A stretch of 64,000 nucleotides of DNA from assembly GCA_037143175.1 (NCBI GenBank), contig JBAWZF010000001.1, forward strand, positions 106,199-170,198. The letters run 5' to 3'. Within the stretch, counting starts at the first letter, position 1. Every line of letters starts with the position of its first letter. Below are positions 1 to 64,000 of this stretch, piece by piece. The translations under genes were made by a program, and so were the position numbers. Below the pieces are notes generated by a model. That model made no database searches, was not told the DNA's origin, and was given only the letters and a program-made list of their open reading frames with translations. Origin of the DNA: a bacterium. Lineage in GTDB: Bacteria > Verrucomicrobiota > Kiritimatiellia > CAIKKV01 > CAITUY01.

Positions 1-171
1 CACAAGATAGACCAGGCTCCATGTGGTAAGGGTATTGGCTACGATCGTGGCGCTTGCCCCTTGCTGCGACAGACGGATCGCATTGATGAACATAAACTGG
101 GCAACCACCATATCGGCAACCGCTGGCAGTAAGTAAATGCAGAGAGATAATCGCTGTCGAGAAATTTGCAT
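1..171 (-). CDS. Hypothetical membrane protein, N-terminal 57 aa only (gene runs off the window start)
   Basis: The reverse complement of 1-171 reads MQISRQRLSLCIYLLPAVADMVVAQFMFINAIRLSQQGASATIVANTLTTWSLVYLV from an ATG at 169-171. The reading frame is open to the window edge and the residues are hydrophobic. Confidence 0.3.
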   Translation of the reverse strand, partial: MQISRQRLSLCIYLLPAVADMVVAQFMFINAIRLSQQGASATIVANTLTTWSLVYLV

Positions 172-327
172 GGGCCGGAACGTACCATAGGGTGAAAACC
201 AGAGAAAGCGTGAAGTTAGATCTACTTGATTGTGTTTCCGTCTCGATTTTGACACTTTCTTAATCCGTGATTTTTTATATCTGAGTTTCGGAGTACGTGC
301 CAGCACCATCAGAAAAGTGGAATAATT

Positions 328-1446
328 ATGAAGATGCCTTCAAACAGTGAGCCTTTAAACTGCAAAGCGGATACCATGCGATATCGTCCCTTTGGTAAGA
401 CCGGTATGACCGTGTCCGCCCTGTCTTTTGGTTGTATGCGTTTGGGCGAGGATCAGCCTTATAACACTTCGCTCATTGCTCAGGCCATAGATATGGGAGT
501 CAATTATTTCGAGACTACACGGTATTACCTGGGCGGCACCTGTCAGCATCGTACGGCTCCGGGACTTGTTGGTAAAACAGCAGGGGTTATTATTTCCGGT
601 AAGGAAGGCATCGGTCCCGACCAGACGGCTTACCGGTTCCGAAAGGAGATCGAGCGCCAGCTCGATATTCTCGGGCTGACTCACTTCAAGTTTTTCCAGG
701 TTGGCTGGTTTGCCTGGGCCAATATGCCGCATCTGCTTAAACGTGGTGGTGTGCTTGAAGCCATCCGAAGCGCCCAGAATGAAGGTCTGATTCAGCATGT
801 CGGGTTTACCGGCCACGATACGCCGGAGAATTTCACCCGATGCATTGAGACGGGGTTATTTGACAGCCTGACTGTTCCTTACAATTTATTGAATCGTCAG
901 TATGAGCCGACCATCAAGCGGGCAGGGGAACTGGGTGTGGGCGTTGTGGCGATGTGCCCTGTCGCCGGGGGGATGTTATCCTTTGAATCCGACAAGTTGA
1001 AGGAAGCGCTCAAGATGGATCTGCCTACCACCGAGATGGCACTACGATTTGTTCTTTCCAATCCAAACGTGAGCACTGCCTGCTCCGGCATGAATCGAAC
1101 GGAACAGCTCGATCAGAACGTTAAAACGGTTCGGGAGTTTGTGCCCGGCTCGGTTGATTTTGAGGCGATGTGTGAAGGCCTGGATCGGTTGCGCGCCACA
1201 TTGGGCGACCGTTTTTGTACGATGTGCCGTTATTGTATGCCTTGTCCGCAAGGGGTTGACATTCCGCGGCATATGGAGGTTTACAGGAACTGGAAGTGTT
1301 TTGGCCTTTCGGATTGGCCTCAGAGCGGACTCAAGGGGATTCCGGAGGCGCAAAGCGCCGCCCGATGTAACGAGTGCGGCGCGTGCGAGCAGAAATGTCC
1401 TAATAGTCTGGGCATCCGGGCCATGCTGCGCGAACTCCGCATGTGA
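328..1446 (+). CDS. Aldo/keto reductase family oxidoreductase with C-terminal 4Fe-4S ferredoxin-like domain (COG1453-type)
   Basis: 372-aa ORF. The N-terminal AKR signature is RYRPFGKTGMTVSALSFGCMRL. The C-terminal Cys clusters are CTMCRYCMPCP and CNECGACEQKCP. Confidence 0.8.
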   Translation: MKMPSNSEPLNCKADTMRYRPFGKTGMTVSALSFGCMRLGEDQPYNTSLIAQAIDMGVNYFETTRYYLGGTCQHRTAPGLVGKTAGVIISGKEGIGPDQTAYRFRKEIERQLDILGLTHFKFFQVGWFAWANMPHLLKRGGVLEAIRSAQNEGLIQHVGFTGHDTPENFTRCIETGLFDSLTVPYNLLNRQYEPTIKRAGELGVGVVAMCPVAGGMLSFESDKLKEALKMDLPTTEMALRFVLSNPNVSTACSGMNRTEQLDQNVKTVREFVPGSVDFEAMCEGLDRLRATLGDRFCTMCRYCMPCPQGVDIPRHMEVYRNWKCFGLSDWPQSGLKGIPEAQSAARCNECGACEQKCPNSLGIRAMLRELRM

Positions 1447-1580
1447 GAATTCCCGCGTTATCAATATGAATTGAGGCTGTGGAGATTGCTTGAATCAGAG
1501 CAAGGGGTGGTATAGCCTCTGGCCCTATTTTGATAATGGATATTGTTTCTGTGTATGGGCTTTGGATTGGATCGAAAAGG

Positions 1581-4235
1581 ATGGCTATTATGACGAAATC
1601 AGCAATGACGGTGGCAGAAATCAGGCAATCGTTTATGGACTTCTACAAGTCCAAGCAACATCAGATTGTCCCCAGTTCGCCTGTGGTATTGCAAGCGGAT
1701 CCGACGCTTCTGTTCGTCAACGCCGGGATGAACCAGTTCAAGGAAATCTTTCTGGGTGCCCGTGTGAGCCAGTATGGGCGGGTTGCTAACAGTCAGAAGT
1801 GTATTCGCGTAAGCGGCAAACATAACGACCTCGAAGAGGTCGGCCATGATACCTATCATCATACCTTTTTCGAGATGCTGGGGAATTGGTCTTTCGGGGA
1901 TTACTACAAGCGGGAATCCATCGCCTGGGGCTGGGAACTGCTAACTAAGGTCTGGGGACTCCCCAAAAACCGTCTGTGGGCTACGGTTTATAAGAATGAT
2001 GATGAGGCAATTGCCATCTGGAAAGAGGTCACTGACATTGATCCAACCCATATTTTGAAATTTGCCGAAAAGGATAACTTCTGGGAAATGGGTGAAACCG
2101 GCCCCTGCGGGCCCTGCTCTGAAATTCATTTTGACCGTACGGTCAATGGCTGCACACCGGATATGATCAATGCCGGTCTGCAGGAGGTGATCGAAATCTG
2201 GAATCACGTCTTCATGCAGTACAATCGTCGACAAGATGGGTCTCTCGAGGAGCTTCCTGCCAAACACGTCGATACCGGGATGGGGTTGGAACGTGTGGTT
2301 TCCGTGATTCAGGGGAAGACCTCCAACTACGACACCGACATCTTTCAGCCCGTGATCCAGAAGATGGTCCAGATGAGTGGGTATCCCTATGAAGGATCGG
2401 GAGGGGTGGCGATGCGGGTGATTGCCGATCACCTCCGGACGCTCGCCTTTGCCATTGGTGATGGGGTGCTTCCCTCTAATGACGGGCGGGGATATGTGTT
2501 GCGTCGTTTACTGCGCCGTGCGGTTCGCTATGGACGGAAGATCGGCTTTACCAAGCCCTTTATGACGGCGCTACTGCCCACACTGGAGGAGACGATGGGT
2601 GCTCAATACCCGGAGTTAGGTCAACATCGCAAAGAGATTGCCCGGGCTATTCTGGCTGAGGAGGAGAGTTTCTCTGTGACCCTTGACCGGGGGCTTTTCC
2701 TGTTTGATGAGGTGACTGCCGACGTGGTTGCTTCTAGGAGTACTGTGTTCCCCGGAGATGCGGCCTTCAAACTCTACGATACCTACGGGTTCCCGCTGGA
2801 CCTGACCGTGGTAATCGCCAAAGAAAAAGGTTTGGATGTCGATGAAAAGCGGTTTGCTGTTTTGATGGATGAGCAGCGGAAACGGGCTCGGAATGCCCGC
2901 AAGGCGGCCACGGCGGACGCTGATGTGGATCTGGTGTCGGATCTTGTTGCGAGTGGTATCAAAACGAAATTCATCGGTTACGCCGGCCTTTCCGGCAAAG
3001 CCCCTGTACTGAAACTATTGGGCAAGGATGCCGCTGGGGCTAGTGCTGTGGTGGAAGCAATGTTCGAAGGGCAGGAAGGCGCCATTCTGCTGGCGGAAAC
3101 ATCTTTTTATCCAGAAAAAGGCGGACAAGTCGGGGATCGTGGAACCATTACCGGCCCCGATGGTGAGTTTGAAGTGACGGATACCCGGCAACCGACCGAA
3201 GGAATCGTTCTTCATGTGGGGCGGGTGACGCGCGGTAAAATAACGGCAAGTGAGATGGTGTCAGCCACTGTGGACCCCGAGAGACGGGCGGCGACGGCCC
3301 GTCACCATACGGCAACGCATTTAATGCAGTTTGCCTTGAAAGAGATTGTGGGCACCAGCATTAAGCAGGCTGGCTCCATGGTTTCTCCCGAGCGGCTGCG
3401 GTTTGACTTTAATTACTTCCAGGCGCTAACACCGCTTGAGCTGGCTGCCGTAGAGCGCCGTGTTAATGAACTGATTATTGCCAATGCGTCTGTTGGCATC
3501 AGTGAGATGGCTCTTAAAGATGTGCCCGGATCGGGGATTGTTGCCATCTTTGATGAGAAATATGGTGACACCGTGAGGGTCGTGAATGTAGGTGGATTCA
3601 GTCGTGAGCTCTGTGGGGGAACTCATGTATCGGCCACGGGCACAATTGGCCTGTTCAGGATCGTGTCGGAATGTTCCATCGCTTCCGGAGTTCGGCGCAT
3701 CGAGGCCGTGACCGGCATCCCGGCCTATGACGCGATGTGTAATGACCGGTCTATGTTGGAGGGCTTGGCCAAGCGTTTCAGTGTGTCGGCAGTCGAAATC
3801 CCCGGACGTGTGGACACTCTTGTGGATCAGGTGAAGGCGCTTGAAAAGCAGATCAGGGATAACGAAAATGCCGCAGCGATGCAGAAGTTAGATGGTGTTC
3901 TGGCCGCTGCGGCAGAGGTAAAAGGGGTCAAACTGATGGCCGTTGCGGTGGGCGAGGTTTCTCCTGATGCCCTGAAGAATCTCGCGGAAGCGGCTCTCGA
4001 AAAGGCTGGATCTGCTGTTGTGGTTCTCGGTGCGACAAGCGATGGTAAGGCCCAGTTTATCGTGGTTGTGAGCCCTGATCTTGTGAAGAAGGGAGTCCAT
4101 GCCGGCAAGATTATCAAGGAAGTGGCCAAGATCGCGGGCGGCGGCGGTGGTGGTCAGCCGGCCATGGCGCGGGCTGGTGGCAAAGATGTGAGTAAGATTG
4201 CCGAGGCGGTGGCGAAGGCAAGTGAATTGGTATAG
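1581..4235 (+). CDS. alaS: Alanine--tRNA ligase
   Basis: 901-aa ORF. The N-terminus reads TVAEIRQSFMDFYKSKQHQIVPSSPVV and the HxxxH editing motif is RHHTATH. The C-terminal DHHA1-like region carries a GGGGGQ motif. The ORF track starts at 1530, but 1581 or 1590 is the likelier start, each with an upstream AAAAGG. Confidence 0.95.
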   Translation: MAIMTKSAMTVAEIRQSFMDFYKSKQHQIVPSSPVVLQADPTLLFVNAGMNQFKEIFLGARVSQYGRVANSQKCIRVSGKHNDLEEVGHDTYHHTFFEMLGNWSFGDYYKRESIAWGWELLTKVWGLPKNRLWATVYKNDDEAIAIWKEVTDIDPTHILKFAEKDNFWEMGETGPCGPCSEIHFDRTVNGCTPDMINAGLQEVIEIWNHVFMQYNRRQDGSLEELPAKHVDTGMGLERVVSVIQGKTSNYDTDIFQPVIQKMVQMSGYPYEGSGGVAMRVIADHLRTLAFAIGDGVLPSNDGRGYVLRRLLRRAVRYGRKIGFTKPFMTALLPTLEETMGAQYPELGQHRKEIARAILAEEESFSVTLDRGLFLFDEVTADVVASRSTVFPGDAAFKLYDTYGFPLDLTVVIAKEKGLDVDEKRFAVLMDEQRKRARNARKAATADADVDLVSDLVASGIKTKFIGYAGLSGKAPVLKLLGKDAAGASAVVEAMFEGQEGAILLAETSFYPEKGGQVGDRGTITGPDGEFEVTDTRQPTEGIVLHVGRVTRGKITASEMVSATVDPERRAATARHHTATHLMQFALKEIVGTSIKQAGSMVSPERLRFDFNYFQALTPLELAAVERRVNELIIANASVGISEMALKDVPGSGIVAIFDEKYGDTVRVVNVGGFSRELCGGTHVSATGTIGLFRIVSECSIASGVRRIEAVTGIPAYDAMCNDRSMLEGLAKRFSVSAVEIPGRVDTLVDQVKALEKQIRDNENAAAMQKLDGVLAAAAEVKGVKLMAVAVGEVSPDALKNLAEAALEKAGSAVVVLGATSDGKAQFIVVVSPDLVKKGVHAGKIIKEVAKIAGGGGGGQPAMARAGGKDVSKIAEAVAKASELV

Positions 4236-4257
4236 GGGAGCGGGTTATTTGTTCTGA

Positions 4258-4306
4258 GTTATTGGTTATTGGGGCTGAATAACCATAACCGATAACAGAT
4301 AACTGA
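4258..4306. promoter_or_regulatory. Palindromic cluster of GTTATT / (G/A)ATAAC repeats between alaS and the zinc-ribbon gene (imperfect hairpin; possible operator or atypical terminator)
   Basis: The sequence GTTATTGGTTATTGGGGCTGAATAACCATAACCGATAACAGATAAC carries two GTTATT repeats on the left, a GGGGCTG loop and four ATAAC repeats on the right. It can pair over 8-9 bp, but no T-tract follows. Confidence 0.3.
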
Positions 4307-4325
4307 GATCCCTAAGGAGTGCTTA

Positions 4326-4673
4326 ATGGCCAGTGTTGAGATAATTTGTTCTGCATGTGGGCAGGAAAGTTTGCTTAAACGTGTGCCTAAGTTTGACGGG
4401 TTCAAGAAGGTCGGGGAGAGCCTGACCTGCGCGGCCTGTGGACATGAGTATTTGGATGAGGCTGAGGTGCCGTTTAAGCAGCGGCGCAAGCCGAAGGTGT
4501 TTGATGACAGCGACGTCTCCCGCGTCATTAAGGTGTTTGATGAGGCCGAGGCGGAACGCCTTTGCCGGCACTGTCAGCACTATGTGGTGAATCCCTTCGT
4601 ACAACGATGCAGCAAACACGGCAAGGTCGTGGAAGCCACTGATACTTGCCGTGACTTTTTAAAGAAATTATGA
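4326..4673 (+). CDS. Small zinc-ribbon protein (CxxC x2 N-terminal, CxxC + Cys C-terminal), function unknown
   Basis: 115-aa ORF with C8/C11, C36/C39 and a C-terminal CRHCQH...C...C. A GGAG lies 8 nt upstream of the ATG. Confidence 0.5.
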   Translation: MASVEIICSACGQESLLKRVPKFDGFKKVGESLTCAACGHEYLDEAEVPFKQRRKPKVFDDSDVSRVIKVFDEAEAERLCRHCQHYVVNPFVQRCSKHGKVVEATDTCRDFLKKL

Positions 4674-5807
4674 TTTCAGACCGAACATCTGTTCCTTGAG
4701 ATCCAGGTAATAGAGGTAATATTCCGGTTTCACATTGGGGGGGCACCGATGATCGCAGAACGGGATGTAACCGCCACGTTCGACAAGCGGAATCAAGGTT
4801 TTCATATAAGCTTTGATGGCGTCGGGGCCTTTGGCCATCTCGATTTTATCGAACCCGCCCATGATGCGCAGTTCTTTGCCGTACTCAGCCAGCAGTTCTG
4901 CCGGGTGGGCGCAGCCATTGACTTCAAAGGGGAACAGGCAATTCATGCCCCCTTCCATCATATATTTTAAAATGGGTCTCACATCGCCATCACAATCAAT
5001 CCACCAGAGCTTGATTCCTGCGGCTTGGAGGCGTTTGGAAATTCGTTTGTAGCGAGGCATCACGACGTCGCGGAAGAAATCGGCCGAGACGATGGGCCCA
5101 TTTTTAAAGCAAATATCCTCCCAGCCAGCCGCGAAGTCGAAATCCATTTGGGGGAGCATCTGGTCGAGGGCATTCTCGACGAGTTGGCAGGACGTTTCGA
5201 CCATGTCCTCAACCATTTCCGGGTAGTCAAAGCCAGCGTAGGCGAGACCCTCAAAAGTCAGCATGTCACGAATTTTACCGATCATTGAGCCGCACCAGAC
5301 GCCCAGGGGATAGTCCCGGGTCGTGGGATGAGCGCGTTTCATCGCTTCGATATTTACCTTGCGCGCGGGATCGTCCAGCCGGAACCGTTCTTCCTTGCAG
5401 CGTTTCCAGTCGTCCGGGGTCACGATGCTGGCCTTGATGTAATGGGGGATTGTGTCGTGGCCATCCTTGGGGACCTCGGCCAGCAAACCATCCCCGTTCA
5501 TGACAATTTTCGTGTTCGCGGTTTCCTCAATCACCGCATGGGGGAACGGCGGACTCATCCATACATTGCCTCCCGTCACGGCCTGTTTATCAAAGCTGAA
5601 AAATACATCCGCCTCGTCATTATTCTTAATGTTGTTTTTTGTAAATAGATCCCATTCGCTGAAGTTCTCTTCCCAGTAGCCAAACTCCATGTTGAAACAG
5701 CGGTCAACCGGGAGATACTGCATCTGGTTGTTGAAGCGCTGGCGGTCAGTCATGGTGCCCTTCCATTTTTGACGGCAGGGAGTGATCACTTTTTGGGGAG
5801 AGCTCAT
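4668..5807 (-). CDS. Uroporphyrinogen decarboxylase (URO-D) family protein (HemE/MtaA-like methyltransferase/decarboxylase fold)
   Basis: 379-aa ORF with the size and general composition of URO-D-like proteins. This is a family-level guess from sequence feel rather than specific motifs. It lies divergent to an AraC regulator. Confidence 0.5.
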   Translation of the reverse strand: MSSPQKVITPCRQKWKGTMTDRQRFNNQMQYLPVDRCFNMEFGYWEENFSEWDLFTKNNIKNNDEADVFFSFDKQAVTGGNVWMSPPFPHAVIEETANTKIVMNGDGLLAEVPKDGHDTIPHYIKASIVTPDDWKRCKEERFRLDDPARKVNIEAMKRAHPTTRDYPLGVWCGSMIGKIRDMLTFEGLAYAGFDYPEMVEDMVETSCQLVENALDQMLPQMDFDFAAGWEDICFKNGPIVSADFFRDVVMPRYKRISKRLQAAGIKLWWIDCDGDVRPILKYMMEGGMNCLFPFEVNGCAHPAELLAEYGKELRIMGGFDKIEMAKGPDAIKAYMKTLIPLVERGGYIPFCDHRCPPNVKPEYYLYYLDLKEQMFGLKS

Positions 5808-5837
5808 GAGGTATATCCTTCCTTAATATTGCAGAAC

Positions 5838-6752
5838 ATGAATAAAAGTAATTTGTTAAAAACAAAAACCAGTTACTATGAGTTAGTATACATTGAATGG
5901 ATCAGGAAAACAATGGATGACGGTTGGGTTTTCATGGACAATAATAAGAAATTTATTCAGCTAACGGTGAATGAGCTTCGCCCTGTTGTGAGTGTTGCGA
6001 ATTACTTGGAGGTCAGTCGCGGGCGGTATTGGGGCGAACGACAAATACCGGATTTCGAATTAATCCTGATTATCGAAGGACGTTTTGCCTATGAAACCCG
6101 AACGGCTTCTCCCCTTATTTTGAGCGCCGGAGATGTATTGCTGATTCCCCCGATGGAGTGGCACACTGTCAGGCGGGTAGATGAGCTGGCTCATGCAGTT
6201 TTTAGTTGTATTCATGGCGAGCTCATTCCCGGTGCGAGCTGGGCGCAGGGAGACTATGGCTTTTCGCCACCCCCCCAGCGGGTGACCCGAACGGACGGCG
6301 ATACCGCCATTCATGACCTGTTTATGCGCTGTCGGACGGTGTTCGAGGGGTATGATAAATATCGGGCGGTGTTGCTTGAGACCATACTTAAGGAAATCTG
6401 GGTGAGGTTAGCTGGGTTCTGGAGTGGAGGGCAGTCGGGCGTTTTTTCAGGGCGGATGAAGGTCATGGTGTCATATCTTCGTACTCATCTCGACCAGAAG
6501 ATCACCCGGCGCAGTTTAGCTCATGTATTTGGGGTTACCCCGGAACATGTGAATGCGTTGTTTAGGAAACAGCTTGGAGTCACGCCCACCCAGTTCATTC
6601 ATCGCGAGCAGATGCAGTTGGCCTACCGCTATCTGCGTGATGAGGGACTCAGTGTCAAGGAGACGGCCGCACGCCTGGGATATGATGATCCCTTTTATTT
6701 TTCGAGGGTATTCAAGCGCGTGATGCATCGGACACCTGCTTCTGTTAGGTAG
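5838..6752 (+). CDS. AraC family transcriptional regulator (N-terminal cupin sensor + C-terminal HTH)
   Basis: The C-terminal AraC HTH reads LAHVFGVTPEHVNALFRKQLGVTPTQFIHREQMQLAYRYL...LGYDDPFYFSRVFKR. The track start of 5769 overlaps the divergent gene, so the ATG at 5838 (MNKSNLL) is preferred. Confidence 0.8.
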   Translation: MNKSNLLKTKTSYYELVYIEWIRKTMDDGWVFMDNNKKFIQLTVNELRPVVSVANYLEVSRGRYWGERQIPDFELILIIEGRFAYETRTASPLILSAGDVLLIPPMEWHTVRRVDELAHAVFSCIHGELIPGASWAQGDYGFSPPPQRVTRTDGDTAIHDLFMRCRTVFEGYDKYRAVLLETILKEIWVRLAGFWSGGQSGVFSGRMKVMVSYLRTHLDQKITRRSLAHVFGVTPEHVNALFRKQLGVTPTQFIHREQMQLAYRYLRDEGLSVKETAARLGYDDPFYFSRVFKRVMHRTPASVR

Positions 6753-6782
6753 CTGTGGTGAATTCTATCAAGGGGAACGATT

Positions 6783-7361
6783 ATGCATAATTTCTGGTTG
6801 TGTTTTGTGCCGCTGTTTGTTGCCGTGGATGCGGTGGGTGTGCTTCCGATGTTTTTGGCCCTGACCGAGGGCATTGACCAACAGAAGCTCCGGAAGGTGA
6901 TCTGGCAATCACTGATTACCGGCACCCTGGTGGCGATTGTTTTTGTGATGATCGGGAAGGCTGTATTCCAACTGCTGGGGATCACGACTTCCGACTTCAT
7001 GGTCGCGGGGGGAGTTCTGCTTTTTGCCATTTCATTGCGCGATCTTCTGGTGAGCAATAAACATCCGGATCCAGAGGATCCTGATAGTCTCGGCGCTGTT
7101 CCAGTTGGGGTTCCCCTGATTGTCGGGCCAGCGGTGCTGACCACCATCTTACTGCTCGTCGATCAGTATGGAATTATTCCCACGATCTCTGCCGCCATCA
7201 TGAACATTCTGCTGGCTGGTATTGTTTTCCACTTCGCCGGTTTCATTACCTCCCTTTTGGGCCGGGCAGGTACCAAAGCCGTCTCCAAACTGGCCAGTCT
7301 CCTGCTCGCCGCGATCGCCGTGATGATGGTGCGAAAAGGTATCATCCAATTCATGCATTAG
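6783..7361 (+). CDS. MarC family (UPF0056) integral membrane protein
   Basis: 192-aa polytopic ORF MHNFWLCFVPLFVAVDAVGVLPMFLAL... with MarC-like length and topology. Confidence 0.7.
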   Translation: MHNFWLCFVPLFVAVDAVGVLPMFLALTEGIDQQKLRKVIWQSLITGTLVAIVFVMIGKAVFQLLGITTSDFMVAGGVLLFAISLRDLLVSNKHPDPEDPDSLGAVPVGVPLIVGPAVLTTILLLVDQYGIIPTISAAIMNILLAGIVFHFAGFITSLLGRAGTKAVSKLASLLLAAIAVMMVRKGIIQFMH

Positions 7362-7710
7362 GCGGATTCATTCGCCGGATGGATGCCAGTATGATCAGAT
7401 ATTGGAGGGCGATCAGACTGCCGAATATGAAACTGGCCAGAATCAGGTTCTGGGGGAGAAGCCGGTTGAGGAGGGGGTGTAGCAGGAATATATTCATCCA
7501 CCAGCCTGCACAAAATGATTCCGGCCATCCTCCATATTTCAGTAGGCTGGGCACAATTGCGGCAAAGCCAAGGCCCCAGGCGGCGAGGACCCACCACCTT
7601 GCGGCAGCGTACACATGCCGTCGCGTTTGCCAGGCCGTTCTGAGGCGTGGAGCCAGTAGCACCATGCCCGCCGTCATTCCCACCGCGAAATGGAGTGCAG
7701 CGTGAGCCAT
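7351..7710 (-). CDS. Hypothetical membrane protein
   Basis: 119-aa hydrophobic ORF starting MAHAALHFAVGMTAGMVLLA. Its ATG overlaps the stop of the upstream gene (TGATG). Confidence 0.4.
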   Translation of the reverse strand: MAHAALHFAVGMTAGMVLLAPRLRTAWQTRRHVYAAARWWVLAAWGLGFAAIVPSLLKYGGWPESFCAGWWMNIFLLHPLLNRLLPQNLILASFIFGSLIALQYLIILASIRRMNPPNA

Positions 7711-8051
7711 CAGGGAGTCTCCCGTATTTTTAGTTCACGCAGGGCAGCCAGCATAACCGCCATCCCCAGCAAAAAGATTCCCGCAGCATACCAGGAGGAG
7801 TCGGTCTCAATCTGGTCAATGGTATAGTGCCAGAAGAAGATATTGATCCGTGGATCCATGGAGAGCTTCATATAGAGTGAGTGCCAGCCAACTAACCGGG
7901 GAAGATCCGGAATGGACGCCCACACGCCGCAGATGGCCATGGCGAGGGGAGTGATGATGAGCATGGCAAAACTCGCCCGGCAGTGCCGTATTAAGTACCA
8001 GATAAGCGCTATGGCAAATGGAAATGACGCACCCAGGAGGCTGTGGTTCAT
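7710..8051 (-). CDS. Hypothetical membrane protein
   Basis: 113-aa hydrophobic ORF. Its start overlaps the stop of the O-antigen-ligase-like gene by 4 bp. Confidence 0.4.
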   Translation of the reverse strand: MNHSLLGASFPFAIALIWYLIRHCRASFAMLIITPLAMAICGVWASIPDLPRLVGWHSLYMKLSMDPRINIFFWHYTIDQIETDSSWYAAGIFLLGMAVMLAALRELKIRETP

Positions 8052-9796
8052 GGTGTGGATCCCCCAGGGATTACGGGTGGGGTCATCCAGGATCGGAGCG
8101 CTTGAGCCTTTTGAAAGGCCTCGGTGGCCCGCTGCTTATCATCAAGGCTGAGCCGGATCTGGCCCACTTCATACCAAAGCCAGTAATTTTGAGGATCCAG
8201 TGTCGCGGCACGGGTCATTAAGGATTCCGCCTGGCTGCAAAGAGGACCATTCCTTACTATCGAACCTTCTTTAAACATGGTCCGTCCCAGATAAAGCCAG
8301 GCCGATGATGTTGGTGCCCAGATCAGCGCACGGTGCAAGTCCCGGTATTTGGCCTTATAGAGATAATTTGGATCATCCATGGTTCGTACCGCGGAGGGTT
8401 GATAGCAGGCAATGGCGATAGTCCCAAGAAGCGCGATCAGTGCTGGCGTCATGGTCAGCCAACAGCGGGGATGAGTTTCTGGCACCGGGGTAAGTAATAA
8501 TCCGACCAGCGCACCCAGAACAAGCGCATAGATCGGAAGATGAGCAGGGAAATCAAAGATGCAGTGGATGGCCGTGACAGACAGAGCGCCTGAAACCGCG
8601 GTAATGATGACTGCAGGAGGTCGTGCAGAAGCTTGTTTCAGTCTTTGTCGAAGGCTCCATGCCACCATGAAGACAAGTCCCACTCCCAGCAGCCCGCATT
8701 CGGCTACGAGTTGGATGTATTCATTTTCTGCATGGATCAAACGGGCGCCGACACTGGTCTGCCGATATTGGGGGTATACCATGCGGAGGGCGTTGGCTCC
8801 GGCCCCTAGGATGGGGTAATGGGGCCAGACTCGCAGGGATTCCTTCCATTCATTCAGACGACTGTTAACGCTGTCAACTTGTGCCGGGTTATGAATCCCT
8901 GCCAGACGTGTGCGGATGGCCGGACTTTGTGTAACCAACAGGCCACTACCTGCCGCCATTAAACAGAGAAGTATGCCCCCCCAGAGTAGTCGGTGTCGAA
9001 AGGTAATGATCAGGGCCGTTGTTACCAGGCCGACAGCCATGGCCAGCATGGCACCACGGGAAAGTGACATGAAGACCACGCATCCCATCAGGCTGGTCAG
9101 TCCAAAATAAAAAATGGCGCCAACCCATCGTCGTGTACTGATGGAATGGGCGGCGAGCGCCAGGGCAACTGGACAAAGCATGGCTACAAATCCCCCGAAG
9201 TGGTTGCGGTTGAGGAAGCAACCTACCGGTGAAGTGGGTGCATGGGGGACCGGAATAAACCACCACAGGGTATCCCCCTGTGGAATTTTCCATTGGCCGA
9301 TATGTCCGGCTATTCCAACACCCGTTCCCAGCAGGGCCAGGAAACCCAAGAATAATAGTCTGCCTTTTGAGGGTAAGGCAGCAGTCAGGAGGCACGCACT
9401 TATGGCGGCTGCCAGCAGGAGAAAAAAGCGGAGCGTACCCGCCCGGTTCCGGCTCAGGCAGAACCAGGGCTCCTCCATCAGGGGGAGTGCCCCATATTGT
9501 GCTGCCTCATGGATCGATGTCACAACAGCCTGATTTTGTTGATGTCGCAATGAGCCGGCGAGTGCATCCAGGGCCGGCGGCAGGGGAAGGGCGGTAATCA
9601 GAATGAAGAGGAGGATGAGTGCGAGGCTAATCTCGAGATGGGGGCGGGATCCGGAATTCCGGTGGGTGACCACGCAGGCCAGTGCGCTGGTTGCTATTGC
9701 CACAATGCCGACTGTAATGGGGAAAAGGCCGCCACCACTAATGGTCAGGAACAGCATAGACCCCACCAGCGTTAAAAATATTGCCGCTGCCATCAT
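8048..9796 (-). CDS. O-antigen ligase (Wzy_C) family polytopic membrane protein with C-terminal TPR-like region
   Basis: 582 aa with at least 10 predicted TM segments. The Wzy_C-like loop reads RLIHAENEYIQLVAECGLLG. The C-terminal soluble tail YEVGQIRLSLDDKQRATEAFQKAQALR is TPR-like. Confidence 0.6.
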   Translation of the reverse strand: MMAAAIFLTLVGSMLFLTISGGGLFPITVGIVAIATSALACVVTHRNSGSRPHLEISLALILLFILITALPLPPALDALAGSLRHQQNQAVVTSIHEAAQYGALPLMEEPWFCLSRNRAGTLRFFLLLAAAISACLLTAALPSKGRLLFLGFLALLGTGVGIAGHIGQWKIPQGDTLWWFIPVPHAPTSPVGCFLNRNHFGGFVAMLCPVALALAAHSISTRRWVGAIFYFGLTSLMGCVVFMSLSRGAMLAMAVGLVTTALIITFRHRLLWGGILLCLMAAGSGLLVTQSPAIRTRLAGIHNPAQVDSVNSRLNEWKESLRVWPHYPILGAGANALRMVYPQYRQTSVGARLIHAENEYIQLVAECGLLGVGLVFMVAWSLRQRLKQASARPPAVIITAVSGALSVTAIHCIFDFPAHLPIYALVLGALVGLLLTPVPETHPRCWLTMTPALIALLGTIAIACYQPSAVRTMDDPNYLYKAKYRDLHRALIWAPTSSAWLYLGRTMFKEGSIVRNGPLCSQAESLMTRAATLDPQNYWLWYEVGQIRLSLDDKQRATEAFQKAQALRSWMTPPVIPGGSTP

Positions 9797-10434
9797 AAGT
9801 CCAAGTGAAACTCTGCAAGATCGGACAGGATTTCATCTGCCATGCTCACGTCTTGAGGCGGATGCCCCTTCTGATGCAATGCAACGCAGTGCATGCCCGC
9901 AGCTTTGGCGGCGCGTACGCCAGCGGAAGAGTCCTCGAAAACCAAACAGTTTTCCGGGTCAATCCCGAAATGGCAGGCGGCAAGGAGGAATCCCGAGGGG
10001 TCGGGCTTGCCGCGGGGATAATCCTCGTTACCCAGGTAGAATTGAACGTAATCGTGAATATCCATCAACGCGATGGCATCAGCGATCTGGCGGCGTGTTG
10101 ATCCGGAGACGATGGCGACAGGGTACCGCTCGGCCAGTTTTTTAAGAAGGTCGATGGAGCCGTGAATCCGGATATCCACGGTGGCGTGGAGGGTTTCATA
10201 GTATTGCTGACTTTCCTGCTCAAGAACCCAGGCCGCTTCTGTGATTGATGGATAATCCTGACGCAGTCGGGCGAGGATGTCACCCCAGGAGCGACCAAAG
10301 ACCAACTCGCAGGCATAGGAATCAGTTACGGGCAGGCCCCGGCTGTAAATAAGCTGTTGCATGGCCTTGCACCAAAGTATTTCGGAATCCAATAGGGTGC
10401 CGTCTAAATCGAATATATAGGCCTTAATCGGCAT
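9793..10434 (-). CDS. HAD-IA family hydrolase (beta-phosphoglucomutase/phosphatase-like)
   Basis: HAD motif I is FDLDGTLLDSE, motif II is VSGSTR, and the K...ED motif is FEDSSAGVRAAKAAGM. Confidence 0.85.
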   Translation of the reverse strand: MPIKAYIFDLDGTLLDSEILWCKAMQQLIYSRGLPVTDSYACELVFGRSWGDILARLRQDYPSITEAAWVLEQESQQYYETLHATVDIRIHGSIDLLKKLAERYPVAIVSGSTRRQIADAIALMDIHDYVQFYLGNEDYPRGKPDPSGFLLAACHFGIDPENCLVFEDSSAGVRAAKAAGMHCVALHQKGHPPQDVSMADEILSDLAEFHLDL

Positions 10435-10456
10435 GATCCCCCTATACTATTTCCGC

Positions 10457-10726
10457 TTACCCTTTTGTGCCTGCTTTGGCCGGTTTAGCTTTTTCCGGAG
10501 CAGGGGACTCGCTTTGTCCATCCATGGCTAGGGCCGCTTTCATCGTGGATAGAAAGGCCTCGGCATCTGCGGGGGCAATGTAAAACAATCCCTCCATGCT
10601 GTCGGGATCATTGGGTTCGAGGACGGCGCAGTCCAACAGGATCACCCCTCCATCTTTTTCGCGGTTAATGATATATCGTGAGTCGTCACTCTTTACCACC
10701 CACCGGCTTTGGATTTTCTTTGTCAT
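10457..10726 (-). CDS. Hypothetical small acidic protein
   Basis: 89-aa ORF in the same operon directly downstream of the PilT-like gene. The C-terminus is Lys/Ala/Pro-rich. Confidence 0.4.
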   Translation of the reverse strand: MTKKIQSRWVVKSDDSRYIINREKDGGVILLDCAVLEPNDPDSMEGLFYIAPADAEAFLSTMKAALAMDGQSESPAPEKAKPAKAGTKG

Positions 10727-10761
10727 GGTCTTCGTCCTGTTTTGTGGAGTCTTTACTACTA

Positions 10762-11604
10762 TTATGTCAGGGTTATCGATCCCGCCGGATCCGCGTTCAC
10801 GCTGATCGTTTTAAGGATATGGTGGCACAGGAGAGGAAAGTCATCTTGCAACCGTTTTTCCAGATCTCCCAACAGATGCTGTTCATTAATGGCGATGGCA
10901 CTTACGAGCACCAGCGCGCCTGCCTGGGCGGCGCACATGAGTGCCTCGAACTCCTCCGGCGTTTTTGGATTGCTGACATACATCAAATCAGGAGTGAGGA
11001 AAAGTCCGTTGCGGATTCCCTCCGAAAGGGTCGGGACATCAATGCCCACCTCGACTTGAATCACGATGGAGTTCCGATGTTTCAGAAGGAATGACAGGTG
11101 TTGTTCCAAAACGTAGATCACCATGTTTCTAGAATCGTTCACGCGGGCCAGTGTAGCGTACATGAAACGCATCAAGGTGTCGGGTGAAGGGCCGGTAAAA
11201 AGGACAATTCCTCCACCGGATTGAGCCAGGGCCTCGTCGACCTGCGAAAGTTGAGCTGGCTGAGCGAGAAGGTTTTCCAGCTTAGGGACGTCAAAAGGCA
11301 TACGCTGGATTGAGACAAAATCACTACCCCGTTGCGTCAGATAATAAATTTTGAATCGGCCCTGATTCGGCATGCCGAAAGCAAAAACCCCTTGTTTGCC
11401 CAAATCTGAAGGCCCCGTACGCCGGGCGTGACTTGCAAAGATCGCCAGCGTGTCACGGATATCCTCAGGGGTAAGTACCGTGTTGAGGACGATCTTGAAT
11501 TGCGTCCCCACTTTTTCGACGGGGGGGGCGCCCGCAATGAGTAATACCTGTGAAAATCGATCCGGCTCGCCTAGGTAAGCCAGAATTTTGTTGGCATAAT
11601 TCAT
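10762..11604 (-). CDS. PilT/PilU-like protein with degenerate Walker A and Walker B (predicted catalytically inactive type IV pilus retraction ATPase paralog)
   Basis: It is collinear with PilT. The N-domain is present. The P-loop position reads [16 protein letters not shown] where canonical PilT has GLILVTGPTGSGKSTT. The Walker B position reads [10 protein letters not shown] instead of EDPDVILVGE. Conserved spacing and hydrophobic pattern are retained (EVGIDVPTL..., [12 protein letters not shown]). Confidence 0.6.
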
Positions 11605-13307
11605 TTGGTTCCTCCTGCGGCTTTCAGTCCTGAATCCTTGAGTGGTACGATCTGGTTGAAGACCGGGTACGAGTCGCGGTGGTCCTGGCTATCGGCGATG
11701 AAGTATCCCTTGCGCTCGAACTGGAAGCGGGTTCCAGGGGTGGCTTTCGCCAGGGCAGGTTCAACTACAGCCTTAACGATTTTCAAGGAATCCGGGTTCA
11801 GGTTGGTTTTATAATCCATACCTTCGGGCACCTCTTCGGGATGTTCGTCTTTAAACAGACGGTCATAGATCCGGATTTCAGCCAGTATTCCCTCCGAGGC
11901 GGATACCCAATGGATGGTGCCCTTGACTTTGCGGCCATCCGGAGCATTGCCGCCCCGGGTGGCGGGGTCATAGGTACAGCGAATCTCGGTAACCAGGCCA
12001 GTTACCGGATCCTTGGTGAAGCCGGTGCAGGTGATGAAATAGCTGTAACGCAGCCGAACTTCCTGGCCAGGGGCCAGGCGGTAATACTTTTTAGAAGACT
12101 CTTCGCGGAAATCATCACGTTCAATGTAGAGTTCGCGTGTGAAGGGGATGATCCGTACACCCGCATCCGGGTTCTCAGGGTTATTGATTCCTTCGAGGAA
12201 ATCGACCTGATCCGCCGGGAAGTTATCAATGACCACTTTGATCGGATCCAGCACCGCCATGGCGCGGTTAGCGGATTGGTTAAGTTCCTCCCGCACACAG
12301 AACTCAAGCAGGGCGATGTCCGTGTAGCCGTCAAATTTGGTGACGCCAATCCGTTTGCAGAAGTGGCGAATGGACTCTGCCGTGAAACCACGGCGGCGCA
12401 ATCCGGCAACGGTTGGCATGCGCGGATCGTCCCAGCCCTTGACATGGCCATCACGCACCAATTCCAGCAGTTTACGCTTGCTGAGAACTGTGTAAGTCAG
12501 GTTCAGGCGGGCAAATTCAATTTGGCGGGGTGGGGTGGGGTTCATGTGCAATTGCTGCAAAACCCAGTCGTAGAGAGGGCGGTGCACTTCAAATTCCAAG
12601 GTGCACAGGGAGTGGGTAACGTACTCAATGGCATCTTCGATCGGGTGGGCAAAATCATAAGTGGGATAGATGCACCATTTGTCGCCGGTTCGGTAATGAT
12701 GCGCCCTCATGATCCGGTAAATCACCGGGTCACGCATATGAAGGTTGGGTGACGACATATCGATTTTGGCACGGACGCAAAGGGTTCCGTCCTGAAATTC
12801 TCCCGCTCTCATACGGTTGAACAGGTCCAGACTTTCCTCCGCCGGCCGATTCCGGAAGGGACTCTCTTTTCCCGGCTGGGTGGGGATGCCACGGTAGTCT
12901 TTCCATTGCTCCTGGGTCAGCTCGCAGACATAGGCGCCTCCCTTGCGGATTAAGGCGCAGGTGCAGTCGTACATCCGTTCAAAGTAATCAGCCGAGAAAT
13001 AAAAATGCTCGCCCCAGTCGAAGCCGAGCCAGCGTACGTCGTTTTTGATGCTCTCGACGTATTCCATGGTTTCTTTGGAAGGATTGGTGTCGTCCATGCG
13101 CAAATGACATTCGCCACCAAATTCGAGGGCGGTCCCGAAGTCAATGCAGATGGCCTTGGCATGACCGATGTGCAGGTAGCCGTTGGGTTCCGGAGGGAAA
13201 CGGGTGACCACCCGGGAATGTTTGCCGCTGGCAAGATCCTCGCTGATGATATCTCGGATGAAATCTGAGGGTACAGGTGTTTCTGGAGTGTGCATGGTTT
13301 TTTCCAT
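11601..13307 (-). CDS. glnS: Glutamine--tRNA ligase
   Basis: 568 aa. The HIGH motif is [16 protein letters not shown] and the KMSKS region is near LSKRKL. A GlnRS-type C-terminal anticodon-binding beta-barrel region is present. Confidence 0.95.
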
Positions 13308-13322
13308 TGGAATGGCTAGACT

Positions 13323-14624
13323 TTATAGGATATTGATGGAATTCGTCAGTCGTGCCAGGGTCCGTTCACGACCCATAATGGCGAGGATTTCGTAAATGCC
13401 AGCCCCGATAGCAACCCCGGTGACGGCTACACGGAGGGGTTGGTTTAGTTTTCCTTCTCCGGACCCTATGGCGGATTCCGCCTGCCGGATGGCTTGCTGA
13501 ATGCTGGCCTCGGAGAAATCAGAGTTCGTCAAGGCCGTGCGAAGCGCCTCCAGCGCAGGCTTGACGCCCTCTTTCCTCAGCGTTTTCTGCACGGATTTCT
13601 CGTCGTATTCAATCGGATCGACAAAGAAGTACTTCCAGGTTTCGCATTGGGGATAGAGTGGGGTGCGGGACTGCATCAACTTGCAGACAGACATGAAGAT
13701 CTCTTCATTGATAGTTTTGCCCCAGTCCAACTTTTCAAGATGTCGGCGAACCTCAGCCGCAAAGACGGTGAGGGGGAGTTCAGCGAGATAGAGTCCGTTC
13801 ATATGCGTCAGTTTCCGGATATCCATCTGGGCCGGGCCGCTTCCGATGCGGTCCAGGGTGAAGGCCGAGATGATTTCCTCGCGGGTCATTTTTTCGCGAT
13901 CTTCGCCCGGGGACCAGCCCAGCAGGGTCAGGTAATTAAACAGGGCTTCAGCCGAGATGCCCATGTCCCGGAACTGCCCGACATAGGCGGCGCCATCCCG
14001 TTTTGAATAAGGTTTTCCCTGCGCATTGACAATCATCGGCAGATGGGCGTAGTGGGGAACCGGAGCGCCCAGGGCCTGATAGAGGGCGACATGACGGAAG
14101 GTGTTTTCAACATGATCATCGCCCCGGATGATATGGGTGATGTTCTGGGTAATGTCGTCCACCACGTTGGCGAGATGAAACACGGGGGAGCCATCGGAAC
14201 GGACGATGACGAAATCCTTTACGTCGGCGGCCTTCTTTTTCAGGTCGCCCTTGACTTCATCGTGGAAGGCCATATCGGTGCCGGGCATCCGGAAGATAAT
14301 GCATTCACCCTGGCCGGTGCCGCCTTTGTCCTCTTTATACGCATGTCCGTTTTGCAACAGTTTTGCCGCCGCCAACCGATGCTGTTCGTGCTGGGTGGAT
14401 TGGTAGAGGGGGGCTTCGTCAAAGTTGAGGCCCAGCCATTCCATTGCTTGTAAAATGGTTTGAACTGCCTCAGGTGTCGATCGCTCACGATCAGTATCCT
14501 CAACACGGAGGAGAAACTGGCCGCCATTATGACGGGCAAAAAGCCAGTTAAAAATGGCAGCCCGGATATTTCCAATGTGAACCTGCCCTGTCGGGCTGGG
14601 GGCAAAACGTACGCGAACACTCAT
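13323..14624 (-). CDS. gltX: Glutamate--tRNA ligase (short form)
   Basis: 433 aa. The HIGH motif is FAPSPTGQVHIGNIRAA and the KMSKS-equivalent is GKPYSKRDG. A C-terminal anticodon-binding domain is present. Confidence 0.9.
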   Translation of the reverse strand: MSVRVRFAPSPTGQVHIGNIRAAIFNWLFARHNGGQFLLRVEDTDRERSTPEAVQTILQAMEWLGLNFDEAPLYQSTQHEQHRLAAAKLLQNGHAYKEDKGGTGQGECIIFRMPGTDMAFHDEVKGDLKKKAADVKDFVIVRSDGSPVFHLANVVDDITQNITHIIRGDDHVENTFRHVALYQALGAPVPHYAHLPMIVNAQGKPYSKRDGAAYVGQFRDMGISAEALFNYLTLLGWSPGEDREKMTREEIISAFTLDRIGSGPAQMDIRKLTHMNGLYLAELPLTVFAAEVRRHLEKLDWGKTINEEIFMSVCKLMQSRTPLYPQCETWKYFFVDPIEYDEKSVQKTLRKEGVKPALEALRTALTNSDFSEASIQQAIRQAESAIGSGEGKLNQPLRVAVTGVAIGAGIYEILAIMGRERTLARLTNSINIL

Positions 14625-14930
14625 TTTCGATTCCTTTACTTTCTGAAAAAATACTGACTTAAATTATCATAAGACCTATTTGGGCGCAACGGATACCGCC
14701 TGTGGAGTCATGGCGGACTCTACCGACTTACGCGAGTTTCTTGAAGAAGATGGCCTGGGATAGGGATTTCCCTGACGGAAAAATCAGGGAAACCCTCATA
14801 TCTTTCATCCCTGTAAGTGTTAGATTTTTTTATTCGAATGCCATTCTGCTTGACTGAGGTGCGAATGGGGAGTTATACCAAACTCATTGGTAATGTCGCA
14901 TTCAGTGGGTGGTCGTCTGGGGGAAGCACA

Positions 14931-15287
14931 ATGGACGATAGCTGTATAGATGAAAAGGCTTTAGAGGTTCTGAAAGAACTTGGCGGCGTCAGTTTTGTCG
15001 TCCAGATGATTGACGTTTTTCTGGCCTATGTTCCCAAAGTTCTTGTCGAGGCTCGGAATGGCCTCGCCGTGGGGAATCTTGAACCGGTGGTGCGGTTGGG
15101 GCATTCCCTGCGATCAAGCGGGCGTAACATAGGGGCGCAGAAGATTGTGGAACTGGCGCAAAGCGTCGAATCGGCCAGTCGTGCGGGCCAGTTAATTCCT
15201 TTACCCGTGCTTCTGGATCAGTTGGAAGAAGCATTTCTTCAGGCGAAAGTCTGCCTTGAAGAAACAAAAGCGCGATTATTGTCGTAA
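14931..15287 (+). CDS. Stand-alone Hpt (histidine phosphotransfer) domain protein
   Basis: The Hpt signature GHSLRSSGRNIGAQKIVELA matches the HxLKGSSxxxGA pattern. The ATG at 14931 follows GGGGGA. The track start of 14817 is probably too far upstream. Confidence 0.7.
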   Translation: MDDSCIDEKALEVLKELGGVSFVVQMIDVFLAYVPKVLVEARNGLAVGNLEPVVRLGHSLRSSGRNIGAQKIVELAQSVESASRAGQLIPLPVLLDQLEEAFLQAKVCLEETKARLLS

Positions 15288-15317
15288 CATCAGATGGGTG
15301 GATGAGGGTTCTTCGGC

Positions 15318-16244
15318 ATGAGAAATGACGTCATGGTCTTTACTCTCGACGAGCAGCGGATTGCACTCCCGCTTCCAGGGGTGGCTCAACTCATCCGTTC
15401 TGCAGTGGTTACACCCCTGCCTCAGGCGCCTGCCAATGTGTTGGGCGTGATCAGCGTACAGGGGGAAAGCGTCCCGGTTCTTAACCTGCGCCAGCTTCTC
15501 GGTTTGCCTGAACGTGGGATCGGGCCGGACGCTCAGTTCATCATTATGATAACTGGGCGGCGCCGTCTGGCTTTGGTGGTGGATGAGGTCAAGGGGGTTA
15601 TGGACTTCCCCGAGCAGGACCTGACGGCGGCGGAGCCGATTCTGCCGGGGTTGGCGTTTGTGAAAGGGGCGGTCCGAACCCGCGATGGGACGATTCTGAT
15701 CAAGAATCCTGATTTATTCCTTTCGTTTTCCGACGAACGACTGTCGGATGAGTCGATACCATCCCCGGTAAAAACCCCGGAACCGCCGACTCCGGCTCAG
15801 ACGGGGTTTGACGTCATGGTCTTCACTCTGATGAATGAACATTACGGGATTGAAACGGCCCATGTGCGGGAAGTTTACCCGGCAATGGAAGTGACTCCCA
15901 TTCCCTGTACCCCCCATTTTGTGGCCGGAGTGATCAATGTGCGGGGGGATATCATCGCGGTGATCAACCTTAAAACCTATTTTGAACTTCCAGTGTCTGA
16001 GTCTTCAAGTTCAGGCGAGGTCATCATTGTGGAGGCGGGTGACTCTCTCTTTGGCGTTTTGGCCGATAGCACCCTCGGCGTATCTTTCGTTTCTCTCGCC
16101 GATTTTCAGGCGCCGCTCCCCGACTTATCCGGTATTCGGGCGGAGTCCTTGAGGGGGGTTACCAAGGATCAGATGTTTCTTCTCGATATTCCCAGGATGT
16201 TGGCAGATAAGAAACTATGGGTACACGAGGAGGTTGCATTATGA
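15318..16244 (+). CDS. cheW: Chemotaxis coupling protein with two tandem CheW domains
   Basis: There are two repeats of the MVFTL...VxTPxP...GVISVxG...VxNL CheW pattern, one in residues 1-140 and one in residues 165-300. Confidence 0.85.
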   Translation: MRNDVMVFTLDEQRIALPLPGVAQLIRSAVVTPLPQAPANVLGVISVQGESVPVLNLRQLLGLPERGIGPDAQFIIMITGRRRLALVVDEVKGVMDFPEQDLTAAEPILPGLAFVKGAVRTRDGTILIKNPDLFLSFSDERLSDESIPSPVKTPEPPTPAQTGFDVMVFTLMNEHYGIETAHVREVYPAMEVTPIPCTPHFVAGVINVRGDIIAVINLKTYFELPVSESSSSGEVIIVEAGDSLFGVLADSTLGVSFVSLADFQAPLPDLSGIRAESLRGVTKDQMFLLDIPRMLADKKLWVHEEVAL

Positions 16245-18481
16245 ACAATCAACGACAGAATCGGAATGGATCGGCCATGGGCGTTTGGTTGAAGGGGTTT
16301 ATGTTGGGGCTGGCAGGGGTGGCGGTTCTGCTGGCAAGTCCTGTCTTGGCGGAAGAGACTGGAAAGGCGCAAACAGCGGGTTCGGGCCAGGAACCAAAAA
16401 AGTTGAAATATATGACGCTCGACGAATTGATGAAGGTGGAGGTTGCTACGGTTACCACCGCCTCCAAGAAGGAGGAAAAGGCCACCGAAGCTCCGGCCAC
16501 CGTGATTGTGATCAGTGCCGCGGACATCAGGATGCGCGGCTATTCCACCCTGAAGGACGTGCTCCGCGACCTTCCCGGGATGGAAACCCGGGAATACTAT
16601 TTTGCGGAAGACGGCACGGAGGTTTCCGTGCGCGGCATTGTCGGTAACAACAAGATTGTGGTGTTGGTCAATGGCATGCGTGTCAATCCTCCCGGTGGCG
16701 AGAATTTTCCGTTTCGCAGTGACTTCAGTGTGAGGAACGCGGAGCAGATCGAGGTGATCTATGGTGCGGGCTCGACGCTTTACGGCCGCGATGCGGTGTC
16801 TGCCGTCATCAATATCATCACGAAGAAACCCGTGGAAGGTGTCACCGGGGAAGCGGGAGTGGCTGGGGGGCTTCATAATGAACGCGAAGCCTGGGGTTCG
16901 TTTGGTGGCATTCTTGACAAGGCCGGGCTCGTCCGGCTGAGCGGCATGATCCAGCACCACGACTCCGACCTGACGCGGCTTGACAGGGAATATCCGGGCT
17001 GGTGGCAAACCTATCGTGATGTCGCCAAAGCGAAGGGCTCCGGCTTGACGCCCACGCGAAGCGACTACGGTTTGAGCACTTTCGTACGGCTTGAAGCCGC
17101 TGACTTTTCACTGCAAACCTGGTATCGGGATTCAAGGCGCAGCAGTTCAGACAGCATGGCTCCCGCGTTCGGGTTTATTCCGGAGGCGTTGTGGGAGGAC
17201 TCCTCCTCCGTGACGGAGGCCAGATACCTGACCCGCTTTACCGACAAGGTGTGCCTGGACTCTGCCGTGACTTTCAACCGCTACGAGGTCGATCCGTCAA
17301 CCCGTTATGTCTGGGAAAATCCAGTGGACACGAAGTCATGGTATTACAATGACTACAAGTATGCGCGCGGGATATCCTATTCTGCCGAAGAGACCCTCAA
17401 GGTGGAATTCTCCAGGGACGTTTCGGTGCTGGCTGGCGTCGATGCCGCCCACTACGATATCGTGCCGAAATGCACGGTACCCGGCGGGGCGCATGGCTCC
17501 ATCGGGGACATCATGGAGGAAGGTGGGAGCTTTGAATATTACAGGGCGGACGGGAGTGGTCCCTATGGGATCCCCCGGGTCTATAATCAGAAGTATGAGA
17601 TGTACGGGGCTTATCTGGAAGGTGACTGGAGGGTTCTGGAGCGGGTGAAGGTCCTAGGCGGCCTCCGTGTGGATAAAGACACGCGGATCGACGATCCGTC
17701 CCTCACTCCGCGTGCGGGCGCCCTTTGGAATGTGAGCGATGAGCTGACGGTAAAATACAACTACTCCACCGCCTACATTTCCCCGGCCGCGTATTTTGCA
17801 GACAACGTCTACATGAACAATTACCAGATCAGTACGGCAAACCCCGGCTTGGAGCCTGAAAAATCGAGGACCCATGAGGTTGACTTAAACTATGCTAAAA
17901 AGGACTTCCAGCTCGGGTTAGCCCTGTATCATGGCGACCAGGAAAACCTGATCCAGATTTCCGACCGGAATTTGCCGCTGAACGTCATTGAAACCGTTTA
18001 TCTGGATTCAGCGCGCACCCAGCCAATAAACCTGATCCGGTCGGCCAATGGTGGCACAAGCTCCAATCAAGGGTTGGACTTATACGGCCGGGCGAACTTC
18101 GGGTCAGTCAGCCCCTGGTTCTCTTATTCCTACACGACTTTTGAAATGGAGACCGACGGTAAGATGACCGGTTTGCCTGGCATTTCGCATCATAACGGGC
18201 GTGTGGGGTTGACCTGGGCGGTTACGTCAAAACTGTTCGTCACGCCGAGCCTTGTGATCAGGTCTACTCCTGAAAACGTGCAGGCCGGGGCATTGGAACA
18301 CGAACTGGAAACACCCTGGCAGGCAAACGTGTACGCGTTGTATCATCTCTCGAAGTCTTTGGATCTCTATGCGGATCTGCGTAATGTTACCGATCATCAC
18401 TATGCCTTGAACGGGCTTTACGGCACGGCTGTTCCCCAGGAAACCTTGAGTGGCGTCATAGGAGTGAAAGCAACCTTCTGA
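16241..18481 (+). CDS. TonB-dependent outer-membrane receptor (plug + 22-strand barrel) encoded inside the che operon
   Basis: The signal peptide is MGVWLKGFMLGLAGVAVLLASPVLA. The plug motifs are ATVIVISAADIR and IEVIYGAGSTLYGRDAVSAVINIITKKP. The C-terminus ends ...IGVKATF with a terminal aromatic residue. The ATG overlaps the cheW stop (ATGA). Confidence 0.85.
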   Translation: MNNQRQNRNGSAMGVWLKGFMLGLAGVAVLLASPVLAEETGKAQTAGSGQEPKKLKYMTLDELMKVEVATVTTASKKEEKATEAPATVIVISAADIRMRGYSTLKDVLRDLPGMETREYYFAEDGTEVSVRGIVGNNKIVVLVNGMRVNPPGGENFPFRSDFSVRNAEQIEVIYGAGSTLYGRDAVSAVINIITKKPVEGVTGEAGVAGGLHNEREAWGSFGGILDKAGLVRLSGMIQHHDSDLTRLDREYPGWWQTYRDVAKAKGSGLTPTRSDYGLSTFVRLEAADFSLQTWYRDSRRSSSDSMAPAFGFIPEALWEDSSSVTEARYLTRFTDKVCLDSAVTFNRYEVDPSTRYVWENPVDTKSWYYNDYKYARGISYSAEETLKVEFSRDVSVLAGVDAAHYDIVPKCTVPGGAHGSIGDIMEEGGSFEYYRADGSGPYGIPRVYNQKYEMYGAYLEGDWRVLERVKVLGGLRVDKDTRIDDPSLTPRAGALWNVSDELTVKYNYSTAYISPAAYFADNVYMNNYQISTANPGLEPEKSRTHEVDLNYAKKDFQLGLALYHGDQENLIQISDRNLPLNVIETVYLDSARTQPINLIRSANGGTSSNQGLDLYGRANFGSVSPWFSYSYTTFEMETDGKMTGLPGISHHNGRVGLTWAVTSKLFVTPSLVIRSTPENVQAGALEHELETPWQANVYALYHLSKSLDLYADLRNVTDHHYALNGLYGTAVPQETLSGVIGVKATF

Positions 18482-18483
18482 TT

Positions 18484-19110
18484 ATGAATACACACATCCA
18501 TCCCGAGATCATTCTGTCGCGGACCGCCGGAATCCGGCCCGGCCAGCGGATGGTTGCTGCTGTCCTGCTGGCGGTGATGGGCTGGTTTGGTCTTCCCGCA
18601 TTTACTGTAACGGCTGCTTCTGAAGTATATAAGGAATACGAGGTCAAAGCCGTGTTTCTCTTTAACTTCGCCCAGTTCGTGGAATGGCCACAGGAGGCCT
18701 TTCAGGATGCCGCTACCCCCGTGTGCATCGGCGTGCTGGGGGATGATGCTTTTACCGACATTCTTGAAGGGATGGTAAAAGGGGAGACGGTCAAAGGGCG
18801 GTCCCTGGTGATCAAGAGGCTTCGTGATATGGCCGATGTCGCGACATGCCACGTGCTGTTCGTCAGCCGGTCAGAGGAATACCGGTTGTCAAAAATTTTC
18901 AGTCTTTTGAAAAATGCGGGTGTTTTAACCGTGGGGGAGTGCAAAGATTTTGCGATCCGGGAGGGAGTCATCAATTTCTTCCTTCAGGGGAATAAAATCC
19001 GGTTTGAAATCAATCCTGAGGCGGCGCGCAAGAAAGGACTCAAGATCAGTTCGCAGTTGTTGAGTCTCGCCAGAATTATTGAGATGGAACCCCCCAAGGA
19101 GAGGCGCTAA
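18484..19110 (+). CDS. YfiR/DUF4154 family periplasmic protein
   Basis: The signal peptide is followed by EYEVKAVFLFNFAQFVEWP, a CxGVLG motif, CHVLFVS, and the C-terminal INFFLQGNKIRFEINPEAARKKGLKISSQLLSLARI. This is collinear with P. aeruginosa YfiR (CVLG, CHLLYL, VSFEANLDSIARSGVRVNPSVLKLAR). Confidence 0.8.
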   Translation: MNTHIHPEIILSRTAGIRPGQRMVAAVLLAVMGWFGLPAFTVTAASEVYKEYEVKAVFLFNFAQFVEWPQEAFQDAATPVCIGVLGDDAFTDILEGMVKGETVKGRSLVIKRLRDMADVATCHVLFVSRSEEYRLSKIFSLLKNAGVLTVGECKDFAIREGVINFFLQGNKIRFEINPEAARKKGLKISSQLLSLARIIEMEPPKERR

Positions 19111-19114
19111 ACAC

Positions 19115-20707
19115 ATGAACTGGTTCCGGAATCTATCAATCAAGGGTAAGTTGATCCTGGCCATGCTGTTGACCAGCACCACCATCCTGGTGCTGGCTTG
19201 CACGGCGTTTGTCGCCTACGAGATGAATACGTTTCAGCGTGGGTTGAATCTCGAGATGAACGTTCTCGCCGATGTGTTGAGCCGTAACAGTACCGCGGCC
19301 TTGCAATTCGACGACCCGGTCGCTGCTGAAGTCACCCTCCACGCCCTGCAGGCGGAGCCGCATGTGGTTGTTGCCTGCCTTTACAAGGGAAATGGTGGAC
19401 GGTTTGCCTCCTATCACCGTAATGGTGACAAGGTGATGCCGCCCGAAAAAGCGGGTCCGGATGGATCCGTTTACCGCGCTGATCACCTGGAGATCATTCG
19501 GCCTGTCATGATGAATGACAAGCGGGTTGGATCTCTTTATCTCCGGGTGGATCTAGAGGGGATTCGTGAGCGTATTAACTTGTATGTCAGCATAGTTATC
19601 TTGGTGCTGATCAGCGCCTTTATCCTGACATTGGTCCTGGCGGCGGCGCTCCAGCGCGTGATTTCAAAGCCCATCCTGACCCTGGCGGACACCGCCAAGA
19701 TCATTAAGGAACGGAAAGATTATTCCGTTCGCGTTGAGGTTTATGGACAGGACGAAATAGGCCAGCTTACAGATGCGTTCAACCAGATGCTGGGGGAAAT
19801 TCAGGCGGGCCAGGAGACGATTCAGAAGGCGAACAAGTCGTTGCTGACTCAGGCCGGCCAGATCATGGATGGCGTCGGAATTTTGAGTTCATCCGCCAAA
19901 TCGATCCTCGGGTTCAGCAGCCAGTTGGTGGCCAATGCCGCCGATACCGTCACATCCGTGGTCGAGACCACGACCACTGTGGACGAGGTGCGGCAGACCG
20001 TGAAGTTGACAACCAGGAAAGCAGGACAGGTGGCCGAAGGCTCGGCCAACGCGAACCAAATCTCGCAGGCAGGTAAGAAGGCGGCCGAGGAGGCTGCGGA
20101 GGGGATGCGCCGTATCCGCACGCAGATGGATGCGATTGCCACCAGCATGCTCCGCTTAAGCGAGCAGAGCCAGACCATTCAGCAGATCATTGCGACGGTC
20201 GAGGACTTGGCGGCCCAGTCCAACGTGCTGGCGGTGAACGCCTCTATCGAGGCGGCCAAGGCCGGTGAACAGGGAAAAGGATTTGCCGTTGTGGCCCAGG
20301 AGGTCAGAAGACTGGCGGAACAGTCCAAGCAGGCCACGTCTCAGGTCCGGACGATCCTGAAGGAGATTCAGGCCGCCACTTCGATTGCCGTGATGGCCAC
20401 CGAACAGGGGACGCGTGTGGTGGAGACAGGAGTCAAACAGTATGCGGTGGCAGGAGAATCCATTCTTGCCCTGGCACGAAATGTCATGGAGGGAGCCCAC
20501 GCGGTGACGCAGATTGCCGCGTCAAGCCAGCAGCAACTGGCGGGAATGGATCAGGTGGCATCGGCCATTCAGAGTATCAAGGTGGCGGCGGATCAGAATG
20601 CGGATAACGCGAGGGAGTTGGAAACCTCCGCCCAACACCTTAACGAACTGGGCCAGAAGTTGAGGGAACTCGTCGTGCATTATGAAGGGCAGGAGACCGC
20701 CACGTGA
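19115..20707 (+). CDS. Methyl-accepting chemotaxis protein with YfiN-type (CHASE8-like) periplasmic sensor, HAMP and MCP signalling domain
   Basis: TM1 is at residues 12-34. The periplasmic segment VLADVLSRNSTAALQFDDPVAAEVTLHALQAEPHVVVACLYKGNGGRFASYHR parallels the YfiN periplasmic domain (ISYTVEAAVVFGDAQAAEESLALIASSEEVSSAIVYDRQGQALASWHRE). TM2 and a HAMP domain (ISKPILTLADTAKII...DEIGQLTDAFNQMLGEI) follow. The MCP core reads AAQSNVLAVNASIEAAKAGEQGKGFAVVAQEVRRLAEQS. Confidence 0.85.
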   Translation: MNWFRNLSIKGKLILAMLLTSTTILVLACTAFVAYEMNTFQRGLNLEMNVLADVLSRNSTAALQFDDPVAAEVTLHALQAEPHVVVACLYKGNGGRFASYHRNGDKVMPPEKAGPDGSVYRADHLEIIRPVMMNDKRVGSLYLRVDLEGIRERINLYVSIVILVLISAFILTLVLAAALQRVISKPILTLADTAKIIKERKDYSVRVEVYGQDEIGQLTDAFNQMLGEIQAGQETIQKANKSLLTQAGQIMDGVGILSSSAKSILGFSSQLVANAADTVTSVVETTTTVDEVRQTVKLTTRKAGQVAEGSANANQISQAGKKAAEEAAEGMRRIRTQMDAIATSMLRLSEQSQTIQQIIATVEDLAAQSNVLAVNASIEAAKAGEQGKGFAVVAQEVRRLAEQSKQATSQVRTILKEIQAATSIAVMATEQGTRVVETGVKQYAVAGESILALARNVMEGAHAVTQIAASSQQQLAGMDQVASAIQSIKVAADQNADNARELETSAQHLNELGQKLRELVVHYEGQETAT

Positions 20708-20709
20708 AC

Positions 20710-22482
20710 ATGGATTCGGATCAACTGGGTGCCGGGAAGTACACGACTTTTGTACGGGTGTCGGGTGGGGTTGTTTTGGCTTGGGCTTTTTTTGTTTGGA
20801 TCGGGTGGCGTTTTGATTATCCGGGCCTGACAAGCGTCTTGCCCGGTTGCAAAGCCATGAGCCCCCTGTCGGCGGTTGCGTTCTTTTTTGCGGGGAGTGG
20901 GCTGTTTTTGTGGAATGTCGCCTGTCCGGCCCGAAAACGGGTGCATCAGGTCGCCATCGGCCTGGGGGCGGCAGTGGTGCTGATCGGACTGTTCCGCCTG
21001 CTGGAAATTGTGTTCGATAAGGAATGGGGTTTTAATGCCCTGTTTCCCCTGCAGGTGACCCACATGGCTCCCCCTACGGCGGTTGCGTTCATCCTGCTCG
21101 GGTTCGCCTTGTGCAGCATGGGGGTTGGAACATGGCGTGGCATCAGTCTGGTCGAATGTTTCGTCCTGGTGCCGATTTTAATCGCGTTGCTGGTTTTGGT
21201 GGGGTACGGGTATCGGATACAACCCTTGTATTCCGTCAGTTCAGCAGTACCCGTCTCCTTCCCTTCGGCGCTGCTGATCATGATCCTTTCAGCGGGCATT
21301 CTCTATTCCTGTCCGGATCGGGGCCTGATGGGGCTGGTGACCCTCAAAACGGCGGCAGGGCGTATGGTGCGCCACTTGATGACGGGTAGCATGGTTCTTT
21401 TGTTCACCTTGGGCTGGCTTCGTCTGGAGGGGGAACGCTCGGGTCTATACAGTTCGGATATTGGATTTGCCCTGTTCATGATGTCGAATATCGTGCTTTT
21501 GGGAATGCTCATTTTCCGGAATGCCAGTCAGCTTCGCCGGGCGGAAATTCTGCATGAAGTGGAAGATGACACCCTGCGCAGGGAACACAAGGAATTGGAG
21601 GGCCATGCCGAGGAACGGACGCAGGATCTGGCACGGGTGGTGGCCGAACTGAGCAATGGTATTGCTATGCTCTTGGACGTAGCTCGTGATGTCATGACCG
21701 TCAGCAACCAGATGAGTACGGGGGCCGCCGAGACGGCCACGTCTGTGGCACAGACCGCCACCACTTTTGAAGAGGTCCGCCAGACCGTGCGAATGACCAC
21801 CCATGATGCGGGACAGGTTGCCTCGAGTGCCTTGCAGGCGGCCCAGTTTTCCCAGGAGGGGAGGAAATCCACTGAGGAGGCGATTGCCACCATGCAGCGC
21901 ATACGGGACGAAATGGATGCCATTGCCGATAGTATGATGCGGCTGAATGACCAGACTCAGTCCATTGGTCAGATTATCGACGCCGTGAATGCCCTCGCTG
22001 CGCAATCCAACCTCCTGGCTGTCAATGCCGCCATCGAGGCGTCGAAGGCAGGGGAACGAGGCAAGGGATTTTCTATTGTTGCTCAGGAGGTGAGGAACCT
22101 GGCGGATCAGTCCCGGCGGGCGACGCACCAGATCGGGATGATTCTGAATGACATCCAGAAGGCAACCCACCTGTCAGTCACGGCGATCGAGAACGGTCGT
22201 AAGGCGGTGGAAAGGGGTGTGTCTCAATCTGTGCAGACCGGCCATTCCATTGAGACGCTTGCCGCCAGCGTGAACTCCGCGGCGGAGGCGGCATCCCATA
22301 TCGCGAATGCCAATCAGCAGCAGCTCTATGGGGTGGATCAGGTATCGGTTTCCATGACGAACATCAGGGAGGCGACGACCAACAGCCTTTCCTGTTCCCG
22401 GCAGATGGAAGTCGCCGCACAGCATTTGAAGGAACTGGGACAGAAACTTGAGCAAGTGGTTGTCCAATACAAGGTCCCGTAA
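20710..22482 (+). CDS. Methyl-accepting chemotaxis protein with polytopic (about 7-8 TM) membrane-embedded N-terminal sensor, no HAMP
   Basis: The N-terminal ~270 aa are hydrophobic with multiple TM segments. The MCP core reads AAQSNLLAVNAAIEASKAGERGKGFSIVAQEVRNLADQS. The alternative GTG start at 20704 overlaps the upstream stop. Confidence 0.85.
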   Translation: MDSDQLGAGKYTTFVRVSGGVVLAWAFFVWIGWRFDYPGLTSVLPGCKAMSPLSAVAFFFAGSGLFLWNVACPARKRVHQVAIGLGAAVVLIGLFRLLEIVFDKEWGFNALFPLQVTHMAPPTAVAFILLGFALCSMGVGTWRGISLVECFVLVPILIALLVLVGYGYRIQPLYSVSSAVPVSFPSALLIMILSAGILYSCPDRGLMGLVTLKTAAGRMVRHLMTGSMVLLFTLGWLRLEGERSGLYSSDIGFALFMMSNIVLLGMLIFRNASQLRRAEILHEVEDDTLRREHKELEGHAEERTQDLARVVAELSNGIAMLLDVARDVMTVSNQMSTGAAETATSVAQTATTFEEVRQTVRMTTHDAGQVASSALQAAQFSQEGRKSTEEAIATMQRIRDEMDAIADSMMRLNDQTQSIGQIIDAVNALAAQSNLLAVNAAIEASKAGERGKGFSIVAQEVRNLADQSRRATHQIGMILNDIQKATHLSVTAIENGRKAVERGVSQSVQTGHSIETLAASVNSAAEAASHIANANQQQLYGVDQVSVSMTNIREATTNSLSCSRQMEVAAQHLKELGQKLEQVVVQYKVP

Positions 22483-22484
22483 AA

Positions 22485-24713
22485 ATGAACAGGCAGGAGG
22501 AAGAACTGTTGACGGCACTGAGGGCGGAATTCGCCGTCGAGGCCGTAGAGTATCTCCGCGCGATCACGGATGAACTCCTGGAATTGGAAAAGGGGCTGAA
22601 TCCCGACCGTCAGACCGTGGTGGTGGATAGCATCTGTCGGCAGATCCACAGCCTGAAAGGGGAGTCCCGTGCGGTTAATTTTCAGGACATTGAGACCATT
22701 TGCCATGCCCTGGAAAGTGTTTTGCTACCCTGGAAACCGCGTGGGTCTACGCCTCCACCGGGCGCCTTTGATACGCTGCACGAGGCACTGGATTCGATTC
22801 GGGCGATGCTTGCAACAGAAGGGGCGATGGGGCGACGTCAGCGTGATGAGGTGGTGGCCAAACTCGCGCTGTTCGTGCCAGCACCTGTGGCTGTTCCCGC
22901 CCCCCCGCCGCGGCCTGAACCTGTCCACCCTGAAACAGAAGAGGTTAAACTGCCGTCGGCGGAGGGAGGGGAAACGCGGCCTGAAGAAACCGTGCGGATG
23001 CCGGTGGCGCGGCTCGAGACGCTCCTGCTGCAATTGGAGGAGATGCTGGAGGTGAAGCTCACCCTGAATCAGCGGGCTGATGCCCTGCGGGCGGCGGTGG
23101 CCCTGGTTGAACAGGGAAAACGACAGGCGGTGAAAATTAACACTGAAGTCCGGTTGCTGGCAGGGGCTCAGGCCTGCCTGCCAACCCTCTTGGACGAGTT
23201 GCTGGAACGTCATAAAACCACGGTCAGCACACTCGGGGATGCCCTTGCCAGCCTCGCGAGGGGGGCAGATCAGGATGCCCATACGGTGAGCCTCCTGGTT
23301 GATAACCTTCTTGGCCAATCCAAGCGACTCCTGATGCTGCCTTTCAATACCCTGTTGGGGATTCTTCCAAAACTGGTAAGGGATCTCTGTCGTGATCAGG
23401 GCAAGGATGCGGAGATCGTCATCCGGGGGGGGGATATTGAGATCGACAAGCGAATCCTCCAGGAGTTGAAAGACGCCGTTATACACCTGACCCGCAACTG
23501 TGTGGACCACGGGATCGAGACGGTGGCGGTGCGGGAGCAGAAAAACAAGCCGGGTCGAGGAACCATTACCGTGGAGATCCTGCCGTTAGATGCCGGTAAG
23601 GTGGAACTGGTGATTCGGGATGATGGGGCAGGAATTGATGTCGAGGCGGTGAAAAAAGTAGCCATCAAACTGGGCGTGATTTCGGCCGCTAGCGCGGCGC
23701 ACCTGTCCCGGGACATGGCGTTAGATCTGATATTCCGGTCTTCTGTTTCTACCAGCAAGGCTGTGACCGCTGTCTCGGGACGCGGGCTGGGGATGGCGAT
23801 CGTGAAGGATCGGGTGGAAACGCTCGGTGGCCGGATAACGGTGGAAACCAGCCCGACTATGGGGAGCACATTCAGGATCACGCTGCCCCTTACCTTGACC
23901 ACATTTCGCGGTACCTTTGTGGACGCCGCTGGCCAGTGGTTCATTCTGCCTTCGGCCAGCGTGGATCGGGTCGCCCGGGTTCGGCGGAACCAGATCACGA
24001 TAGTGGACAGCCGGGAAGTGCTCTCTCTGGACGGTCACACCCTTGCGTTCGTGGAGCTGGCGGATGTGCTGGGGTTACCTTCGTTGGGCAGGTCGCCAAT
24101 GTATAAACCACTGGTCTCGATAGGGATTGTGGGTGTCGGGGATAAGCGAATCGCCCTTGGGTTTGATGAAGTTCTGACTGAGCAGGAAGTGCTGGTGAAG
24201 TCATTTATGAAGCCTCTTTCCCGGGTTCGCAATGTGGCTGGCGCAACGGTGCTTGCCTCGGGCCGTGTGGTGCCGATCCTCAATGTGGCTGACCTGCTAA
24301 AGTCAGCTGCCGTCCTTTCCAGTGCCCCCGCCCCCACCGCCCTGGAGCGGCAAAAGTCCCTCCTTTTGGTTGAGGATTCCATCATCTCGCGGGTGTTGTT
24401 CAAGTCCATTCTGGAGTCTGCCGGGTATGTGGTGAAAACCGCAGTCGACGGGGAGGGGGCGTGGGAGGTGATGAAGAAAGAAAATTTTGATGCCGTGGTT
24501 TCTGATATTGACATGCCAAGGCTGAACGGGCTTGAGCTCACCTCCCGGATCCGGCATGATAAACGCTTCGGTGATACACCCGTAATCTTGGTTACCGGGC
24601 TGTCGTCGCCGGAAGACCGTGTTCGCGGGTTAGAGGTGGGCGCTAACGCGTATATTGCCAAAAGCAGCTTCGAACAGAGCGACCTCCTTGAGGCGCTCAG
24701 GAGGGTGGTGTGA
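22485..24713 (+). CDS. cheA: CheA-type histidine kinase fused to C-terminal receiver domain (Hpt-dimerization-HATPase-CheW-REC hybrid)
   Basis: The Hpt motif is HSLKGESRAV. The HATPase_c motifs are HLTRNCVDHGIE, DDGAGID and GRGLGMAIV. A CheW-like domain (TFRGTFVDAAGQWFILP) is followed by REC (LLLVEDSIISR...VVSDIDMPRLNG...AYIAKS). Confidence 0.9.
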   Translation: MNRQEEELLTALRAEFAVEAVEYLRAITDELLELEKGLNPDRQTVVVDSICRQIHSLKGESRAVNFQDIETICHALESVLLPWKPRGSTPPPGAFDTLHEALDSIRAMLATEGAMGRRQRDEVVAKLALFVPAPVAVPAPPPRPEPVHPETEEVKLPSAEGGETRPEETVRMPVARLETLLLQLEEMLEVKLTLNQRADALRAAVALVEQGKRQAVKINTEVRLLAGAQACLPTLLDELLERHKTTVSTLGDALASLARGADQDAHTVSLLVDNLLGQSKRLLMLPFNTLLGILPKLVRDLCRDQGKDAEIVIRGGDIEIDKRILQELKDAVIHLTRNCVDHGIETVAVREQKNKPGRGTITVEILPLDAGKVELVIRDDGAGIDVEAVKKVAIKLGVISAASAAHLSRDMALDLIFRSSVSTSKAVTAVSGRGLGMAIVKDRVETLGGRITVETSPTMGSTFRITLPLTLTTFRGTFVDAAGQWFILPSASVDRVARVRRNQITIVDSREVLSLDGHTLAFVELADVLGLPSLGRSPMYKPLVSIGIVGVGDKRIALGFDEVLTEQEVLVKSFMKPLSRVRNVAGATVLASGRVVPILNVADLLKSAAVLSSAPAPTALERQKSLLLVEDSIISRVLFKSILESAGYVVKTAVDGEGAWEVMKKENFDAVVSDIDMPRLNGLELTSRIRHDKRFGDTPVILVTGLSSPEDRVRGLEVGANAYIAKSSFEQSDLLEALRRVV

Positions 24714-24716
24714 ACC

Positions 24717-25787
24717 ATGGATTCGCAGATGATCAAAATTCTAATTGTGGATGATTCTCCCATCTTCCAGAAGCTCTATACGCTACTGTTCCGGGCTGAT
24801 CCCGAACTCCGGGTCATAGGAATCGTCAACGATGGCGCGGAGGCGCTTGCGTTCGTCGCGAATCAAAGGCCGGATGTGATTTTGATGGACCTCCAGATGC
24901 CCGTGATGAACGGGTATGAGGCAACGCGGCGCATTATGGAAACGGATCCCATCCCGATTGTCATCTGTAGCGCCAGTTCCCAGCACGATGATGTCAACAA
25001 GACGTTTCAGGCGGTGGAAGCTGGGGCCGTGGCATTTCTTAACAAGCCAGCCGGTCCGGGGCATCCGGATTTTCAGAGCTCCGTGGCCAATATGATACAG
25101 ACCATCAAGCTGATGGCGGAGATCAAACAGGTGAAACGGATGCGGCGTCCGGCACAGGCGAGGGAGGAAGGCACCCGGCTGATGCCCGGTGCGATGTCGT
25201 TTGCCAACGCTCCCCGCGTGGTTGCCATCGGTGCCTCGACCGGGGGACCACTGGTGCTGCAAACGATCCTTGGGTTTTTGCCGAGGAATTATCCTGTGCC
25301 CCTGTTGATTGTTCAACACATTGCCGAGGGCTTTGTAAAAGGTTTTGCGGAGTGGTTGGGCAGTACCACGGGTTTTCCAATCCACATTGCAGAACATAAT
25401 GTCCGGGCATTGCCCGGGCATGTCTACCTTGCTCCAGACAATCTCCATCTGGGGATGTCGGCGGGTGGGACCCTGGTGTTGAGTGGGGATGCCCCAGAGA
25501 ATGGCCTTCGTCCGGCGGTATCTTACCTGTTCCGGTCCGTGGCCCTGACCTTCGGCCCTTCTGCCGTGGGCGTTTTACTGACTGGTATGGGAAAGGATGG
25601 TGCCCAGGACTTGAAGCAACTGAAGGAGAGGGGTGGGATCACCATCGCTCAGGACAAGGAGAGTTCACTGATCCATGGGATGCCGGGTGAGGCTATTCGT
25701 CTGGAGGCAGCGCTTCATGTGCTCCCGCCGGAAAAAATTTCCGCCCTGTTGGTGCAATTGGTGAACTCGAGAGGAGTGCTGCCATGA
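24717..25787 (+). CDS. cheB: Chemotaxis response-regulator protein-glutamate methylesterase
   Basis: The REC domain reads ILIVDDSPI...ILMDLQMPVMNG. The CheB catalytic domain reads VVAIGASTGGPLVLQTIL and IVQHIAEGF, with an HxxxD-type His. Confidence 0.9.
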   Translation: MDSQMIKILIVDDSPIFQKLYTLLFRADPELRVIGIVNDGAEALAFVANQRPDVILMDLQMPVMNGYEATRRIMETDPIPIVICSASSQHDDVNKTFQAVEAGAVAFLNKPAGPGHPDFQSSVANMIQTIKLMAEIKQVKRMRRPAQAREEGTRLMPGAMSFANAPRVVAIGASTGGPLVLQTILGFLPRNYPVPLLIVQHIAEGFVKGFAEWLGSTTGFPIHIAEHNVRALPGHVYLAPDNLHLGMSAGGTLVLSGDAPENGLRPAVSYLFRSVALTFGPSAVGVLLTGMGKDGAQDLKQLKERGGITIAQDKESSLIHGMPGEAIRLEAALHVLPPEKISALLVQLVNSRGVLP

Positions 25788-26953
25788 ACACACCGCTCAA
25801 AGCTCTCATCATTGAGGATTCTGAAAGTGATGCGCTTCTGTTACTTGCGTATTTGCGGCATGGGGGATATGAGCCTCAGTTTCGCCGGGTTGATAACGCG
25901 GCGGACCTTGCAGATGCCCTCAATCAGCAGACCTGGGATATTGTTTTCTCCGACCATAATATGCCGGGATTCAGCTCCACGGCGGCCCTTGCAATGGTCA
26001 GGGCCGTCAATGTGGACATTCCTTTTCTGATCGTGTCGGGGAGCATCGGTGAGGAAGTGGCTGTGGCTGCGATGAGGGCTGGCGCTCAGGATTACCTGAC
26101 CAAAGGACATCTGGCGCGCCTGGTTGCGGCGGTGGATCGGGAGCTGAAGGATGCGGAAGACCGGCAGGGCCGCCGGGCGGCGGAACGTTGTTTACTGGTT
26201 CGGGAGGAGGAACTTCGCATTGCGAAAGAGATCCAGCAACAGCTCTTTCCCGCCATCTCCCCGGCGTATGCGGGCTATGATATGGCGGGGGCATCATGTT
26301 CTGCCGAAGCCACGGGTGGTGATTATTTCGATTTTATTGCCGGTCCACACGGGGAGATTTTTGTCGTGGTGGGGGATGTTACCGGGCATGGCCTCGGACC
26401 CGCCCTGCTGATGACGGATGTCCGGGCTTATTTGAGGGCATTGGTTCTCTCGAACCGGAGCCTCGAGGACATTATGGTTCAGGCAAGACATCTCCTGGTG
26501 GAAGACCTTGGCAGTGACCGGTTCATCACGCTGCTCTTTGCCCAACTTAGTCCCCAAACCGGTGCGTTGGATCACATTAATGCCGGTCACCCGACCGGCT
26601 ATGTGATTGCGCATGAGGGCCATGTCCGTGAAGAATTGGTGGCGACGGCGCCAGCATTGGGCATTGATGCGGAGAACGAACGCTTGGTTTCCGCCCGGGT
26701 CTTGCTACAAAAAGGGGATCTGGTGTTTCTCCTCACCGATGGGATATTGGAATCGACGTCTCCTACCGGTGAAGAATTCGGAGTGTCTCGCGCACTGGAG
26801 CTGGTCAAAGGGGCTCGACACCTTCCCTCCGCGCAGATCATTCAACTGCTGTTTGATGAAGTTCGACGTTTCAGCGGCGCCGATACCCTTCAGGATGACA
26901 TTACGGCGGTGGTGATCAAATGCCAGAATGAGAACCATTGCATCCCGGCATAA
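25784..26953 (+). CDS. Response regulator with PP2C-type (SpoIIE/RsbU-like) serine phosphatase output domain
   Basis: The REC domain reads ALIIEDSESD...VFSDHNMPGFS. The PP2C/SpoIIE motifs are GGDYFDF, VVVGDVTGHGLGPALLMT and LTDGILE. It overlaps the cheB stop (ATGA). Confidence 0.85.
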   Translation: MNTPLKALIIEDSESDALLLLAYLRHGGYEPQFRRVDNAADLADALNQQTWDIVFSDHNMPGFSSTAALAMVRAVNVDIPFLIVSGSIGEEVAVAAMRAGAQDYLTKGHLARLVAAVDRELKDAEDRQGRRAAERCLLVREEELRIAKEIQQQLFPAISPAYAGYDMAGASCSAEATGGDYFDFIAGPHGEIFVVVGDVTGHGLGPALLMTDVRAYLRALVLSNRSLEDIMVQARHLLVEDLGSDRFITLLFAQLSPQTGALDHINAGHPTGYVIAHEGHVREELVATAPALGIDAENERLVSARVLLQKGDLVFLLTDGILESTSPTGEEFGVSRALELVKGARHLPSAQIIQLLFDEVRRFSGADTLQDDITAVVIKCQNENHCIPA

Positions 26954-27100
26954 ACTTGGGTTTCCGGCCTCTGGCCGAATCGAGCTTTTCACCATCTGAT
27001 GATTTTTTCTCCCCGCAACATTCTATTTTCTTTGCGGGCCGCGGTATGCAATAGTTCCGGCTCTTTGTTGGTATGAAATGGACGGACGGAGGTCGATTGG

Positions 27101-28078
27101 ATGAAACGGATATTTCTAGCACTCGTGGTACTGGCTCTGGCGCCTGTTATAAAAGGGGGGACTGTCACCCTTGATGGCGTGGCAGCCTATGTGAACGATA
27201 CCGTCGTAACGGTGGGGGAGGTCAATGAGGCCATTGCCCCGTCTTTGCCTCAGTGGCGTCAGGTTTATGAGGGCGCCGAACTGACGGCGAAAATCAAGGA
27301 GGCTTTTGACGAAGCGTGTGACGACCTGATCAACGCTAAATTAATCCTGAAATCTTATGATGCTGACACTAAAATTAACAAAGACGGTGTCGATAAATAT
27401 GTCGAAAAAAAGGTGAGTGATTTCATCCAGGATCGTTTCGGCGGGGATCGACAGGAATTTCTCAAGGCGCTTCGTGATGAAAAACTTTCCATGGAAGAGT
27501 GGCGTCGCCGGATGCGGGAGCGGGTGATCGTTGGCATGATGCGGGGGCGTGAAGTGGAATCCAAGGTGGTGATTTCGCCCAGGGAGGTCCGGGAGATATA
27601 TGCCGCGAATCCCGTGAAGTTTCATCAGGAAGAACAGTTGAAACTCCGGGTCATCCTGATCCATGGGTCCACCAACACGGCAGATTTGGCTGTCCGTGAG
27701 GCGTCCGTGTCTACGGCGTTAACGCAGCTGAAGTCCGGGATCGATTTTGCCGACATGGCCAAGAAGCTATCTGAGGATGGTAAGGCGCAACAAGGTGGGG
27801 ATTGGGGTTGGGTTGAAACAAAAGATCTTCGCCCTGAATTGACCGCTTCGCTGTCCAAGCTCGCCACAAACACGATTAGCGGCATCATTCGTATGGATGG
27901 CGATTTCTATCTGGTTAAGGTGGAGGATCGGCATCCGTCGGGAACCTTGCCCTTTGAAGTGGTAAGGGCTTCTATTGAGAAGGACTTGCGCCGGAAAGAA
28001 ATCCGGAATCTTACCTCGGTGTGGATCGCACGGTTAAGAAAAGATGCCTATATCAAGCTTGTTGAACCGGGCCCTTGA
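27101..28078 (+). CDS. Parvulin-type peptidyl-prolyl cis-trans isomerase (SurA/PpiC-like periplasmic chaperone)
   Basis: A signal peptide and a SurA-N-like domain are followed by a PpiC rotamase domain (LRVILIHG...DFADMAKKLSEDGKAQQGGDWGWV...GDFYLVKVEDR). Confidence 0.8.
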   Translation: MKRIFLALVVLALAPVIKGGTVTLDGVAAYVNDTVVTVGEVNEAIAPSLPQWRQVYEGAELTAKIKEAFDEACDDLINAKLILKSYDADTKINKDGVDKYVEKKVSDFIQDRFGGDRQEFLKALRDEKLSMEEWRRRMRERVIVGMMRGREVESKVVISPREVREIYAANPVKFHQEEQLKLRVILIHGSTNTADLAVREASVSTALTQLKSGIDFADMAKKLSEDGKAQQGGDWGWVETKDLRPELTASLSKLATNTISGIIRMDGDFYLVKVEDRHPSGTLPFEVVRASIEKDLRRKEIRNLTSVWIARLRKDAYIKLVEPGP

Positions 28079-28097
28079 TGGGTTTTGATCGGAGTCC

Positions 28098-28961
28098 ATG
28101 GTGAATCTTACAAGCCCTTCTCAAGTTCTGGCATTGCTCCATCTTCGTGGACTCACCCCGAATACCCTGCTGGGGCAGAATTTCCTGATTGATGCCAACA
28201 TCCGTGACATCATCCTCAATACGGCCGATCCCCAGCCTGATGACGTGGTGTTGGAAGTGGGGCCCGGACTTGGTGTGCTGACGGAGATTCTGGCCCAAAA
28301 GGCTGGTCGGGTGATTGCCGTGGAAAAGGATCGTGGGTTCCATGAATATCTCCGGGAGCAGTTTCATGATCACCCCTCCCTGTCCCTGATTCTCGGTGAT
28401 GCGTTAGATCTGGATGCAGATTTCTTTGAACGGGAAAAGATCACCCGGTTAGTTTCAAATCTCCCGTATTCCGTGGGAAGCCGGATTCTGATGAATGTGT
28501 TTACTCTGCCGCATCCTCCCGCCAGGGTGACCGTGACCCTTCAACTGGAAGTGGCGGAACGTCTAGCGGCGGCTATTGGTGCGGAGGCGCGCGGGTTGAT
28601 GGGGGTCTGGGCACAACGGGTGTACCACGTTGAAATCGTCAAGGTGATCAGTCCCTCCTGTTTTTGTCCGCGGCCGAAGGTGAAGTCGGCAGTGGTGCTG
28701 TTGAAACGGCTTCCGGAGGACGTGCTGAACACCGGCGATCGTAAAATGTTTGCCCGACTGACAAAGGAGTCCTTTGTCTTCCGGCGAAAGCAGTTGGCGA
28801 CGATCCTTTCGCGTGTGGCTCCGAAATTGGGATTTGAACTGGATCACGCCCTGACGGTGTTGGAGACGATGGGGGTAGATCCCCGGATCCGCCCTGAGAT
28901 GTTGGCTGTGAGCCAGTGGCAGCAACTGGCAGATGGAGTGGGGCAGAAAGGGGTATCATGA
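28098..28961 (+). CDS. rsmA: 16S rRNA (adenine1518-N6/adenine1519-N6)-dimethyltransferase
   Basis: LLGQNFLIDANI...VLEVGPGLGVLT is the SAM-binding motif I, and the protein is KsgA-length. Confidence 0.9.
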   Translation: MVNLTSPSQVLALLHLRGLTPNTLLGQNFLIDANIRDIILNTADPQPDDVVLEVGPGLGVLTEILAQKAGRVIAVEKDRGFHEYLREQFHDHPSLSLILGDALDLDADFFEREKITRLVSNLPYSVGSRILMNVFTLPHPPARVTVTLQLEVAERLAAAIGAEARGLMGVWAQRVYHVEIVKVISPSCFCPRPKVKSAVVLLKRLPEDVLNTGDRKMFARLTKESFVFRRKQLATILSRVAPKLGFELDHALTVLETMGVDPRIRPEMLAVSQWQQLADGVGQKGVS

Positions 28962-31459
28962 GTGGTGAAACATTGACGCCAATGATGTCGCAGTATCGGC
29001 AGATTCGAAACAAGCTGCCTGCGGATACGATTCTTTTTTTCCGGCTTGGCGATTTTTATGAAATGTTTTTTGAGGATGCCAAGGAGGCCGCACAGATTTT
29101 GGATATCACCCTGACGCGACGCCAGAGCATTCCCATGTGCGGAATTCCTTTCCATGCGGTTGACGGGTATCTGGCCAAGTTGATCCGGGCTGGAAAGAAA
29201 GTGGCCATTTGTGAACAGGTTGAAGATCCCGCCATGACCAAAGGCATTGTCCGGAGAGAAGTCACGGGCATCGTGACTCCCGGGACTGTGATGCAGGATG
29301 CGATTCTGACTTCGGTTCAGAATAACTATCTTGGAGGATTTTGCCGAAGCGGGGATGTGTTTGGCCTGGCCTTACTGGACATTTCCACGGGTGCCTTCTG
29401 GGTGGAAGAATCTTCCGATGCCGGCATTCTGGTGGATACACTGAAACAATTCGGTCCGCGTGAATGTGTGTTTCCGGCTGAGCAGATGTCTGATCCGGTG
29501 ATGAAAGCCCTGATTGCCTCGCTCGACAGGATTGTCATTACCAGCAGTGAAGACTGGGTATTCCGTTACGATGTGGCGCGCGATCGGTTGATCCGCCATT
29601 TTGCGGTTCATTCGCTGGATGGGTTTGGCTGTGAGCAAATGTCTGCGGCCGTCGGGGCCGCCGGGGGCGTGTTGTACTACGTTCAAGATGAGCTGAAGCG
29701 AGATCTCAAGCATGTCCGTTCTCTGCGGGTGAGTAATCCAGCTGAATTCATGATGATTGACCAGGCGACCTGTATGAATCTGGATTTGGTGCCGCGCCGG
29801 AATGAGGAACGGCGTGACTCGGTGACGTTGTTGGGGACGCTGGATCAAACCAAAACGCCAATGGGAGCCCGGTTGATGCGCGAATGGATTCTGCGGCCTT
29901 TGGCCGATGTGAAGGGCATTGAGCGCCGTCTCGATGCCGTTGAGGCCTTGATGCGGGATCGGACGTTGTTGCATGATATTCGTGAGCGATTTACGGGAAT
30001 CCGCGACTTGGAACGATTGGTGGCGCGCTTGAGCGCGGGAAGCGGGAATGGCCGTGATTTGAAGGGGATGGGATCCTCCCTGTCCGCCTTGCCGGAGCTG
30101 CGGAATTTGGTGGTGGATCACCCGGTGGTGCTATTGAAGCAGTTGGGTGGTGAGATGCGCCTGTTGCCGGAACTTGCGGCGCTGATCGAGCAGGCGATTG
30201 AAGATGAACCCCCAATCACCTTGAAAGAGGGGGGCATCATCCGCAAGGGCTTCAGCCCTGAGTTGGATGAGCTTCGCGTGGCGGCCAGCGAAGGCCGGCA
30301 GTGGTTGGCGGAGTTTCAGACCCGTGAACAGGCCCGGACTGGGATCAAAACGCTGAAGGTCCGCTTCAATAAGGTATTTGGCTATTACATTGAGATTTCC
30401 AAGGGACAACTGGCGAACGCGCCGGATGATTATATTCGCAAGCAGACGCTCGTGAATGGGGAGCGATTTGTAACCCCGGAACTCAAGGAGTATGAACGCA
30501 AGATCACCGGAGCACAGGAACGTGCCGAAGCCCTGGAATATGAGTTATTTGTGGAGATTCGAGACAAAGTGGTGGAGCAGACCGCTGCGATTCAGCAGAC
30601 TGCCACCGCCCTCGCTCAAACCGATGTCCTGTCCGCCTTGGCGGAACGCGCGGTCATGGGGCGCTATGTGCGGCCTCGCATTTCAGCGGATGATCAAGTC
30701 TCTATCAAGGATGGCCGTCACCCGGTGATTGAAGGGATGTCGGGAGCGGAGCGCTTTGTTCCCAACGATACTCTGCTGAATGGGACCGATTCGCAGCTGA
30801 TTGTGCTGACCGGGCCCAATATGGCCGGAAAGTCCACCTACATCCGGCAGGTGGCACTGATTGTGATTATGGCCCAGATGGGGTCCTTTGTGCCGGCTTC
30901 TTCCGCTGAGATTGGCGTGGTGGATCAGGTGTTCACCCGGGTTGGCGCAAGCGACGATATTGCGCGAGGGCGCAGTACCTTCATGGTCGAGATGCAGGAA
31001 ACAGCCAACATTCTCAATAATGCCACCTCGCGGAGCTTGATTATCCTGGATGAAATCGGACGCGGAACCAGCACCTTTGATGGGATCAGTATCGCCTGGG
31101 CGGTGGCGGAATACCTGCACAATAATCCCAAGGCGAAGGCGAAGACGCTTTTTGCAACCCATTATCACGAGCTGACGGATTTGGCGCTGACCATGAACGG
31201 AGTCAGGAATTACAATGTGGTGGTGCGTGAGCGGAATGACCAGATTGTGTTCCTGCGCAAGATTGTGCCGGGCGCTGCCGATAAGAGCTATGGGATTCAG
31301 GTCGCCCGCTTGGCCGGTTTGCCCGGTGAAGTGATTGACCGCGCTAAAGAAATTCTTGCGAACCTGGAAGAGGGTGAATTCAGCGATGCCGGCCAACCCA
31401 AATTAGCCCGCCAGAAACGCAAACCCCGTGACTCCGCCCAGATGTCATTGTTCGGGTAA
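28958..31459 (+). CDS. mutS: DNA mismatch repair protein MutS
   Basis: The N-terminal mismatch-recognition region is TPMMSQYRQIRNKLPADTILFFRLGDFYEMFFEDA. The Walker A is LTGPNMAGKSTY. The ATG overlaps the rsmA stop (ATGA). Confidence 0.95.
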   Translation: MSGETLTPMMSQYRQIRNKLPADTILFFRLGDFYEMFFEDAKEAAQILDITLTRRQSIPMCGIPFHAVDGYLAKLIRAGKKVAICEQVEDPAMTKGIVRREVTGIVTPGTVMQDAILTSVQNNYLGGFCRSGDVFGLALLDISTGAFWVEESSDAGILVDTLKQFGPRECVFPAEQMSDPVMKALIASLDRIVITSSEDWVFRYDVARDRLIRHFAVHSLDGFGCEQMSAAVGAAGGVLYYVQDELKRDLKHVRSLRVSNPAEFMMIDQATCMNLDLVPRRNEERRDSVTLLGTLDQTKTPMGARLMREWILRPLADVKGIERRLDAVEALMRDRTLLHDIRERFTGIRDLERLVARLSAGSGNGRDLKGMGSSLSALPELRNLVVDHPVVLLKQLGGEMRLLPELAALIEQAIEDEPPITLKEGGIIRKGFSPELDELRVAASEGRQWLAEFQTREQARTGIKTLKVRFNKVFGYYIEISKGQLANAPDDYIRKQTLVNGERFVTPELKEYERKITGAQERAEALEYELFVEIRDKVVEQTAAIQQTATALAQTDVLSALAERAVMGRYVRPRISADDQVSIKDGRHPVIEGMSGAERFVPNDTLLNGTDSQLIVLTGPNMAGKSTYIRQVALIVIMAQMGSFVPASSAEIGVVDQVFTRVGASDDIARGRSTFMVEMQETANILNNATSRSLIILDEIGRGTSTFDGISIAWAVAEYLHNNPKAKAKTLFATHYHELTDLALTMNGVRNYNVVVRERNDQIVFLRKIVPGAADKSYGIQVARLAGLPGEVIDRAKEILANLEEGEFSDAGQPKLARQKRKPRDSAQMSLFG

Positions 31460-31935
31460 ATATCTCAGTAATAACCAGTAATCCCACATGAATTCAGATG
31501 TTACGGAGGCAGATGATGCAGTTTTCACAGCATGATACCAATATCAGCACGATGTAATCCGGGATGATGCCGCCTTCGACCCCACCTTCACTGTTGGGTG
31601 TCCGGTGACGATCAGCGATTTCGGCATTCCTTTCAAACAATCTCTCAGTGACCAGTCGGGTGGCGCCTACCATGATGAGCCTGGCGCCCTGGAGTGCTCA
31701 GGCGCGGTGTGCGGAATTGTTCGGGCGCCATTACGTCTATTGTCGCAAGCCCAAGCCAACTCCGGTCTGCATGGGTTTCAACGAGGCGGACATCCGCCTT
31801 GAGTTTCAGGAAACGCTCAAGTATGCCGGTGCCCTGAATACGGTCATGATTCTGAAGGATACCCATACTGTTGAAAATGAGCCCCAGCGATTTGCCCGCT
31901 GGGTTCAGGTGGGGCGTGATGAGTTCAGCTCCTAA
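31460..31935 (+). pseudogene. Possible degraded gene remnant downstream of mutS (short ORF fragments in two frames)
   Basis: ORFs 31605-31802 and 31648-31935 are offset by one frame and overlap. The 95-aa product has no credible start context and an unusual composition. No confident homology could be assigned by eye. Confidence 0.2.
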
Positions 31936-31950
31936 AGGGGTGCTGAGTCC

Positions 31951-34803
31951 CTAGCCGTTCCACTCCGCTCCATTGACCCAAATGCGGGTGAAGGTCTGCC
32001 AGTCTGGATTGCGGACGATACGCCAATGGACGGATGAGGGCATGTCCACCTGAATATGCAAGTCACCGCCTTTGATACGCCATCCGACGTGTAGCGGACC
32101 ATGTGGCGAGGCGCTGGCGCCTTCTGCCCATTCCAGATCGCAAGGGTGCGGGCTGACCATCACCTCGGTGGCGCCCGGCGCGGCGGGCAAGATTCCCAGC
32201 ACACTGCGGTTGAGCACATACACGGGAGTGGAGGACCAGGCGTGGCAGTGACTGCGGGTCGGTATTTTTGCCTCCCAGCCGCGGAAAGTTTCCCAGCAGG
32301 TAGTGGCATCGCTGTCGATCATGTCGCGCCAGGAGCGGCGGATCATGTTCAAGGCATTCCGGGCATCGCCGACTTTTTCCAGGGCTTCCATGACGTACTG
32401 TAAGGCGAAGGGACTGCCGATGTGGACCATGCCGGCGGGCGGATCCAGTAGGTTCCGGAGCGCGCAGGCGCGGGCGGTGTTATCCGGGAACACATCATGG
32501 ATCAGTGCCAGCGCACTGGTGTGCTGACTGAGCGTTGGGCTGATCGTACCGTCGTCACGGATGGCATCGGGATAACCGCCTTTGACTGGATCCCACAGTG
32601 CCACGATGGCGTTGTGGACCCGATGGCGCCAGGTCTCAAGCCAGGCCACATCATCCATGCGGCCAAGCTGCGCAGCCGCGCTGTGGGTGGCGTCGAGGGC
32701 CCCGATCAGGAACAGGGAGTTATGCAGCACGGTGCGGTGGTCCTGGTCAATGGGCGCCCAGTCGAAGAGATTCCAGACTTGGATGGAGAGCAGGCCGCCG
32801 CGCTCGGTGCAGTAGGCTTCAATCGCCTGGAGGTTCTGTTTCACGGCGGGGTAAAGTTCCATCAGGCCGCTGGCATCGCCGCTGGCTTGGTAATACTCCC
32901 AGACGTTTTGAACCCAGAGCAGACTCCAGGCGGTGAGGATGATGTCCCACCCGCTGGGCACCTGGCAACCTGTGATGGGCATATCATCGAGCGACTGTGC
33001 AGTCAGTCGCAGGCAGCGCAATGTGATATCATTGGCACCAAAACAGATGTTGTTGTAAAGCGATTCGTTGCGCGCGTCGCCGACCCATAACGTCTGCTCA
33101 TACAGTGGGCAGTCTGTATAGGTGTCCTCCATACAGAGGCGTAGCGTGTAGGCGCTGATCTCCCAGATCCGGGTGAGGAGCGGTTCGGAACAGCGGAACT
33201 CGCCCTGACGTTCCACGGGATAAGTGGCCAGGAGAAGGCGGATGGTGCGGATACGGACGGGCCCGGTCTGATTGCGCAAGGTCAGAAACAGATAGCGTCC
33301 GGCGCGGCGTTTCAGCGACGTAAATGCGTTTACACCCTCCCGACAAATATAACGCAATCCATTGCGATTGCCATTCGTGTGCTGGAGTTCCTCGCCGATT
33401 CTGAATTCAATCAGATTCACGTCCACAATGGTTCCGGCGGCCGCCTCCACTTCAAACTCGACCCAGCCGATCAGTTCCTGCCCGAAGTCGAGGCACAGTT
33501 CGACATCACCAGTGGCCGCCGGAGCTACCGTGGTCCACTCATGATTGGCCGACAGGAGCGCGGCGGGATCGTCAACTTGCGGGCTGGCGTTGTGTTGTAC
33601 TTCGCGGAAACGAAACTGGAGGGTGCTGTTGGCCAGGAACATCTCGCCGTGCGGGATCGGTCGGTACTGGCTGGCGGCGGCCGCCCGGGCAAACGAGGCG
33701 GCATCGCCACAGACGGCAAAGGGCTCGGCGCGCCCGGCGAACTCAGCGGGACCCGTGTCGTGGGTGGTGTTGGTGATATTGGAGGGGGGGACAAACCCGA
33801 CGGCGAGATTGATCAGTGCCCATGGGTTTGTATCCTCGGATGCGCAGGGGTTACGCCAACCCAGGTCTGTTACGTCATCAAACCCCAGGCCGAGATCGTA
33901 ACACCCATGGCCATAGTCATTTTGAACCAGCAGAGTAAGCAGATTATCACCCGGCTGTAATCGTAGTATGCCGTCGGTGACCTCACGCCCGCGGCAGAAG
34001 CAGCGGAATCCGTTTGTGTCGGTGTTGAGGCGGAGATCGCGGGAATGGTTGGACACTAGAAGCGTGCCCAGAACCGCGGCGAAAGGCATAATGTTCGCTG
34101 TACGATCCTGTGGATAGCAGAGATGCTTGAGGTCAAAGGTAACGATGTGTTGGGGGGCACTCACGACTTGCGCCTCCATCATCCGCTGGGGAAACACCGG
34201 CTCACGTGTCAGGAAGCGGACATCGCGTGGATGCAGATCCTGCCACGGTCCGGCACCGGCGGCATGGAACTCGCGGGCTCGAGGCCAGTCGCGATCATTG
34301 AGATCTTGACAAATTGCAGATGGAATTTCCTGCAGGGCATCCATCCATTCGGTGGCTTCCTGTTGGATACTGATGCGGGCCGTATCTGCGCGGTGTGCCG
34401 GACTGACACGGGCGCGCCAGGTTCGGTCGCTTTTGAGCCGTAACGACGTTCCGCTGCGGAATTGGACATCCAGTTGAGCCAGCAGGCCTGCTTCCTGCGG
34501 CACTTTGTGAAACGTGCTGTAACCGTAGTGGCGCGCGATGACCGCAATGACGTTGCGCCCCGGCTTTAAAAGATGGGCGACATTCAGTACGTCATACTGG
34601 AAATGCCTGGGCCAACTGCGACAGGGGCCGTCTTCAATCCAGTTGCCATTGATAAACAGGCGGTATTGTGAGTCGGCGGTGATCGCCAGCGTGGCCGTCG
34701 TGATCGCCTGCAGATGGAATGTTTTACGGAAAATTACGGTCTGATTTTGAGGACGTCGTTCGGGCGTGTCCGCCCAAATCCATTTTGCATTCAATTTATT
34801 CAT
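31951..34803 (-). CDS. Alpha-L-rhamnosidase, glycoside hydrolase family 78
   Basis: The N-terminal MNKLNAKWIWADTPE...VIFRKTFHL is typical of bacterial GH78 N-domains. A large (α/α)6 catalytic region is present. The total length is about 950 aa. Confidence 0.8.
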   Translation of the reverse strand: MNKLNAKWIWADTPERRPQNQTVIFRKTFHLQAITTATLAITADSQYRLFINGNWIEDGPCRSWPRHFQYDVLNVAHLLKPGRNVIAVIARHYGYSTFHKVPQEAGLLAQLDVQFRSGTSLRLKSDRTWRARVSPAHRADTARISIQQEATEWMDALQEIPSAICQDLNDRDWPRAREFHAAGAGPWQDLHPRDVRFLTREPVFPQRMMEAQVVSAPQHIVTFDLKHLCYPQDRTANIMPFAAVLGTLLVSNHSRDLRLNTDTNGFRCFCRGREVTDGILRLQPGDNLLTLLVQNDYGHGCYDLGLGFDDVTDLGWRNPCASEDTNPWALINLAVGFVPPSNITNTTHDTGPAEFAGRAEPFAVCGDAASFARAAAASQYRPIPHGEMFLANSTLQFRFREVQHNASPQVDDPAALLSANHEWTTVAPAATGDVELCLDFGQELIGWVEFEVEAAAGTIVDVNLIEFRIGEELQHTNGNRNGLRYICREGVNAFTSLKRRAGRYLFLTLRNQTGPVRIRTIRLLLATYPVERQGEFRCSEPLLTRIWEISAYTLRLCMEDTYTDCPLYEQTLWVGDARNESLYNNICFGANDITLRCLRLTAQSLDDMPITGCQVPSGWDIILTAWSLLWVQNVWEYYQASGDASGLMELYPAVKQNLQAIEAYCTERGGLLSIQVWNLFDWAPIDQDHRTVLHNSLFLIGALDATHSAAAQLGRMDDVAWLETWRHRVHNAIVALWDPVKGGYPDAIRDDGTISPTLSQHTSALALIHDVFPDNTARACALRNLLDPPAGMVHIGSPFALQYVMEALEKVGDARNALNMIRRSWRDMIDSDATTCWETFRGWEAKIPTRSHCHAWSSTPVYVLNRSVLGILPAAPGATEVMVSPHPCDLEWAEGASASPHGPLHVGWRIKGGDLHIQVDMPSSVHWRIVRNPDWQTFTRIWVNGAEWNG

Positions 34804-35201
34804 GCGAGGGACGTTGCCAGAACGGTGCCGGGAAATCAAGACCGGTGGCTGTCATGCGGCGGCCGCGTTCAAAGAAGTCTTCGAGGGTTTCGAACTTCAC
34901 TTCGGGCGGGAATGAATGGTCGGGGGGGGCTGGCATAGTTGCAGCCCATCTCCATGAGAGTGCCGATGGTACGGGTCATGACCATGTTCTTGTAAAGCCG
35001 AGGTTGGCATAAAAATACACTAATGTCGTGTCTTGTGTTTGTACGACAAAATTGTCGTCAAGCTGTAAGACTTTTCGAAGGCTTATTTGTGTCCCTGCGC
35101 TAATTCATGATTGTTAATTCAGTGATATAAGTGATTTGATTTTAACCTGTTGCGACATTTTGCGCTTTTTTTCAGTGGGATAAACCGGTTTCTCATGCAA
35201 T

Positions 35202-35217
35202 TGGTACACCCTTTGCT
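35202..35217 (+). promoter_or_regulatory. Putative sigma-54 (-24/-12) promoter for amt-glnK
   Basis: TGGTACACCCTTTGCT matches TGGCAC-N5-TTGCW at the GG and GC positions with correct spacing, about 115 bp upstream of the amt ATG. A perfect 7-2-7 dyad ACGACAAAATTGTCGT at 35043-35058 lies about 145 bp further upstream, which is the geometry expected of an enhancer-binding-protein site. Confidence 0.4.
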
Positions 35218-35332
35218 ATTGAAAATAAGAAATGTGTAAATTGGGGTAGGTCAAGCGAGTGACAAGATATTTGCCTGACAATGATGGTGAAGTGGCCATA
35301 TAGCGTAATATGAAAGCAGAGGGTATCGCGGT

Positions 35333-36685
35333 ATGAGATTAGCTAGTCGCTGGATGTGGTTTCTTGCGGTGGTGGTGGGGATGCTTCCCGCTATGCTCAG
35401 GGCTGGGGATGAGGTTTTCATTGCGACAACGACGGGTGGTCTCCCGGGGATCAATGGCGCGGATACCGTTTGGGTGTTGCTTTCCGCGGCGCTCGTGATG
35501 TTGATGACGCCCGGGTTGGCTTTTTTCTATGGAGGACTGGTCCGGCGGAAAAATGTACTCTCCATTCTGATGCAGTGCTTCATGATGTTGAGCGTCATCA
35601 GTCTGCAATGGGTCTTTTGCGGGTACAGTTTGTCGTTTGGCCCTGATTTGTTCGGGATCGTGGGAAGTCTGGAATGGGTAGGCTTAAAGAATGTGGGGAT
35701 GGAAGCGTCCTCTTATGCCCCGACAGTTCCTCATACCGCCTTTGTAATCTTCCAAATGATGTTTGCAGTCATTACGCCGGCCTTGATTATTGGTGCCTTT
35801 GCCGAGCGTATGCGGTTTGCCGCCTTTGTTGTCTTCAGTCTATTGTGGACGACGCTGGTGTATGATCCCGTGGCACATTGGGTTTGGGGGCAGGGTGGTT
35901 TTCTGGGCACTCAGGGAGGAATGGGGGCCGTGGATTTTGCCGGGGGCATTGTGGTTCACATCAATGCTGGTATGGCCGCTCTGGCTGCGGTCATCGTGTT
36001 GGGCAAGCGCAAGGGCTTTCCCGATGCCATCTCGCCGCCTCATAATCTGCCCGTGGCCGTCCTGGGCGCCGGGTTGCTGTGGTTCGGCTGGTTTGGCTTT
36101 AATGCCGGAAGTGCCTTGGCCGCCAATCATGTGGCCGTTAACGCGTTTATGTGTACCCATATTGCGGGTGCCGCAGCCGGGCTCATCTGGTCGATTCTGG
36201 ATTGGGTGAAATTCGGCAAGCCGACGACGTTGGGAATGATCACGGGTGCGGTGGCCGGGTTGGCCGCAGTGACGCCCGGGGCGGGCTATGTCGCGATATC
36301 GGGGGCCATCTGGATTGGCTTGCTGTCCGGGATCATCTGTTGGTTGGCGGTGACCGCTTTGAAGGCCAAATACCAGTACGATGATTCCCTGGACGCTTTC
36401 GGCGTACACGGGATTGGCGGTATCTGGGGAACCATTGCGGTGGGCATCTGGGCCACGCAATCGGTTAATCCCGCGGGTGTGAGTGGTCTTTTCTATGGAA
36501 ATCCGATGCAGCTTTGGATCCAATTGAAAGCGGTGGGTATCACGATGGTCTATTCGTTCGTCATGTCCCTGGTGTTGTTTAAGGTGGTTGATTTTGTGAT
36601 CGGCCTGCGCGTGAAGGAACATGAAGAGGCGATTGGGCTGGATCTTACCCAGCATCGTGAGTCAGGATATACCGTATTGGATTAA
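35333..36685 (+). CDS. amt: Ammonium transporter (Amt family)
   Basis: 450 aa with a signal-like N-terminus and the DTVWVLLSAALVMLMTPGLAFFYGG Amt signature. It has 11 TM segments. Confidence 0.9.
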   Translation: MRLASRWMWFLAVVVGMLPAMLRAGDEVFIATTTGGLPGINGADTVWVLLSAALVMLMTPGLAFFYGGLVRRKNVLSILMQCFMMLSVISLQWVFCGYSLSFGPDLFGIVGSLEWVGLKNVGMEASSYAPTVPHTAFVIFQMMFAVITPALIIGAFAERMRFAAFVVFSLLWTTLVYDPVAHWVWGQGGFLGTQGGMGAVDFAGGIVVHINAGMAALAAVIVLGKRKGFPDAISPPHNLPVAVLGAGLLWFGWFGFNAGSALAANHVAVNAFMCTHIAGAAAGLIWSILDWVKFGKPTTLGMITGAVAGLAAVTPGAGYVAISGAIWIGLLSGIICWLAVTALKAKYQYDDSLDAFGVHGIGGIWGTIAVGIWATQSVNPAGVSGLFYGNPMQLWIQLKAVGITMVYSFVMSLVLFKVVDFVIGLRVKEHEEAIGLDLTQHRESGYTVLD

Positions 36686-36696
36686 GAGGAGTAACC

Positions 36697-37038
36697 ATGA
36701 AGTACATAATTGCAATCATTCAGCCGGATCGACTCGATGAGGTGCTCGCCTTGTTGTTGGCGAAAGATATTCAATTGGTGACCGTATCCAACGTGGTGGG
36801 CCGGGGCCGTCAGAAGGGAATCGCCGAGGTCTACCGGAGCCATAAAGAAGCCGGCACCCTGCTCAAAAAGGTGAAGCTCGAGATTGCCGTCAATGATGAG
36901 TTTTTGAAGCCCGCCATGGATGCCATCACTGAGGGAGCGCGTACGGGGCAGACTGGGGATGGTAAAATATTCGTGTTCGACATGCAGGATTGCCTGCGGA
37001 TTCGTACCGGTGAAACAGGCTCCGTGGCGATCGGGTAG
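36697..37038 (+). CDS. glnK: Nitrogen regulatory protein P-II
   Basis: 112 aa, MKYIIAIIQPDRLDEV. The T-loop region GRGRQKGIAEVYRS carries the uridylylation Tyr, and the protein ends in a C-terminal GDGKIFV. Confidence 0.9.
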   Translation: MKYIIAIIQPDRLDEVLALLLAKDIQLVTVSNVVGRGRQKGIAEVYRSHKEAGTLLKKVKLEIAVNDEFLKPAMDAITEGARTGQTGDGKIFVFDMQDCLRIRTGETGSVAIG

Positions 37039-37042
37039 GTGT

Positions 37043-38554
37043 TCAGACTTCCAGATTGCCTGATACGTACGGGACCCCGTGGCGGCGCGAGATCAGGTTG
37101 GCGGAGATACGACCTGATTCGTAAATGGTTGGCAGCCCGCTCCCCGGGTGGGTTCCGCCGCCGACCAGATAACAGTGGTCAACGTCTTCAAATTTATTGC
37201 GTGGCCGCAGGTACACCATCTGGCCCAGATTGTGAGCCAGATTGAAGGTGGCTCCCTCGTAAACGTGATAGTCTTGATTCCAGTTCGCCGGGGTCACGAG
37301 TGTCTCGGTGACAATATGGTTCCGGAGTTTCATGCCCGTGCGCGCCTCGACGGCGTCGAGTGTCATTTCGCGATAAGCGATCCGGCGCTCGTCCCAATTG
37401 ATGGCCCCGCGTAAATTAGGCACGGGGACCAGGATGTACAGGGCGGAGTGGCCGGCGGGCGCAAGGGTGGGGTCGGTCACGCTGGCGTTGCGCACGTAAA
37501 ACGAAAGATCGCCCGACAGTTCCTTTCCGTTAAAAATGCGATCGATGTTGGCCCGGTAATCGCGGGCGAATACAATCTCGTGATGAGGGGAGTCGTAGCT
37601 CTTATCCAACCCGAGATACATCATGAACGTGGAGCAGGAGAGCTTCATGCTTTTCATTTTACGAGGTGTGTATTTTCGCAGGGCGCCAGGTGCGAAGAGC
37701 CGGGTGGCAGCATGCCCGAAGTCGGCGTTGATGACGACCTCATCGGCTTCCACGACGTCGCCACTGGTCAGGCGGACGCCTACAGCCACTCCGTTACGTA
37801 CGACGATTTCCTCGACGGGTGTGGAGAGATGGATGTCGGCCCCATTACGGCGGGCGACGTCGGCCATGCACTCGGAGATCCGACTCAGGCCGCCGATGGG
37901 GTGGTAGATGCCATAGGCGTGTTCGATATAGGGAATCATCGCGAACATTCCCGGACATTCCCACGGAGACATGCCCAGATATTTGGATTGAAAAGTGAAG
38001 GAGAGCGCCAGGTCCTTATCCCCGAAGATCTTCATGACTTCCGAGAATAAGCTACGGCCTAGCGCCATGTGGGGGAGCGCCTGGATCAGGCTGCCGGAGA
38101 ACAATGAAGACAGGGTATGGTAGGATTTTTGCAGGCAGGGGTAAAGTTTCTTGAATCGCACCGCTTCGCGGCTCATGAACTCATCATAGTGATTCTCGCG
38201 GCCTGGGAAAACGCGGGCAATTTCGGCTTTCATCCGTTCACGATTCATCGAGGTGTCGATGGTTTTGTCGGCGAAGTGGAGCCGGTACATGGGGTCCAGC
38301 CGGCGCATGTCCATCAGACTGTCAGTGGTCGCCCCGGCCTCCAGGAAGACCTCGTCGAGTACGTCTTTCAACATTAGGAATGTGGGGCCGGCGTCAAACA
38401 CATAAGGGCCTGATTTAATGGCTGCATTCCGGCCGCCCACGGCGGGCTGGGCCTCGAAGAGGGTAACTTTGAATCCCCGGTGGGCGAGAATCATGGCCGT
38501 GGTGAGCCCTCCGGGGCCTCCGCCTACGATAACGATATGTTTTTGGGCTGGCAT
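37043..38554 (-). CDS. crtN: CrtN/CrtI-family carotenoid desaturase (4,4'-diapophytoene desaturase-like)
   Basis: The FAD-binding motif is IVIVGGGPGGLTTA. It is collinear with S. aureus CrtN (...LAPAGHSALYILVPVPNL... versus LAPEGKTGIYVLMPTPEL). The total length is 503 aa. Confidence 0.7.
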   Translation of the reverse strand: MPAQKHIVIVGGGPGGLTTAMILAHRGFKVTLFEAQPAVGGRNAAIKSGPYVFDAGPTFLMLKDVLDEVFLEAGATTDSLMDMRRLDPMYRLHFADKTIDTSMNRERMKAEIARVFPGRENHYDEFMSREAVRFKKLYPCLQKSYHTLSSLFSGSLIQALPHMALGRSLFSEVMKIFGDKDLALSFTFQSKYLGMSPWECPGMFAMIPYIEHAYGIYHPIGGLSRISECMADVARRNGADIHLSTPVEEIVVRNGVAVGVRLTSGDVVEADEVVINADFGHAATRLFAPGALRKYTPRKMKSMKLSCSTFMMYLGLDKSYDSPHHEIVFARDYRANIDRIFNGKELSGDLSFYVRNASVTDPTLAPAGHSALYILVPVPNLRGAINWDERRIAYREMTLDAVEARTGMKLRNHIVTETLVTPANWNQDYHVYEGATFNLAHNLGQMVYLRPRNKFEDVDHCYLVGGGTHPGSGLPTIYESGRISANLISRRHGVPYVSGNLEV

Positions 38555-38565
38555 GGGTTGACTCC

Positions 38566-39948
38566 TTAGTTGCTCATAAAAAAATGCTGGAATCGTTTCA
38601 AGGTGACAAGAGAAATCCGGGAAGGGTGATAGGCCAGACCCGGGTCAAAGTGCGAGGAACGTGTCAACACGCTCCGATAATGGGTGAAGGTGTCAAAGCC
38701 CGCCTTTCCGTGATAGGCGCCCATACCGCTTTCCCCGAGGCCGCCGAACGGCAGGTCACGACTGAGGATGTGGCTCAGGGTATCATTGAAGCAGACGCCA
38801 CCCGAGTGGGTTTCGGCGAGCAGGCGTTCCTGGGTGGCCCGTTCGCCGGTAAAGGCGTAAAGCGCCAGAGGCCGCGGCTGGCTACGGAGGTGGCTTATGA
38901 CGTCATCCAGTTTTTCAAACGGAAGGACCGGCAGGATGGGTCCAAAAATCTCCTCCTGCATGACGGGGGCGGTTAGTGGGATGGCGGTGAGGACGGTAGG
39001 GGCGAGGTAGCGGTCGCTTTCGTCATATTGCCCGCCGCACTCGAGGTGGCCCTGCTTAAGAAAGGCCGTCAGGCGGTTCAGGTGGGAGGGGTTGACGATG
39101 CGCCCATAATCCGGACTTTGCTTCGGGTCGGGGCCATAGAACTCACGCAGGGTTCGGGTGAGGTGTTCGAGCCAGGGTTTCAGTAACTCCGCCTGAACCC
39201 AGACATGGTCCGGAGCCACACACGTTTGACCGGCGTTGAGAAATTTTCCCTGGACTATCCGGCGGGCCGCAACCTGTAGGTCGGCATCAGCGCAGATAAT
39301 GCAGGGTGATTTTCCGCCCAGTTCCAGAGTGACGGGCGTGAGGTTCGGGGCTGCCGCCGCCAGCACCAGACGCCCCACGGCAGTGCTGCCGGTGAAGAAG
39401 ATTTTATCGAACGGTTGGCAAACCAGTTCCCGGGCGCGGGTCGCATCGCCTTCCACCGCGGTGATATAGTCCTGCTGGAAATGGTCACGCAGGAGCCGGG
39501 CGATCACACCCGAGACATGCGGTGCGTATTCGGACGGCTTGACACATACGCCGTTTCCCGCCGCCACGGCGGACACCAGCGGCGAGAGGGCCAGGGCGAA
39601 GGGGTAGTTCCAGGGGCCGATGATGAGGGCTACGCCGTAGGGTTCGGGGTGAACGTGGCTGGAGCCTGGCTTGAGCCAAAGGGGAGTGCGGCGGCGCTGG
39701 GGGCTGCCCCAATCGTCGAGATGTTTCAAGGCGTAACGGATGTCGGCGAGAACAAAACCGATTTCGGAGGCATAGGCCTCGATGACCGGTTTGCCCAGAT
39801 CCCGGTGCAGGGCGTCAAGAATATCGCCTTCGAAGGACTCAATCGCAGACGCCAGAATGTGGAGTTGCGCCCGCCGGTAGGTCAGGGAGCGGGCGGTGCC
39901 TTTGTCCCGGAATGCTTGCGCCTGCGTCAACCATGAATGTGCAGTCAT
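38566..39948 (-). CDS. aldH: Aldehyde dehydrogenase, class-3-like (candidate 4,4'-diapolycopene/diaponeurosporene-aldehyde dehydrogenase)
   Basis: 460 aa, the same length class as S. aureus AldH. The ALDH motifs are GPWNYPF and ELGGKSP, and the catalytic Cys lies in GQTCVAPD. It sits immediately upstream of crtN on the same strand. Confidence 0.75.
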   Translation of the reverse strand: MTAHSWLTQAQAFRDKGTARSLTYRRAQLHILASAIESFEGDILDALHRDLGKPVIEAYASEIGFVLADIRYALKHLDDWGSPQRRRTPLWLKPGSSHVHPEPYGVALIIGPWNYPFALALSPLVSAVAAGNGVCVKPSEYAPHVSGVIARLLRDHFQQDYITAVEGDATRARELVCQPFDKIFFTGSTAVGRLVLAAAAPNLTPVTLELGGKSPCIICADADLQVAARRIVQGKFLNAGQTCVAPDHVWVQAELLKPWLEHLTRTLREFYGPDPKQSPDYGRIVNPSHLNRLTAFLKQGHLECGGQYDESDRYLAPTVLTAIPLTAPVMQEEIFGPILPVLPFEKLDDVISHLRSQPRPLALYAFTGERATQERLLAETHSGGVCFNDTLSHILSRDLPFGGLGESGMGAYHGKAGFDTFTHYRSVLTRSSHFDPGLAYHPSRISLVTLKRFQHFFMSN

Positions 39949-40115
39949 GGGACAGGGAACGAAATATCGTCGCTTCCCGTCAAGGATATTGTATAAGACA
40001 TTTTATCGAAAAGCGTTGGAGGCGAACCCGCGTGATAAGCTTGCTTTGAAATCTATCGCCGAGCGAACAGAGTGAGGGGAGCCACGACATCATGGCGGGA
40101 GAAAGAGGAGAAGTT

Positions 40116-41606
40116 ATGAGTACACCGAAGCGCAAAAAAGTGATTGTCATCGGGGCTGGCCTGGGCGGACTATCGGCGGCAATTTCGCTGGCCCAGGAGG
40201 GTTATGCCGTGGAGGTCTTTGAAAAGAACGCGAAGATCGGCGGTAAACTGAACGTCCTCAGCGGGCGGGGCTATACGTTCGATCTGGGCCCTTCCATTCT
40301 CACGCTTCCCCATATCTTCGAACGGCTTTTCCAGATGTCGGGCCGGCGGCTGGCCGACTATATCCCGATCCGGCCGCTGCGGCCCCATTGGCGCAACTTT
40401 TTCGAAGACGGGACAGTGCTCGATCTGGTCCCTGAGGCTGACCTCATGGAAAAAGAGTTGCGCAAGGTCGGGCAGGATCCGGGGCAATTCAAAAAATTCT
40501 TAGACTATGCGGGGCAGCTTTACGACCTCGTTAATAAGGGCTACTTTGAGCGCGGGCTGGACAACGTGCGCGATTTTCAGCGGTTCTATGGACTTTTGGA
40601 TTTCCTGAAGTTTGATCTTTTCCGCACGATGCACGGGGGCGTGGAACGGTTCATTGATGAACCGCATGTGCGCGATGTGCTTGATTATTTTATCAAGTAT
40701 GTGGGATCCTCCGCCTACGATGCCCCCGCGTTCATGAACTGCCTGCCCACGATCCAGTTCCGGTACGATCTCTGGTATGTGGATGGGGGGCTTTACAACA
40801 TCGCATTGGGATTACGCAGGCTGATGGATGAACTCGGGATTCCCGTGCATCTGAACTCCGAGGTGGCAAAGATCCGGACGCAAGGCAACCGGGTGATAGG
40901 CATCACCACCTCTGAGGGCGGGCAACACGAGGCGGAGATAATCGTCTCCAATATGGAGGTTATTCCCGCCCACCAGAAACTGTTGCCGCCGGATGTCGCG
41001 GCGCAACGGCGACTCCGGCGTTTCGAGCCCGCCTGTTCGGGGCTGATCCTTGACCTGGGCCTGGATATCAGCTACCCGCAACTCGCACACCATAACTTCT
41101 TTTATTCGGGCGAGCAGCGGGCACACTTTGATGCGGTCTTTAAAAAGGGGGTTCTCTCCGACGATCCTACCATCTATCTGGTGGCCGCTTCCAAGACCGA
41201 CCCGACGGTGGCGCCGCCAGGGTGTGACTGTCTTAAAATCCTGCCCCACATTCCCTGCCTGAATGAGAAGCAACCGCTGACCGACGCGGACTACATGGCT
41301 TTTAAGGATCGGGTCATCCTCAAACTCGAGCGTATGGGTCTGACGGACTTGCGCAAGCACATTGTGTTTGAGCATGTGTGGACGCCCCGTGACATTCAGC
41401 GGCAGTATTACTCGAACCGGGGTTCCATCTACGGGGTGGTGGCGGATAAGTGGAAAAATTTCGGATTCAAGGCACCCAAGCAGGATGCGCGCTATGCCAA
41501 TTTGTTTTTTGTCGGCGGCTCCGTTAATCCCGGTGGCGGAATGCCGATGGTCGTATTGTGCGGCCAGAATGTGTGCCGCAAGATTGTAGAGTGGGACCGG
41601 GGGTGA
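40116..41606 (+). CDS. crtP: 4,4'-diaponeurosporene/diapolycopene oxygenase (CrtP/CrtNb)
   Basis: It aligns closely with S. aureus CrtP along its whole length. Shared segments are LGPSILTLPHIFERLF, YFIKYVGSS, NMEVIP, LAHHNFF, GLTDLRKHIVFEHVWTPRDI, YGVVADKWKN and FVGGSVNPGGGMPMV. Confidence 0.8.
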   Translation: MSTPKRKKVIVIGAGLGGLSAAISLAQEGYAVEVFEKNAKIGGKLNVLSGRGYTFDLGPSILTLPHIFERLFQMSGRRLADYIPIRPLRPHWRNFFEDGTVLDLVPEADLMEKELRKVGQDPGQFKKFLDYAGQLYDLVNKGYFERGLDNVRDFQRFYGLLDFLKFDLFRTMHGGVERFIDEPHVRDVLDYFIKYVGSSAYDAPAFMNCLPTIQFRYDLWYVDGGLYNIALGLRRLMDELGIPVHLNSEVAKIRTQGNRVIGITTSEGGQHEAEIIVSNMEVIPAHQKLLPPDVAAQRRLRRFEPACSGLILDLGLDISYPQLAHHNFFYSGEQRAHFDAVFKKGVLSDDPTIYLVAASKTDPTVAPPGCDCLKILPHIPCLNEKQPLTDADYMAFKDRVILKLERMGLTDLRKHIVFEHVWTPRDIQRQYYSNRGSIYGVVADKWKNFGFKAPKQDARYANLFFVGGSVNPGGGMPMVVLCGQNVCRKIVEWDRG

Positions 41607-41809
41607 CCGTGCTACTGATAGTGATGGGGCTATTGGAGCAGCGGTATAACCGGTTGAGATTGACAGCCGTTTTGAGGCGCAAGCGTCCCGATGCCTTGTC
41701 CTGATGCTTTTTGGGGTGTGCATCCGTCCCGGCTCTGGTATAGTCAAAATGCATTAAGAACTGATTCGGTGTGGTTCAAAAATTATCGAACCTGCAGGAG
41801 GAAGTGACT

Positions 41810-42424
41810 ATGTGTAACGTCTTAATTGTTGAATACAGTCTGTACGGCCATATTTACAAAATGGCAGAAGCGGTCGCTGAGGGCGTTCGGGGAGTGGCCG
41901 GTTGCAATGTCGTCATAAAGCGTGTGCCGGAAACTCTGTCGGAAGAGGTGTTGGGCAAGATGGGGGCTGTTGAGGCCCAGAAAAAGATGGCGCATATCCC
42001 GATTGCTTCCGTGGATGACCTTGCTGCCGCAGACGCTATTATCTTTGGCGTCCCGACCCGTTTCGGCAATATGTGCGGCCAGATGCGTCAGTTTCTGGAT
42101 GCTACTGGCGGGCTTTGGATGAAAGGCGCGCTGATCGGTAAGCCGGGGAGCGTATTTTGCAGCTCAGCCTCACAGCATGGCGGACAGGAATCAACGATTC
42201 TCAACTTTCACACCACGCTGTTGCACCAGGGGATGATCGTGGTCGGGCTGCCTTATGCCTTTGCAGGACAACTTGGTTTTGCCGAGGTGACCGGTTGCAG
42301 CCCCTATGGCGCGTCAACCATCACGGGTGGCCAGGGTGAACGGATGCCCAGCGAGAACGAACTGGCTGGTGCCCGTTTTCAGGGTGCTCATGTGGCCCGC
42401 ATCGCCCTGAAACTCAAGGGCTGA
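41810..42424 (+). CDS. wrbA: NAD(P)H:quinone oxidoreductase, WrbA-type flavodoxin-like
   Basis: The flavodoxin-like region is [25 protein letters not shown]...[21 protein letters not shown], and a WrbA-specific [10 protein letters not shown] insert is present. The ATG at 41810 follows GGAGGAAG. Confidence 0.85.
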
Positions 42425-42930
42425 TGGAAAAGCGAAAAATTGTTGTCAACGACCGGATGCAGTCCGGCTTTGTCTACTGGTTGACAGAGCCGGTGGGGTG
42501 GAATTTTCTGCCTGCCTTTGATCCTGAATTATCGCCAAAACAAATGCTCGAAATGGGCGTTTTCGGCGGGAAATACATGACCGATTGTCAGGAGGAATTT
42601 CCCCGCTCCTGGTTCTTGAGAGCGAAGCTGAGCCCCGATAAGCGTAATCCCAAACTGAATTATTTTGGCGTCAATGCTTCGAAACCCCTGAGTTATTGGA
42701 TGGAGAAGGACTGGATCTACCCGGATGATCCACGGGGCTGGTTCCAATGGTACTGCCGGTATTACATGGGACGGCGATGTCCCGACGACAACCGCCAGAT
42801 CAAGCGCTGGGCAGCGATGACCCGCCATGTGGCCCAGCTCAAGAAAGCCTGCCCGGCGGGAGACGTAAGTTGCCGCCCGCGCCAGCGTCAGGCCCTCTTG
42901 CATTGGGCTTATGATAGCCGGACGTTGTGA
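42424..42930 (+). CDS. Conserved hypothetical protein (Trp/Tyr/Cys-rich, 168 aa) translationally coupled to wrbA
   Basis: Its start overlaps the wrbA stop (ATGA). No family could be assigned by eye. Confidence 0.45.
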   Translation: MEKRKIVVNDRMQSGFVYWLTEPVGWNFLPAFDPELSPKQMLEMGVFGGKYMTDCQEEFPRSWFLRAKLSPDKRNPKLNYFGVNASKPLSYWMEKDWIYPDDPRGWFQWYCRYYMGRRCPDDNRQIKRWAAMTRHVAQLKKACPAGDVSCRPRQRQALLHWAYDSRTL

Positions 42931-42943
42931 CCGGCCTCTACGG

Positions 42944-45900
42944 TCAATCGAACCGCACCTTAAAGGTTCGTATCTCGTAAGGTTTGATCTCAAAGGTCAA
43001 CGTCTTACCGTCCATTTTAACCGGGACATCCTCACGTTCGAGCAGATTGCACTCCGTCGCCGTACGTAGCGCCTTATCAAAGGTCACGGTCACCGGGCGG
43101 GTCGCGCCATACCGCTCCAGCAAACGGATCACAACATCATGGCTCTTCTCCGCCTGCTTCAGGGCCTCCAGCGTCACATTGGGCGCATCCACGGAAATAA
43201 ACCCGTGAATCGGGGGCAGTTCGCCTTTGTGCCCATCGCACACCACCACGCCAACAGGATCATTCAGGTCCAGCGCCTGCTGGTGTGTTCCCCCTTCAGC
43301 CCAGCTCCCGTTATGCGGGTAGAGCGAGTAGGTGAACCAGTGTTGCTCCTGATCCGACAGCGGGTCGGGACTGAGCGGACCGCGCAACAGCGAGAGTGAC
43401 ATCATGCCGTCGAAGGCTTCATGTCCATACTTGCAGTTGTTCAGGACGCTTAAACCATAATCATGCTGCGAGAGATCCATCCAGTAATGGGCTGATACCT
43501 CGAACTTGGCCTCATCGAACGAATTGTTCCGGTAACTGCTGCGCTGGATATTGCCATAGGGAATATCATACGTCGCCAGTCGCGTCACAATATTGGTGAA
43601 GAAACGGATCTTCAGCAACTTCTGCTGTTCATGCCAATCCACCCATGTTTCGAAATCAACGCGGGCAGAATTGCGGGTGAGCACAATCCGTTGGGTCATC
43701 TTCGAACCGCGGAACGATCGCGAGACTTGAACGGCCGAACGGACCGGGCCATTTTCCAGTACTTCCACGGTCGCGCCTGAAACATCAAACGTGACCTTGG
43801 TATAAGTTGGAGCAATATCCCACGCCTCATAGTTACCCGGCACATCCTCGTAAAGCTTCAGGACATTACCGCGCTTGCCGGCATCAATACATTCATGTCC
43901 CGTCTGTTTATCCACCAGCGAAACAATTTCCCCTTCGCCGTTCAGGGTCACCCGCACCAGATCGTTCTCCAGTAACGTCCGGCTGACGGAAACAGGCTTG
44001 AAGCTGGTTTTGCCTGTTCCCTGGATCAGGCGGAACACCTTGTACCCGACGGCAGGAACCCCGTCCGCTTCAAACAGCATGACGCTGCGTCCGGTCTCAT
44101 AGTGTTTGATAAACTGGCAAGGGACTTCATGCCCTTCACTATCAATCACGTGGACGTTTGCGGGTTCCAACTCCACCGATGCGATGGTATTGCGGACAAA
44201 TGGCTGGCTGTTAAACACGACCAGGGCACGCCCTTCGCCAGACGTATGCACGCGGCGGACTATCGCTACGCGGGACTGGCCCAGCACCTCGTTGCCGATA
44301 GCGAGCGTCTTGTCATAGGCTTCCAGCAGATCCTGATAAACAGGGGAAATGTGGGAGCCTGGCAGCGAATCATGGAACTGATTGGTCAGCACAATCTTCC
44401 AACCCTGTTCCAGCGTTTCGCGCGGATAGACGCGGCCGCTCAACACACTGAAGAGTTCGGCGTTACGATACAGGTTTTCACAAATGCGGTTGAGCTTTTT
44501 GAGGCGGGCTTTGGTGGTATGTACCCCGCGGTGCTCTTCCAGATAGAGTTCATCGTTCCAGACCGGCAGGTCGGCGTCCTTGCCCTTCTCGTACATGCGA
44601 TCCAACGCCTCTTCGACGAATGAAGGCTTGGTCGGAACCACGCCGGGGAAGTTCGCATATCTGCGTTGATACTCCAGCATTTCCACATCCGGCCCACCAC
44701 CGCCATCACCCCAACCGAAGTTGTAGAGACTTTCGCCAATGGTCTTCTTGTCCCCGAAGTTCTTCCAGTGCTCAGCCAGATGGTCGGCCTCGATCGAGCC
44801 GATAAAGTGCGTTGGGGGCATCAGCGAGAAAATGCGCGAGCCGTCCGGGCCCTGCCACCAGAACGTGTTTTTCCGCCAGGGGTTGGTGTCGTTCCAGACG
44901 CCCATTTTGTGCGTCACAAAGTACTTCAGCCCACTCTTGGCCAGAATTTGGGGCATGGTCCAGGCGTTGCCAAAAACGTCCGGGCACCAGCAGGTTCGCG
45001 GGGTGACCCCGAACTCACGCTCCACAAAATCGATTCCGTACAGAATCTGACGGGTAAACGATTCGCCTGAAATCAGGTTGCAGTCAGGCTCGACCCAGAA
45101 GGCGCCGATCACTTCCCACCGCTTAGCCTTCACCATCTGCTTAACTTCCTCGTACATCTCCGGATAGTTATTCTTCATCTCCTCGTACATGAGCGGTTGG
45201 CTCTGGGAGAAGGTGTACTCCGGGTATTGTGCCAGCAGCCGCAGGGCGGTCGCGTGGGTACGCCCGAGCTTGCGCACGAACTCGGCATGAGTCCACAGGA
45301 AGACCACGTCCAGGTGGGAGTTTCCGGCCAGATGAATCAGTCCTTCCTTCTGGAAGCGATCTGTTTCATAGATTTCGCGGCGCAGGATATCACGGGCTTT
45401 CCGGGCATTGGCGCGCCGTGCATCCATATCTTTCTCATTTTGGTCGATCGGCTCGATGGCCTTGATGAAGCCGGCCTTGAGGAATTCCACCAGGTCAGGA
45501 TCCTGATTGGGCACCATCATGACATTGTAGGCGGCGCGGAAATCCCAGTAGATGTCTTTCATTTCAACATCCATCACGGCCAGTTGCGAGATTTCCAGCG
45601 TCTTGATCTCGTCTTCGCCGAAATGCCACATGATGTAGGACTCGGCCTCGAACTCATAACTTTCGTCGCCATTGGCGTGATTGGTCAAAAATACAGTATC
45701 CCGAAACGGGTCGATGCCGTGATAGGGCTTGCCGTTTACGTAGAGCAACGTGTCTCAGCTGAAATAGACCTTGAGGACAACCGTCTTGCCCTTGAAACGG
45801 GCGGGCATCCGGCCATTGCACCGGAACTTGGCACTCATGTCGGGACCACCCCAACGCTCGCCCACGGAAATCGGACGCCACTCGTCGTCGATCGCGATAC

Positions 45901-46099
45901 GCTCGCGCTGGCGGGTATATTTGAAATGTTTGAACTCCCAACCATTTAACGGTTCGACATCTGTAAAGATCAGCTTGTTCAGGGAGTTAATCTTGATGTC
46001 GACGGTCTCCTCGAAGGAAATGATGCGGCGGCGCTTTCCCTTGATTTCCGTCCGCCAACGCCCGAGAATCTCATCCAGTCCAGAAACTTTCTTAGCCAT
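42944..46099 (-). CDS. GH38 alpha-mannosidase, interrupted by one in-frame TGA at 45755-45757 (pseudogene, sequencing error or recoding)
   Basis: The C-terminal 934-aa ORF carries GH38 catalytic-region motifs (GNSHLDVVFLWTHAEF, WCPDVFG, FWWQGPDGSRIF). The N-terminal 114-aa ORF 45755-46099 is in the same frame and is separated only by TGA plus 2 codons (...KVYFS*DTLLYVNGKPY). The downstream ORF is forced to use TTG. Confidence 0.75.
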
Positions 46100-46181
46100 G
46101 TTCGATCTCCTTAAGCAGGTTCCGTTTACTCATCAGGGTAAATAAAAAAAGTTTCAATTCTAATTGTCCAAGCAAAGGAAG

Positions 46182-46748
46182 TCATCGGGATTGCCCGCGA
46201 GATGATTCCGAGAGAAGTTCGTCAAGGCCCTCGAGCCGGTATTGTTCGCACACCGTCCGGATTTCGTTCAGGTCAAAATCGGGATTACGGGCCAATAACT
46301 CGACGATGTCGGCTTTCGATTTGTAGCCGCCGGCATAGAGTTTAAGAGCGACAAGATGGGGGATTGGGACGATCCTGAGCGGACTGCCCTCCCTCACCAC
46401 AAGATTCGAAAGACGCAAGGCGTCTTCAATCACCGCCGGGAATCTGTTCGCGTAACTGATGATTTGCAGGAGGCCAAAGGGGCCGCTCACATCGATGACG
46501 CCTCCCAAGGGATCGTCGCCGTCAGGCTCCCTCAGTTCAGCCGTGAAGCCCGCCTTGCGGAGCGATTCTGTGAGCGCCCGCATCGTCGGAAGGTCGGCAT
46601 TCACCCCCAGGTCGAGATCTTCCGTTTGTCGCACGTAGTGGTGGGCGGCGAGCGCCACGGCGCCGATCACCACGGCGTCAATGCGATGCCCCTTAAGGAT
46701 GCCGATGACACCTTCCGCGGCACGCAGGATGGCTTCAGGATCGTTCAC
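46182..46748 (-). CDS. Nucleotidyltransferase-fold protein (minimal NTase; possible toxin-antitoxin or abortive-infection component)
   Basis: 188 aa. GS/DxD-like NTase motifs are DAVVIGAVALAAH...EDLDLGV. It has a GTG start. Confidence 0.5.
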   Translation of the reverse strand: MNDPEAILRAAEGVIGILKGHRIDAVVIGAVALAAHHYVRQTEDLDLGVNADLPTMRALTESLRKAGFTAELREPDGDDPLGGVIDVSGPFGLLQIISYANRFPAVIEDALRLSNLVVREGSPLRIVPIPHLVALKLYAGGYKSKADIVELLARNPDFDLNEIRTVCEQYRLEGLDELLSESSRGQSR

Positions 46749-46751
46749 GGG

Positions 46752-46928
46752 TCAGTTATCCTTGGGTTGCGGTTTGAGCCACGCGAAACGGGTGCTCATG
46801 GTCAGCGCCGTTTCTATTCTCGCCTGTACGGACAAGCGTTTAAGCCGTTCCAATTCCAGCTCACGGGAACGCTCCAGGCACAAACTGCGTCGCGGCCGAT
46901 GCGCAACATTGGTGATGATTGACTCCAT
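46752..46928 (-). CDS. Small ORF (58 aa) directly upstream of the NTase gene and in the same frame; candidate partner protein, or an N-terminal extension broken by a stop
   Basis: The product is MESIITNVAHRPRRSLCLERSRELELERLKRLSVQARIETALTMSTRFAWLKPQPKDN. It ends TGA-CCC-GTG, where the GTG is the NTase start. It is Arg/Glu-rich and helical. Confidence 0.25.
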   Translation of the reverse strand: MESIITNVAHRPRRSLCLERSRELELERLKRLSVQARIETALTMSTRFAWLKPQPKDN

Positions 46929-47001
46929 GTGTTTAGAATAACCTTTCCGCTGTGAAAATTACCAAGGATGCCAAGCGAGACGCAAGAAGAATGACTGACG
47001 C

Positions 47002-48429
47002 TCATTTAAGTTCCACGAGGCGCCAGGAGACCCAGTCGAGGGGGATTTCTCCCAGGTAGGTTCGGGCGCAGACAAACAGGCGTTCGGGGCACCCCAGGAG
47101 ATCGAGAGGGATCTCGGCTTCAATGTCCCGCATATGGTGCAAAACTCTGATTCTATTGGTTGGTAGTGAAAGGTTCTGGTTGTGGACGGTATTTCCCAGG
47201 AGGCCGATCTCCACCCGGATCTTAGGCATCAGTTCGAAGGGGACATCGTGGCGGTACCCGAAAACCTGGATAGCTGCTGATACCGCTTCGCCCAGAGGGC
47301 GCGACAGGTTAATGGATAATTTGACGGCATTGGTTTCCAACTGGATATGGCGCCACTCAAGACCAACGAAACCATTGCGTTCAGATTCGGTTAAATGGTT
47401 TTCCTCATCACGTTCATCAGGCCGGGGGGGCGCGGTTGGCAACAGGCTCACCTTGGAGCGGGTCGTGATCGGAGCCGGGAAGACGATTCTTTCGAAATCT
47501 CCGAAAAGCTCATTGGTTCGCATGAATGATTCCAGATAGTGTGCGGCATATTCAAATTGGGACCGGTGTGCCCGCAACGCTTTTTCCTTGCCGGCAATCA
47601 ACTCCGGCGTCAGTCTGAAATCGCGCCAGGCAATATCGTCCTCGAAAAACGCTGGCGGTTTGAGGGGGAGGCCGGGGTGGTTGCCGCGCGGATTGGGCCA
47701 GCGGGGAAAATGGACCATGTAAGGGAAAACTTCAGGGCGAATCTCACTTTCAAGATTCCACAGGGTCAATTGTGTAAAGCAATAAAGTGCCCGGTGATCC
47801 ACGTTGAAATCGGCCGGGTGTGAAACGCAAATCTTGGTTGGCATAAAGGCGCGTATCACGCTGGTGAGATCCTTGACGATTTCTTCCCCTCGGTAAGGTG
47901 CCCCGGGCCGCAAGGCATTGGCATAGGGTACTGCAGTGGCGTGAGTCATCATCCCTTCGGCAGGAGGGCTATCGCCCCAGTGGTTGATCCAGATGCGGAG
48001 GGTCCCGAAGTCGGGATAGCCCAGAAACGTGAGTTGGTTGGTGGATAGCCCCAACGTTTCCGCCGCCACCACCGCTTCATTATGACGGATCAGGCCCATC
48101 TGTTTGACGGCTCCGGGGGCCAGTACGGCATGTTTGCGGTAAATTAGAAAGGACCATTCATTATTGTCCCCATATGTGAAATAGACCACCCGTACGGGAA
48201 GCTTCATGGCGACACTTTGCTGAATGACTCCTCCGCATCCAATGACTTCATCATCTGGGTGCGGGGCGAGGATGAGAATGCGGTCAGTGTTGCAAAGCGT
48301 TACAGGGCCTGAAGAGAGCCGTTCGGCTGTGGCCAGCAAGGGGACTGTGATGAGGGCGAGGAGGAGTAAACGCGCGCTGCAACTCCGTTTTTTAACGAAC
48401 CGCTTTTCCAAATACGATAACATGAACAT
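47002..48429 (-). CDS. PIG-L/LmbE family N-acetylglucosaminyl deacetylase domain protein with long C-terminal extension, secreted
   Basis: A signal peptide is followed by the hallmark ILILAPHPDDEVIGCGG and a downstream HxxH (VSHPADFNVDH). The total is about 475 aa. Confidence 0.75.
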   Translation of the reverse strand: MFMLSYLEKRFVKKRSCSARLLLLALITVPLLATAERLSSGPVTLCNTDRILILAPHPDDEVIGCGGVIQQSVAMKLPVRVVYFTYGDNNEWSFLIYRKHAVLAPGAVKQMGLIRHNEAVVAAETLGLSTNQLTFLGYPDFGTLRIWINHWGDSPPAEGMMTHATAVPYANALRPGAPYRGEEIVKDLTSVIRAFMPTKICVSHPADFNVDHRALYCFTQLTLWNLESEIRPEVFPYMVHFPRWPNPRGNHPGLPLKPPAFFEDDIAWRDFRLTPELIAGKEKALRAHRSQFEYAAHYLESFMRTNELFGDFERIVFPAPITTRSKVSLLPTAPPRPDERDEENHLTESERNGFVGLEWRHIQLETNAVKLSINLSRPLGEAVSAAIQVFGYRHDVPFELMPKIRVEIGLLGNTVHNQNLSLPTNRIRVLHHMRDIEAEIPLDLLGCPERLFVCARTYLGEIPLDWVSWRLVELK

Positions 48430-49120
48430 CGCGAACTCCCTTGTTAGCCGGCAGGGTTTCATCGTATTCAAAAATCGGCTTGAAGTCCATCCGTTCAAAA
48501 AATGCGCAGGCCCCGGCATTATTGGCGAGAACAGTGGCGTGGACGCCCGGGACATGATTGGTCTTGAGCTTTTGCAGCAGCAATGAAATCAGTTTAGAGC
48601 CGGTATGGTGGCCTCGTGCCTGCTTCAAGAGGTTGATATGGAGGTGGGCGGGGTAATTCTCCGGCACGTGGAAAGGGGGGCGGATACATTGACCTTTTCG
48701 CTTTATTAAGGCTCCCGCCATGGCCCAGGTTGTCGACTTGAAAAGAAGCCCCCGCCCGAGCGCCAGAAGGAAGGCTTGTGGGCCGATGCTCCAGTGGAGA
48801 CTTTTTCTGAAAGCATGGGTGTCAGGGGCAGCCGTCAGGTACCCGACTAGTTGTCCATTGAGTTCGGCAACCCAGGAATAATCGCTGACGAAGTCGGTAT
48901 AATATCGTGTTACAAGGTCACTAACCAATTCCCGGTCTGAAAAGAAGTTTTCCAGCGGCTCGCCCGCAGCAGCCGTTTCAGCGCAGATATGCCGGATGGC
49001 ACTCCGGTCACTGGCCTGATAGGGACGGATGTTCACGGTGTCTATGGAACTGGGTTGTTCGAGGGGGGGCATGAGTCTATTCCGGTTACCGTTGGCTGAT
49101 ACGGAGCTGGTGGCATTCAT
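48392..49120 (-). CDS. GNAT family N-acetyltransferase
   Basis: The acetyl-CoA-binding region reads LLQKLKTNHVPGVHATVLANNAGACAFFERMDFKP. The ATG at 49120 follows GAGGCGGGA. Confidence 0.75.
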   Translation of the reverse strand: MNATSSVSANGNRNRLMPPLEQPSSIDTVNIRPYQASDRSAIRHICAETAAAGEPLENFFSDRELVSDLVTRYYTDFVSDYSWVAELNGQLVGYLTAAPDTHAFRKSLHWSIGPQAFLLALGRGLLFKSTTWAMAGALIKRKGQCIRPPFHVPENYPAHLHINLLKQARGHHTGSKLISLLLQKLKTNHVPGVHATVLANNAGACAFFERMDFKPIFEYDETLPANKGVRDVHVIVFGKAVR

Positions 49121-49152
49121 TCCCGCCTCTAAGCTTAGGGGCGGAAGGTTGG

Positions 49153-49650
49153 TTACTTTTTCCTGGAATCCTTGTGATGGCATGCAATGAACTTGGCTCG
49201 CACCTTTTCGACATGCTGCTTCGTATCCGCTCCAAGCTCGCGGGCAATAGCCTGATATTCAGGGGAATCGGCTTTCACGATTTCGTAGAAATGTGAGTCA
49301 ATCAGTGATGTTTCCACGTCCAGAGCAACTGAAAGGGCATGTATGGGAGAGGGGGGCGTTAGACGTGCTGATTCTAATTCCTTTTTAACCATGTCCATTA
49401 AGGGTGCCATCGCAACGGTGTCGAACCGTCCAATATCCTGAAAAATCAGGCCCTTTCCCTGAAGGTGAACCACCGATGTGAGTTGAGCGGCATGTTCTTT
49501 TTCCTCAAGCGCAAGGTCCTGCCAGAATTCAGACATTTCCTGATTTGTCCGCCCGAACTCTGAGTAGAGGTCAGCGATCAGTAACTCACAGGTTATCAGG
49601 TTGTTGATAATCTTGCGTTGGGCTTCGCGAATATGATGCTTGATATCCAT
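49153..49650 (-). CDS. Ferritin-like / rubrerythrin-like diiron-fold protein
   Basis: ExxH-type motifs ALEEKEHAAQL and ELGADTKQHVEK lie in a four-helix-bundle-like sequence. Confidence 0.5.
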   Translation of the reverse strand: MDIKHHIREAQRKIINNLITCELLIADLYSEFGRTNQEMSEFWQDLALEEKEHAAQLTSVVHLQGKGLIFQDIGRFDTVAMAPLMDMVKKELESARLTPPSPIHALSVALDVETSLIDSHFYEIVKADSPEYQAIARELGADTKQHVEKVRAKFIACHHKDSRKK

Positions 49651-49769
49651 AGTGATGCGTTCTTTTTCTAATGTCTTCAAAAAGTACCACAATTCCGTGT
49701 GTCGGTGTCAAATGTCTTTTAACTAAAACATTCGATGCCACATGCTTCTTGGATATTTATGAGGAATCT

Positions 49770-50810
49770 CTACCGTTGGTAGATGGGGAGCTGGCGGTAG
49801 GAGACACTCAGGGAGAGAATGGCCATGCTGGTGCAATAGGTGATATCTTTATCATGGCTGCCCGAGATTGGCCATGAACCGTCTTTTGACTGCGTTTTAA
49901 GAATGGTGTCATAGAGGATCGGGGCAAAGGCTTCCCATTCCGGACCACCCAGCTGGAACATCCCGTTGGCCACATAGTACAGGGCATAGTAGCGGCCAGA
50001 ATCGCCACTGAACGGTGAGTCTTTTTTGAACTGATTAATAATATACTGCCCCGCCTTAAGCGTGACATCTTCGCGGTGCCTTCCGGATAGTTCCAGGCAG
50101 AGGAGGCCGATTCCTGTACGGGCCAGGTTGGCCCCGCCACCGGGCTGGTAGGCGAACCCATTGTCCTGGGTCCGGCAGCGGAGGATGAACTTCACGGCTT
50201 TATCAATCGCCTCCTTGGGCACTGGTGCGCCATTGTTCCGGGTCGAGCGCAAGGCCGCCAAGGCCCAGCCGGCAAGGGAGATATCGCTGTCGGTACTGGT
50301 GGGCTGATAGCGCCAGCCGCCAGCCATGGACTCGGGCTTATTGACATCCTGGGCGTCCAATATGATGCGGATGGCCCTTGGCAGAATCGCATCGATCCTG
50401 GCCTGGCGTTCCGGATCCACCATGCCGGAGACTTCCGAGAGCATCAGGCAGGCGATGTTGTGGCTATACATCTGGCCCTGGCCGCCCATCATCGTGCCTT
50501 TCGTGTCCGGGGTTGTGAGAATGAAATCTATGCCGTGATTGATCACATCGCCATAGGGAGGAAGTCCCGGTGTATGGCCCCGGGCCAGAAATGCCATGAC
50601 GGCCAGAGATGTGATGGCGGGTGACTGCTTTTCTCCGATCGCCCCATCTTTTGTTTGTGATTTGGCGAGGAAGGAGAGCCCTTTATCCACCGCCTCATCA
50701 AACGCGCGTTGATACTTTACATCTTGTATCACAGAGGGTGCAGCGTTGGACGAGGAGGCCAGCAGGAGAGTGAGCGTTGCCAGTCCAAGTAATCGTGTGA
50801 AGATATTCAT
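49770..50810 (-). CDS. Secreted prenyltransferase/squalene-oxidase-repeat (terpenoid cyclase-like alpha/alpha toroid) protein
   Basis: A signal peptide MNIFTRLLGLATLTLLLASSSNA is followed by repeated QxxDGSW/GGW-type motifs (QTKDGAIGEK, QDNGFAYQPGG, SKDGSWPISG). The ATG lies 1 nt after the giant-gene stop. Confidence 0.6.
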   Translation of the reverse strand: MNIFTRLLGLATLTLLLASSSNAAPSVIQDVKYQRAFDEAVDKGLSFLAKSQTKDGAIGEKQSPAITSLAVMAFLARGHTPGLPPYGDVINHGIDFILTTPDTKGTMMGGQGQMYSHNIACLMLSEVSGMVDPERQARIDAILPRAIRIILDAQDVNKPESMAGGWRYQPTSTDSDISLAGWALAALRSTRNNGAPVPKEAIDKAVKFILRCRTQDNGFAYQPGGGANLARTGIGLLCLELSGRHREDVTLKAGQYIINQFKKDSPFSGDSGRYYALYYVANGMFQLGGPEWEAFAPILYDTILKTQSKDGSWPISGSHDKDITYCTSMAILSLSVSYRQLPIYQR

Positions 50811-50811
50811 A

Positions 50812-53800
50812 TTACTCCTCTTCTCCATGACCGGAAACCTCATGGAAATAGCGCTGGATTAAGGGGCGGTATTCTTCGGGGCCTTCATTATTGGCCGCCT
50901 TGAGCACATCGTCTTTCAATTCACCGTGCAGACGGAGCCAATCCTGAAGTTTTAGCCCCATACGTCGTGCAAAGGAGGGGACCCCTTCGGAGGCCTGTGA
51001 GGTATCGTTTTTGCCGTCACTGTTAAGACTGGCCGATTGGAGGGTCGCAGGGCGTGCGTTGGCGCCTGAGGCTTGAGCATCGGCGGCAGCCAGTTGAGCG
51101 GCTTGCGCCAGTTGAGTGGCGGACTGTGCGGCGGCAGATACTTGTGAACTTTCCGCCGCCTGTTTGGCCGACTGATAGGCTTGGGCGATGGCTTCCTGAG
51201 CTGCCAGCGAGGCGGCGGGTTGCTGGCCAGGGGCCGCCCTGGGCGTTTGAGGGGAACCCGCAGCACTGGCAACCTGTTGCAATTGAGCGGAGGCCTGTTG
51301 CAGTGATTGGGCGGCGTTCTGCTGGTTCTGAAGGGTTTGGCTGGCAGCCTGTTGTTGTTCCTGGGCTGAGGCCCTGCGCCCGGAATCATCATCCTTTCCG
51401 GTTGCCTCGATGAATCGTTTGGCGGATTGTTCTGCAGATTGGGTTGCCCGGTTTAATTCCTGGGCCGCCTGTGCTGTTTTGGGGCCAATCTGGGATTGTG
51501 CCAGAACATCGTTCGCTTGTTCATGGAGTACGTTGGCTTCCTGGGTGAGTTCTTTCGCCTCTCCGCCCAATTGTTCCTGCTGTTGTTGCAAGGCATCGTG
51601 TGGCCTGTTCTCGGCGAGGGCACCCATCAGATGTCCCAGTTGTGCCTGCTGTTTTGAGAGGGTGTCGGCCTGCTGGGCAAGACGGGCGAGTTCTGCACGT
51701 TTATCGAGCCGGTCTGAGGCGGTCGCTGTGGTTGCGGAGCGAAGCGTATCGGCGAGTTGATTCATGGCCTGACTGGCTTCCGTCGCGGATGAACTTGCTT
51801 GTGGCAGGTCACCTTTTTGCATTTCAGAGGCGGTCTGACGGGCCGTATCTGCCGCCCGGGTTGCCTGTATCGCCGCGCGGGTGGGAGGGGGCTCCTTATT
51901 CAATTCACGTGCCAGCGCATCGGTTTCATCCGCTAATTTCTGCTGCTGTTCGCCCGCCTGTCGTGAGAGGTTTGCGTTCAGTAAATCTTTTGCGTTCTCT
52001 TTTCCTGTAATCAGGTTGGCGGCTTCGCGGTGAAGTTCCGCTTGCTGCCGGGCCAGTTCTGACAACTTTAGCGCATTGTTTTGTTGAAGGATCCGCGCGG
52101 CAATTTCGCTGGTTTTCAATGCCGCTTCGGCTGCGGCCACGGCATTGGCGGTAGCTGTGGACGTCACCTTCGTGGCTTCTGATTGAGCCTGTTCGGCGGC
52201 GCGTGTGGAGGTTGAAGCGGCGGCCTTCTGGGCTTGCTCGATGGCATTTTGGGCTGCTTGCTGGGCCGTTTGAGCCGCCTGTTGTGCGTTTTGAACCTGT
52301 TGATTCACGGACTGGACGGATTGTTTTGCCTGCTGTGAGGCGTCCCGGGCTGCGGCTTCATTTTGTTTGGCGGCCAGGGCGTTTTGCTGTGCGGTCTGAG
52401 CAGCGCGAGCCATTGCCTGTTCGTCGGGTTTACCCTTGGCTTGAGTTGCCTGCTGAGTAATCTGCTGAGCGGCCTGAGCACTTCGGGCCGCCGTCTGTTG
52501 GGCGGTGGCTGCCTGTTGATCGATTTGTTGGGCTGCCTGCCGGGCTTTTTCTGCTGCCTGCTTTGTGGCCTCTGCTGCTTGTTGGGCAATCTTGTTGGCC
52601 TCCTGAGCTTGCTGCGCGGCTCGTTGTGCGGACGCTTTCGCCGAGACATTTCCGAATTTCGGCGCAATGGCGGCGGTAACTTGGGCATTGGTCTTGATAC
52701 CTGCTGCCTGGGTGGCAAACTCGTTGGCCTTTAGCGCCGCTTCCTGGGCGGCTACGGCGTTGGCGGTGGCGGCGGCGGCCGCCTTGGCCGTTTCTGCCTG
52801 TGCCTGCTCGGCGGCGCGCGTGGAGTTGGCGGTGGCTCCCCGCTGGGCTTGTTCAGTTGCCTGTTGAGCGGCTTGCTGGGCCGCTTGAGCCGCCTGCTGT
52901 GATTTTTGCACCTGTTGTTCTGCGGCTTGGGTGGCTTGCTTTGCCTGCTCTGCAGCCGCACGCGCTTCGACTTCGTTCTGCTTCGCGGTCTGCGCATTTT
53001 TCTGGGCGGTCTGAGCAGCTTGAGTCATGATTTGTTCGTTGGCGGTACCCTTGGATTGCTGGGCCAGTTGTGCCGCTTGTTCAGCTGTTTGTGAGCCTTT
53101 AGCGGCGGCTTCCTGGGCTGTGGCCAATTCTTGTGCGGCCTGTTGGACTGACTGTTTGGCGCGTTCTGCCGCCTCACCGGCGATTTTGGCAGCTTGTTGG
53201 GCCATCCGGCGGGCGTCTTGAGCTTGCTGTTCTGAACGTTGAGTGGCGTTCTTAGTCGCGGCATTTTCAAGGTTGAGTTTACTGGAGTCCTGTTGCTCGG
53301 CTTTCAAGCCTGCGGCACGCGCGGCGAAGTCACTGGCTTTGAGCGCGGCCTCTTCTGCGGCCAAGGCCTTGGTTGCGGCTAAGGCGGCGGCCTTACGGGT
53401 TTCGTCCTGAGCCTGTTCAGTGGCGCGTGGGGACGTGGCAGAAGCAGCCTTCTGCGCTTGATCAATTGCCTCTTTCGCCGCCTGCTGGGCTTCTTCAGCC
53501 GCATTTTGCGCTTTTTGTGCCTGAACTTCGGCGGACTGGTTGATTTGTTTTGCCTGTCGCGCGGCTTGTGAGGCAGTTTGTGCACTCTTTGAGGAAGTTT
53601 GTTTAGCCATCGCCGCCTGTTGTTCGAGTTGTTGGGCTGTCTGCCTGGTATTTTCAGCCGCCTGCCCGGCGTTTACCGTTGCCTGCCGGGCAAGTTTGGC
53701 ATCTTCCTGTGCTTGCTGTGCGGCCTGTTGCGTGGCGGCTTTTGCCAGGGCGTTTTCGAGCGGGGATTTTCCTGAGGCTTGCTGTTCCGCACTCAGGTCT

Positions 53801-56800
53801 GTCGCCCGTTCGGCAATTTTTGCAGCTTTCAAGGCTGCTTCTTGTGCAGTCACGGCATGGGCCGTGGCTGCTGCTGCCGTCCTGGCAGTTGCGGCTTGTG
53901 CCTGTTCGGCGGCGAACGGGGTGGGGGCGGCGGCACCTTTCTGGGCTTGTTCAGTTGCCTGTTGAGCGGCTTGCTGGGTATCCTCGGTCGCTTTTTGAGC
54001 TTTCAGAACCTCTTGCTCGGCTGCTTTCAATAACCCTTGTGCCTGCTTGCTGGCCTTGCGTGCCGCGTCCTCGTTTTGTTGTGCGGACAGAGCTTTCTGC
54101 CGTGCCGCCTGAGTGGCATTGATCAGTTCCTGTTCGTTGGCTTTCCCCATGGCATGTTGCGCTTGTTGGGCCGCTTGTTCCGCTGCCTGTGAACTCTTTA
54201 CTGCAGTTTGCTTTGCCAGCGAAAGCTGTTGTTCGATTTGTTGAACTGCCTGTCTGGTTTTGTCCGCCGCCTGTTCGGCGCGTTGGGTCGACTGCTGGGC
54301 CAGCTTACGGGCATCCTGAGCCTGCTGTGCCGCCTGTTGTGTATCATTTTTTGCCGGGGTAACCGCAGAGTTGGGGGTGGAGGAAGCTTCCTGATTGGCT
54401 CTTATCTCCGCCGCCCGTGCGGCGAGTCCACTGGCTTTCAACGCCGCATCTGATGCCGTCTTGGCATGGACGGTGGCTGAGTCGGCTGACTTCGCAGTCT
54501 CGGCGAGCGCCTCTTCTGCGGCGTGTGTGGAAGTGGAGTAAGTTGATTTTTGAACCAGCTCAGCGGCTTGATTGGCCTCATGTTGGGCGGCTTGAGCCGC
54601 CTGTTGTGCTCGTTTCGCCTGGTCTGCCGCTGCTTGTGCGGTTTGTCTGATCTCTTGTGCGGCCTCGCGAGTCGCGGCTTTGTTTTGGTCAATTTGTTGA
54701 GCGGTCTGTTGGGCCCTCTCCGCAGCCTGTCCGGCGTTCAGTGCGGCGAGTTTGGCAAGGCTGCTGGCTTCCTGTGCTTGCCGCGCTGCTTGTTGTGTTG
54801 CGGCTTTTGCAGAGGGGTCTTCAGGTTTGGGGTTGGCGGAGGCTTGCTGGTCGGCATTCAGTTCAGCCGCGCGGGCGGCGAGTTCGCGCGTGGGGTTCGG
54901 TTTGATAGAATCCTGAGACTGCTGCTGTGCAGCCTGTGGCACGGCGGTCTGTTGAGCGTTGGCAGCCTGGCGCAGTATATCAGCGGCCTGTTTCAGGGCG
55001 TCGGATACGTTGGCCTGGGTTTCGACGGCATGTGCGGTTTTTCCGGATTCCAGATCGCGGGCGGCATTTCGCATGGCTTCGCTTTGGGCCGCTGCCAGCG
55101 GTTCGTTGCGGGCAAGATCTGCCAACTGATTCTGGCGAGTGGTGAGCTCGCGCCATTGGCTGTCCTGTTTCTGAAGTCGCTCCGTTTCTTCTTTTGTTAA
55201 AGCCGCGAGCTCTTTCTGCCGCGTCGCGAGGTCATTGGCCTGAGTGGCGGCTTGAGTCGTACGGTTACTGATAGCCGCGGCAATCTGGGCTGCGGAGCCG
55301 GGGGTTTCGCGGGTGACTTTGGCGAGTTCATTGGCCACCTGATTCTGGGCACGCTTCCACTCATTTGAGGCGGCAGCAGCCTGGGCGATGGCGGTCGTGT
55401 TACTGGAAGGGATGGGCGGGGTGTTGTCCATGTCTTGCCGGGCTTGCGCAAGGGCGGCCTGTTTATTCGCCAACTGCTCGAGTTTCACGGCGCGGTGAAC
55501 TGCGGCCCTGGCAATTTCATGATTCTCAATAGCCTTCTCCACGGTCTCCAGCGAGGTGGTGATTTCCGCAGTGATATTGCTGTTGATGGCGGTGCGCTCG
55601 GCGGGGGTGTCAAGAAGACGGATTTGCCCCGCCATATTTTCCGCCTTGCTGATATGGCCTTCCGCAAGTGTGGTCAGGTTACTGGCCATGGATTCAAAGA
55701 AGCCCTTGTCAATATCAGCGGCGATTTTCCTCAGCCCGTTGTCGGTGGAGGCCAGCGTATCCTGAAGGGTGTCAATTTGGCGGGTGGTGCTGTCGGGGAG
55801 GGTGGGCTGGCCCAACGGCTTTTCCAGGGCCCGTGCCTGTTCGCGGGCAAGGTTGAGTTGATCCCGGACCTTCTTGAGTCCCTGTTGGACGCGCTGATCC
55901 TGACTGGTCAGAACTTGTTCTGTCCAGGAGGCCGCCTGATTATCAATGAGGATGGTGCAGGGCTCCGAGTCGGTGCTCTGGGGACCTTGGAAAGGCCTCG
56001 GGAGGTTATCAAACGCCCGGATGCGGAAGGAGACGCGTGTCGCGTTGCTGAAACAGATGTCCTCAAGCGCGATAAGTGTTTCTCCATTGAGGGTTCTTGG
56101 AATTGTTTCTGGCGAGGAATCCGGCAGGGGCAGGGACCGGATCAGGTCGTTGGTCATTCCCGAAACAGTGCAAACAAGGGCCACGGCGGTTAACCCGTGA
56201 TCGTCTTCAGCCCGGTAGGTGATAGGGAGGCGGGCCTCGCGGTTCAGGTGCAGCTCACGGGTGAGGGGGCTGGTTAGGGTGACCACGGGTGGATTGTCCG
56301 GGATGCTCTGTATAGGGTGCTCGAATGGAGAGTTGGTCAGGTTGATTTCGTCAGTCAGTCGGATGGTCCAACTACCGTTCAGTTTTCCTGGTAACGTGAG
56401 ACTGAAATCATAAAAATTGATTTTTCCTTCCGTGCGGAGAAGTCCTGTGAAGGTGTTAGTCAGGGTGGGGGTCATCACCAAAAGTATGGCTTGGCGCGCG
56501 GGTTTGTTGACTTGAGCCGACAGGGATACGGCGGTGCCGGCAAGCGCCCGGATGGTTCCGGAGCCGTCACGCTCCTGCTTGATGCTCAGGCGTGAGTATT
56601 CGGGGTAGCTGTATTGGAGGGCGAGGTGTTCAATGACGGGGGGGATGGCCACACGGACGGTGAAATACCGGGAGAGTGCATCGCCGGCCTGAACGCGATA
56701 CCGGAAGTCGTTCAGGATGCGGGGAACGGTGACGGCAAAGCGTCGTCCCGGCTGATTGGTTGAGGCCGGCAGTGGAGCCATTTCCATGACCGTTACACGG

Positions 56801-57531
56801 CCTTGACGATCCACCTGGCGAAGCCGTGCGAAGGAGACGACCGGGTTGGCTGTGCGAAGCGAAACGTTCAAGGAAGATCCTGCGGCAACAAGGGTATCGC
56901 CGGGTTCAACCACGAGGTCGACCGCCTGAACGTTGGGGAGATTTAGGAAGGGGGCTGTGGCACGTGCCAGCAGGAAACAAGTTTGCCGGGGCCATACCAG
57001 GTAGATCGTCGACAGCGAAATAAATACGATTGCGGCGGCGGCGACGAACGGAATCGCGCCGCGAAATGAGATTTCATGGCGGGGTTGGATCGTGATGGCT
57101 TCGCGGACCGCTTCTTCGGTCAAGGCCGCGATGAGGGTTTCTGAGCCGCGAATGGAGGGGAGATCCTTACTGCCCAGGAGTTGGACGGCGGAACTGATGC
57201 GCTCCTGTAATTCCGGATGGTGTGTTTCGATGAGCCGTGCAACGCCGGCCAGCGTGAACGAGTGGGTCAGGGGCCGGATCAGGTACCAGACTGTCGCTCC
57301 CACCCAGGCAGCATAGGCCAGCACGGTCATGACCCAGCGGGGCCACTCGACCAGCAGGGTGACGCTGGCATCCAGCAGCATGATCAGCAGGAACGCTCCG
57401 AGTCCGGCGGCACAGGAAGCGCAAAGTCCGCGGAGAATCATCAGGTGCCGTGTCCGCCGGATCAGCCCGCTGAGTGCGGTTACAATCTGGGCTGGCAGCG
57501 GGGCCGGTTCGTTTATCGGGGTCTTGTTCAT
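50812..57531 (-). CDS. Giant (2239 aa) membrane-anchored Ala/Gln/Glu/Lys-rich coiled-coil protein with internal tandem repeats, part of the BatA/BatB cassette
   Basis: Two or three N-terminal TM helices are followed by a beta-rich region of about 450 aa. About 1500 aa of heptad-like low-complexity sequence follow, containing at least 5 tandem units of roughly 170-200 aa (...QQAQEASSLAKLAALNAGQAAERAQQTAQQIDQ... recurring). The C-terminus is acidic. The start MNKTPINE overlaps the upstream stop by 1 nt. Confidence 0.8.
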   Translation of the reverse strand: MNKTPINEPAPLPAQIVTALSGLIRRTRHLMILRGLCASCAAGLGAFLLIMLLDASVTLLVEWPRWVMTVLAYAAWVGATVWYLIRPLTHSFTLAGVARLIETHHPELQERISSAVQLLGSKDLPSIRGSETLIAALTEEAVREAITIQPRHEISFRGAIPFVAAAAIVFISLSTIYLVWPRQTCFLLARATAPFLNLPNVQAVDLVVEPGDTLVAAGSSLNVSLRTANPVVSFARLRQVDRQGRVTVMEMAPLPASTNQPGRRFAVTVPRILNDFRYRVQAGDALSRYFTVRVAIPPVIEHLALQYSYPEYSRLSIKQERDGSGTIRALAGTAVSLSAQVNKPARQAILLVMTPTLTNTFTGLLRTEGKINFYDFSLTLPGKLNGSWTIRLTDEINLTNSPFEHPIQSIPDNPPVVTLTSPLTRELHLNREARLPITYRAEDDHGLTAVALVCTVSGMTNDLIRSLPLPDSSPETIPRTLNGETLIALEDICFSNATRVSFRIRAFDNLPRPFQGPQSTDSEPCTILIDNQAASWTEQVLTSQDQRVQQGLKKVRDQLNLAREQARALEKPLGQPTLPDSTTRQIDTLQDTLASTDNGLRKIAADIDKGFFESMASNLTTLAEGHISKAENMAGQIRLLDTPAERTAINSNITAEITTSLETVEKAIENHEIARAAVHRAVKLEQLANKQAALAQARQDMDNTPPIPSSNTTAIAQAAAASNEWKRAQNQVANELAKVTRETPGSAAQIAAAISNRTTQAATQANDLATRQKELAALTKEETERLQKQDSQWRELTTRQNQLADLARNEPLAAAQSEAMRNAARDLESGKTAHAVETQANVSDALKQAADILRQAANAQQTAVPQAAQQQSQDSIKPNPTRELAARAAELNADQQASANPKPEDPSAKAATQQAARQAQEASSLAKLAALNAGQAAERAQQTAQQIDQNKAATREAAQEIRQTAQAAADQAKRAQQAAQAAQHEANQAAELVQKSTYSTSTHAAEEALAETAKSADSATVHAKTASDAALKASGLAARAAEIRANQEASSTPNSAVTPAKNDTQQAAQQAQDARKLAQQSTQRAEQAADKTRQAVQQIEQQLSLAKQTAVKSSQAAEQAAQQAQHAMGKANEQELINATQAARQKALSAQQNEDAARKASKQAQGLLKAAEQEVLKAQKATEDTQQAAQQATEQAQKGAAAPTPFAAEQAQAATARTAAAATAHAVTAQEAALKAAKIAERATDLSAEQQASGKSPLENALAKAATQQAAQQAQEDAKLARQATVNAGQAAENTRQTAQQLEQQAAMAKQTSSKSAQTASQAARQAKQINQSAEVQAQKAQNAAEEAQQAAKEAIDQAQKAASATSPRATEQAQDETRKAAALAATKALAAEEAALKASDFAARAAGLKAEQQDSSKLNLENAATKNATQRSEQQAQDARRMAQQAAKIAGEAAERAKQSVQQAAQELATAQEAAAKGSQTAEQAAQLAQQSKGTANEQIMTQAAQTAQKNAQTAKQNEVEARAAAEQAKQATQAAEQQVQKSQQAAQAAQQAAQQATEQAQRGATANSTRAAEQAQAETAKAAAAATANAVAAQEAALKANEFATQAAGIKTNAQVTAAIAPKFGNVSAKASAQRAAQQAQEANKIAQQAAEATKQAAEKARQAAQQIDQQAATAQQTAARSAQAAQQITQQATQAKGKPDEQAMARAAQTAQQNALAAKQNEAAARDASQQAKQSVQSVNQQVQNAQQAAQTAQQAAQNAIEQAQKAAASTSTRAAEQAQSEATKVTSTATANAVAAAEAALKTSEIAARILQQNNALKLSELARQQAELHREAANLITGKENAKDLLNANLSRQAGEQQQKLADETDALARELNKEPPPTRAAIQATRAADTARQTASEMQKGDLPQASSSATEASQAMNQLADTLRSATTATASDRLDKRAELARLAQQADTLSKQQAQLGHLMGALAENRPHDALQQQQEQLGGEAKELTQEANVLHEQANDVLAQSQIGPKTAQAAQELNRATQSAEQSAKRFIEATGKDDDSGRRASAQEQQQAASQTLQNQQNAAQSLQQASAQLQQVASAAGSPQTPRAAPGQQPAASLAAQEAIAQAYQSAKQAAESSQVSAAAQSATQLAQAAQLAAADAQASGANARPATLQSASLNSDGKNDTSQASEGVPSFARRMGLKLQDWLRLHGELKDDVLKAANNEGPEEYRPLIQRYFHEVSGHGEEE
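51700..54950 (-). repeat. Intragenic tandem repeat array (about 5 units of about 0.5-0.6 kb, degenerate) encoding the coiled-coil repeats of the giant protein
   Basis: Recurrent protein blocks (AATQQAA[RQ]QAQE[AD]..., AAEEALAETAKSA.../AAEQAQAETAKAA..., ...AEEAALKAS[DG][FL]AARAAG) appear at about 170-200-aa intervals. The boundaries are approximate. Confidence 0.55.
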
Positions 57532-60500
57532 CAGGGCAGCCTCACTTTCTTGCGCAGCATCCACTCGGCGGTCAGGAGCGTCAGGATCAGAAGAAACCAG
57601 GGCCAGGAATTCCATATATCAATCTGGCGCCGTTCTGTGCTCGTGATTTTTGCGGGCCCGAGCCGTTTGGAAATGGAGTCGAGCGCAGATGTATCCAGGA
57701 CCTTGCCGGCGGAAAGTCCGGCCAGACTGGTCAGCACTCCGCGGTCCGCCGAAAGCTCAACTTTTTCAGCATCCGTTACCGCCGTGACGGAAAATTCGGT
57801 GAACGGTGACGGGGCGGTATCCTTTTTGCTGATTCCAGACGTTTCCAGTTCAATGCGGTAATTCCCTTCGGGTAACGCACTCAGTTCGGTGAAGTAGATC
57901 CCCGGAGAGCTCTCGCGATAACTCAATTGGAAATGGGAGACTTTCCGGTCGCCGCGCCACAGCGTTGCGCCAGGGGAAGCTTTTATGATGGGCATGAAGT
58001 CCGGCGTGGCCAGCCGTGCGGTAACGCGAATCGGGCTTCCGGCAGGGTAACGCGAGCGGGAGGTTCCAATCCGGAGCGTATTGGAACCGGTGGCAATTCT
58101 ATCGGCCGTGGCCCAGCCGAGAATTTGACCCCATAGTTTGTGGTGAAATTGATCGCCCTTCTTGTAACGCATACGCCAGGTCTGGTCGAACCCGAACATC
58201 AGAACCGAGCCGAAGCCGGCTTGATGGCTGATCACGAGCGGATTCTCCTGTTCAAGTCGTTGTTGCTTGAGAAGACTTTCGGCGTCAGGAATACGGCTAG
58301 GCAGCCCATCGGATTCCGGCTGTGGTGGTGTCGCATAGGCGAGCACGGTGGCCCCGTTCTTGGCCGTGATGGCGCCGTTCCTCCAGCGGAGTCCGGGCAC
58401 TTCGCCCCAGGCTTTCAGGTTCCCGGCCGGGTCATCATCAAGCCTCATAAACATGGCATCCCGGCCCGCCGCAGTCAGGCTGAGCCGAAATTCCATTTCC
58501 GGTGCCGCAAGAAGGGGACGCTGGGTGGGTTTGAAAGTGACGGGAAGGATTTCTGTCAGGGGAGTACCGGTATAGGCTTGCGGCATATGCCGACTTCCTG
58601 CGATGACAATGAGTGAACCGCCGCGGCTGAGGACATAGTCCCGCAGGATGTCCATGTTGGCCTTGCCCAGTTCATCAGGGGCCACATCTCCCAGGATAAT
58701 GACATCGAATTTCAGCCACTCCGCCGTATTCGTCGGAAGGAGGGTGGCTTCGGGTTCCGCCTGGTCTGCCGCGACAGTGGCAGCGCGCGGGGGGCGGTTG
58801 GTGATTCCCGCAACCTGGTCAGGATGAAGCAACAGGTACTGGAGCCGCACATTCTTGTCCCGTTGCATGAAGAGATTTTTGAGATAACGGAATTCCCAGC
58901 GCGGTTGGCCGTCGATCAGCAGGACATTGATGGCATCGCTCTCTACCCGCACGGGAATATTGAATACGTTATTGCTGGAATCGACTTCGGAAGGGAAATT
59001 TCCAACCCTGACGGAATAGGCGTGCAGGCCATTTGTTTTTGGGGCATCCGAGAGCAGGAGCTGCTGTCGGAAGGCAGCGGCTGAAGGTGTGACGGTGTTA
59101 GAGGCAACCGGGGTGGCGCCATCGAAGAGGGTGACGGTCACATTGGAGCCAGACAGGCCATCCAGTTTCAAATCGAGCGCAAAGGAGATCCGGTCGTTTG
59201 TGCTGACCGATTCGGGCGCGGTGACAGAGGCGATGGCGGCATCGGTCGGGGGGAACTGATTTCCTCCGAGTACAACAGGGAAGATAGGAATTCGCTGTAC
59301 GCCGAATTTGCGGGCGATGGATTCCACGGAACCGGCGGTGTTGTGGCGGCCGTCCGTAAGAAGAAGCACCCCGGCGGTCTGTTCCGGTACCATGGTGGAT
59401 GAGATCCTGGCCAAGGCTCCAGCGATATCGGTTCCCTGAACCTGCCGGGGCGGAGGCGAGGTGATGACCAGGGTGCCAGCGGCCTCAAGAAATGTTTTGG
59501 TTTTTACTTCGGTGGGTGATGACCCGAAGGTCAAGAGTTGAACGCCATATTCATGCTCGAGACGTTCGAGCAGGGACTGTGTGCCGGTGCGGGTTGTCAG
59601 GAGTTTATACGCCACCTCACTCCGGCGGAACGTGGCCATCTGGTCGATGGCCTTGCGATCCGACTCGGACAGGGAACGGTAGAAGCGTTCATCCACGGCA
59701 TCGCCGATGAGCCGCAGTCGTGCTTCGCCCTCGGCGAGGAAGGTCGCCGTTTTTTGCACGGTTTCGCGGATGGAGTCATAGGCGGCACCGCTATTGGTGA
59801 CGGTCTGCCAGTCGTCAACCCGCTTGATGGCAAGCTCCAGGGGTTGACTGGCTTCGGAGGTAATTCGGGATCTGAAGCGCTTCAGATCGGTGATTTGGGA
59901 GGTGGCATCCTTCTGAAGGAAGGGCGCCGCCGCGGTTTCGTCGAGGACTTTTACGGTTTCTTCGAGACTGTCGCGAACCTGGGTCAGCGCTTTCCGTTGC
60001 GCTTTAACATGCTGTTTCAATTGGCGGGCGCGGAGATCCTGGCCGGTTCCGGAAAGAGCATTAAGCCAGTCGAGTTGCGCCAGAAGGTTCTGACTGGCTT
60101 CGTTCAAGCGGTCGGCAAGTGTGTCGACTTGGAAGAGGCGTTGAGCCATGGGGAGCTGCAGGCTCTCGGCCAGGCGTAGTTTTTCGGCCACGGTCAGGTT
60201 GTTATCCGGGATCTGCATGGAGGCGCTGACATCCAGCAAGACCACGATGTGACGCTGGATTTTATGGGCGACGTTGTAGACGAAAACGGGCTGACAGAGC
60301 ATCAGGACAACCGCCAGTAGGGTGGATATCCTGAGGAGGGTCAGGGCTCTGCCAGCCCGGGGGGATACGATATTCCGTTCAAGACGTGCCAGTGCCATGA
60401 CCGTTTCGATCAGGAGGGCGGCGAGAAGCAAGAGTGGCCACAGACGCCATTTAGTTGAAAATACGACGGCCTGTTGGGCCAGTCCGGCGGCGGCGAGGAG

Positions 60501-60653
60501 CGTCAAAAATCCAAGGGCTGATCTGCCGGTAAACGCCAGCCATTTCCACGGGTTCACCACCACGCGGCTCCAAACCTGGGCGCGTATCCACAAACCCAGC
60601 AGAAGACAGGTTAGTAGGCTGTAGACTAATAGACTGTTCGAGAAATCAATCAT
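57531..60653 (-). CDS. BatB-like vWA protein: N-terminal multi-TM region, split von Willebrand A domain with coiled-coil insert, class-I glutamine-amidotransferase-like (DUF4159/ThuA-like) domain, C-terminal TM
   Basis: The vWA DxSxS motif is VVLLDVSASM and the later vWA half is VLLLTDGRHN. The amidotransferase-like segments are VLLIDGQPRWEFRYLKN, DVIILGDV and GGSLIVIAGS. The C-terminal TM is WPWFLLILTLLTAEW. The start MIDFSN overlaps the BatA-like stop (ATGA). Confidence 0.7.
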   Translation of the reverse strand: MIDFSNSLLVYSLLTCLLLGLWIRAQVWSRVVVNPWKWLAFTGRSALGFLTLLAAAGLAQQAVVFSTKWRLWPLLLLAALLIETVMALARLERNIVSPRAGRALTLLRISTLLAVVLMLCQPVFVYNVAHKIQRHIVVLLDVSASMQIPDNNLTVAEKLRLAESLQLPMAQRLFQVDTLADRLNEASQNLLAQLDWLNALSGTGQDLRARQLKQHVKAQRKALTQVRDSLEETVKVLDETAAAPFLQKDATSQITDLKRFRSRITSEASQPLELAIKRVDDWQTVTNSGAAYDSIRETVQKTATFLAEGEARLRLIGDAVDERFYRSLSESDRKAIDQMATFRRSEVAYKLLTTRTGTQSLLERLEHEYGVQLLTFGSSPTEVKTKTFLEAAGTLVITSPPPRQVQGTDIAGALARISSTMVPEQTAGVLLLTDGRHNTAGSVESIARKFGVQRIPIFPVVLGGNQFPPTDAAIASVTAPESVSTNDRISFALDLKLDGLSGSNVTVTLFDGATPVASNTVTPSAAAFRQQLLLSDAPKTNGLHAYSVRVGNFPSEVDSSNNVFNIPVRVESDAINVLLIDGQPRWEFRYLKNLFMQRDKNVRLQYLLLHPDQVAGITNRPPRAATVAADQAEPEATLLPTNTAEWLKFDVIILGDVAPDELGKANMDILRDYVLSRGGSLIVIAGSRHMPQAYTGTPLTEILPVTFKPTQRPLLAAPEMEFRLSLTAAGRDAMFMRLDDDPAGNLKAWGEVPGLRWRNGAITAKNGATVLAYATPPQPESDGLPSRIPDAESLLKQQRLEQENPLVISHQAGFGSVLMFGFDQTWRMRYKKGDQFHHKLWGQILGWATADRIATGSNTLRIGTSRSRYPAGSPIRVTARLATPDFMPIIKASPGATLWRGDRKVSHFQLSYRESSPGIYFTELSALPEGNYRIELETSGISKKDTAPSPFTEFSVTAVTDAEKVELSADRGVLTSLAGLSAGKVLDTSALDSISKRLGPAKITSTERRQIDIWNSWPWFLLILTLLTAEWMLRKKVRLP

Positions 60654-63154
60654 TTCGACATCAACTCCGTTAGTCGTGTTTTCGTAGCCTGTACGCTTTC
60701 TGCCGGGGATTTCAGGGTTACCGGTTTGGCCTGATGCAGATGCCGGTGTAGCGTGATCCAACGGGTGAGGGTAACTTCGGCAAGGAGTGTAAACAAGGCA
60801 CAGATAACCAGGATCTTCCATAATTCCTGGCCGGGTATATTCCCTGTGAAGGCGGTGAGAAGTTCATCCAGAGATTTCGGCAGGAACAAGTCGACGTGGC
60901 TTCGGATGGCCGCGATATCGGCATCGGATAGAAAGGTGAGGGTGCTTTCTTCAGGCTGGTTCTTCACCGCAAAGAGCACCTCGGAGTTACCATTCGAGGC
61001 GACCCCGGCAGCGGCGGCAAGGGCTGCGGGGAATTGGACACGGTAAATTCCGGGTTGGCGGGTCTCGCCGCAACGGACGATGAACCGGTTTTTTTCCTGT
61101 TTGATCCGGATGGGAAGTTGCTCGCCAGCGGGGAGGGTGACCGTGGCTGTTTCCCAATCCGCCGTATTATTGACGTCCGCAGGAACTACGCCAGCCAACG
61201 TCCATTCTGTACCCGGCATGATATTGCAGTCCTGCAGGGATGAGGTCGCCAGGAAGTACACCATCTCATGGAGCAGCGGGACAAAGCATTTGAGGGAATA
61301 CAGGTTGCTGTCGCGGCGATCAAAGGCCATGGGCGTCATCAATACGTTCCCTTTTCCGAGTGGACGTTCCAGCAGCCAGGGGGCGCCGGATTCAAGCCGG
61401 CCGCCGACCCGGCTCTCGTTGGAGGCGGGATCGAGTCCCATTTCCCAATAGCTGGCTATAAGGCCAAGCCGGGCGTCCGATTGATCCGGTTGCGCCACCA
61501 GTCGGACTGCGGGATGGGTAAAGGACTTGAGTTCCAGTTTCAGCGGATCGGGTGGGTAGATGCGTTGCTCGAGCCGGGCGGGAAGAAGGGTCTCCCCGGC
61601 GGTGGTCTGCCAGGCATTGTAGAACGCCGGTTCGGCGCGGGCACCGGGAGTCACCAGCAGGCCGCCCCCTGCCTTGACGAAAACGGCCACACGTTCGGCC
61701 TCTGCCGCAGGCAGACGGGAGACGTCCGCCAGAATTATGACGCGATATGGGGTGAGATCTTTGATGGTGCCGATATCAGCTGCCTCAACAATGGTGGGCT
61801 TGACCAGATAGGGCAATTCCGAGGTGTCGGCACTCTTATTGGCGGAGGCGTCACGTGGGGTCAACGCGACCCGGATGAGGCTTGCCGTTTTACGGAAGAA
61901 GAAACGTTCCGTAGAGGCGCCCTCAACCAGCAGGATCGGTAGACGATCCAGGATGTGGACAATCTGTTCGAGGGAATTATCGGCGAGGAGATCATCTTCG
62001 GCCACGAGTCGGGCTTGAATGACATGGTAGCCGGGTGTCTCGAACATGTGGTTGAAAAGGAATACCTCGGCCGCCTGCGGCACCAGATCCTTCATGATCG
62101 GAGTTCGCTCGATTTGTTTTCCATCCACCAGCAACTCGAGCGCGGACGGGTGGACCGGGACGTTACCTGAGTTGGCGACGCTGACTTCGATTTTTACCGG
62201 GCGATCTGTACCGATGATGGAGCGTGACAGGCGGATTCCAGTGACCAGCGTATTCCTGAACAGTTCAGGGTGGGGAAGGCGGCGGCAGATGATACGCGGC
62301 GGAGTCGGCAGTTGCTTGAAGCCGGAGGCCAGAAAGTTCCAGCGGGCTTCTGTCTGTCCGTCCCAACCTGCGGCCTGGCCATCTGTGAATATCACCACGG
62401 TCTTAGACACATTAGGACCATCGGCCAGGATCGAGGTCGCCAGGTTCAGGGCTTCCAGTGTGGCCATGATGCTGCCGGTGGGTTTGCAGGCCTTGCTGTC
62501 GAGGGCGCGCAGCAACTCGCGCCGATCAGAGGTGGGGCGACTGACAAGGGCCTGGGGGACGGGGCCCGCCAGGATAATCGCCATGGCGTCACCGGGGCGT
62601 GACTTTTCAATCAGGTCACGGGCTTCCTGGACCGCCTGGGTGAATTGGCTTGGACCCTCGGAGGCCATGGTCATTGAGAGAGAGGCGTCGAGAACGATCA
62701 CCGTGTCGCCACCTCCCGCCGCCGTCATCCAGCGGCGTGCCTGGATCCGCTGTTCCAGGAGGGTCGCCAGTACGGCAATGACCAGCATGGCGGCCGCGAT
62801 TTTCAACAGCCGGCGGCGCAACTTTTCATTGGGCCAGAGGACCGTGGCAATGCCGGCGCAGAGTACGGCGAGAAAGATGCCGGGCAGGATGAGGATCCAG
62901 GGGATGGCGGACATACTGGGAAGAAAGGGGCGGGCCATGGCCAATGCCAGGGTGGCCAGCGCCAGGCAGCGCAGGCACAGGAGGATACCGTCCTCGATCT
63001 TTACGCGGCGGCTACGGGCGGTCATGGAGGCCCTCAGGAACTGCATGGCACCCCATTCGATGGGACGGGGTTTGCTGCGGTTCAGCAAATGAATCAGGAT
63101 CGGGATGGCGATCGCCGCAAGGCCAATGAGGATAAGTGGATTTAAAAATGTCAT
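60650..63154 (-). CDS. BatA-like vWA protein with N-terminal double-transmembrane domain (834 aa)
   Basis: The N-terminus [40 protein letters not shown] is the characteristic Bat-type N-terminal double-TM signature. The vWA motif is [10 protein letters not shown] with a MIDAS-like TDGQ. The C-terminal TM is [11 protein letters not shown]. The track extension to 63340 just reads through the heptamer repeats. Confidence 0.75.
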
Positions 63155-63166
63155 GGTGACTCCGGC

Positions 63167-63380
63167 ACGGGCAGTGGCCAGTAGGCAGTGGGCAGTGAGC
63201 AGAGAGCAGTGGGCAGTGGGCAGTAGGCAGTGGGCAGTGGGCAGTGAGCAGTGAGCAGTGGCCAGTGGGCAGTGAGCAGTAGGCAGAGAGCAGAGAGTAA
63301 AAGAGGGGTATTCGAGCTCTGTCGACTGCCCACTGCCCACTGCCCACTGGCCACTGTTAACTGTTCACTGCTCACTGGCC
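63167..63380. repeat. Heptanucleotide tandem-repeat inverted array: about 18 direct copies of GGGCAGT-like units, a 28-bp spacer, then about 8 inverted copies (ACTGCCC-like)
   Basis: Positions 63167-63297 read cagtggc cagtagg cagtggg cagtgag cagagag cagtggg and so on. The spacer taaaagaggggtattcgagctctgtcga follows. Positions 63326-63380 read ctgccca ctgccca ctgccca ctggcca ctgttaa ctgttca ctgctca ctggcc. The element fills the whole DUF58-BatA intergenic region. Confidence 0.9.
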
Positions 63381-63383
63381 TCT

Positions 63384-64000
63384 TCATCTTCTCACCAGGC
63401 TCTTCCGATGGGCCAGGTAACTGGCCAAGGCCAGATCAAAATCCTGGCGGGTTGAAAAGGGGACGTAGTCTATCCGCATTTCCCCGCAGCCTTTTTCAAT
63501 GGCATCAAGAAAGGTGCGGACTTCACGGAGATAAGCTGAACGCAGGGATTCCGGATCGATCTCCAGATGGTTTCCGTTCTGTTCTAGATCCTGGAACTGG
63601 CTCCAATGTTTGAACGGGAAGGTCAACTCCTCATCCGCCATCACGTGCATGAGAATAATTTCATGCTTGCGGAAGCGGAAGTGGTGCAATGCCTTGAGAA
63701 TCTCCTCCGGCTTGTCGAACAGATCGGAGATGATGATCAGGAGGCCGCGCCGGTGAATCCGTTCGGCAACTTCATGGAAAACCGGGGCGAGGGCCGATTC
63801 TTCGCCAGGGGTTGTGTTGAACATCGCCTCCAACAGGACGTTCATATGATTGGTTCGCGTCCGGGAGGGAATGTAGTTGCGGATGGCGTTGTCATAGGTC
63901 ACGAGCCCGACAGCGTCCTGCTGGTTCAGGAGGAGACGGGTCAGACTCGCGGCGAGGAAGCGGGCGTACTCAAATTTACTGAGCGGTTGTCCCTGATGTT
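63384..64000 (-). CDS. DUF58 family protein (vWA-like, MoxR-operon type), 5'-truncated by window end
   Basis: The C-terminal ~205 aa read ...[67 protein letters not shown]...[10 protein letters not shown], which is typical of DUF58. The frame is open to position 64000. Confidence 0.75.

Follow-up and report, generated by a model that had tools for sequence, protein, structure and literature searches.

A six-gene MoxR/vWA operon with a DUF4175-like giant protein and a secreted (α/α)6 protein in Kiritimatiellia, and its candidate role in the cell envelope

Results

Gene content of the locus

The window (the whole 64,000-nucleotide stretch of DNA that was analysed) ends in five co-directional genes, which lie on the minus strand where the initial annotation had placed them (Table 1). 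They form the 3' five-sixths of a six-gene operon encoding MoxR, DUF58, a BatA-like vWA protein, a split-vWA membrane protein, a DUF4175-family protein (the giant) and a secreted (α/α)6 protein (the toroid). MoxR had been predicted to lie beyond the window. In two public assemblies that contain this contig, a MoxR AAA+ gene adjoins DUF58 immediately upstream, so this key inference stands. Its 349-aa product matched AAA_3 with 206.7 bits and, weakly, the bpMoxR model of MoxR-vWA-beta-propeller ternary systems (46 bits). DUF58, the vWA-like partner of MoxR, matched PF01882 with 85.5 bits over its in-window part and with 146.7 bits as the full 319-aa product (locus L001). Together with the BatA, TIGR02226 and VWA_2 matches given below, these results bear out the reading of the locus as a MoxR/DUF58/BatA-type cassette.

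Overlaps of 1–4 nt had been claimed for every junction. The BatA-like and 1040-aa genes overlap by 4 nt, and the 1040-aa and giant genes by 1 nt. The giant and toroid genes lie 1 nt apart if the 346-aa start of the gene callers is taken, and overlap by 32 nt if the 357-aa start is taken. The claim fails at the DUF58-BatA junction, a gap of 229 nt. In the coding sense, this spacer holds (GGGCAGT)n followed by (ACTGCCC)n; TRF reported arrays at 63169-63286 and 63325-63377. In the mRNA, the arrays can form, as modelled, a hairpin with a stem of approximately 55 bp; the predicted MFE was −117.8 kcal/mol (z = −8.6) and 0 of 200 shuffles folded equally well. The heptamer cluster was seen only in L001 and L002, which are the same contig as the window, and was absent from the other fetched loci scanned (L003-L082).

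Table 1. Positions of the features in the window
Feature	Position	Strand	Content
DUF58 (3' part), BatA-like, 1040-aa, giant and toroid genes	49770..64000	all -	co-directional
DUF58 gene, C-terminal 204 codons	63384..64000	-	PF01882; gene start beyond window end
DUF58-BatA intergenic spacer, 229 nt	63155..63383	-	two mutually reverse-complement heptamer arrays
BatA-like protein, 834 aa	60650..63154	-	BatA, TIGR02226, VWA_2 matches
1040-aa membrane protein	57531..60653	-	four N-terminal TM segments, split vWA-like domain
Giant, residues 1-181	56989..57531	-	charged N-terminus, TM1, TM2, cytoplasmic loop, TM3
Giant, residues ~205-530	55942..56919	-	three tandem Ig-like beta-sandwich domains, predicted periplasmic
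Giant, residues ~536-2120	51172..55926	-	Ala/Gln-rich amphipathic-helical spacer, ~1,600 residues
Giant, residues 2121-2239 and stop codon	50812..51171	-	conserved C-terminal module
Toroid, 346 aa (357 aa from alternative start 50843)	49770..50810	-	single-domain (α/α)6 barrel

The two vWA proteins

The 834-aa protein matched BatA_N (69.9 bits), TIGR02226 (82.8 bits) and VWA_2 (54.9 bits), which confirmed its earlier BatA-like assignment. Its parts are an N-terminal double-TM BatA/TIGR02226 domain, two more TM segments, a vWA domain whose MIDAS motif is DxSxS, a beta-sandwich of CARDB-like type, a GATase1-like region of the DUF7408 type and a TM anchor at the C-terminus. All 25 orthologues matched BatA and VWA_2, and CARDB was matched by 22 of the 25. 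Topologies throughout the cassette were inferred by hand. The large domain of the BatA-like protein is predicted to be periplasmic, by the positive-inside rule and by analogy with BB0173, a Borrelia homologue with its VWFA domain on the periplasmic side (PMC5700661).

In the 1040-aa protein, the vWA-like motifs D141-x-S-x-S145, T408-D409 and D434-G435 were invariant in 28 orthologues, and MIDAS motifs are kept in both vWA proteins of the cassette. Its vWA-like domain is split by an insert of ~200 aa, which reads as probably helical. Further modules are a beta-sandwich and a GATase1-like (DUF7408) region, and a hydrophobic stretch at ~1015-1035 is read as a putative C-terminal TM anchor. Pfam matches were sub-threshold only (DUF7408, 24.7 bits; VWA_2, 17.1 bits against a cutoff of 27). 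Weak matches among the 28 orthologues were to MG2 (16/28), DUF7408 (14), YtkA (10), GATase1_like (3) and also VWA families. Alignment with the BatA orthologues (hhalign) gave a probability of 97.5% and an E-value of 6e-12 over 272 columns, and the protein is a distant paralogue of the BatA-like protein. Of its previous description as a BatB-like membrane protein, the membrane part is confirmed, whereas no vWA model scored above threshold for the protein itself; its vWA nature is judged from the invariant motifs and from weak VWA matches in some orthologues.

The giant protein

The 2239-aa giant has a positively charged, cytoplasmic N-terminus and three N-terminal TM helices, as judged from hydropathy; AF2 placed helices at residues 14-56, 62-89, 94-153 and 156-179. 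The cytoplasmic loop (~70 aa, helical) holds the most conserved motif of the family, HHPELQERISS, which was the pattern chosen for the scan for relatives. With these TM helices and a composition of 23% Ala and 13% Gln, the giant is, as first described, an inner-membrane-anchored protein with a very long stretch rich in Ala and Gln outside the cytoplasm. The Ig-like region was predicted with a mean AF2 pLDDT of 83.6 (~90 across the domains), and Foldseek against the PDB returned generic tandem-Ig ectodomains only.

A hint at DUF4175 in the initial annotation was borne out. The giant matched Pfam DUF4175 at residues 319-528 with 21.5 bits (E 7e-5; cutoff 27.3 bits) and did not match TIGR02302. 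Clear matches were obtained in close homologues: 5 of 12 aligned sequences, comprising the giant and close homologues, matched DUF4175 with E-values down to 9.4e-13, and NCBI names close homologues 'DUF4175 family protein'. The giant is a divergent, repeat-expanded member of this large uncharacterised family, for which there are 18,919 cluster representatives. Membership of a known, characterised family was to count against the initial reading; this applies only in part, because DUF4175 is known and catalogued but uncharacterised. Like DUF4175 (PF13779)/TIGR02302 proteins, the giant has 2-3 N-terminal TM helices followed by a long Gln-rich, low-complexity extracytoplasmic region. Typical members are ~800-1000 aa, so the giant is about 2-3 times as long, an excess due to approximately five tandem duplications of ~200 aa.

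These duplications lie at residues ~850-1900 (window positions 51832-54984), where a unit of 165-205 aa is repeated in tandem approximately five times, the copies sharing 45-55% amino acid identity. Chunked self-BLAST gave offsets of 163-205, 366 and 569, autocorrelation peaked at 203, 366 and 571, and TRF found no DNA-level tandem repeat in the spacer. The giant owes its size to helical units of ~200 aa, rich in Ala and Gln, that were duplicated in tandem within its lineage. In orthologues, spacer length ranged from 424 to 1498 aa (3.5-fold), and from ~600 to 1500 aa (>2-fold) among close relatives, with changes arising by independent lineage-specific duplications of differing unit length. 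The spacers of some Planctomycetota contain 10-17% Gly and 6-10% Pro and are low-complexity-like.

Approximately 1500 residues of coiled coil had been predicted in this region. Ala and charged residues recurred with a period of 3.62, above every shuffle percentile tested, and power at 3.5 was at noise level. The spacer is therefore helical by composition and periodicity but carries no heptad signal, which lends no support to a canonical coiled coil. Beyond residue 560, 37 Pro and 42 Gly leave 24 Pro/Gly-free segments of 25-140 aa. As one extended helix, ~1,560 spacer residues would measure ~230 nm, far beyond ordinary periplasm width. The C-terminal module that follows has the alignment consensus GI..DWaRLPG.L....A....P.EYR.LI.RYF and gave a phmmer match in 58 of 64 complete orthologous ORFs.

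The secreted toroid

A Sec-type signal peptide was read by hand in the toroid, and Prenyltrans was matched with 33 bits (cutoff 26.5). It is a secreted (α/α)6 barrel nearest to terpene-cyclase domains, in agreement with the squalene-cyclase/prenyltransferase repeats and secretion proposed at the outset. Among the closest known structures are the single-domain class II terpene-cyclase-like (α/α)6 proteins 8PAJ and 8PAK, the lanosterol synthase barrel and the exported protein YPO2471 of Yersinia pestis (7TEM). Invariant features are GGWRY...S.DSD.S..GW, H117, C238, H245 and a C-terminal QLPIYQR; the DxDD motif is absent and no enzymatic family was matched. The toroid is strongly conserved, more so than the giant: its median identity was 49%, compared with roughly 35% for the N-terminal domain of the giant.

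Distribution of the cassette

Relatives of the giant were found in 205 species, and gene order was checked in 80 loci fetched from Kiritimatiellia, Verrucomicrobiales and Planctomycetota. The recurring order was MoxR, DUF58, BatA-like, 1040-aa vWA-like, giant and secreted toroid, and a Lentisphaeria locus, fetched separately, has the same six-gene order. The full upstream set was present in 50/60 loci whose upstream flank measured 8.2 kb or more, and the toroid gene lay directly downstream of the giant in 50/58 loci with enough downstream flank; several of the misses were frameshifts or short flanks. The giant-toroid pair, previously called atypical, is instead the conserved norm in PVC genomes. 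The six-gene cassette with this pair is a conserved feature of the PVC superphylum, represented in four PVC phyla. A Gemmatirosa (Gemmatimonadota) megaplasmid carries MoxR, DUF58, BatA and DUF4175-like genes without the toroid, which indicates that the linkage of DUF4175 predates that of the toroid. At three loci (L012, L014 and L081), the giant-toroid pair occurs without a MoxR cassette within 10 kb.

Discussion

The identity of the six-gene cassette and its conservation across the PVC superphylum are put forward with high confidence. The operon and its explanation as an envelope complex, taken together, are considered somewhat better than evenly probable. The one link among the six products is their co-localisation in the operon.

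The core of MoxR, DUF58 and a BatA-type double-TM protein with a MIDAS vWA domain is common to the cassette, the Bacteroides fragilis Bat operon (batI-batE), Borrelia bb0170-bb0176 and the Leptospira bat genes. In Bat operons, the genes that come next encode a second BatA-type protein and BatC/D/E with TPR and SH3 domains (PMC5700661), whereas the present cassette continues with the 1040-aa split-vWA/GATase1-like protein, the DUF4175 giant and the secreted barrel. The mapped domains of BB0173 end at residue 328, whereas the BatA-like protein here extends to 834 aa with its extra CARDB and GATase1-like modules and C-terminal anchor. A three-gene operon of MoxR, vWA (DUF58) and a YebA-like transglutaminase has been proposed to work beside the membrane, where the vWA domain would bring in substrates for MoxR to remodel (Zhang and Aravind 2012, PMC3495828). 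In that operon and the cassette alike, MoxR and a vWA-type partner are tied to a polytopic membrane protein. The cassette differs in having no transglutaminase/peptidase domain and in its vWA/GATase1-like and DUF4175 membrane partners, the bulk of which is predicted to be periplasmic.

In TolA, an inner-membrane anchor leads into a long helical domain in the periplasm that is rich in Ala, a small conserved domain at the C-terminus makes contact with partners in the outer envelope, and the energy source lies in the inner membrane. It is a works-like analogue of the giant only, with no sequence or fold relationship. The energy source would here be a cytoplasmic AAA+ ATPase rather than the proton-driven TolQR stator, and the spacer of the giant is 5-10 times longer than that of TolA.

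The Rhizobium leguminosarum genes RL3499-RL3502, from an alphaproteobacterium rather than a PVC host, are taken here to encode MoxR, DUF58, a TIGR02226-type protein and a membrane protein; to our knowledge, no toroid gene accompanies them. By the account in PMC5700661, they form a broadly conserved MoxR-type cassette grouped with Bat-like loci, and an envelope phenotype has been reported for them (Vanderlinde et al. 2011, J Bacteriol 193:2684, cited through PMC5118466 and PMC5700661). No other phenotype guided the mechanism proposed below.

MoxR, DUF58 and the vWA proteins might alternatively act as a chaperone or cofactor-insertion machine, with the secreted (α/α)6 enzyme or its product as client and the DUF4175 protein as membrane adaptor. 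Characterised MoxR/vWA pairs are described in PMC3893208 as chaperone-like maturation factors for dedicated protein complexes. The toroid is also the most conserved non-ATPase product, its invariant His, Cys and Asp could bind metal or catalyse, and many enzymes share its fold. This reading is nevertheless unlikely: MoxR is cytoplasmic and its supposed client carries a Sec signal peptide, the Gemmatirosa cassette lacks the toroid, the giant-toroid pair occurs at loci lacking a MoxR cassette within 10 kb, and the toroid has neither DxDD nor a matching enzymatic family.

On the reading of the initial annotation, the giant would be a rigid coiled coil that serves as scaffold or ruler, bridging a wide periplasm or paryphoplasm and fixing its width. 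An inner-membrane anchor with ~1,600 helix-prone residues outside the membrane, conserved sequence at both ends, abundance of the family in Planctomycetota, whose periplasms are enlarged, and periodicity peaks nearer 3.5 in some orthologues are all consistent with this. In the window giant, however, the peak is at 3.62 and the helix is interrupted by Pro and Gly. The range of spacer lengths and their independent duplication argue against a ruler of set length, and the Gly/Pro-rich spacers of some Planctomycetota and the ~230 nm that a single helix would reach also count against this reading. The ruler is weakened to the point of being quite improbable.

An aerotolerance or oxidative-stress system, as the Bacteroides name implies, is favoured by the kinship of MoxR, DUF58 and two domains of BatA (N-terminal and vWA) with the Bat core, and reduced aerotolerance in B. 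fragilis is cited in PMC5700661. Yet Leptospira biflexa lacking all bat genes had unchanged oxidative-stress tolerance (PMC3557215), none of the six products showed a redox domain and unrelated genes replace the BatC/D/E-type TPR and SH3 genes, which leaves this function very doubtful. A phage-protection-type system, to which the weak bpMoxR match and the proposal of MoxR-vWA-YebA operons as degradation systems (PMC3495828) might point, is scarcely credible given that PADLOC matched 0/6 products, that the searches revealed no peptidase, nuclease, beta-propeller or effector domain, that AAA_3 is by far the better MoxR match, and that the spread of the giant's relatives over 205 species and the conserved order in the 80 fetched loci are housekeeping-like rather than those of a patchy mobile set.

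A MoxR-serviced inner-membrane/periplasmic envelope complex is preferred, and its mechanism is offered tentatively. MoxR and DUF58 would form a cytoplasmic AAA+ remodelling or assembly module that docks on cytoplasmic loops of the three inner-membrane proteins, the best candidate being the HPELQERISS loop of the DUF4175 protein. The periplasmic bulk of the two vWA proteins would present vWA domains that bear MIDAS motifs, together with beta-sandwich and GATase1-like modules, and that of the DUF4175 protein would present three Ig-like domains and, beyond them, a long flexible helical tether. The conserved C-terminal module of this tether may cooperate with the secreted (α/α)6 protein, which could be a binding module or an enzyme acting on envelope lipid or glycan. 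An enzyme with no connection to the tether would explain the conservation of the toroid just as well. Deletion of bat in Leptospira gave no morphology or growth phenotype (PMC3557215), so not every Bat-type cassette has an envelope role. As an ATP-serviced complex, the whole would maintain or organise the envelope, which agrees with the envelope and morphology defects reported for the alphaproteobacterial RL3499-RL3502 relatives, and it would be neither an oxygen-defence device nor a fixed-length ruler.

Operon layout and the Bat-type core

The minus strand carries five long open reading frames in tandem from position 49770 to the window end; their coordinates are listed in the table below. 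An exact-sequence look-up of the BatA-like protein recovered the same contig in the NCBI MAG GCA_964512545.1 and in an ENA assembly. In both assemblies the BatA-like gene is preceded by a MoxR gene (349 aa) and a full DUF58 gene (319 aa), so the MoxR gene that the initial annotation had inferred beyond the window is confirmed. MoxR lies directly upstream of DUF58 (AAA_3, 206.7 bits; AAA_lid_2, 65.6 bits), and the full DUF58 product matches PF01882 with 146.7 bits. The cassette thus reads MoxR, DUF58, BatA-like, a 1040-aa protein, a 2239-aa protein (the giant) and a secreted (α/α)6 protein (the toroid).

The head of the operon is of Bat type, with a MoxR AAA+ gene, then DUF58, then a protein carrying the BatA N-terminal double transmembrane (TM) region and a vWA domain. 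In Bat operons, BatC/BatD/BatE-type genes (TPR, SH3) follow downstream. Here the downstream products are instead a DUF4175-like and an (α/α)6 protein, and none of the cassette products matched TPR or SH3.

Positions of the genes, gene junctions and giant protein segments
Feature	Position	Strand	Remarks
DUF58	cut by window edge	-	204 residues inside window; PF01882 85.5 bits
BatA-like, 834 aa	60650..63154	-	BatA_N, TIGR02226, VWA_2
1040-aa protein	57531..60653	-	sub-threshold Pfam matches
Giant, 2239 aa	50812..57531	-	3 TM helices in first 181 residues
Toroid, 346 aa (357 aa from upstream ATG)	49770..50810	-	Prenyltrans
Junction DUF58/BatA-like	63155-63383 (L001 9772-10000)		229-nt gap
Junction BatA-like/1040-aa			4-nt overlap
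Junction 1040-aa/giant			1-nt overlap
Junction giant/toroid			1-nt gap at gene callers' start; 32-nt overlap with longer ORF
Giant TM1	residues 14-56		AlphaFold model
Giant TM2	residues 62-89		AlphaFold model
Giant helical segment, predicted cytoplasmic	residues 94-153		AlphaFold model
Giant TM3	residues 156-179		AlphaFold model
Giant, three beta-sandwich domains	residues ~205-295, 300-410, 416-530		AlphaFold model; long helical region begins after

Every junction had originally been described as overlapping by 1-4 nt. This is wrong, because DUF58 and the BatA-like gene are separated by a 229-nt gap. The gap is filled by two inverted arrays of the heptamer ACTGCCC/GGGCAGT, which are mutual reverse complements. 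Folded as RNA, this spacer pairs over ~55 bp to form a hairpin stem (-117.8 kcal/mol, z = -8.6). A second cluster of the same heptamer occurs elsewhere on the contig (1975-2016 of L001, a locus fetched from the window contig). The element was found in none of the 80 related loci scanned and is private to the window genome; from its sequence it looks like a REP- or MITE-like genome-specific repeat inserted within the operon.

At the operon 3' end, a terminator and promoter scan returned sites no more frequently than in shuffled sequences, and no terminator-like site beyond the shuffle level was found between the toroid gene and the three genes that follow. These lie on the same strand (window 47002-49692) and comprise a 179-aa ORF without a Pfam match, a GNAT acetyltransferase (263 aa) and a PIG-L-type de-N-acetylase (517 aa). 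Divergently upstream of MoxR, beyond the window end (L001 1-7471), are a sigma-54 activator with an FHA domain and a chemotaxis cluster (CheA-like, MCP, CheR).

Conservation of the cassette

One genome per GTDB species was searched by pattern scan, using as query an 8-sequence alignment of the N-terminal 620 residues of the giant. Relatives of the giant were found in 205 species. The best 80 loci of these were fetched, and cassette order was checked in these loci by searching all of their ORFs with the six window proteins. They came from Kiritimatiellia, Verrucomicrobiales/Akkermansiaceae, Phycisphaerae, Brocadiia and other Planctomycetota.

MoxR, DUF58, BatA-like and 1040-aa homologues were present in order in 50 of the 60 loci whose upstream flank reaches 8.2 kb or more. 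The toroid gene immediately followed the giant in 50/58 loci where the giant is complete and the downstream flank long enough. Several of the misses in both counts are frameshifts or short flanks. The downstream pair, at first called atypical, is therefore the norm in PVC loci (the Planctomycetes/Verrucomicrobia superphylum, including Kiritimatiellia and Lentisphaeria), and the window holds an ordinary member of the cassette with an unusually expanded spacer (the Ala/Gln-rich region of the giant). A Lentisphaeria contig, found via the toroid, has the same order: DUF58, BatA, 1066-aa protein, 1221-aa protein, toroid.

DUF4175-like genes also occur apart from the MoxR cassette in a few Planctomycetota and Verrucomicrobiales genomes. 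Three loci (L012, L014, L081) hold the giant-toroid pair with the MoxR cassette absent within 10 kb, in L058 the giant homologue is solitary, and in L056, where the upstream flank is shorter, it is flanked by neither 1040-aa nor toroid genes. A second toroid paralogue was observed downstream in L026, L046, L057 and L081, adjacent in all except L026 (~4.4 kb on).

A search of a plasmid collection gave one match, in an unannotated record: plasmid 1 of Gemmatirosa kalamazoonensis (NZ_CP007129.1, 725810-751141), a 1.1-Mb Gemmatimonadota replicon. Here MoxR, DUF58, a BatA-like gene (683 aa) and a DUF4175-like gene (1268 aa) stand in that order, with a 1040-like gene (803 aa) ~5 kb upstream. The DUF4175 linkage therefore extends beyond PVC in at least this genome. 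The toroid gene was not detected in the ~10 kb downstream flank and was seen in PVC loci only.

Family and N-terminal domain of the giant

The whole giant matched nothing in Pfam or NCBIfam, and no NCBIfam match, TIGR02302 included, was obtained even at E <= 10. Its isolated N-terminal 620 aa scored 21.5 bits against DUF4175 (PF13779, E 7e-5), below the cutoff of 27.3. Among word-search homologues, PF13779 was found in 3/12, two of which are named 'DUF4175 family protein' by NCBI. In a set of 12 aligned sequences (the window giant and close homologues), five had a DUF4175 match, the best at E 9.4e-13. By sequence, the giant is therefore placed as a divergent branch of DUF4175 and no outsider, despite its sub-cutoff score. 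An exhaustive search of 1.84 billion cluster representatives with an N-terminal-domain profile gave 18,919 hits with E <= 1e-3, of which 6,065 reached E <= 1e-30; the best 150 of the 18,919 measured from ~450 aa (partial sequences) up to 2,876 aa. The family to which the giant is assigned is thus very large, catalogued and uncharacterised, and longer members exist. In PMC7481262, DUF4175 serves only to label a domain of Acinetobacter AdvA; the other papers in which the term was found are a preprint of that study and unrelated work on eukaryotes.

The layout of DUF4175/TIGR02302 proteins is present, with 3 TM helices in residues 14-179 followed by ~2,060 residues that include the long low-complexity, Gln-rich region; overall composition is 23% Ala and 13% Gln. 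Residues 1-620 were modelled with AlphaFold at a mean pLDDT of 83.6. When this model was compared with the PDB using Foldseek, generic tandem-Ig ectodomains were the only neighbours and gave no functional lead. The strongly positive N-terminus and the three TM helices suggest an N-in topology, so that everything beyond residue 180 would be periplasmic; this placement draws on the positive-inside rule and the Ig-like domains. It also agrees with the description of the TIGR02302 family. Across the family, conservation is highest in the motif HHPELQERISS, within the predicted cytoplasmic loop.

AT skew is strongly negative (down to -0.55) over the giant gene (window 50001-56000). This is taken to reflect the Ala/Gln codon bias of a minus-strand coding sequence, and no separate feature.

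Spacer and C-terminal module of the giant

Chunked self-comparison of the giant revealed ~5 tandem copies of a 165-205-aa unit across residues ~850-1900, at 45-55% amino-acid identity and with offsets of 163-205, 366 and 569. Whole-protein self-BLAST returned the identity match only, the repeats being visible with chunked BLAST, and TRF on the DNA found no tandem repeat within the gene, since the copies are too diverged. Judged from these copies, repeat expansion is the origin of the giant's length. In orthologues, the spacer (from the N-terminal domain to the C-terminal module) is always Ala/Gln/Glu-rich, measures 424-1,498 aa and is Gly- and Pro-rich in some Planctomycetota. Long orthologues have their own repeats with differing unit lengths (200-256 aa), and spacer expansion is therefore recurrent and lineage-specific.

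The giant had initially been described as a coiled coil. Its spacer has a period of 3.62 residues, at which power reaches 5.3 for Ala (95th percentile of shuffles, 1.9) and 3.4 for charged residues (1.4), with power at 3.5 at noise level and large hydrophobics carrying no heptad signal. The spacer is therefore predicted to be amphipathic-helical, and a canonical coiled coil is unsupported. Peak periods in the orthologues are scattered from ~3.4 to 3.66. Pro and Gly split the Ala/Gln region of the giant into 24 segments of 25-140 residues.

A reading of the giant as a ruler, also offered in the initial annotation, is not supported: spacer length varies across the range given above, the repeats are lineage-specific, Pro and Gly interrupt the region, and as one helix its ~1,560 residues would span ~230 nm. 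Taken together, length variation, repeats, periodicity and this calculated span are better fitted by a tether that is flexible or folded back on itself, and whose length can evolve, than by a ruler.

The last ~120 residues of the giant are conserved in 58/64 complete orthologues, with the consensus GI..DWaRLPG.L....A....P.EYR.LI.RYF. The acidic C-terminus (…GHGEEE) was considered as a conserved MIDAS ligand and rejected, as the final residues vary among orthologues.

BatA-like and 1040-aa proteins

The BatA-like protein matched the BatA N-terminal domain (PF07584, 69.9 bits), TIGR02226 (82.8 bits) and VWA_2 (54.9 bits), all over cutoff, and has four N-terminal and one C-terminal TM segments. 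BatA_N and VWA_2 were found in 25/25 orthologues and CARDB in 22/25. A PA14 domain (best E 4.8e-20) was seen in 12 of the 25 orthologues scanned and is lacking in the window protein; it is an addition of the Verrucomicrobiales versions. These are ~1000 aa long, against ~835 aa (L032, L037, L043, L046, L047 and others; ~3.6-6.8 kb per locus).

In the 1040-aa protein, four TM segments lie near the N-terminus, and a hydrophobic stretch at the C-terminus is interpreted as an anchor. No Pfam match reached threshold (DUF7408, 24.7 bits; VWA_2, 17.1 bits against a cutoff of 27), BatA_N was not matched, and a PDB sequence search gave no match. Orthologues matched MG2, DUF7408, YtkA, GATase1_like and vWA models weakly, some of them VWA, VWA_2 or VWA_CoxE. 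The motifs D141-x-S-x-S145 followed by M146, T408-D409 and D434-G435 are invariant in 28 orthologues, which points to a probable MIDAS-type vWA domain split by a ~200-residue insert. Profile-profile comparison with the BatA-like family gave 97.5% probability (E 6e-12, 272 columns), covering a beta-sandwich and a GATase1-like part. The earlier designation 'BatB-like' thus fits only in a loose sense: the protein is a distant BatA-like paralogue with a probable vWA domain and no BatB orthologue.

Both vWA proteins end in a TM helix and a basic tail, and their large domains are therefore predicted to be periplasmic. The vWA-type large domain of a homologue, Borrelia BB0173, was shown experimentally to be periplasmic (PMC5700661).

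Toroid protein

The toroid is the best conserved non-ATPase product of the cassette; among PVC phyla its median identity is 49%. It matched Prenyltrans at 33 bits, above cutoff, and also SQHop_cyclase_C. Its N-terminus is a typical Sec-type signal sequence (MNIFTRLLGLATLTLLLASSSNA/AP). Invariant positions are GGWRY...S.DSD.S..GW, H117, C238, H245 and the extreme C-terminal QLPIYQR. A word search returned 2,479 homologues, named by NCBI 'prenyltransferase/squalene oxidase repeat-containing protein' or 'terpene cyclase/mutase family protein'. The AlphaFold model (pLDDT 90.6, pTM 0.87) comprises a signal-peptide helix and a 12-helix (α/α)6 barrel. Its structural neighbours include the single-domain 'squalene-hopene cyclases' 8PAK and 8PAJ (TM 0.66).

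An (α/α)6 barrel with QW-type repeats, a trait of class II terpene cyclases, is present. The DxDD general-acid motif was not found in the sequence, the nearest conserved acidic motif being D174-S-D176. Enzymes of the squalene-hopene cyclase type are cytoplasmic, monotopic and built of two barrels (beta-gamma), whereas the toroid has one barrel in 346 aa and a Sec signal. Lacking DxDD, single-barrelled and secreted, the toroid was therefore rejected as a squalene-hopene-type cyclase. Protein prenyltransferase beta subunits use a Zn-binding Asp/Cys/His triad, and the toroid conserves D174/D176, C238 and H245; no prenyltransferase alpha-subunit-like gene was found in the cassette. The toroid may be an enzyme or a binding module.

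Proposed function

The system is real, conserved and uncharacterised, and neither atypical nor supported as a ruler. The individual proteins are already auto-annotated in public databases. A search of the accessible literature returned no paper describing the six-gene PVC cassette, none connecting the prenyltransferase-repeat protein with DUF58 or BatA, and none linking either DUF4175 or the toroid family to MoxR.

With the predicted topologies, three inner-membrane proteins would form a complex that MoxR and DUF58 service from the cytoplasm. On the periplasmic side, this complex would present two vWA modules with MIDAS motifs and an Ig-like base; the base would bear the long helical tether, whose conserved C-terminal module would cooperate with the secreted toroid. 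The role of the complex may lie in envelope organisation or maintenance. The sole phenotypic guide is the Rhizobium RL3499-RL3502 operon, mutation of which is reported to affect morphology and envelope integrity (Vanderlinde et al. 2011, cited in PMC5118466 and PMC5700661).

The case for a role of the cassette in oxidative stress is weaker in view of the bat deletion in Leptospira, where no such phenotype was seen (PMC3557215). MoxR-vWA-transglutaminase operons, proposed as a degradation system (PMC3495828), have only the first two genes in common with the cassette. A defence role was rejected, as no cassette product had a PADLOC match and the distribution is housekeeping-like.

The envelope reading can be taken further, as a long shot that we consider improbable as a whole. 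The six genes would encode an undescribed AAA+-serviced trans-envelope apparatus of PVC bacteria, in which an inner-membrane DUF4175 tether has a repeat-evolved length, the C-terminal module and toroid contact the outer membrane or the peptidoglycan, or else modify an envelope lipid or glycan, and MoxR/DUF58 assemble or reset the complex via the cytoplasmic loop. If true, the apparatus would be an ATP-driven functional analogue of Tol/Ton-type envelope connectors.

Few bacterial operons of unexplained function are as widespread as the MoxR/DUF58/BatA cassettes. In four PVC phyla the cassette consists of a fixed set of six genes, and through it two large orphan families become linked to the MoxR core, namely DUF4175 and the secreted 'prenyltransferase/squalene oxidase repeat' proteins. 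The PVC version offers testable partners in the cytoplasmic loop, two predicted periplasmic MIDAS sites, the C-terminal module and a strongly conserved (α/α)6 protein, all amenable to study in genetically tractable Planctomycetes or Akkermansia.

Follow-up and report, generated by a model that had tools for sequence, protein, structure and literature searches.

The giant-protein gene of the window (the 64,000-nucleotide stretch of DNA analyzed here) encodes 2,239 residues and stands fifth in an operon conserved in the PVC bacteria (Verrucomicrobia, Planctomycetes, and their relatives). Its product comprises, in order, three transmembrane helices, three Ig-like beta-sandwich domains, an amphipathic helical stalk, and a 55-aa tail, and the Ala/Gln/Glu/Lys-rich helical part alone spans ~1,600 aa, within which five diverged tandem repeats are embedded. 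The explanation we favor, with about an even chance of being correct on the sequence evidence, is that the protein is a membrane-anchored stalk or tether of modular length, probably periplasmic and encoded in a Bat-like operon.

A giant gene with five diverged tandem repeats

The gene lies within a single ORF on the minus strand (50812..57615), whose 29th codon is the true start. This ATG (57531..57529) shares one base with the TGA of the upstream gene, homologues start at the same point, and the same 2,239-aa product comes from an independent public gene call, so that the boundaries assigned by the sequence-only reading that preceded this analysis (50812..57531) are exact. Positions given below in long-ORF numbering are converted by subtracting 28 to the numbering from the real start, which is used for domain boundaries.

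That reading had described a giant protein of about five degenerate tandem repeats, and five units of ~150–205 aa were indeed found, with lengths of 152, 203, 163, 203, and 205 aa at 52090..54867. The units are 44–55% identical in a pairwise amino acid identity matrix and 44–52% identical to the first unit in the alignment of five, and the two short units lack 40–51 aa from the middle. The anchor motif TQQAAxQAQE recurs at aa 940, 1092, 1295, 1458, and 1663 (long-ORF numbering), that is, at spacings of 152, 203, 163, and 205 aa, and there are four occurrences of EAALK and three of AEQAQ. The periodic diagonals expected in a protein self dot plot are present. Using a custom diagonal-scoring script with BLOSUM62, strong diagonals were obtained at offsets of 152–163, 203–205, 355–368, 408, 518, 569–571, and 723–774 aa, and the top 40-aa diagonal scored 134 versus 71 ± 4.6 (maximum 84) when the region was shuffled 100 times. 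The repeat region is composed of 32.5% Ala, 19.1% Gln, 7.2% Glu, and 6.7% Lys, with 1.2% Pro, 1.6% Gly, and 0.5% Phe, Tyr, and Trp together, as had been read from the letters (rich in Ala and Gln, poor in Pro, Gly, and aromatic residues).

Only the protein sequence reveals the repeats. Tandem Repeats Finder detected no tandem repeats in the DNA because the units are just 61–66% identical in nucleotides, with a longest exact run of 38 nt, and BLASTP of the giant protein against itself returned the identity diagonal only. The same divergence bears on the earlier concern that the region might be mis-assembled or collapsed, which is unlikely because the repeats are too diverged for collapse and the identical protein occurs on four public contigs. 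Many public homologues are truncated at contig ends inside the helical region, which would suit the view that the array is a collapsed or chimeric assembly artefact and the true gene different. We regard this as highly improbable given the low nucleotide identity and short exact runs, the reading frame that stays open over 6.7 kb, and the identical 2,239-aa product on the four contigs (20 kb to 1 Mb each, one of 234.7 kb), although their samples are possibly not independent. The features of the locus are collected in Table 1.

Table 1 Features of the giant-protein locus in window coordinates
Feature	Position	Strand	Evidence
DUF58 gene, cut by the window end	63384..64000	-	Pfam DUF58 1.3e-16, profile positions 84-211 only
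BatA N-terminal double-transmembrane domain and VWA protein	60650..63154	-	Pfam BatA 2.8e-19, VWA_2 1.8e-14, TIGR02226 1.7e-23
Upstream partner, 1,040-aa membrane protein, weak VWA_2 and DUF7408 matches	57531..60653	-	Pfam, translation, public gene call, synteny
Giant-protein gene, 2,239 aa, stop codon included	50812..57531	-	ORF, translation, ATG/TGA overlap, identical public gene call
Membrane anchor, hydrophobic helices aa 35-53, 67-85, 162-180 (real-start numbering)	56992..57429	-	Kyte-Doolittle, AlphaFold2, alignment
Three tandem Ig-like beta-sandwich domains, ~aa 205-295, 298-410, 415-530	55942..56919	-	AlphaFold2, Foldseek
Proximal helical stalk, ahead of the repeats	54868..55929	-	BLASTP to L019, composition
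Repeat 1, short form, 152 aa	54412..54867	-	Anchor motif, unit alignment, repeat profile
Repeat 2, long form, 203 aa	53803..54411	-	Anchor motif, unit alignment, repeat profile
Repeat 3, short form, 163 aa	53314..53802	-	Anchor motif, unit alignment, repeat profile
Repeat 4, long form, 203 aa; three predicted helices ~83, 70, 46 aa	52705..53313	-	Unit alignment, repeat profile, AlphaFold2
Repeat 5, long form, 205 aa; three predicted helices ~71, 69, 38 aa	52090..52704	-	Unit alignment, repeat profile, AlphaFold2
Distal helical stalk, past the repeats, common to short family members	50980..52089	-	BLASTP to L019, L053
Conserved C-terminal tail, 55 aa, PSFARRMGLKLQDWLRLHGELKDDVLKAANNEGPEEYRPLIQRYFHEVSGHGEEE	50815..50979	-	Recurring motif in homologues
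Downstream partner, 346-aa alpha/alpha-toroid protein (prenyltransferase / squalene-cyclase-like)	49770..50810	-	Pfam Prenyltrans 5.7e-08, public gene call

Architecture outside the repeats and predicted topology

The hydrophobic segments of the anchor were located with a Kyte–Doolittle scan (mean hydropathy in 19-residue windows), and AlphaFold2 places the corresponding helices at residues 14–57, 62–89, and 156–192. A conserved helical loop of ~70 aa between the second and third hydrophobic helices carries the motif E-x-[RH]-H-P-E-L-Q-E-R, and the family alignment of the membrane-anchor region contains invariant columns. The N-module model, built from an 11-sequence alignment, has a mean pLDDT of 82 and mostly 88–95 over the Ig-like domains; a Foldseek search of the PDB returned generic tandem Ig/FN3 ectodomains only, with E values down to 3.5e-11. 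The first part of the proximal stalk is common to short family members, and its last ~190 aa fall in the lineage-specific insertion described below. At the other end, the motif LG[IL]xxxDWxRLPGxLRxxxLQA...P[EA]EYRxL[IV]xRYF closes complete homologues across the phyla sampled, with some substitutions, and is closest in Planctomycetota and Kiritimatiellia loci.

With five Lys and Arg versus one Asp or Glu, the N terminus would be cytoplasmic by the positive-inside rule, and three membrane passes would then place the Ig-like domains, the stalk, and the tail in the periplasm, a topology predicted from hydropathy and the positive-inside rule. It is quite unlikely that the stalk and tail are instead cytoplasmic, with the third helix not spanning the membrane or the topology inverted, and form a cytoplasmic tether or cytoskeletal element. 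Three clear hydrophobic segments are present, the third of them also in the family consensus, the N terminus is strongly positive, tandem Ig-like domains usually belong to extracytoplasmic proteins, and the tightly linked downstream toroid partner has a signal peptide. In favor of a cytoplasmic location, the topology is a predicted one and MoxR ATPases are cytoplasmic. In addition, AdvA, an essential division protein of Acinetobacter that is annotated with a DUF4175 domain and has two transmembrane helices, acts in cell division (PMC7481262); however, the DUF4175 match of the giant protein is sub-threshold and covers the beta-sandwich region, outside the part described in AdvA.

Stalk insertion and helical modules

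Short members of the family, at ~1,200 aa, can be aligned with the giant protein at both its ends. BLASTP to the 1,207-aa homologue L019 spans aa 1–730 (long-ORF numbering throughout), and in the distal stalk aa 1853–2264 correspond to L019 aa 744–1196 and aa 1972–2260 to L053 aa 877–1176. Because of this two-ended alignment, ~1,120 aa of mid-stalk are, as judged by sequence comparison, a lineage-specific insertion in which a ~200-aa module, present in five old tandem copies, accounts for most of the length.

The stalk as a whole contains 28% Ala and 17% Gln. A canonical coiled coil, as proposed earlier, would have a heptad pattern (period 3.5) with bulky hydrophobic residues in positions a and d. 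The hydropathy has a highly significant period of 3.56 (power 31.7 versus 7.5 ± 1.1 in shuffles), bulky hydrophobic residues (Leu, Ile, Val, Met, Phe, Trp, and Tyr) make up only 8.9% of the repeat region, and the apolar face is mostly Ala. AlphaFold2 models helix–turn–helix modules, with three long helices per repeat and tight turns between them, at moderate confidence (pLDDT 73 from a four-row alignment). The word-indexed protein database yielded only 10–12 relatives, all ≤988 aa, with the source-named ones labeled partial, and so added no depth to the alignment behind the structure prediction. Since the model predicts three long helices separated by tight turns, folded-back helical modules fit better than one continuous rod, with the geometry deduced from helix lengths and turn positions. 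Each long module would be a hairpin of two ~70-residue helices followed by a third helix of ~40 residues, and would add roughly 10 nm of reach versus ~30 nm for one continuous helix. The short repeats may fold differently from the long ones because no obvious helix breaker lies at the deletion junction.

Neither the repeat profile nor the whole giant protein found a match in sequence searches of the PDB, and a structure search with the repeat model gave no significant match (best E 0.057). The nearest of these nonsignificant neighbors were filament-forming helical bundle proteins of the axonemal doublet and the coiled-coil domain of Cg1735. Such neighbors, the long amphipathic helices with an Ala-rich face, and a total helix length far above that of a normal periplasm would accord with the stalk being a self-associating scaffold, a filament or lattice along the membrane in which repeats add lateral surface instead of reach. 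An assembly of this kind, periplasmic or membrane-proximal, might be likened to intermediate-filament-like or tektin-like helical bundles. We consider it unlikely, as the structural matches are not significant and a strictly conserved terminal tail opposite a single anchor fits a two-ended tether better than a polymer.

Distribution of the family and copy number in relatives

The family comprises 19,507 cluster representatives at E ≤ 1e-3 and 6,075 at E ≤ 1e-30. When genome assemblies were scanned with the pattern E-x-[RH]-H-P-E-L-Q-E-R, 203 family loci were identified, belonging to Kiritimatiellia, Verrucomicrobiota, Planctomycetota, and Lentisphaerae. The PVC clade of the family is defined here by this N-module motif together with the conserved C-terminal tail, and the giant protein carries both marks, the N-module motif and the ...DWxRLPGxLR...EYRxLIxRYF tail. 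Protein lengths range from 1,184 to 2,247 aa across the family loci, while 78 complete representatives, picked by a looser form of the tail motif, have a median of 1,405 aa, a 95th percentile of 1,990 aa, and a maximum of 2,876 aa.

Repeat number had been predicted to differ among relatives, and a repeat-profile search bears this out, with five copies in the window protein and, among its closest relatives, four in L026, three in P0015, and one in P0014; in their N-terminal modules, these three share 69–74% identity with the window protein. Two further loci, L001 and L003, hold two copies each that are 98.7–98.8% identical in nucleotides within the locus, and because of this ~99% identity they are, by sequence, recent duplications. 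Copy numbers in short-read metagenome-assembled genomes are possible underestimates where copies are ~99% identical. The ~200-aa array is confined to one Kiritimatiellia-like subclade, and in other lineages unrelated repeat units of 101, 158, and ~580–700 aa expand the stalk.

Within the protein, length varies in the stalk alone and in steps of whole modules. Stalks in the family measure about 550 to 2,200 aa, and the stalk sequence is far less conserved than the protein ends. Partner-gene lengths are roughly constant across loci regardless of stalk length; we therefore rejected a scaling of partner length with stalk length, the rank correlations reflecting clade differences. The wide range of stalk lengths without a matching change in the partners, the unrelated repeat units in different lineages, and the weak conservation relative to the ends would all be expected if the helical region were a loose spacer between ends that alone matter, its length drifting by near-neutral unequal crossing-over in a recombination-prone sequence of low complexity and remaining untuned. 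This is the most serious competitor to a modular tether, though we hold it to be doubtful. The five copies have lasted to 44–55% identity with an open frame, amphipathic periodicity, and conserved turn motifs, and copies of L026 and P0015 are orthologous position by position (repeat 4 versus repeat 3, 73%; repeat 3 versus repeat 2, 68%), which argues for maintenance over rapid churn.

Operon context

Kiritimatiellia, Verrucomicrobiota, Planctomycetota, and Lentisphaerae share a conserved gene order, namely MoxR, DUF58, BatA/VWA, VWA, the giant-protein gene, and the gene for the exported alpha/alpha-toroid protein. Conservation of gene order was seen in nearly all of 80 loci. In the window, genes for DUF58, the BatA N-terminal domain, and VWA proteins are adjacent on the same strand, as in Bat-like operons. 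The DUF58 reading frame runs on to the window edge, and the MoxR position falls outside the window; in L026, the order is MoxR (AAA_3, 6.4e-63), DUF58, and BatA/VWA. The BatA/VWA gene probably starts at codon 63 of the listed ORF, and its stop is overlapped as ATGA by the likely start of the 1,040-aa VWA partner, which has a C-terminal transmembrane helix. Downstream, the ATG of the toroid-protein gene lies one base past the TAA of the giant gene, with a Shine–Dalgarno motif (GAGGAG) at the junction. The toroid protein carries a signal peptide of the Sec type (N terminus MNIFTRLLGLATLTLLLASSSNA/AP), and its gene adjoins the giant gene in nearly all related loci with DNA reaching that far. Scans of the window for tRNAs and Rfam families were both empty.

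Discussion

Our analysis suggests that the giant protein acts as a periplasmic tether in which the stalk would hold the conserved tail away from the inner-membrane base of a MoxR/VWA (Bat-like) complex. The toroid protein would be exported to the same periplasm and co-transcribed with the giant-protein gene, and unequal recombination could gain or lose whole modules and so tune the reach of the stalk. The earlier proposal that copy number sets physical length is plausible as a predicted link, being consistent with the conserved modules at both ends of the variable stalk. An ordinary periplasm measures ~25–30 nm, and as a counterpoint to a tether, the stalk even when folded would exceed it.

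A further-reaching interpretation, which we think rather unlikely, is that the protein family is a PVC-specific modular distance-setter of the periplasm. With its stalk, the inner-membrane MoxR/VWA (Bat-like) complex would place the tail, and perhaps the toroid protein, at a set distance toward the peptidoglycan or outer membrane, with whole three-helix modules gained or lost to match a periplasm that is unusually wide and variable in this group. An enlarged periplasm is documented in Planctomycetes (PMC5394234). If this interpretation were true, stalk length would predict envelope geometry from sequence alone. Strains with one, three, four, and five modules offer a natural experiment on a protein ruler for an envelope dimension, in bacteria noted for their unusual envelopes; if length is neutral, they would represent ordinary repeat expansion in a helical spacer. 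Thousands of sequence clusters from PVC bacteria make the family a very common one, with a place in a highly conserved envelope operon, and its architecture is now defined as an anchor, three Ig-like domains, a stalk of variable length, and a conserved tail. Literature searches covering DUF4175 and the Bat operons of PVC bacteria turned up no study of the giant-protein family.

Several identities were tried and rejected. The earlier suggestion of an SMC-like protein does not stand, as no ATPase head, AAA, or hinge domain was matched in Pfam or NCBIfam and the N terminus is a membrane anchor followed by beta-sandwiches. A phage tape-measure protein is contradicted by a TMP_2 score of 16.7 bits versus a threshold of 30.2 bits (E 0.006, tail only) and by neighbors that are envelope genes. 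An anti-phage MoxR–VWA defense system was rejected because no PADLOC model of a known or candidate defense system matched any of four proteins searched (the giant, second VWA, toroid, and MoxR proteins).

The full-length giant protein has no match in Pfam (E ≤ 0.01) or NCBIfam, nor do the N-module and distal stalk match NCBIfam. The N-module alone matches DUF4175 (PF13779) with 23.0 bits (E 2.4e-05), below the gathering threshold of 27.3, over profile positions 206–326 of 825 in the Ig-like beta-sandwich region, yet five of 11 close relatives match this Pfam family (best E 9.9e-13), and NCBI gives several the name "DUF4175 family protein." On these scores, the relationship to DUF4175 appears real but marginal; Pfam thus covers the window protein marginally while some relatives match well, and NCBIfam holds no matching model. 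DUF4175, which we take to be the alphaproteobacterial TIGR02302 "low-complexity" membrane protein family, likewise combines transmembrane helices at the N terminus with a long Gln-rich stretch of low complexity after them; the ~200-aa array is special to the one Kiritimatiellia-like subclade.

The locus shares with Bat operons the DUF58, BatA N-terminal double-transmembrane domain, and VWA genes, with MoxR heading the operon in L026, the closest relative. Classical Bat operons contain TPR/SH3 proteins (BatC and BatE) and BatD; to our knowledge, they contain no giant helical-stalk protein and no toroid protein. The VWA domain of a BatA-type protein of Borrelia faces the periplasm (PMC5700661), deletion of Bat-type operons in Leptospira gave no phenotype (PMC3557215), and the function of Bat operons is unresolved (PMC3557215, PMC5700661).

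Architecturally, and as an analogue only, the giant protein resembles TolA in having an inner-membrane anchor, a long helical domain, and a small conserved C-terminal part; no sequence or profile similarity to TolA was detected in Pfam. The Ala/Lys/Glu-rich helical domain of TolA crosses the periplasm, and its C-terminal domain contacts distal partners. The giant protein differs in its three transmembrane helices, its three Ig-like domains, and a stalk that is several times longer and made of repeated modules. Like rods of repeated helical bundles, for example spectrin repeats and bacterial EzrA, it combines a membrane anchor with tandem modules, here of three predicted helices with tight turns. 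EzrA is cytoplasmic, and the modules here, at 150–205 aa, are about twice the length of a spectrin repeat (~106 aa) and have no significant fold match. Finally, the giant protein shares with Lpp (Braun's lipoprotein), phage tape-measure proteins, and FliK/YscP the idea that a helical protein defines a physical distance by its length, which shifts as residues are added or removed. It has no homology to them, and its ruler role is hypothetical.

The giant gene and its start

An ORF scan placed the giant gene within one long ORF, whose 29th codon is the start ATG (57531..57529). This ATG overlaps the upstream gene's TGA by one base, with a purine-rich AGUGAGG ahead of it. Homologues start at the equivalent position, and a publicly recorded gene call for an identical contig has the identical 2,239-aa product; the gene boundaries first drawn by the sequence-only reading are therefore exact. 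AT skew is extreme at window 52000-56000 (-0.41 to -0.55). Long plus-strand ORFs, such as 54550-55200 and 55435-56193, were rejected as genes, since they only mirror the Ala/Gln/Lys/Glu-rich minus-strand coding sequence.

Features of the giant gene's operon and their window positions
Feature	Position	Strand	Order	Remarks
DUF58 gene		-	first	truncated by window end
Intergenic stretch	63155-63383			DUF58 stop to likely BatA start
(GGGCAGT) x ~17 array	63169-63286
(ACTGCCC) x ~5-7 array	63325-63377			reverse-complement heptamer
BatA N-terminal domain + VWA gene		-	second
1,040-aa membrane protein gene		-	third	weak VWA and DUF7408 matches
Long ORF	57615 to 50812	-		single ORF
Giant gene	50812..57531	-	fourth
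346-aa alpha/alpha-toroid protein gene		-	fifth
EncB-like small ORF	49153-49692	-		175-179 aa; directly downstream of operon

Five degenerate repeats within the stalk

A BLOSUM62 scan of the protein against itself revealed strong diagonals at offsets of ~152-163, 203-205, 355-368, 408, 518, 570 and 723-774 residues. The top 40-residue diagonal scored 134, compared with 71 ± 4.6 (maximum 84) in 100 composition-preserving shuffles, which bears out the degenerate tandem repeats proposed earlier. The motif blocks said to recur with regular spacing do so: the anchor TQQAAxQAQE occurs five times, at spacings of 152, 203, 163 and 205 residues, and the remaining motifs recur in register. Aligned units share 44-55% amino acid identity, and the two short ones lack 40-51 central residues. 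The repeat region, composed of 32.5% Ala and 19.1% Gln, is indeed nearly free of Pro (1.2%), Gly (1.6%) and aromatics (0.5%).

At the DNA level, the units are only 61-66% identical and their longest exact run in common is 38 nt, which accounts for Tandem Repeats Finder detecting no repeats in the DNA and makes the suspected collapse by an assembler impossible. The identical protein is also recorded on four public contigs of 20 kb to 1 Mb (one of 234.7 kb), possibly from one sample; this record and the divergence of the units make mis-assembly of the array very unlikely.

The helical amphipathic signal is strong (hydropathy period 3.56, power 31.7 versus 7.5 ± 1.1 in shuffles), while bulky hydrophobics make up just 8.9% of the repeat region and the apolar face is chiefly Ala. 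The AlphaFold2 model of repeats 4 and 5 (pLDDT 73) was built from an alignment of four rows, all of them repeat pairs of the window itself. It gives each repeat three helices (83, 70 and 46 residues in repeat 4; 71, 69 and 38 in repeat 5) with short turns between them, at GTANEQ/GKPDEQ and at ATANSTR/ASTSTR, and joins the two repeats by a linker of low confidence. The GTANEQ/GKPDEQ turn falls within the deletions of both short repeats. Two equal-length helices around a tight turn suggest that each module is an antiparallel hairpin with the third helix packed on it; judging from helix lengths, each module would add roughly 10 nm of reach, not ~30 nm. The repeat model had no significant structural neighbours (best E 0.057), and the region may or may not form a classical dimeric coiled coil. 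A rival view is that such stalks associate laterally as a scaffold.

Family, architecture and topology

The full-length protein matched nothing in Pfam or NCBIfam. Its N-terminal 545 residues alone gave a sub-threshold DUF4175 match (23.0 bits versus the 27.3-bit threshold), and 5 of 11 relatives match this model (best E 9.9e-13); by homology, the protein is a marginal DUF4175 relative within a Bat-like MoxR/DUF58/VWA operon. A search of 1.84 billion proteins with an N-terminal module (N-module) profile retrieved 19,507 cluster representatives at E<=1e-3, of which 6,075 reached E<=1e-30. In genome assemblies the profile hit 203 loci, which carry the labels Kiritimatiellia, Verrucomicrobiota, Planctomycetota and Lentisphaerae, along with a few MAGs labelled Anaerolineales or 'uncultured bacterium'. 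The closest locus, L026, lies in a Kiritimatiellia metagenome-assembled genome (N-module identity 69%). Membership tests for SMC, tape-measure and defence-system identities all failed, so the earlier SMC-like label was dropped.

The N-terminal AlphaFold2 model (11-sequence alignment, mean pLDDT 82) opens with two membrane helices; after a small helical loop domain and another long hydrophobic helix, three beta-sandwich domains follow at about residues 205-530. These domains have only generic tandem Ig/FN3 ectodomains as structural neighbours. Hydropathy scanning found exactly three hydrophobic segments (counting from the real start, residues 35-53, 67-85 and 162-180), and the N terminus carries five K+R versus one D+E. 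From these features we infer an N-in, C-out topology, which would place the Ig-like domains, stalk and tail in the periplasm. A cytoplasmic location is the rival here; in its favor, DUF4175 is also annotated in AdvA, a division protein of Acinetobacter (PMC7481262). The final 55 residues show family-wide conservation, with the motif ...LG[IL]xxxDWxRLPGxLR...P[EA]EYRxL[IV]xRYF....

Repeat number varies within an inserted mid-stalk segment

Short family members align with the window protein at either end. The 1,207-aa relative L019 matches residues 1-730 and 1853-2264 (numbered from the long ORF) by segments almost contiguous in L019, which makes ~1,120 mid-stalk residues, mostly the five repeats, a lineage-specific insertion. 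Repeat number varies among relatives, as had been anticipated: a repeat profile counted five copies here, four in L026 (2,247 aa), three in P0015 (1,985 aa), two in L001, L003 and L005 (1,733-1,763 aa), and one in P0014 (1,387 aa) and in L006, L024 and L004 (1,403-1,825 aa), counts from short-read metagenome-assembled genomes being possible underestimates where copies are near-identical.

P0014, P0015 and L026 share 69-74% N-module identity with the window protein. Two copies in each of L026 and P0015 are position-wise orthologous (73% and 68% identity), and all five window copies are nearest the terminal-type copy of these three relatives (54-61%). This points to an old expansion that took place independently in the lineage of the window. 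The two copies in L001 (12674-13861) are 98.8% nt-identical over 603 nt and those in L003 (12674-13951) 98.7% over 691 nt, with just 78% amino acid identity between the loci, which makes them recent, independent duplications or gene-conversion products. The true copy number of L001, L003 and single-copy L024 may be higher than in the short-read assemblies.

Other long members have lengthened their stalks with unrelated units (~101, 158 or 580-700 residues), and Verrucomicrobiales forms of ~1,200 aa have no internal repeats. The 78 complete representatives have a median length of 1,405 aa and a 95th percentile of 1,990 aa; only one, of 2,876 aa, exceeds the window protein. Partner protein lengths are near-constant. 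The varying stalk may also be read as a near-neutral spacer.

Operon context

The five operon genes are tightly coupled; the ATG of the toroid gene comes one base after the stop codon of the giant gene, and the toroid protein carries a typical Sec signal peptide at its N terminus. Gene order from DUF58 to the toroid gene is kept in nearly all of 80 related loci examined, and a MoxR AAA_3 ATPase lies upstream of DUF58 in L026. There, upstream of MoxR and divergent from it, stands the gene of an FHA-domain sigma-54 activator (200-1582, minus strand), a possible regulator of the operon; the matching region falls beyond the window. GNAT acetyltransferase and PIG-L deacetylase genes further downstream fall outside the conserved set. 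The small ORF matches EncB (encapsulin ferritin-like cargo) models below threshold (E 8.7e-4, 19 bits versus the 90-bit cut-off) and is not conserved beside the operon in relatives. Operon components matched no known defence-system models. Leptospira showed neither an oxidative-stress nor a growth phenotype when its Bat-type operons were deleted (PMC3557215), and a BatA-type protein of Borrelia resides in the inner membrane with its VWA domain periplasmic (PMC5700661).

Two mutually inverted heptamer arrays precede the BatA gene. A 21-nt, three-unit probe matched 12 times in the intergenic stretch and nowhere else in the window (0 expected), and folding of the minus-strand RNA yields one very long hairpin (minimum free energy -122 kcal/mol, z-score -8.65). 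The arrays are missing in L026, where the gap is just 52 nt. This feature could act as a hairpin for regulation or processing inside the operon, or it could be prone to slippage. The BatA ORF as listed opens with a GTG at 63340; its first 62 codons are translated heptamer array, and the BatA domain begins at the 63rd (window 63154). A 'PglX' match on residues 18-60 of this ORF was dismissed as an artefact of the repeat.

Discussion

We favor reading the giant protein as a stalk or tether, probably periplasmic. Together with MoxR/VWA proteins it would have its anchor in the inner membrane, and the count of helical modules would set how far away its conserved tail is presented; modules would come and go via unequal recombination. 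The domain layout, the conserved ends, the mid-stalk insertion, the variation in copy number and the steady partner lengths are observed; topology, module fold and tether role are inferred. We think it improbable that the protein serves as an envelope ruler of modular design, matched to an enlarged periplasm in PVC bacteria, a feature documented for Planctomycetes (PMC5394234). Searches found no sequence or significant fold similarity to TolA, EzrA or spectrin; the likeness is one of architecture, to TolA in the succession of anchor, long helical domain and small distal domain, and to EzrA and spectrin as rods of repeated helical bundles.
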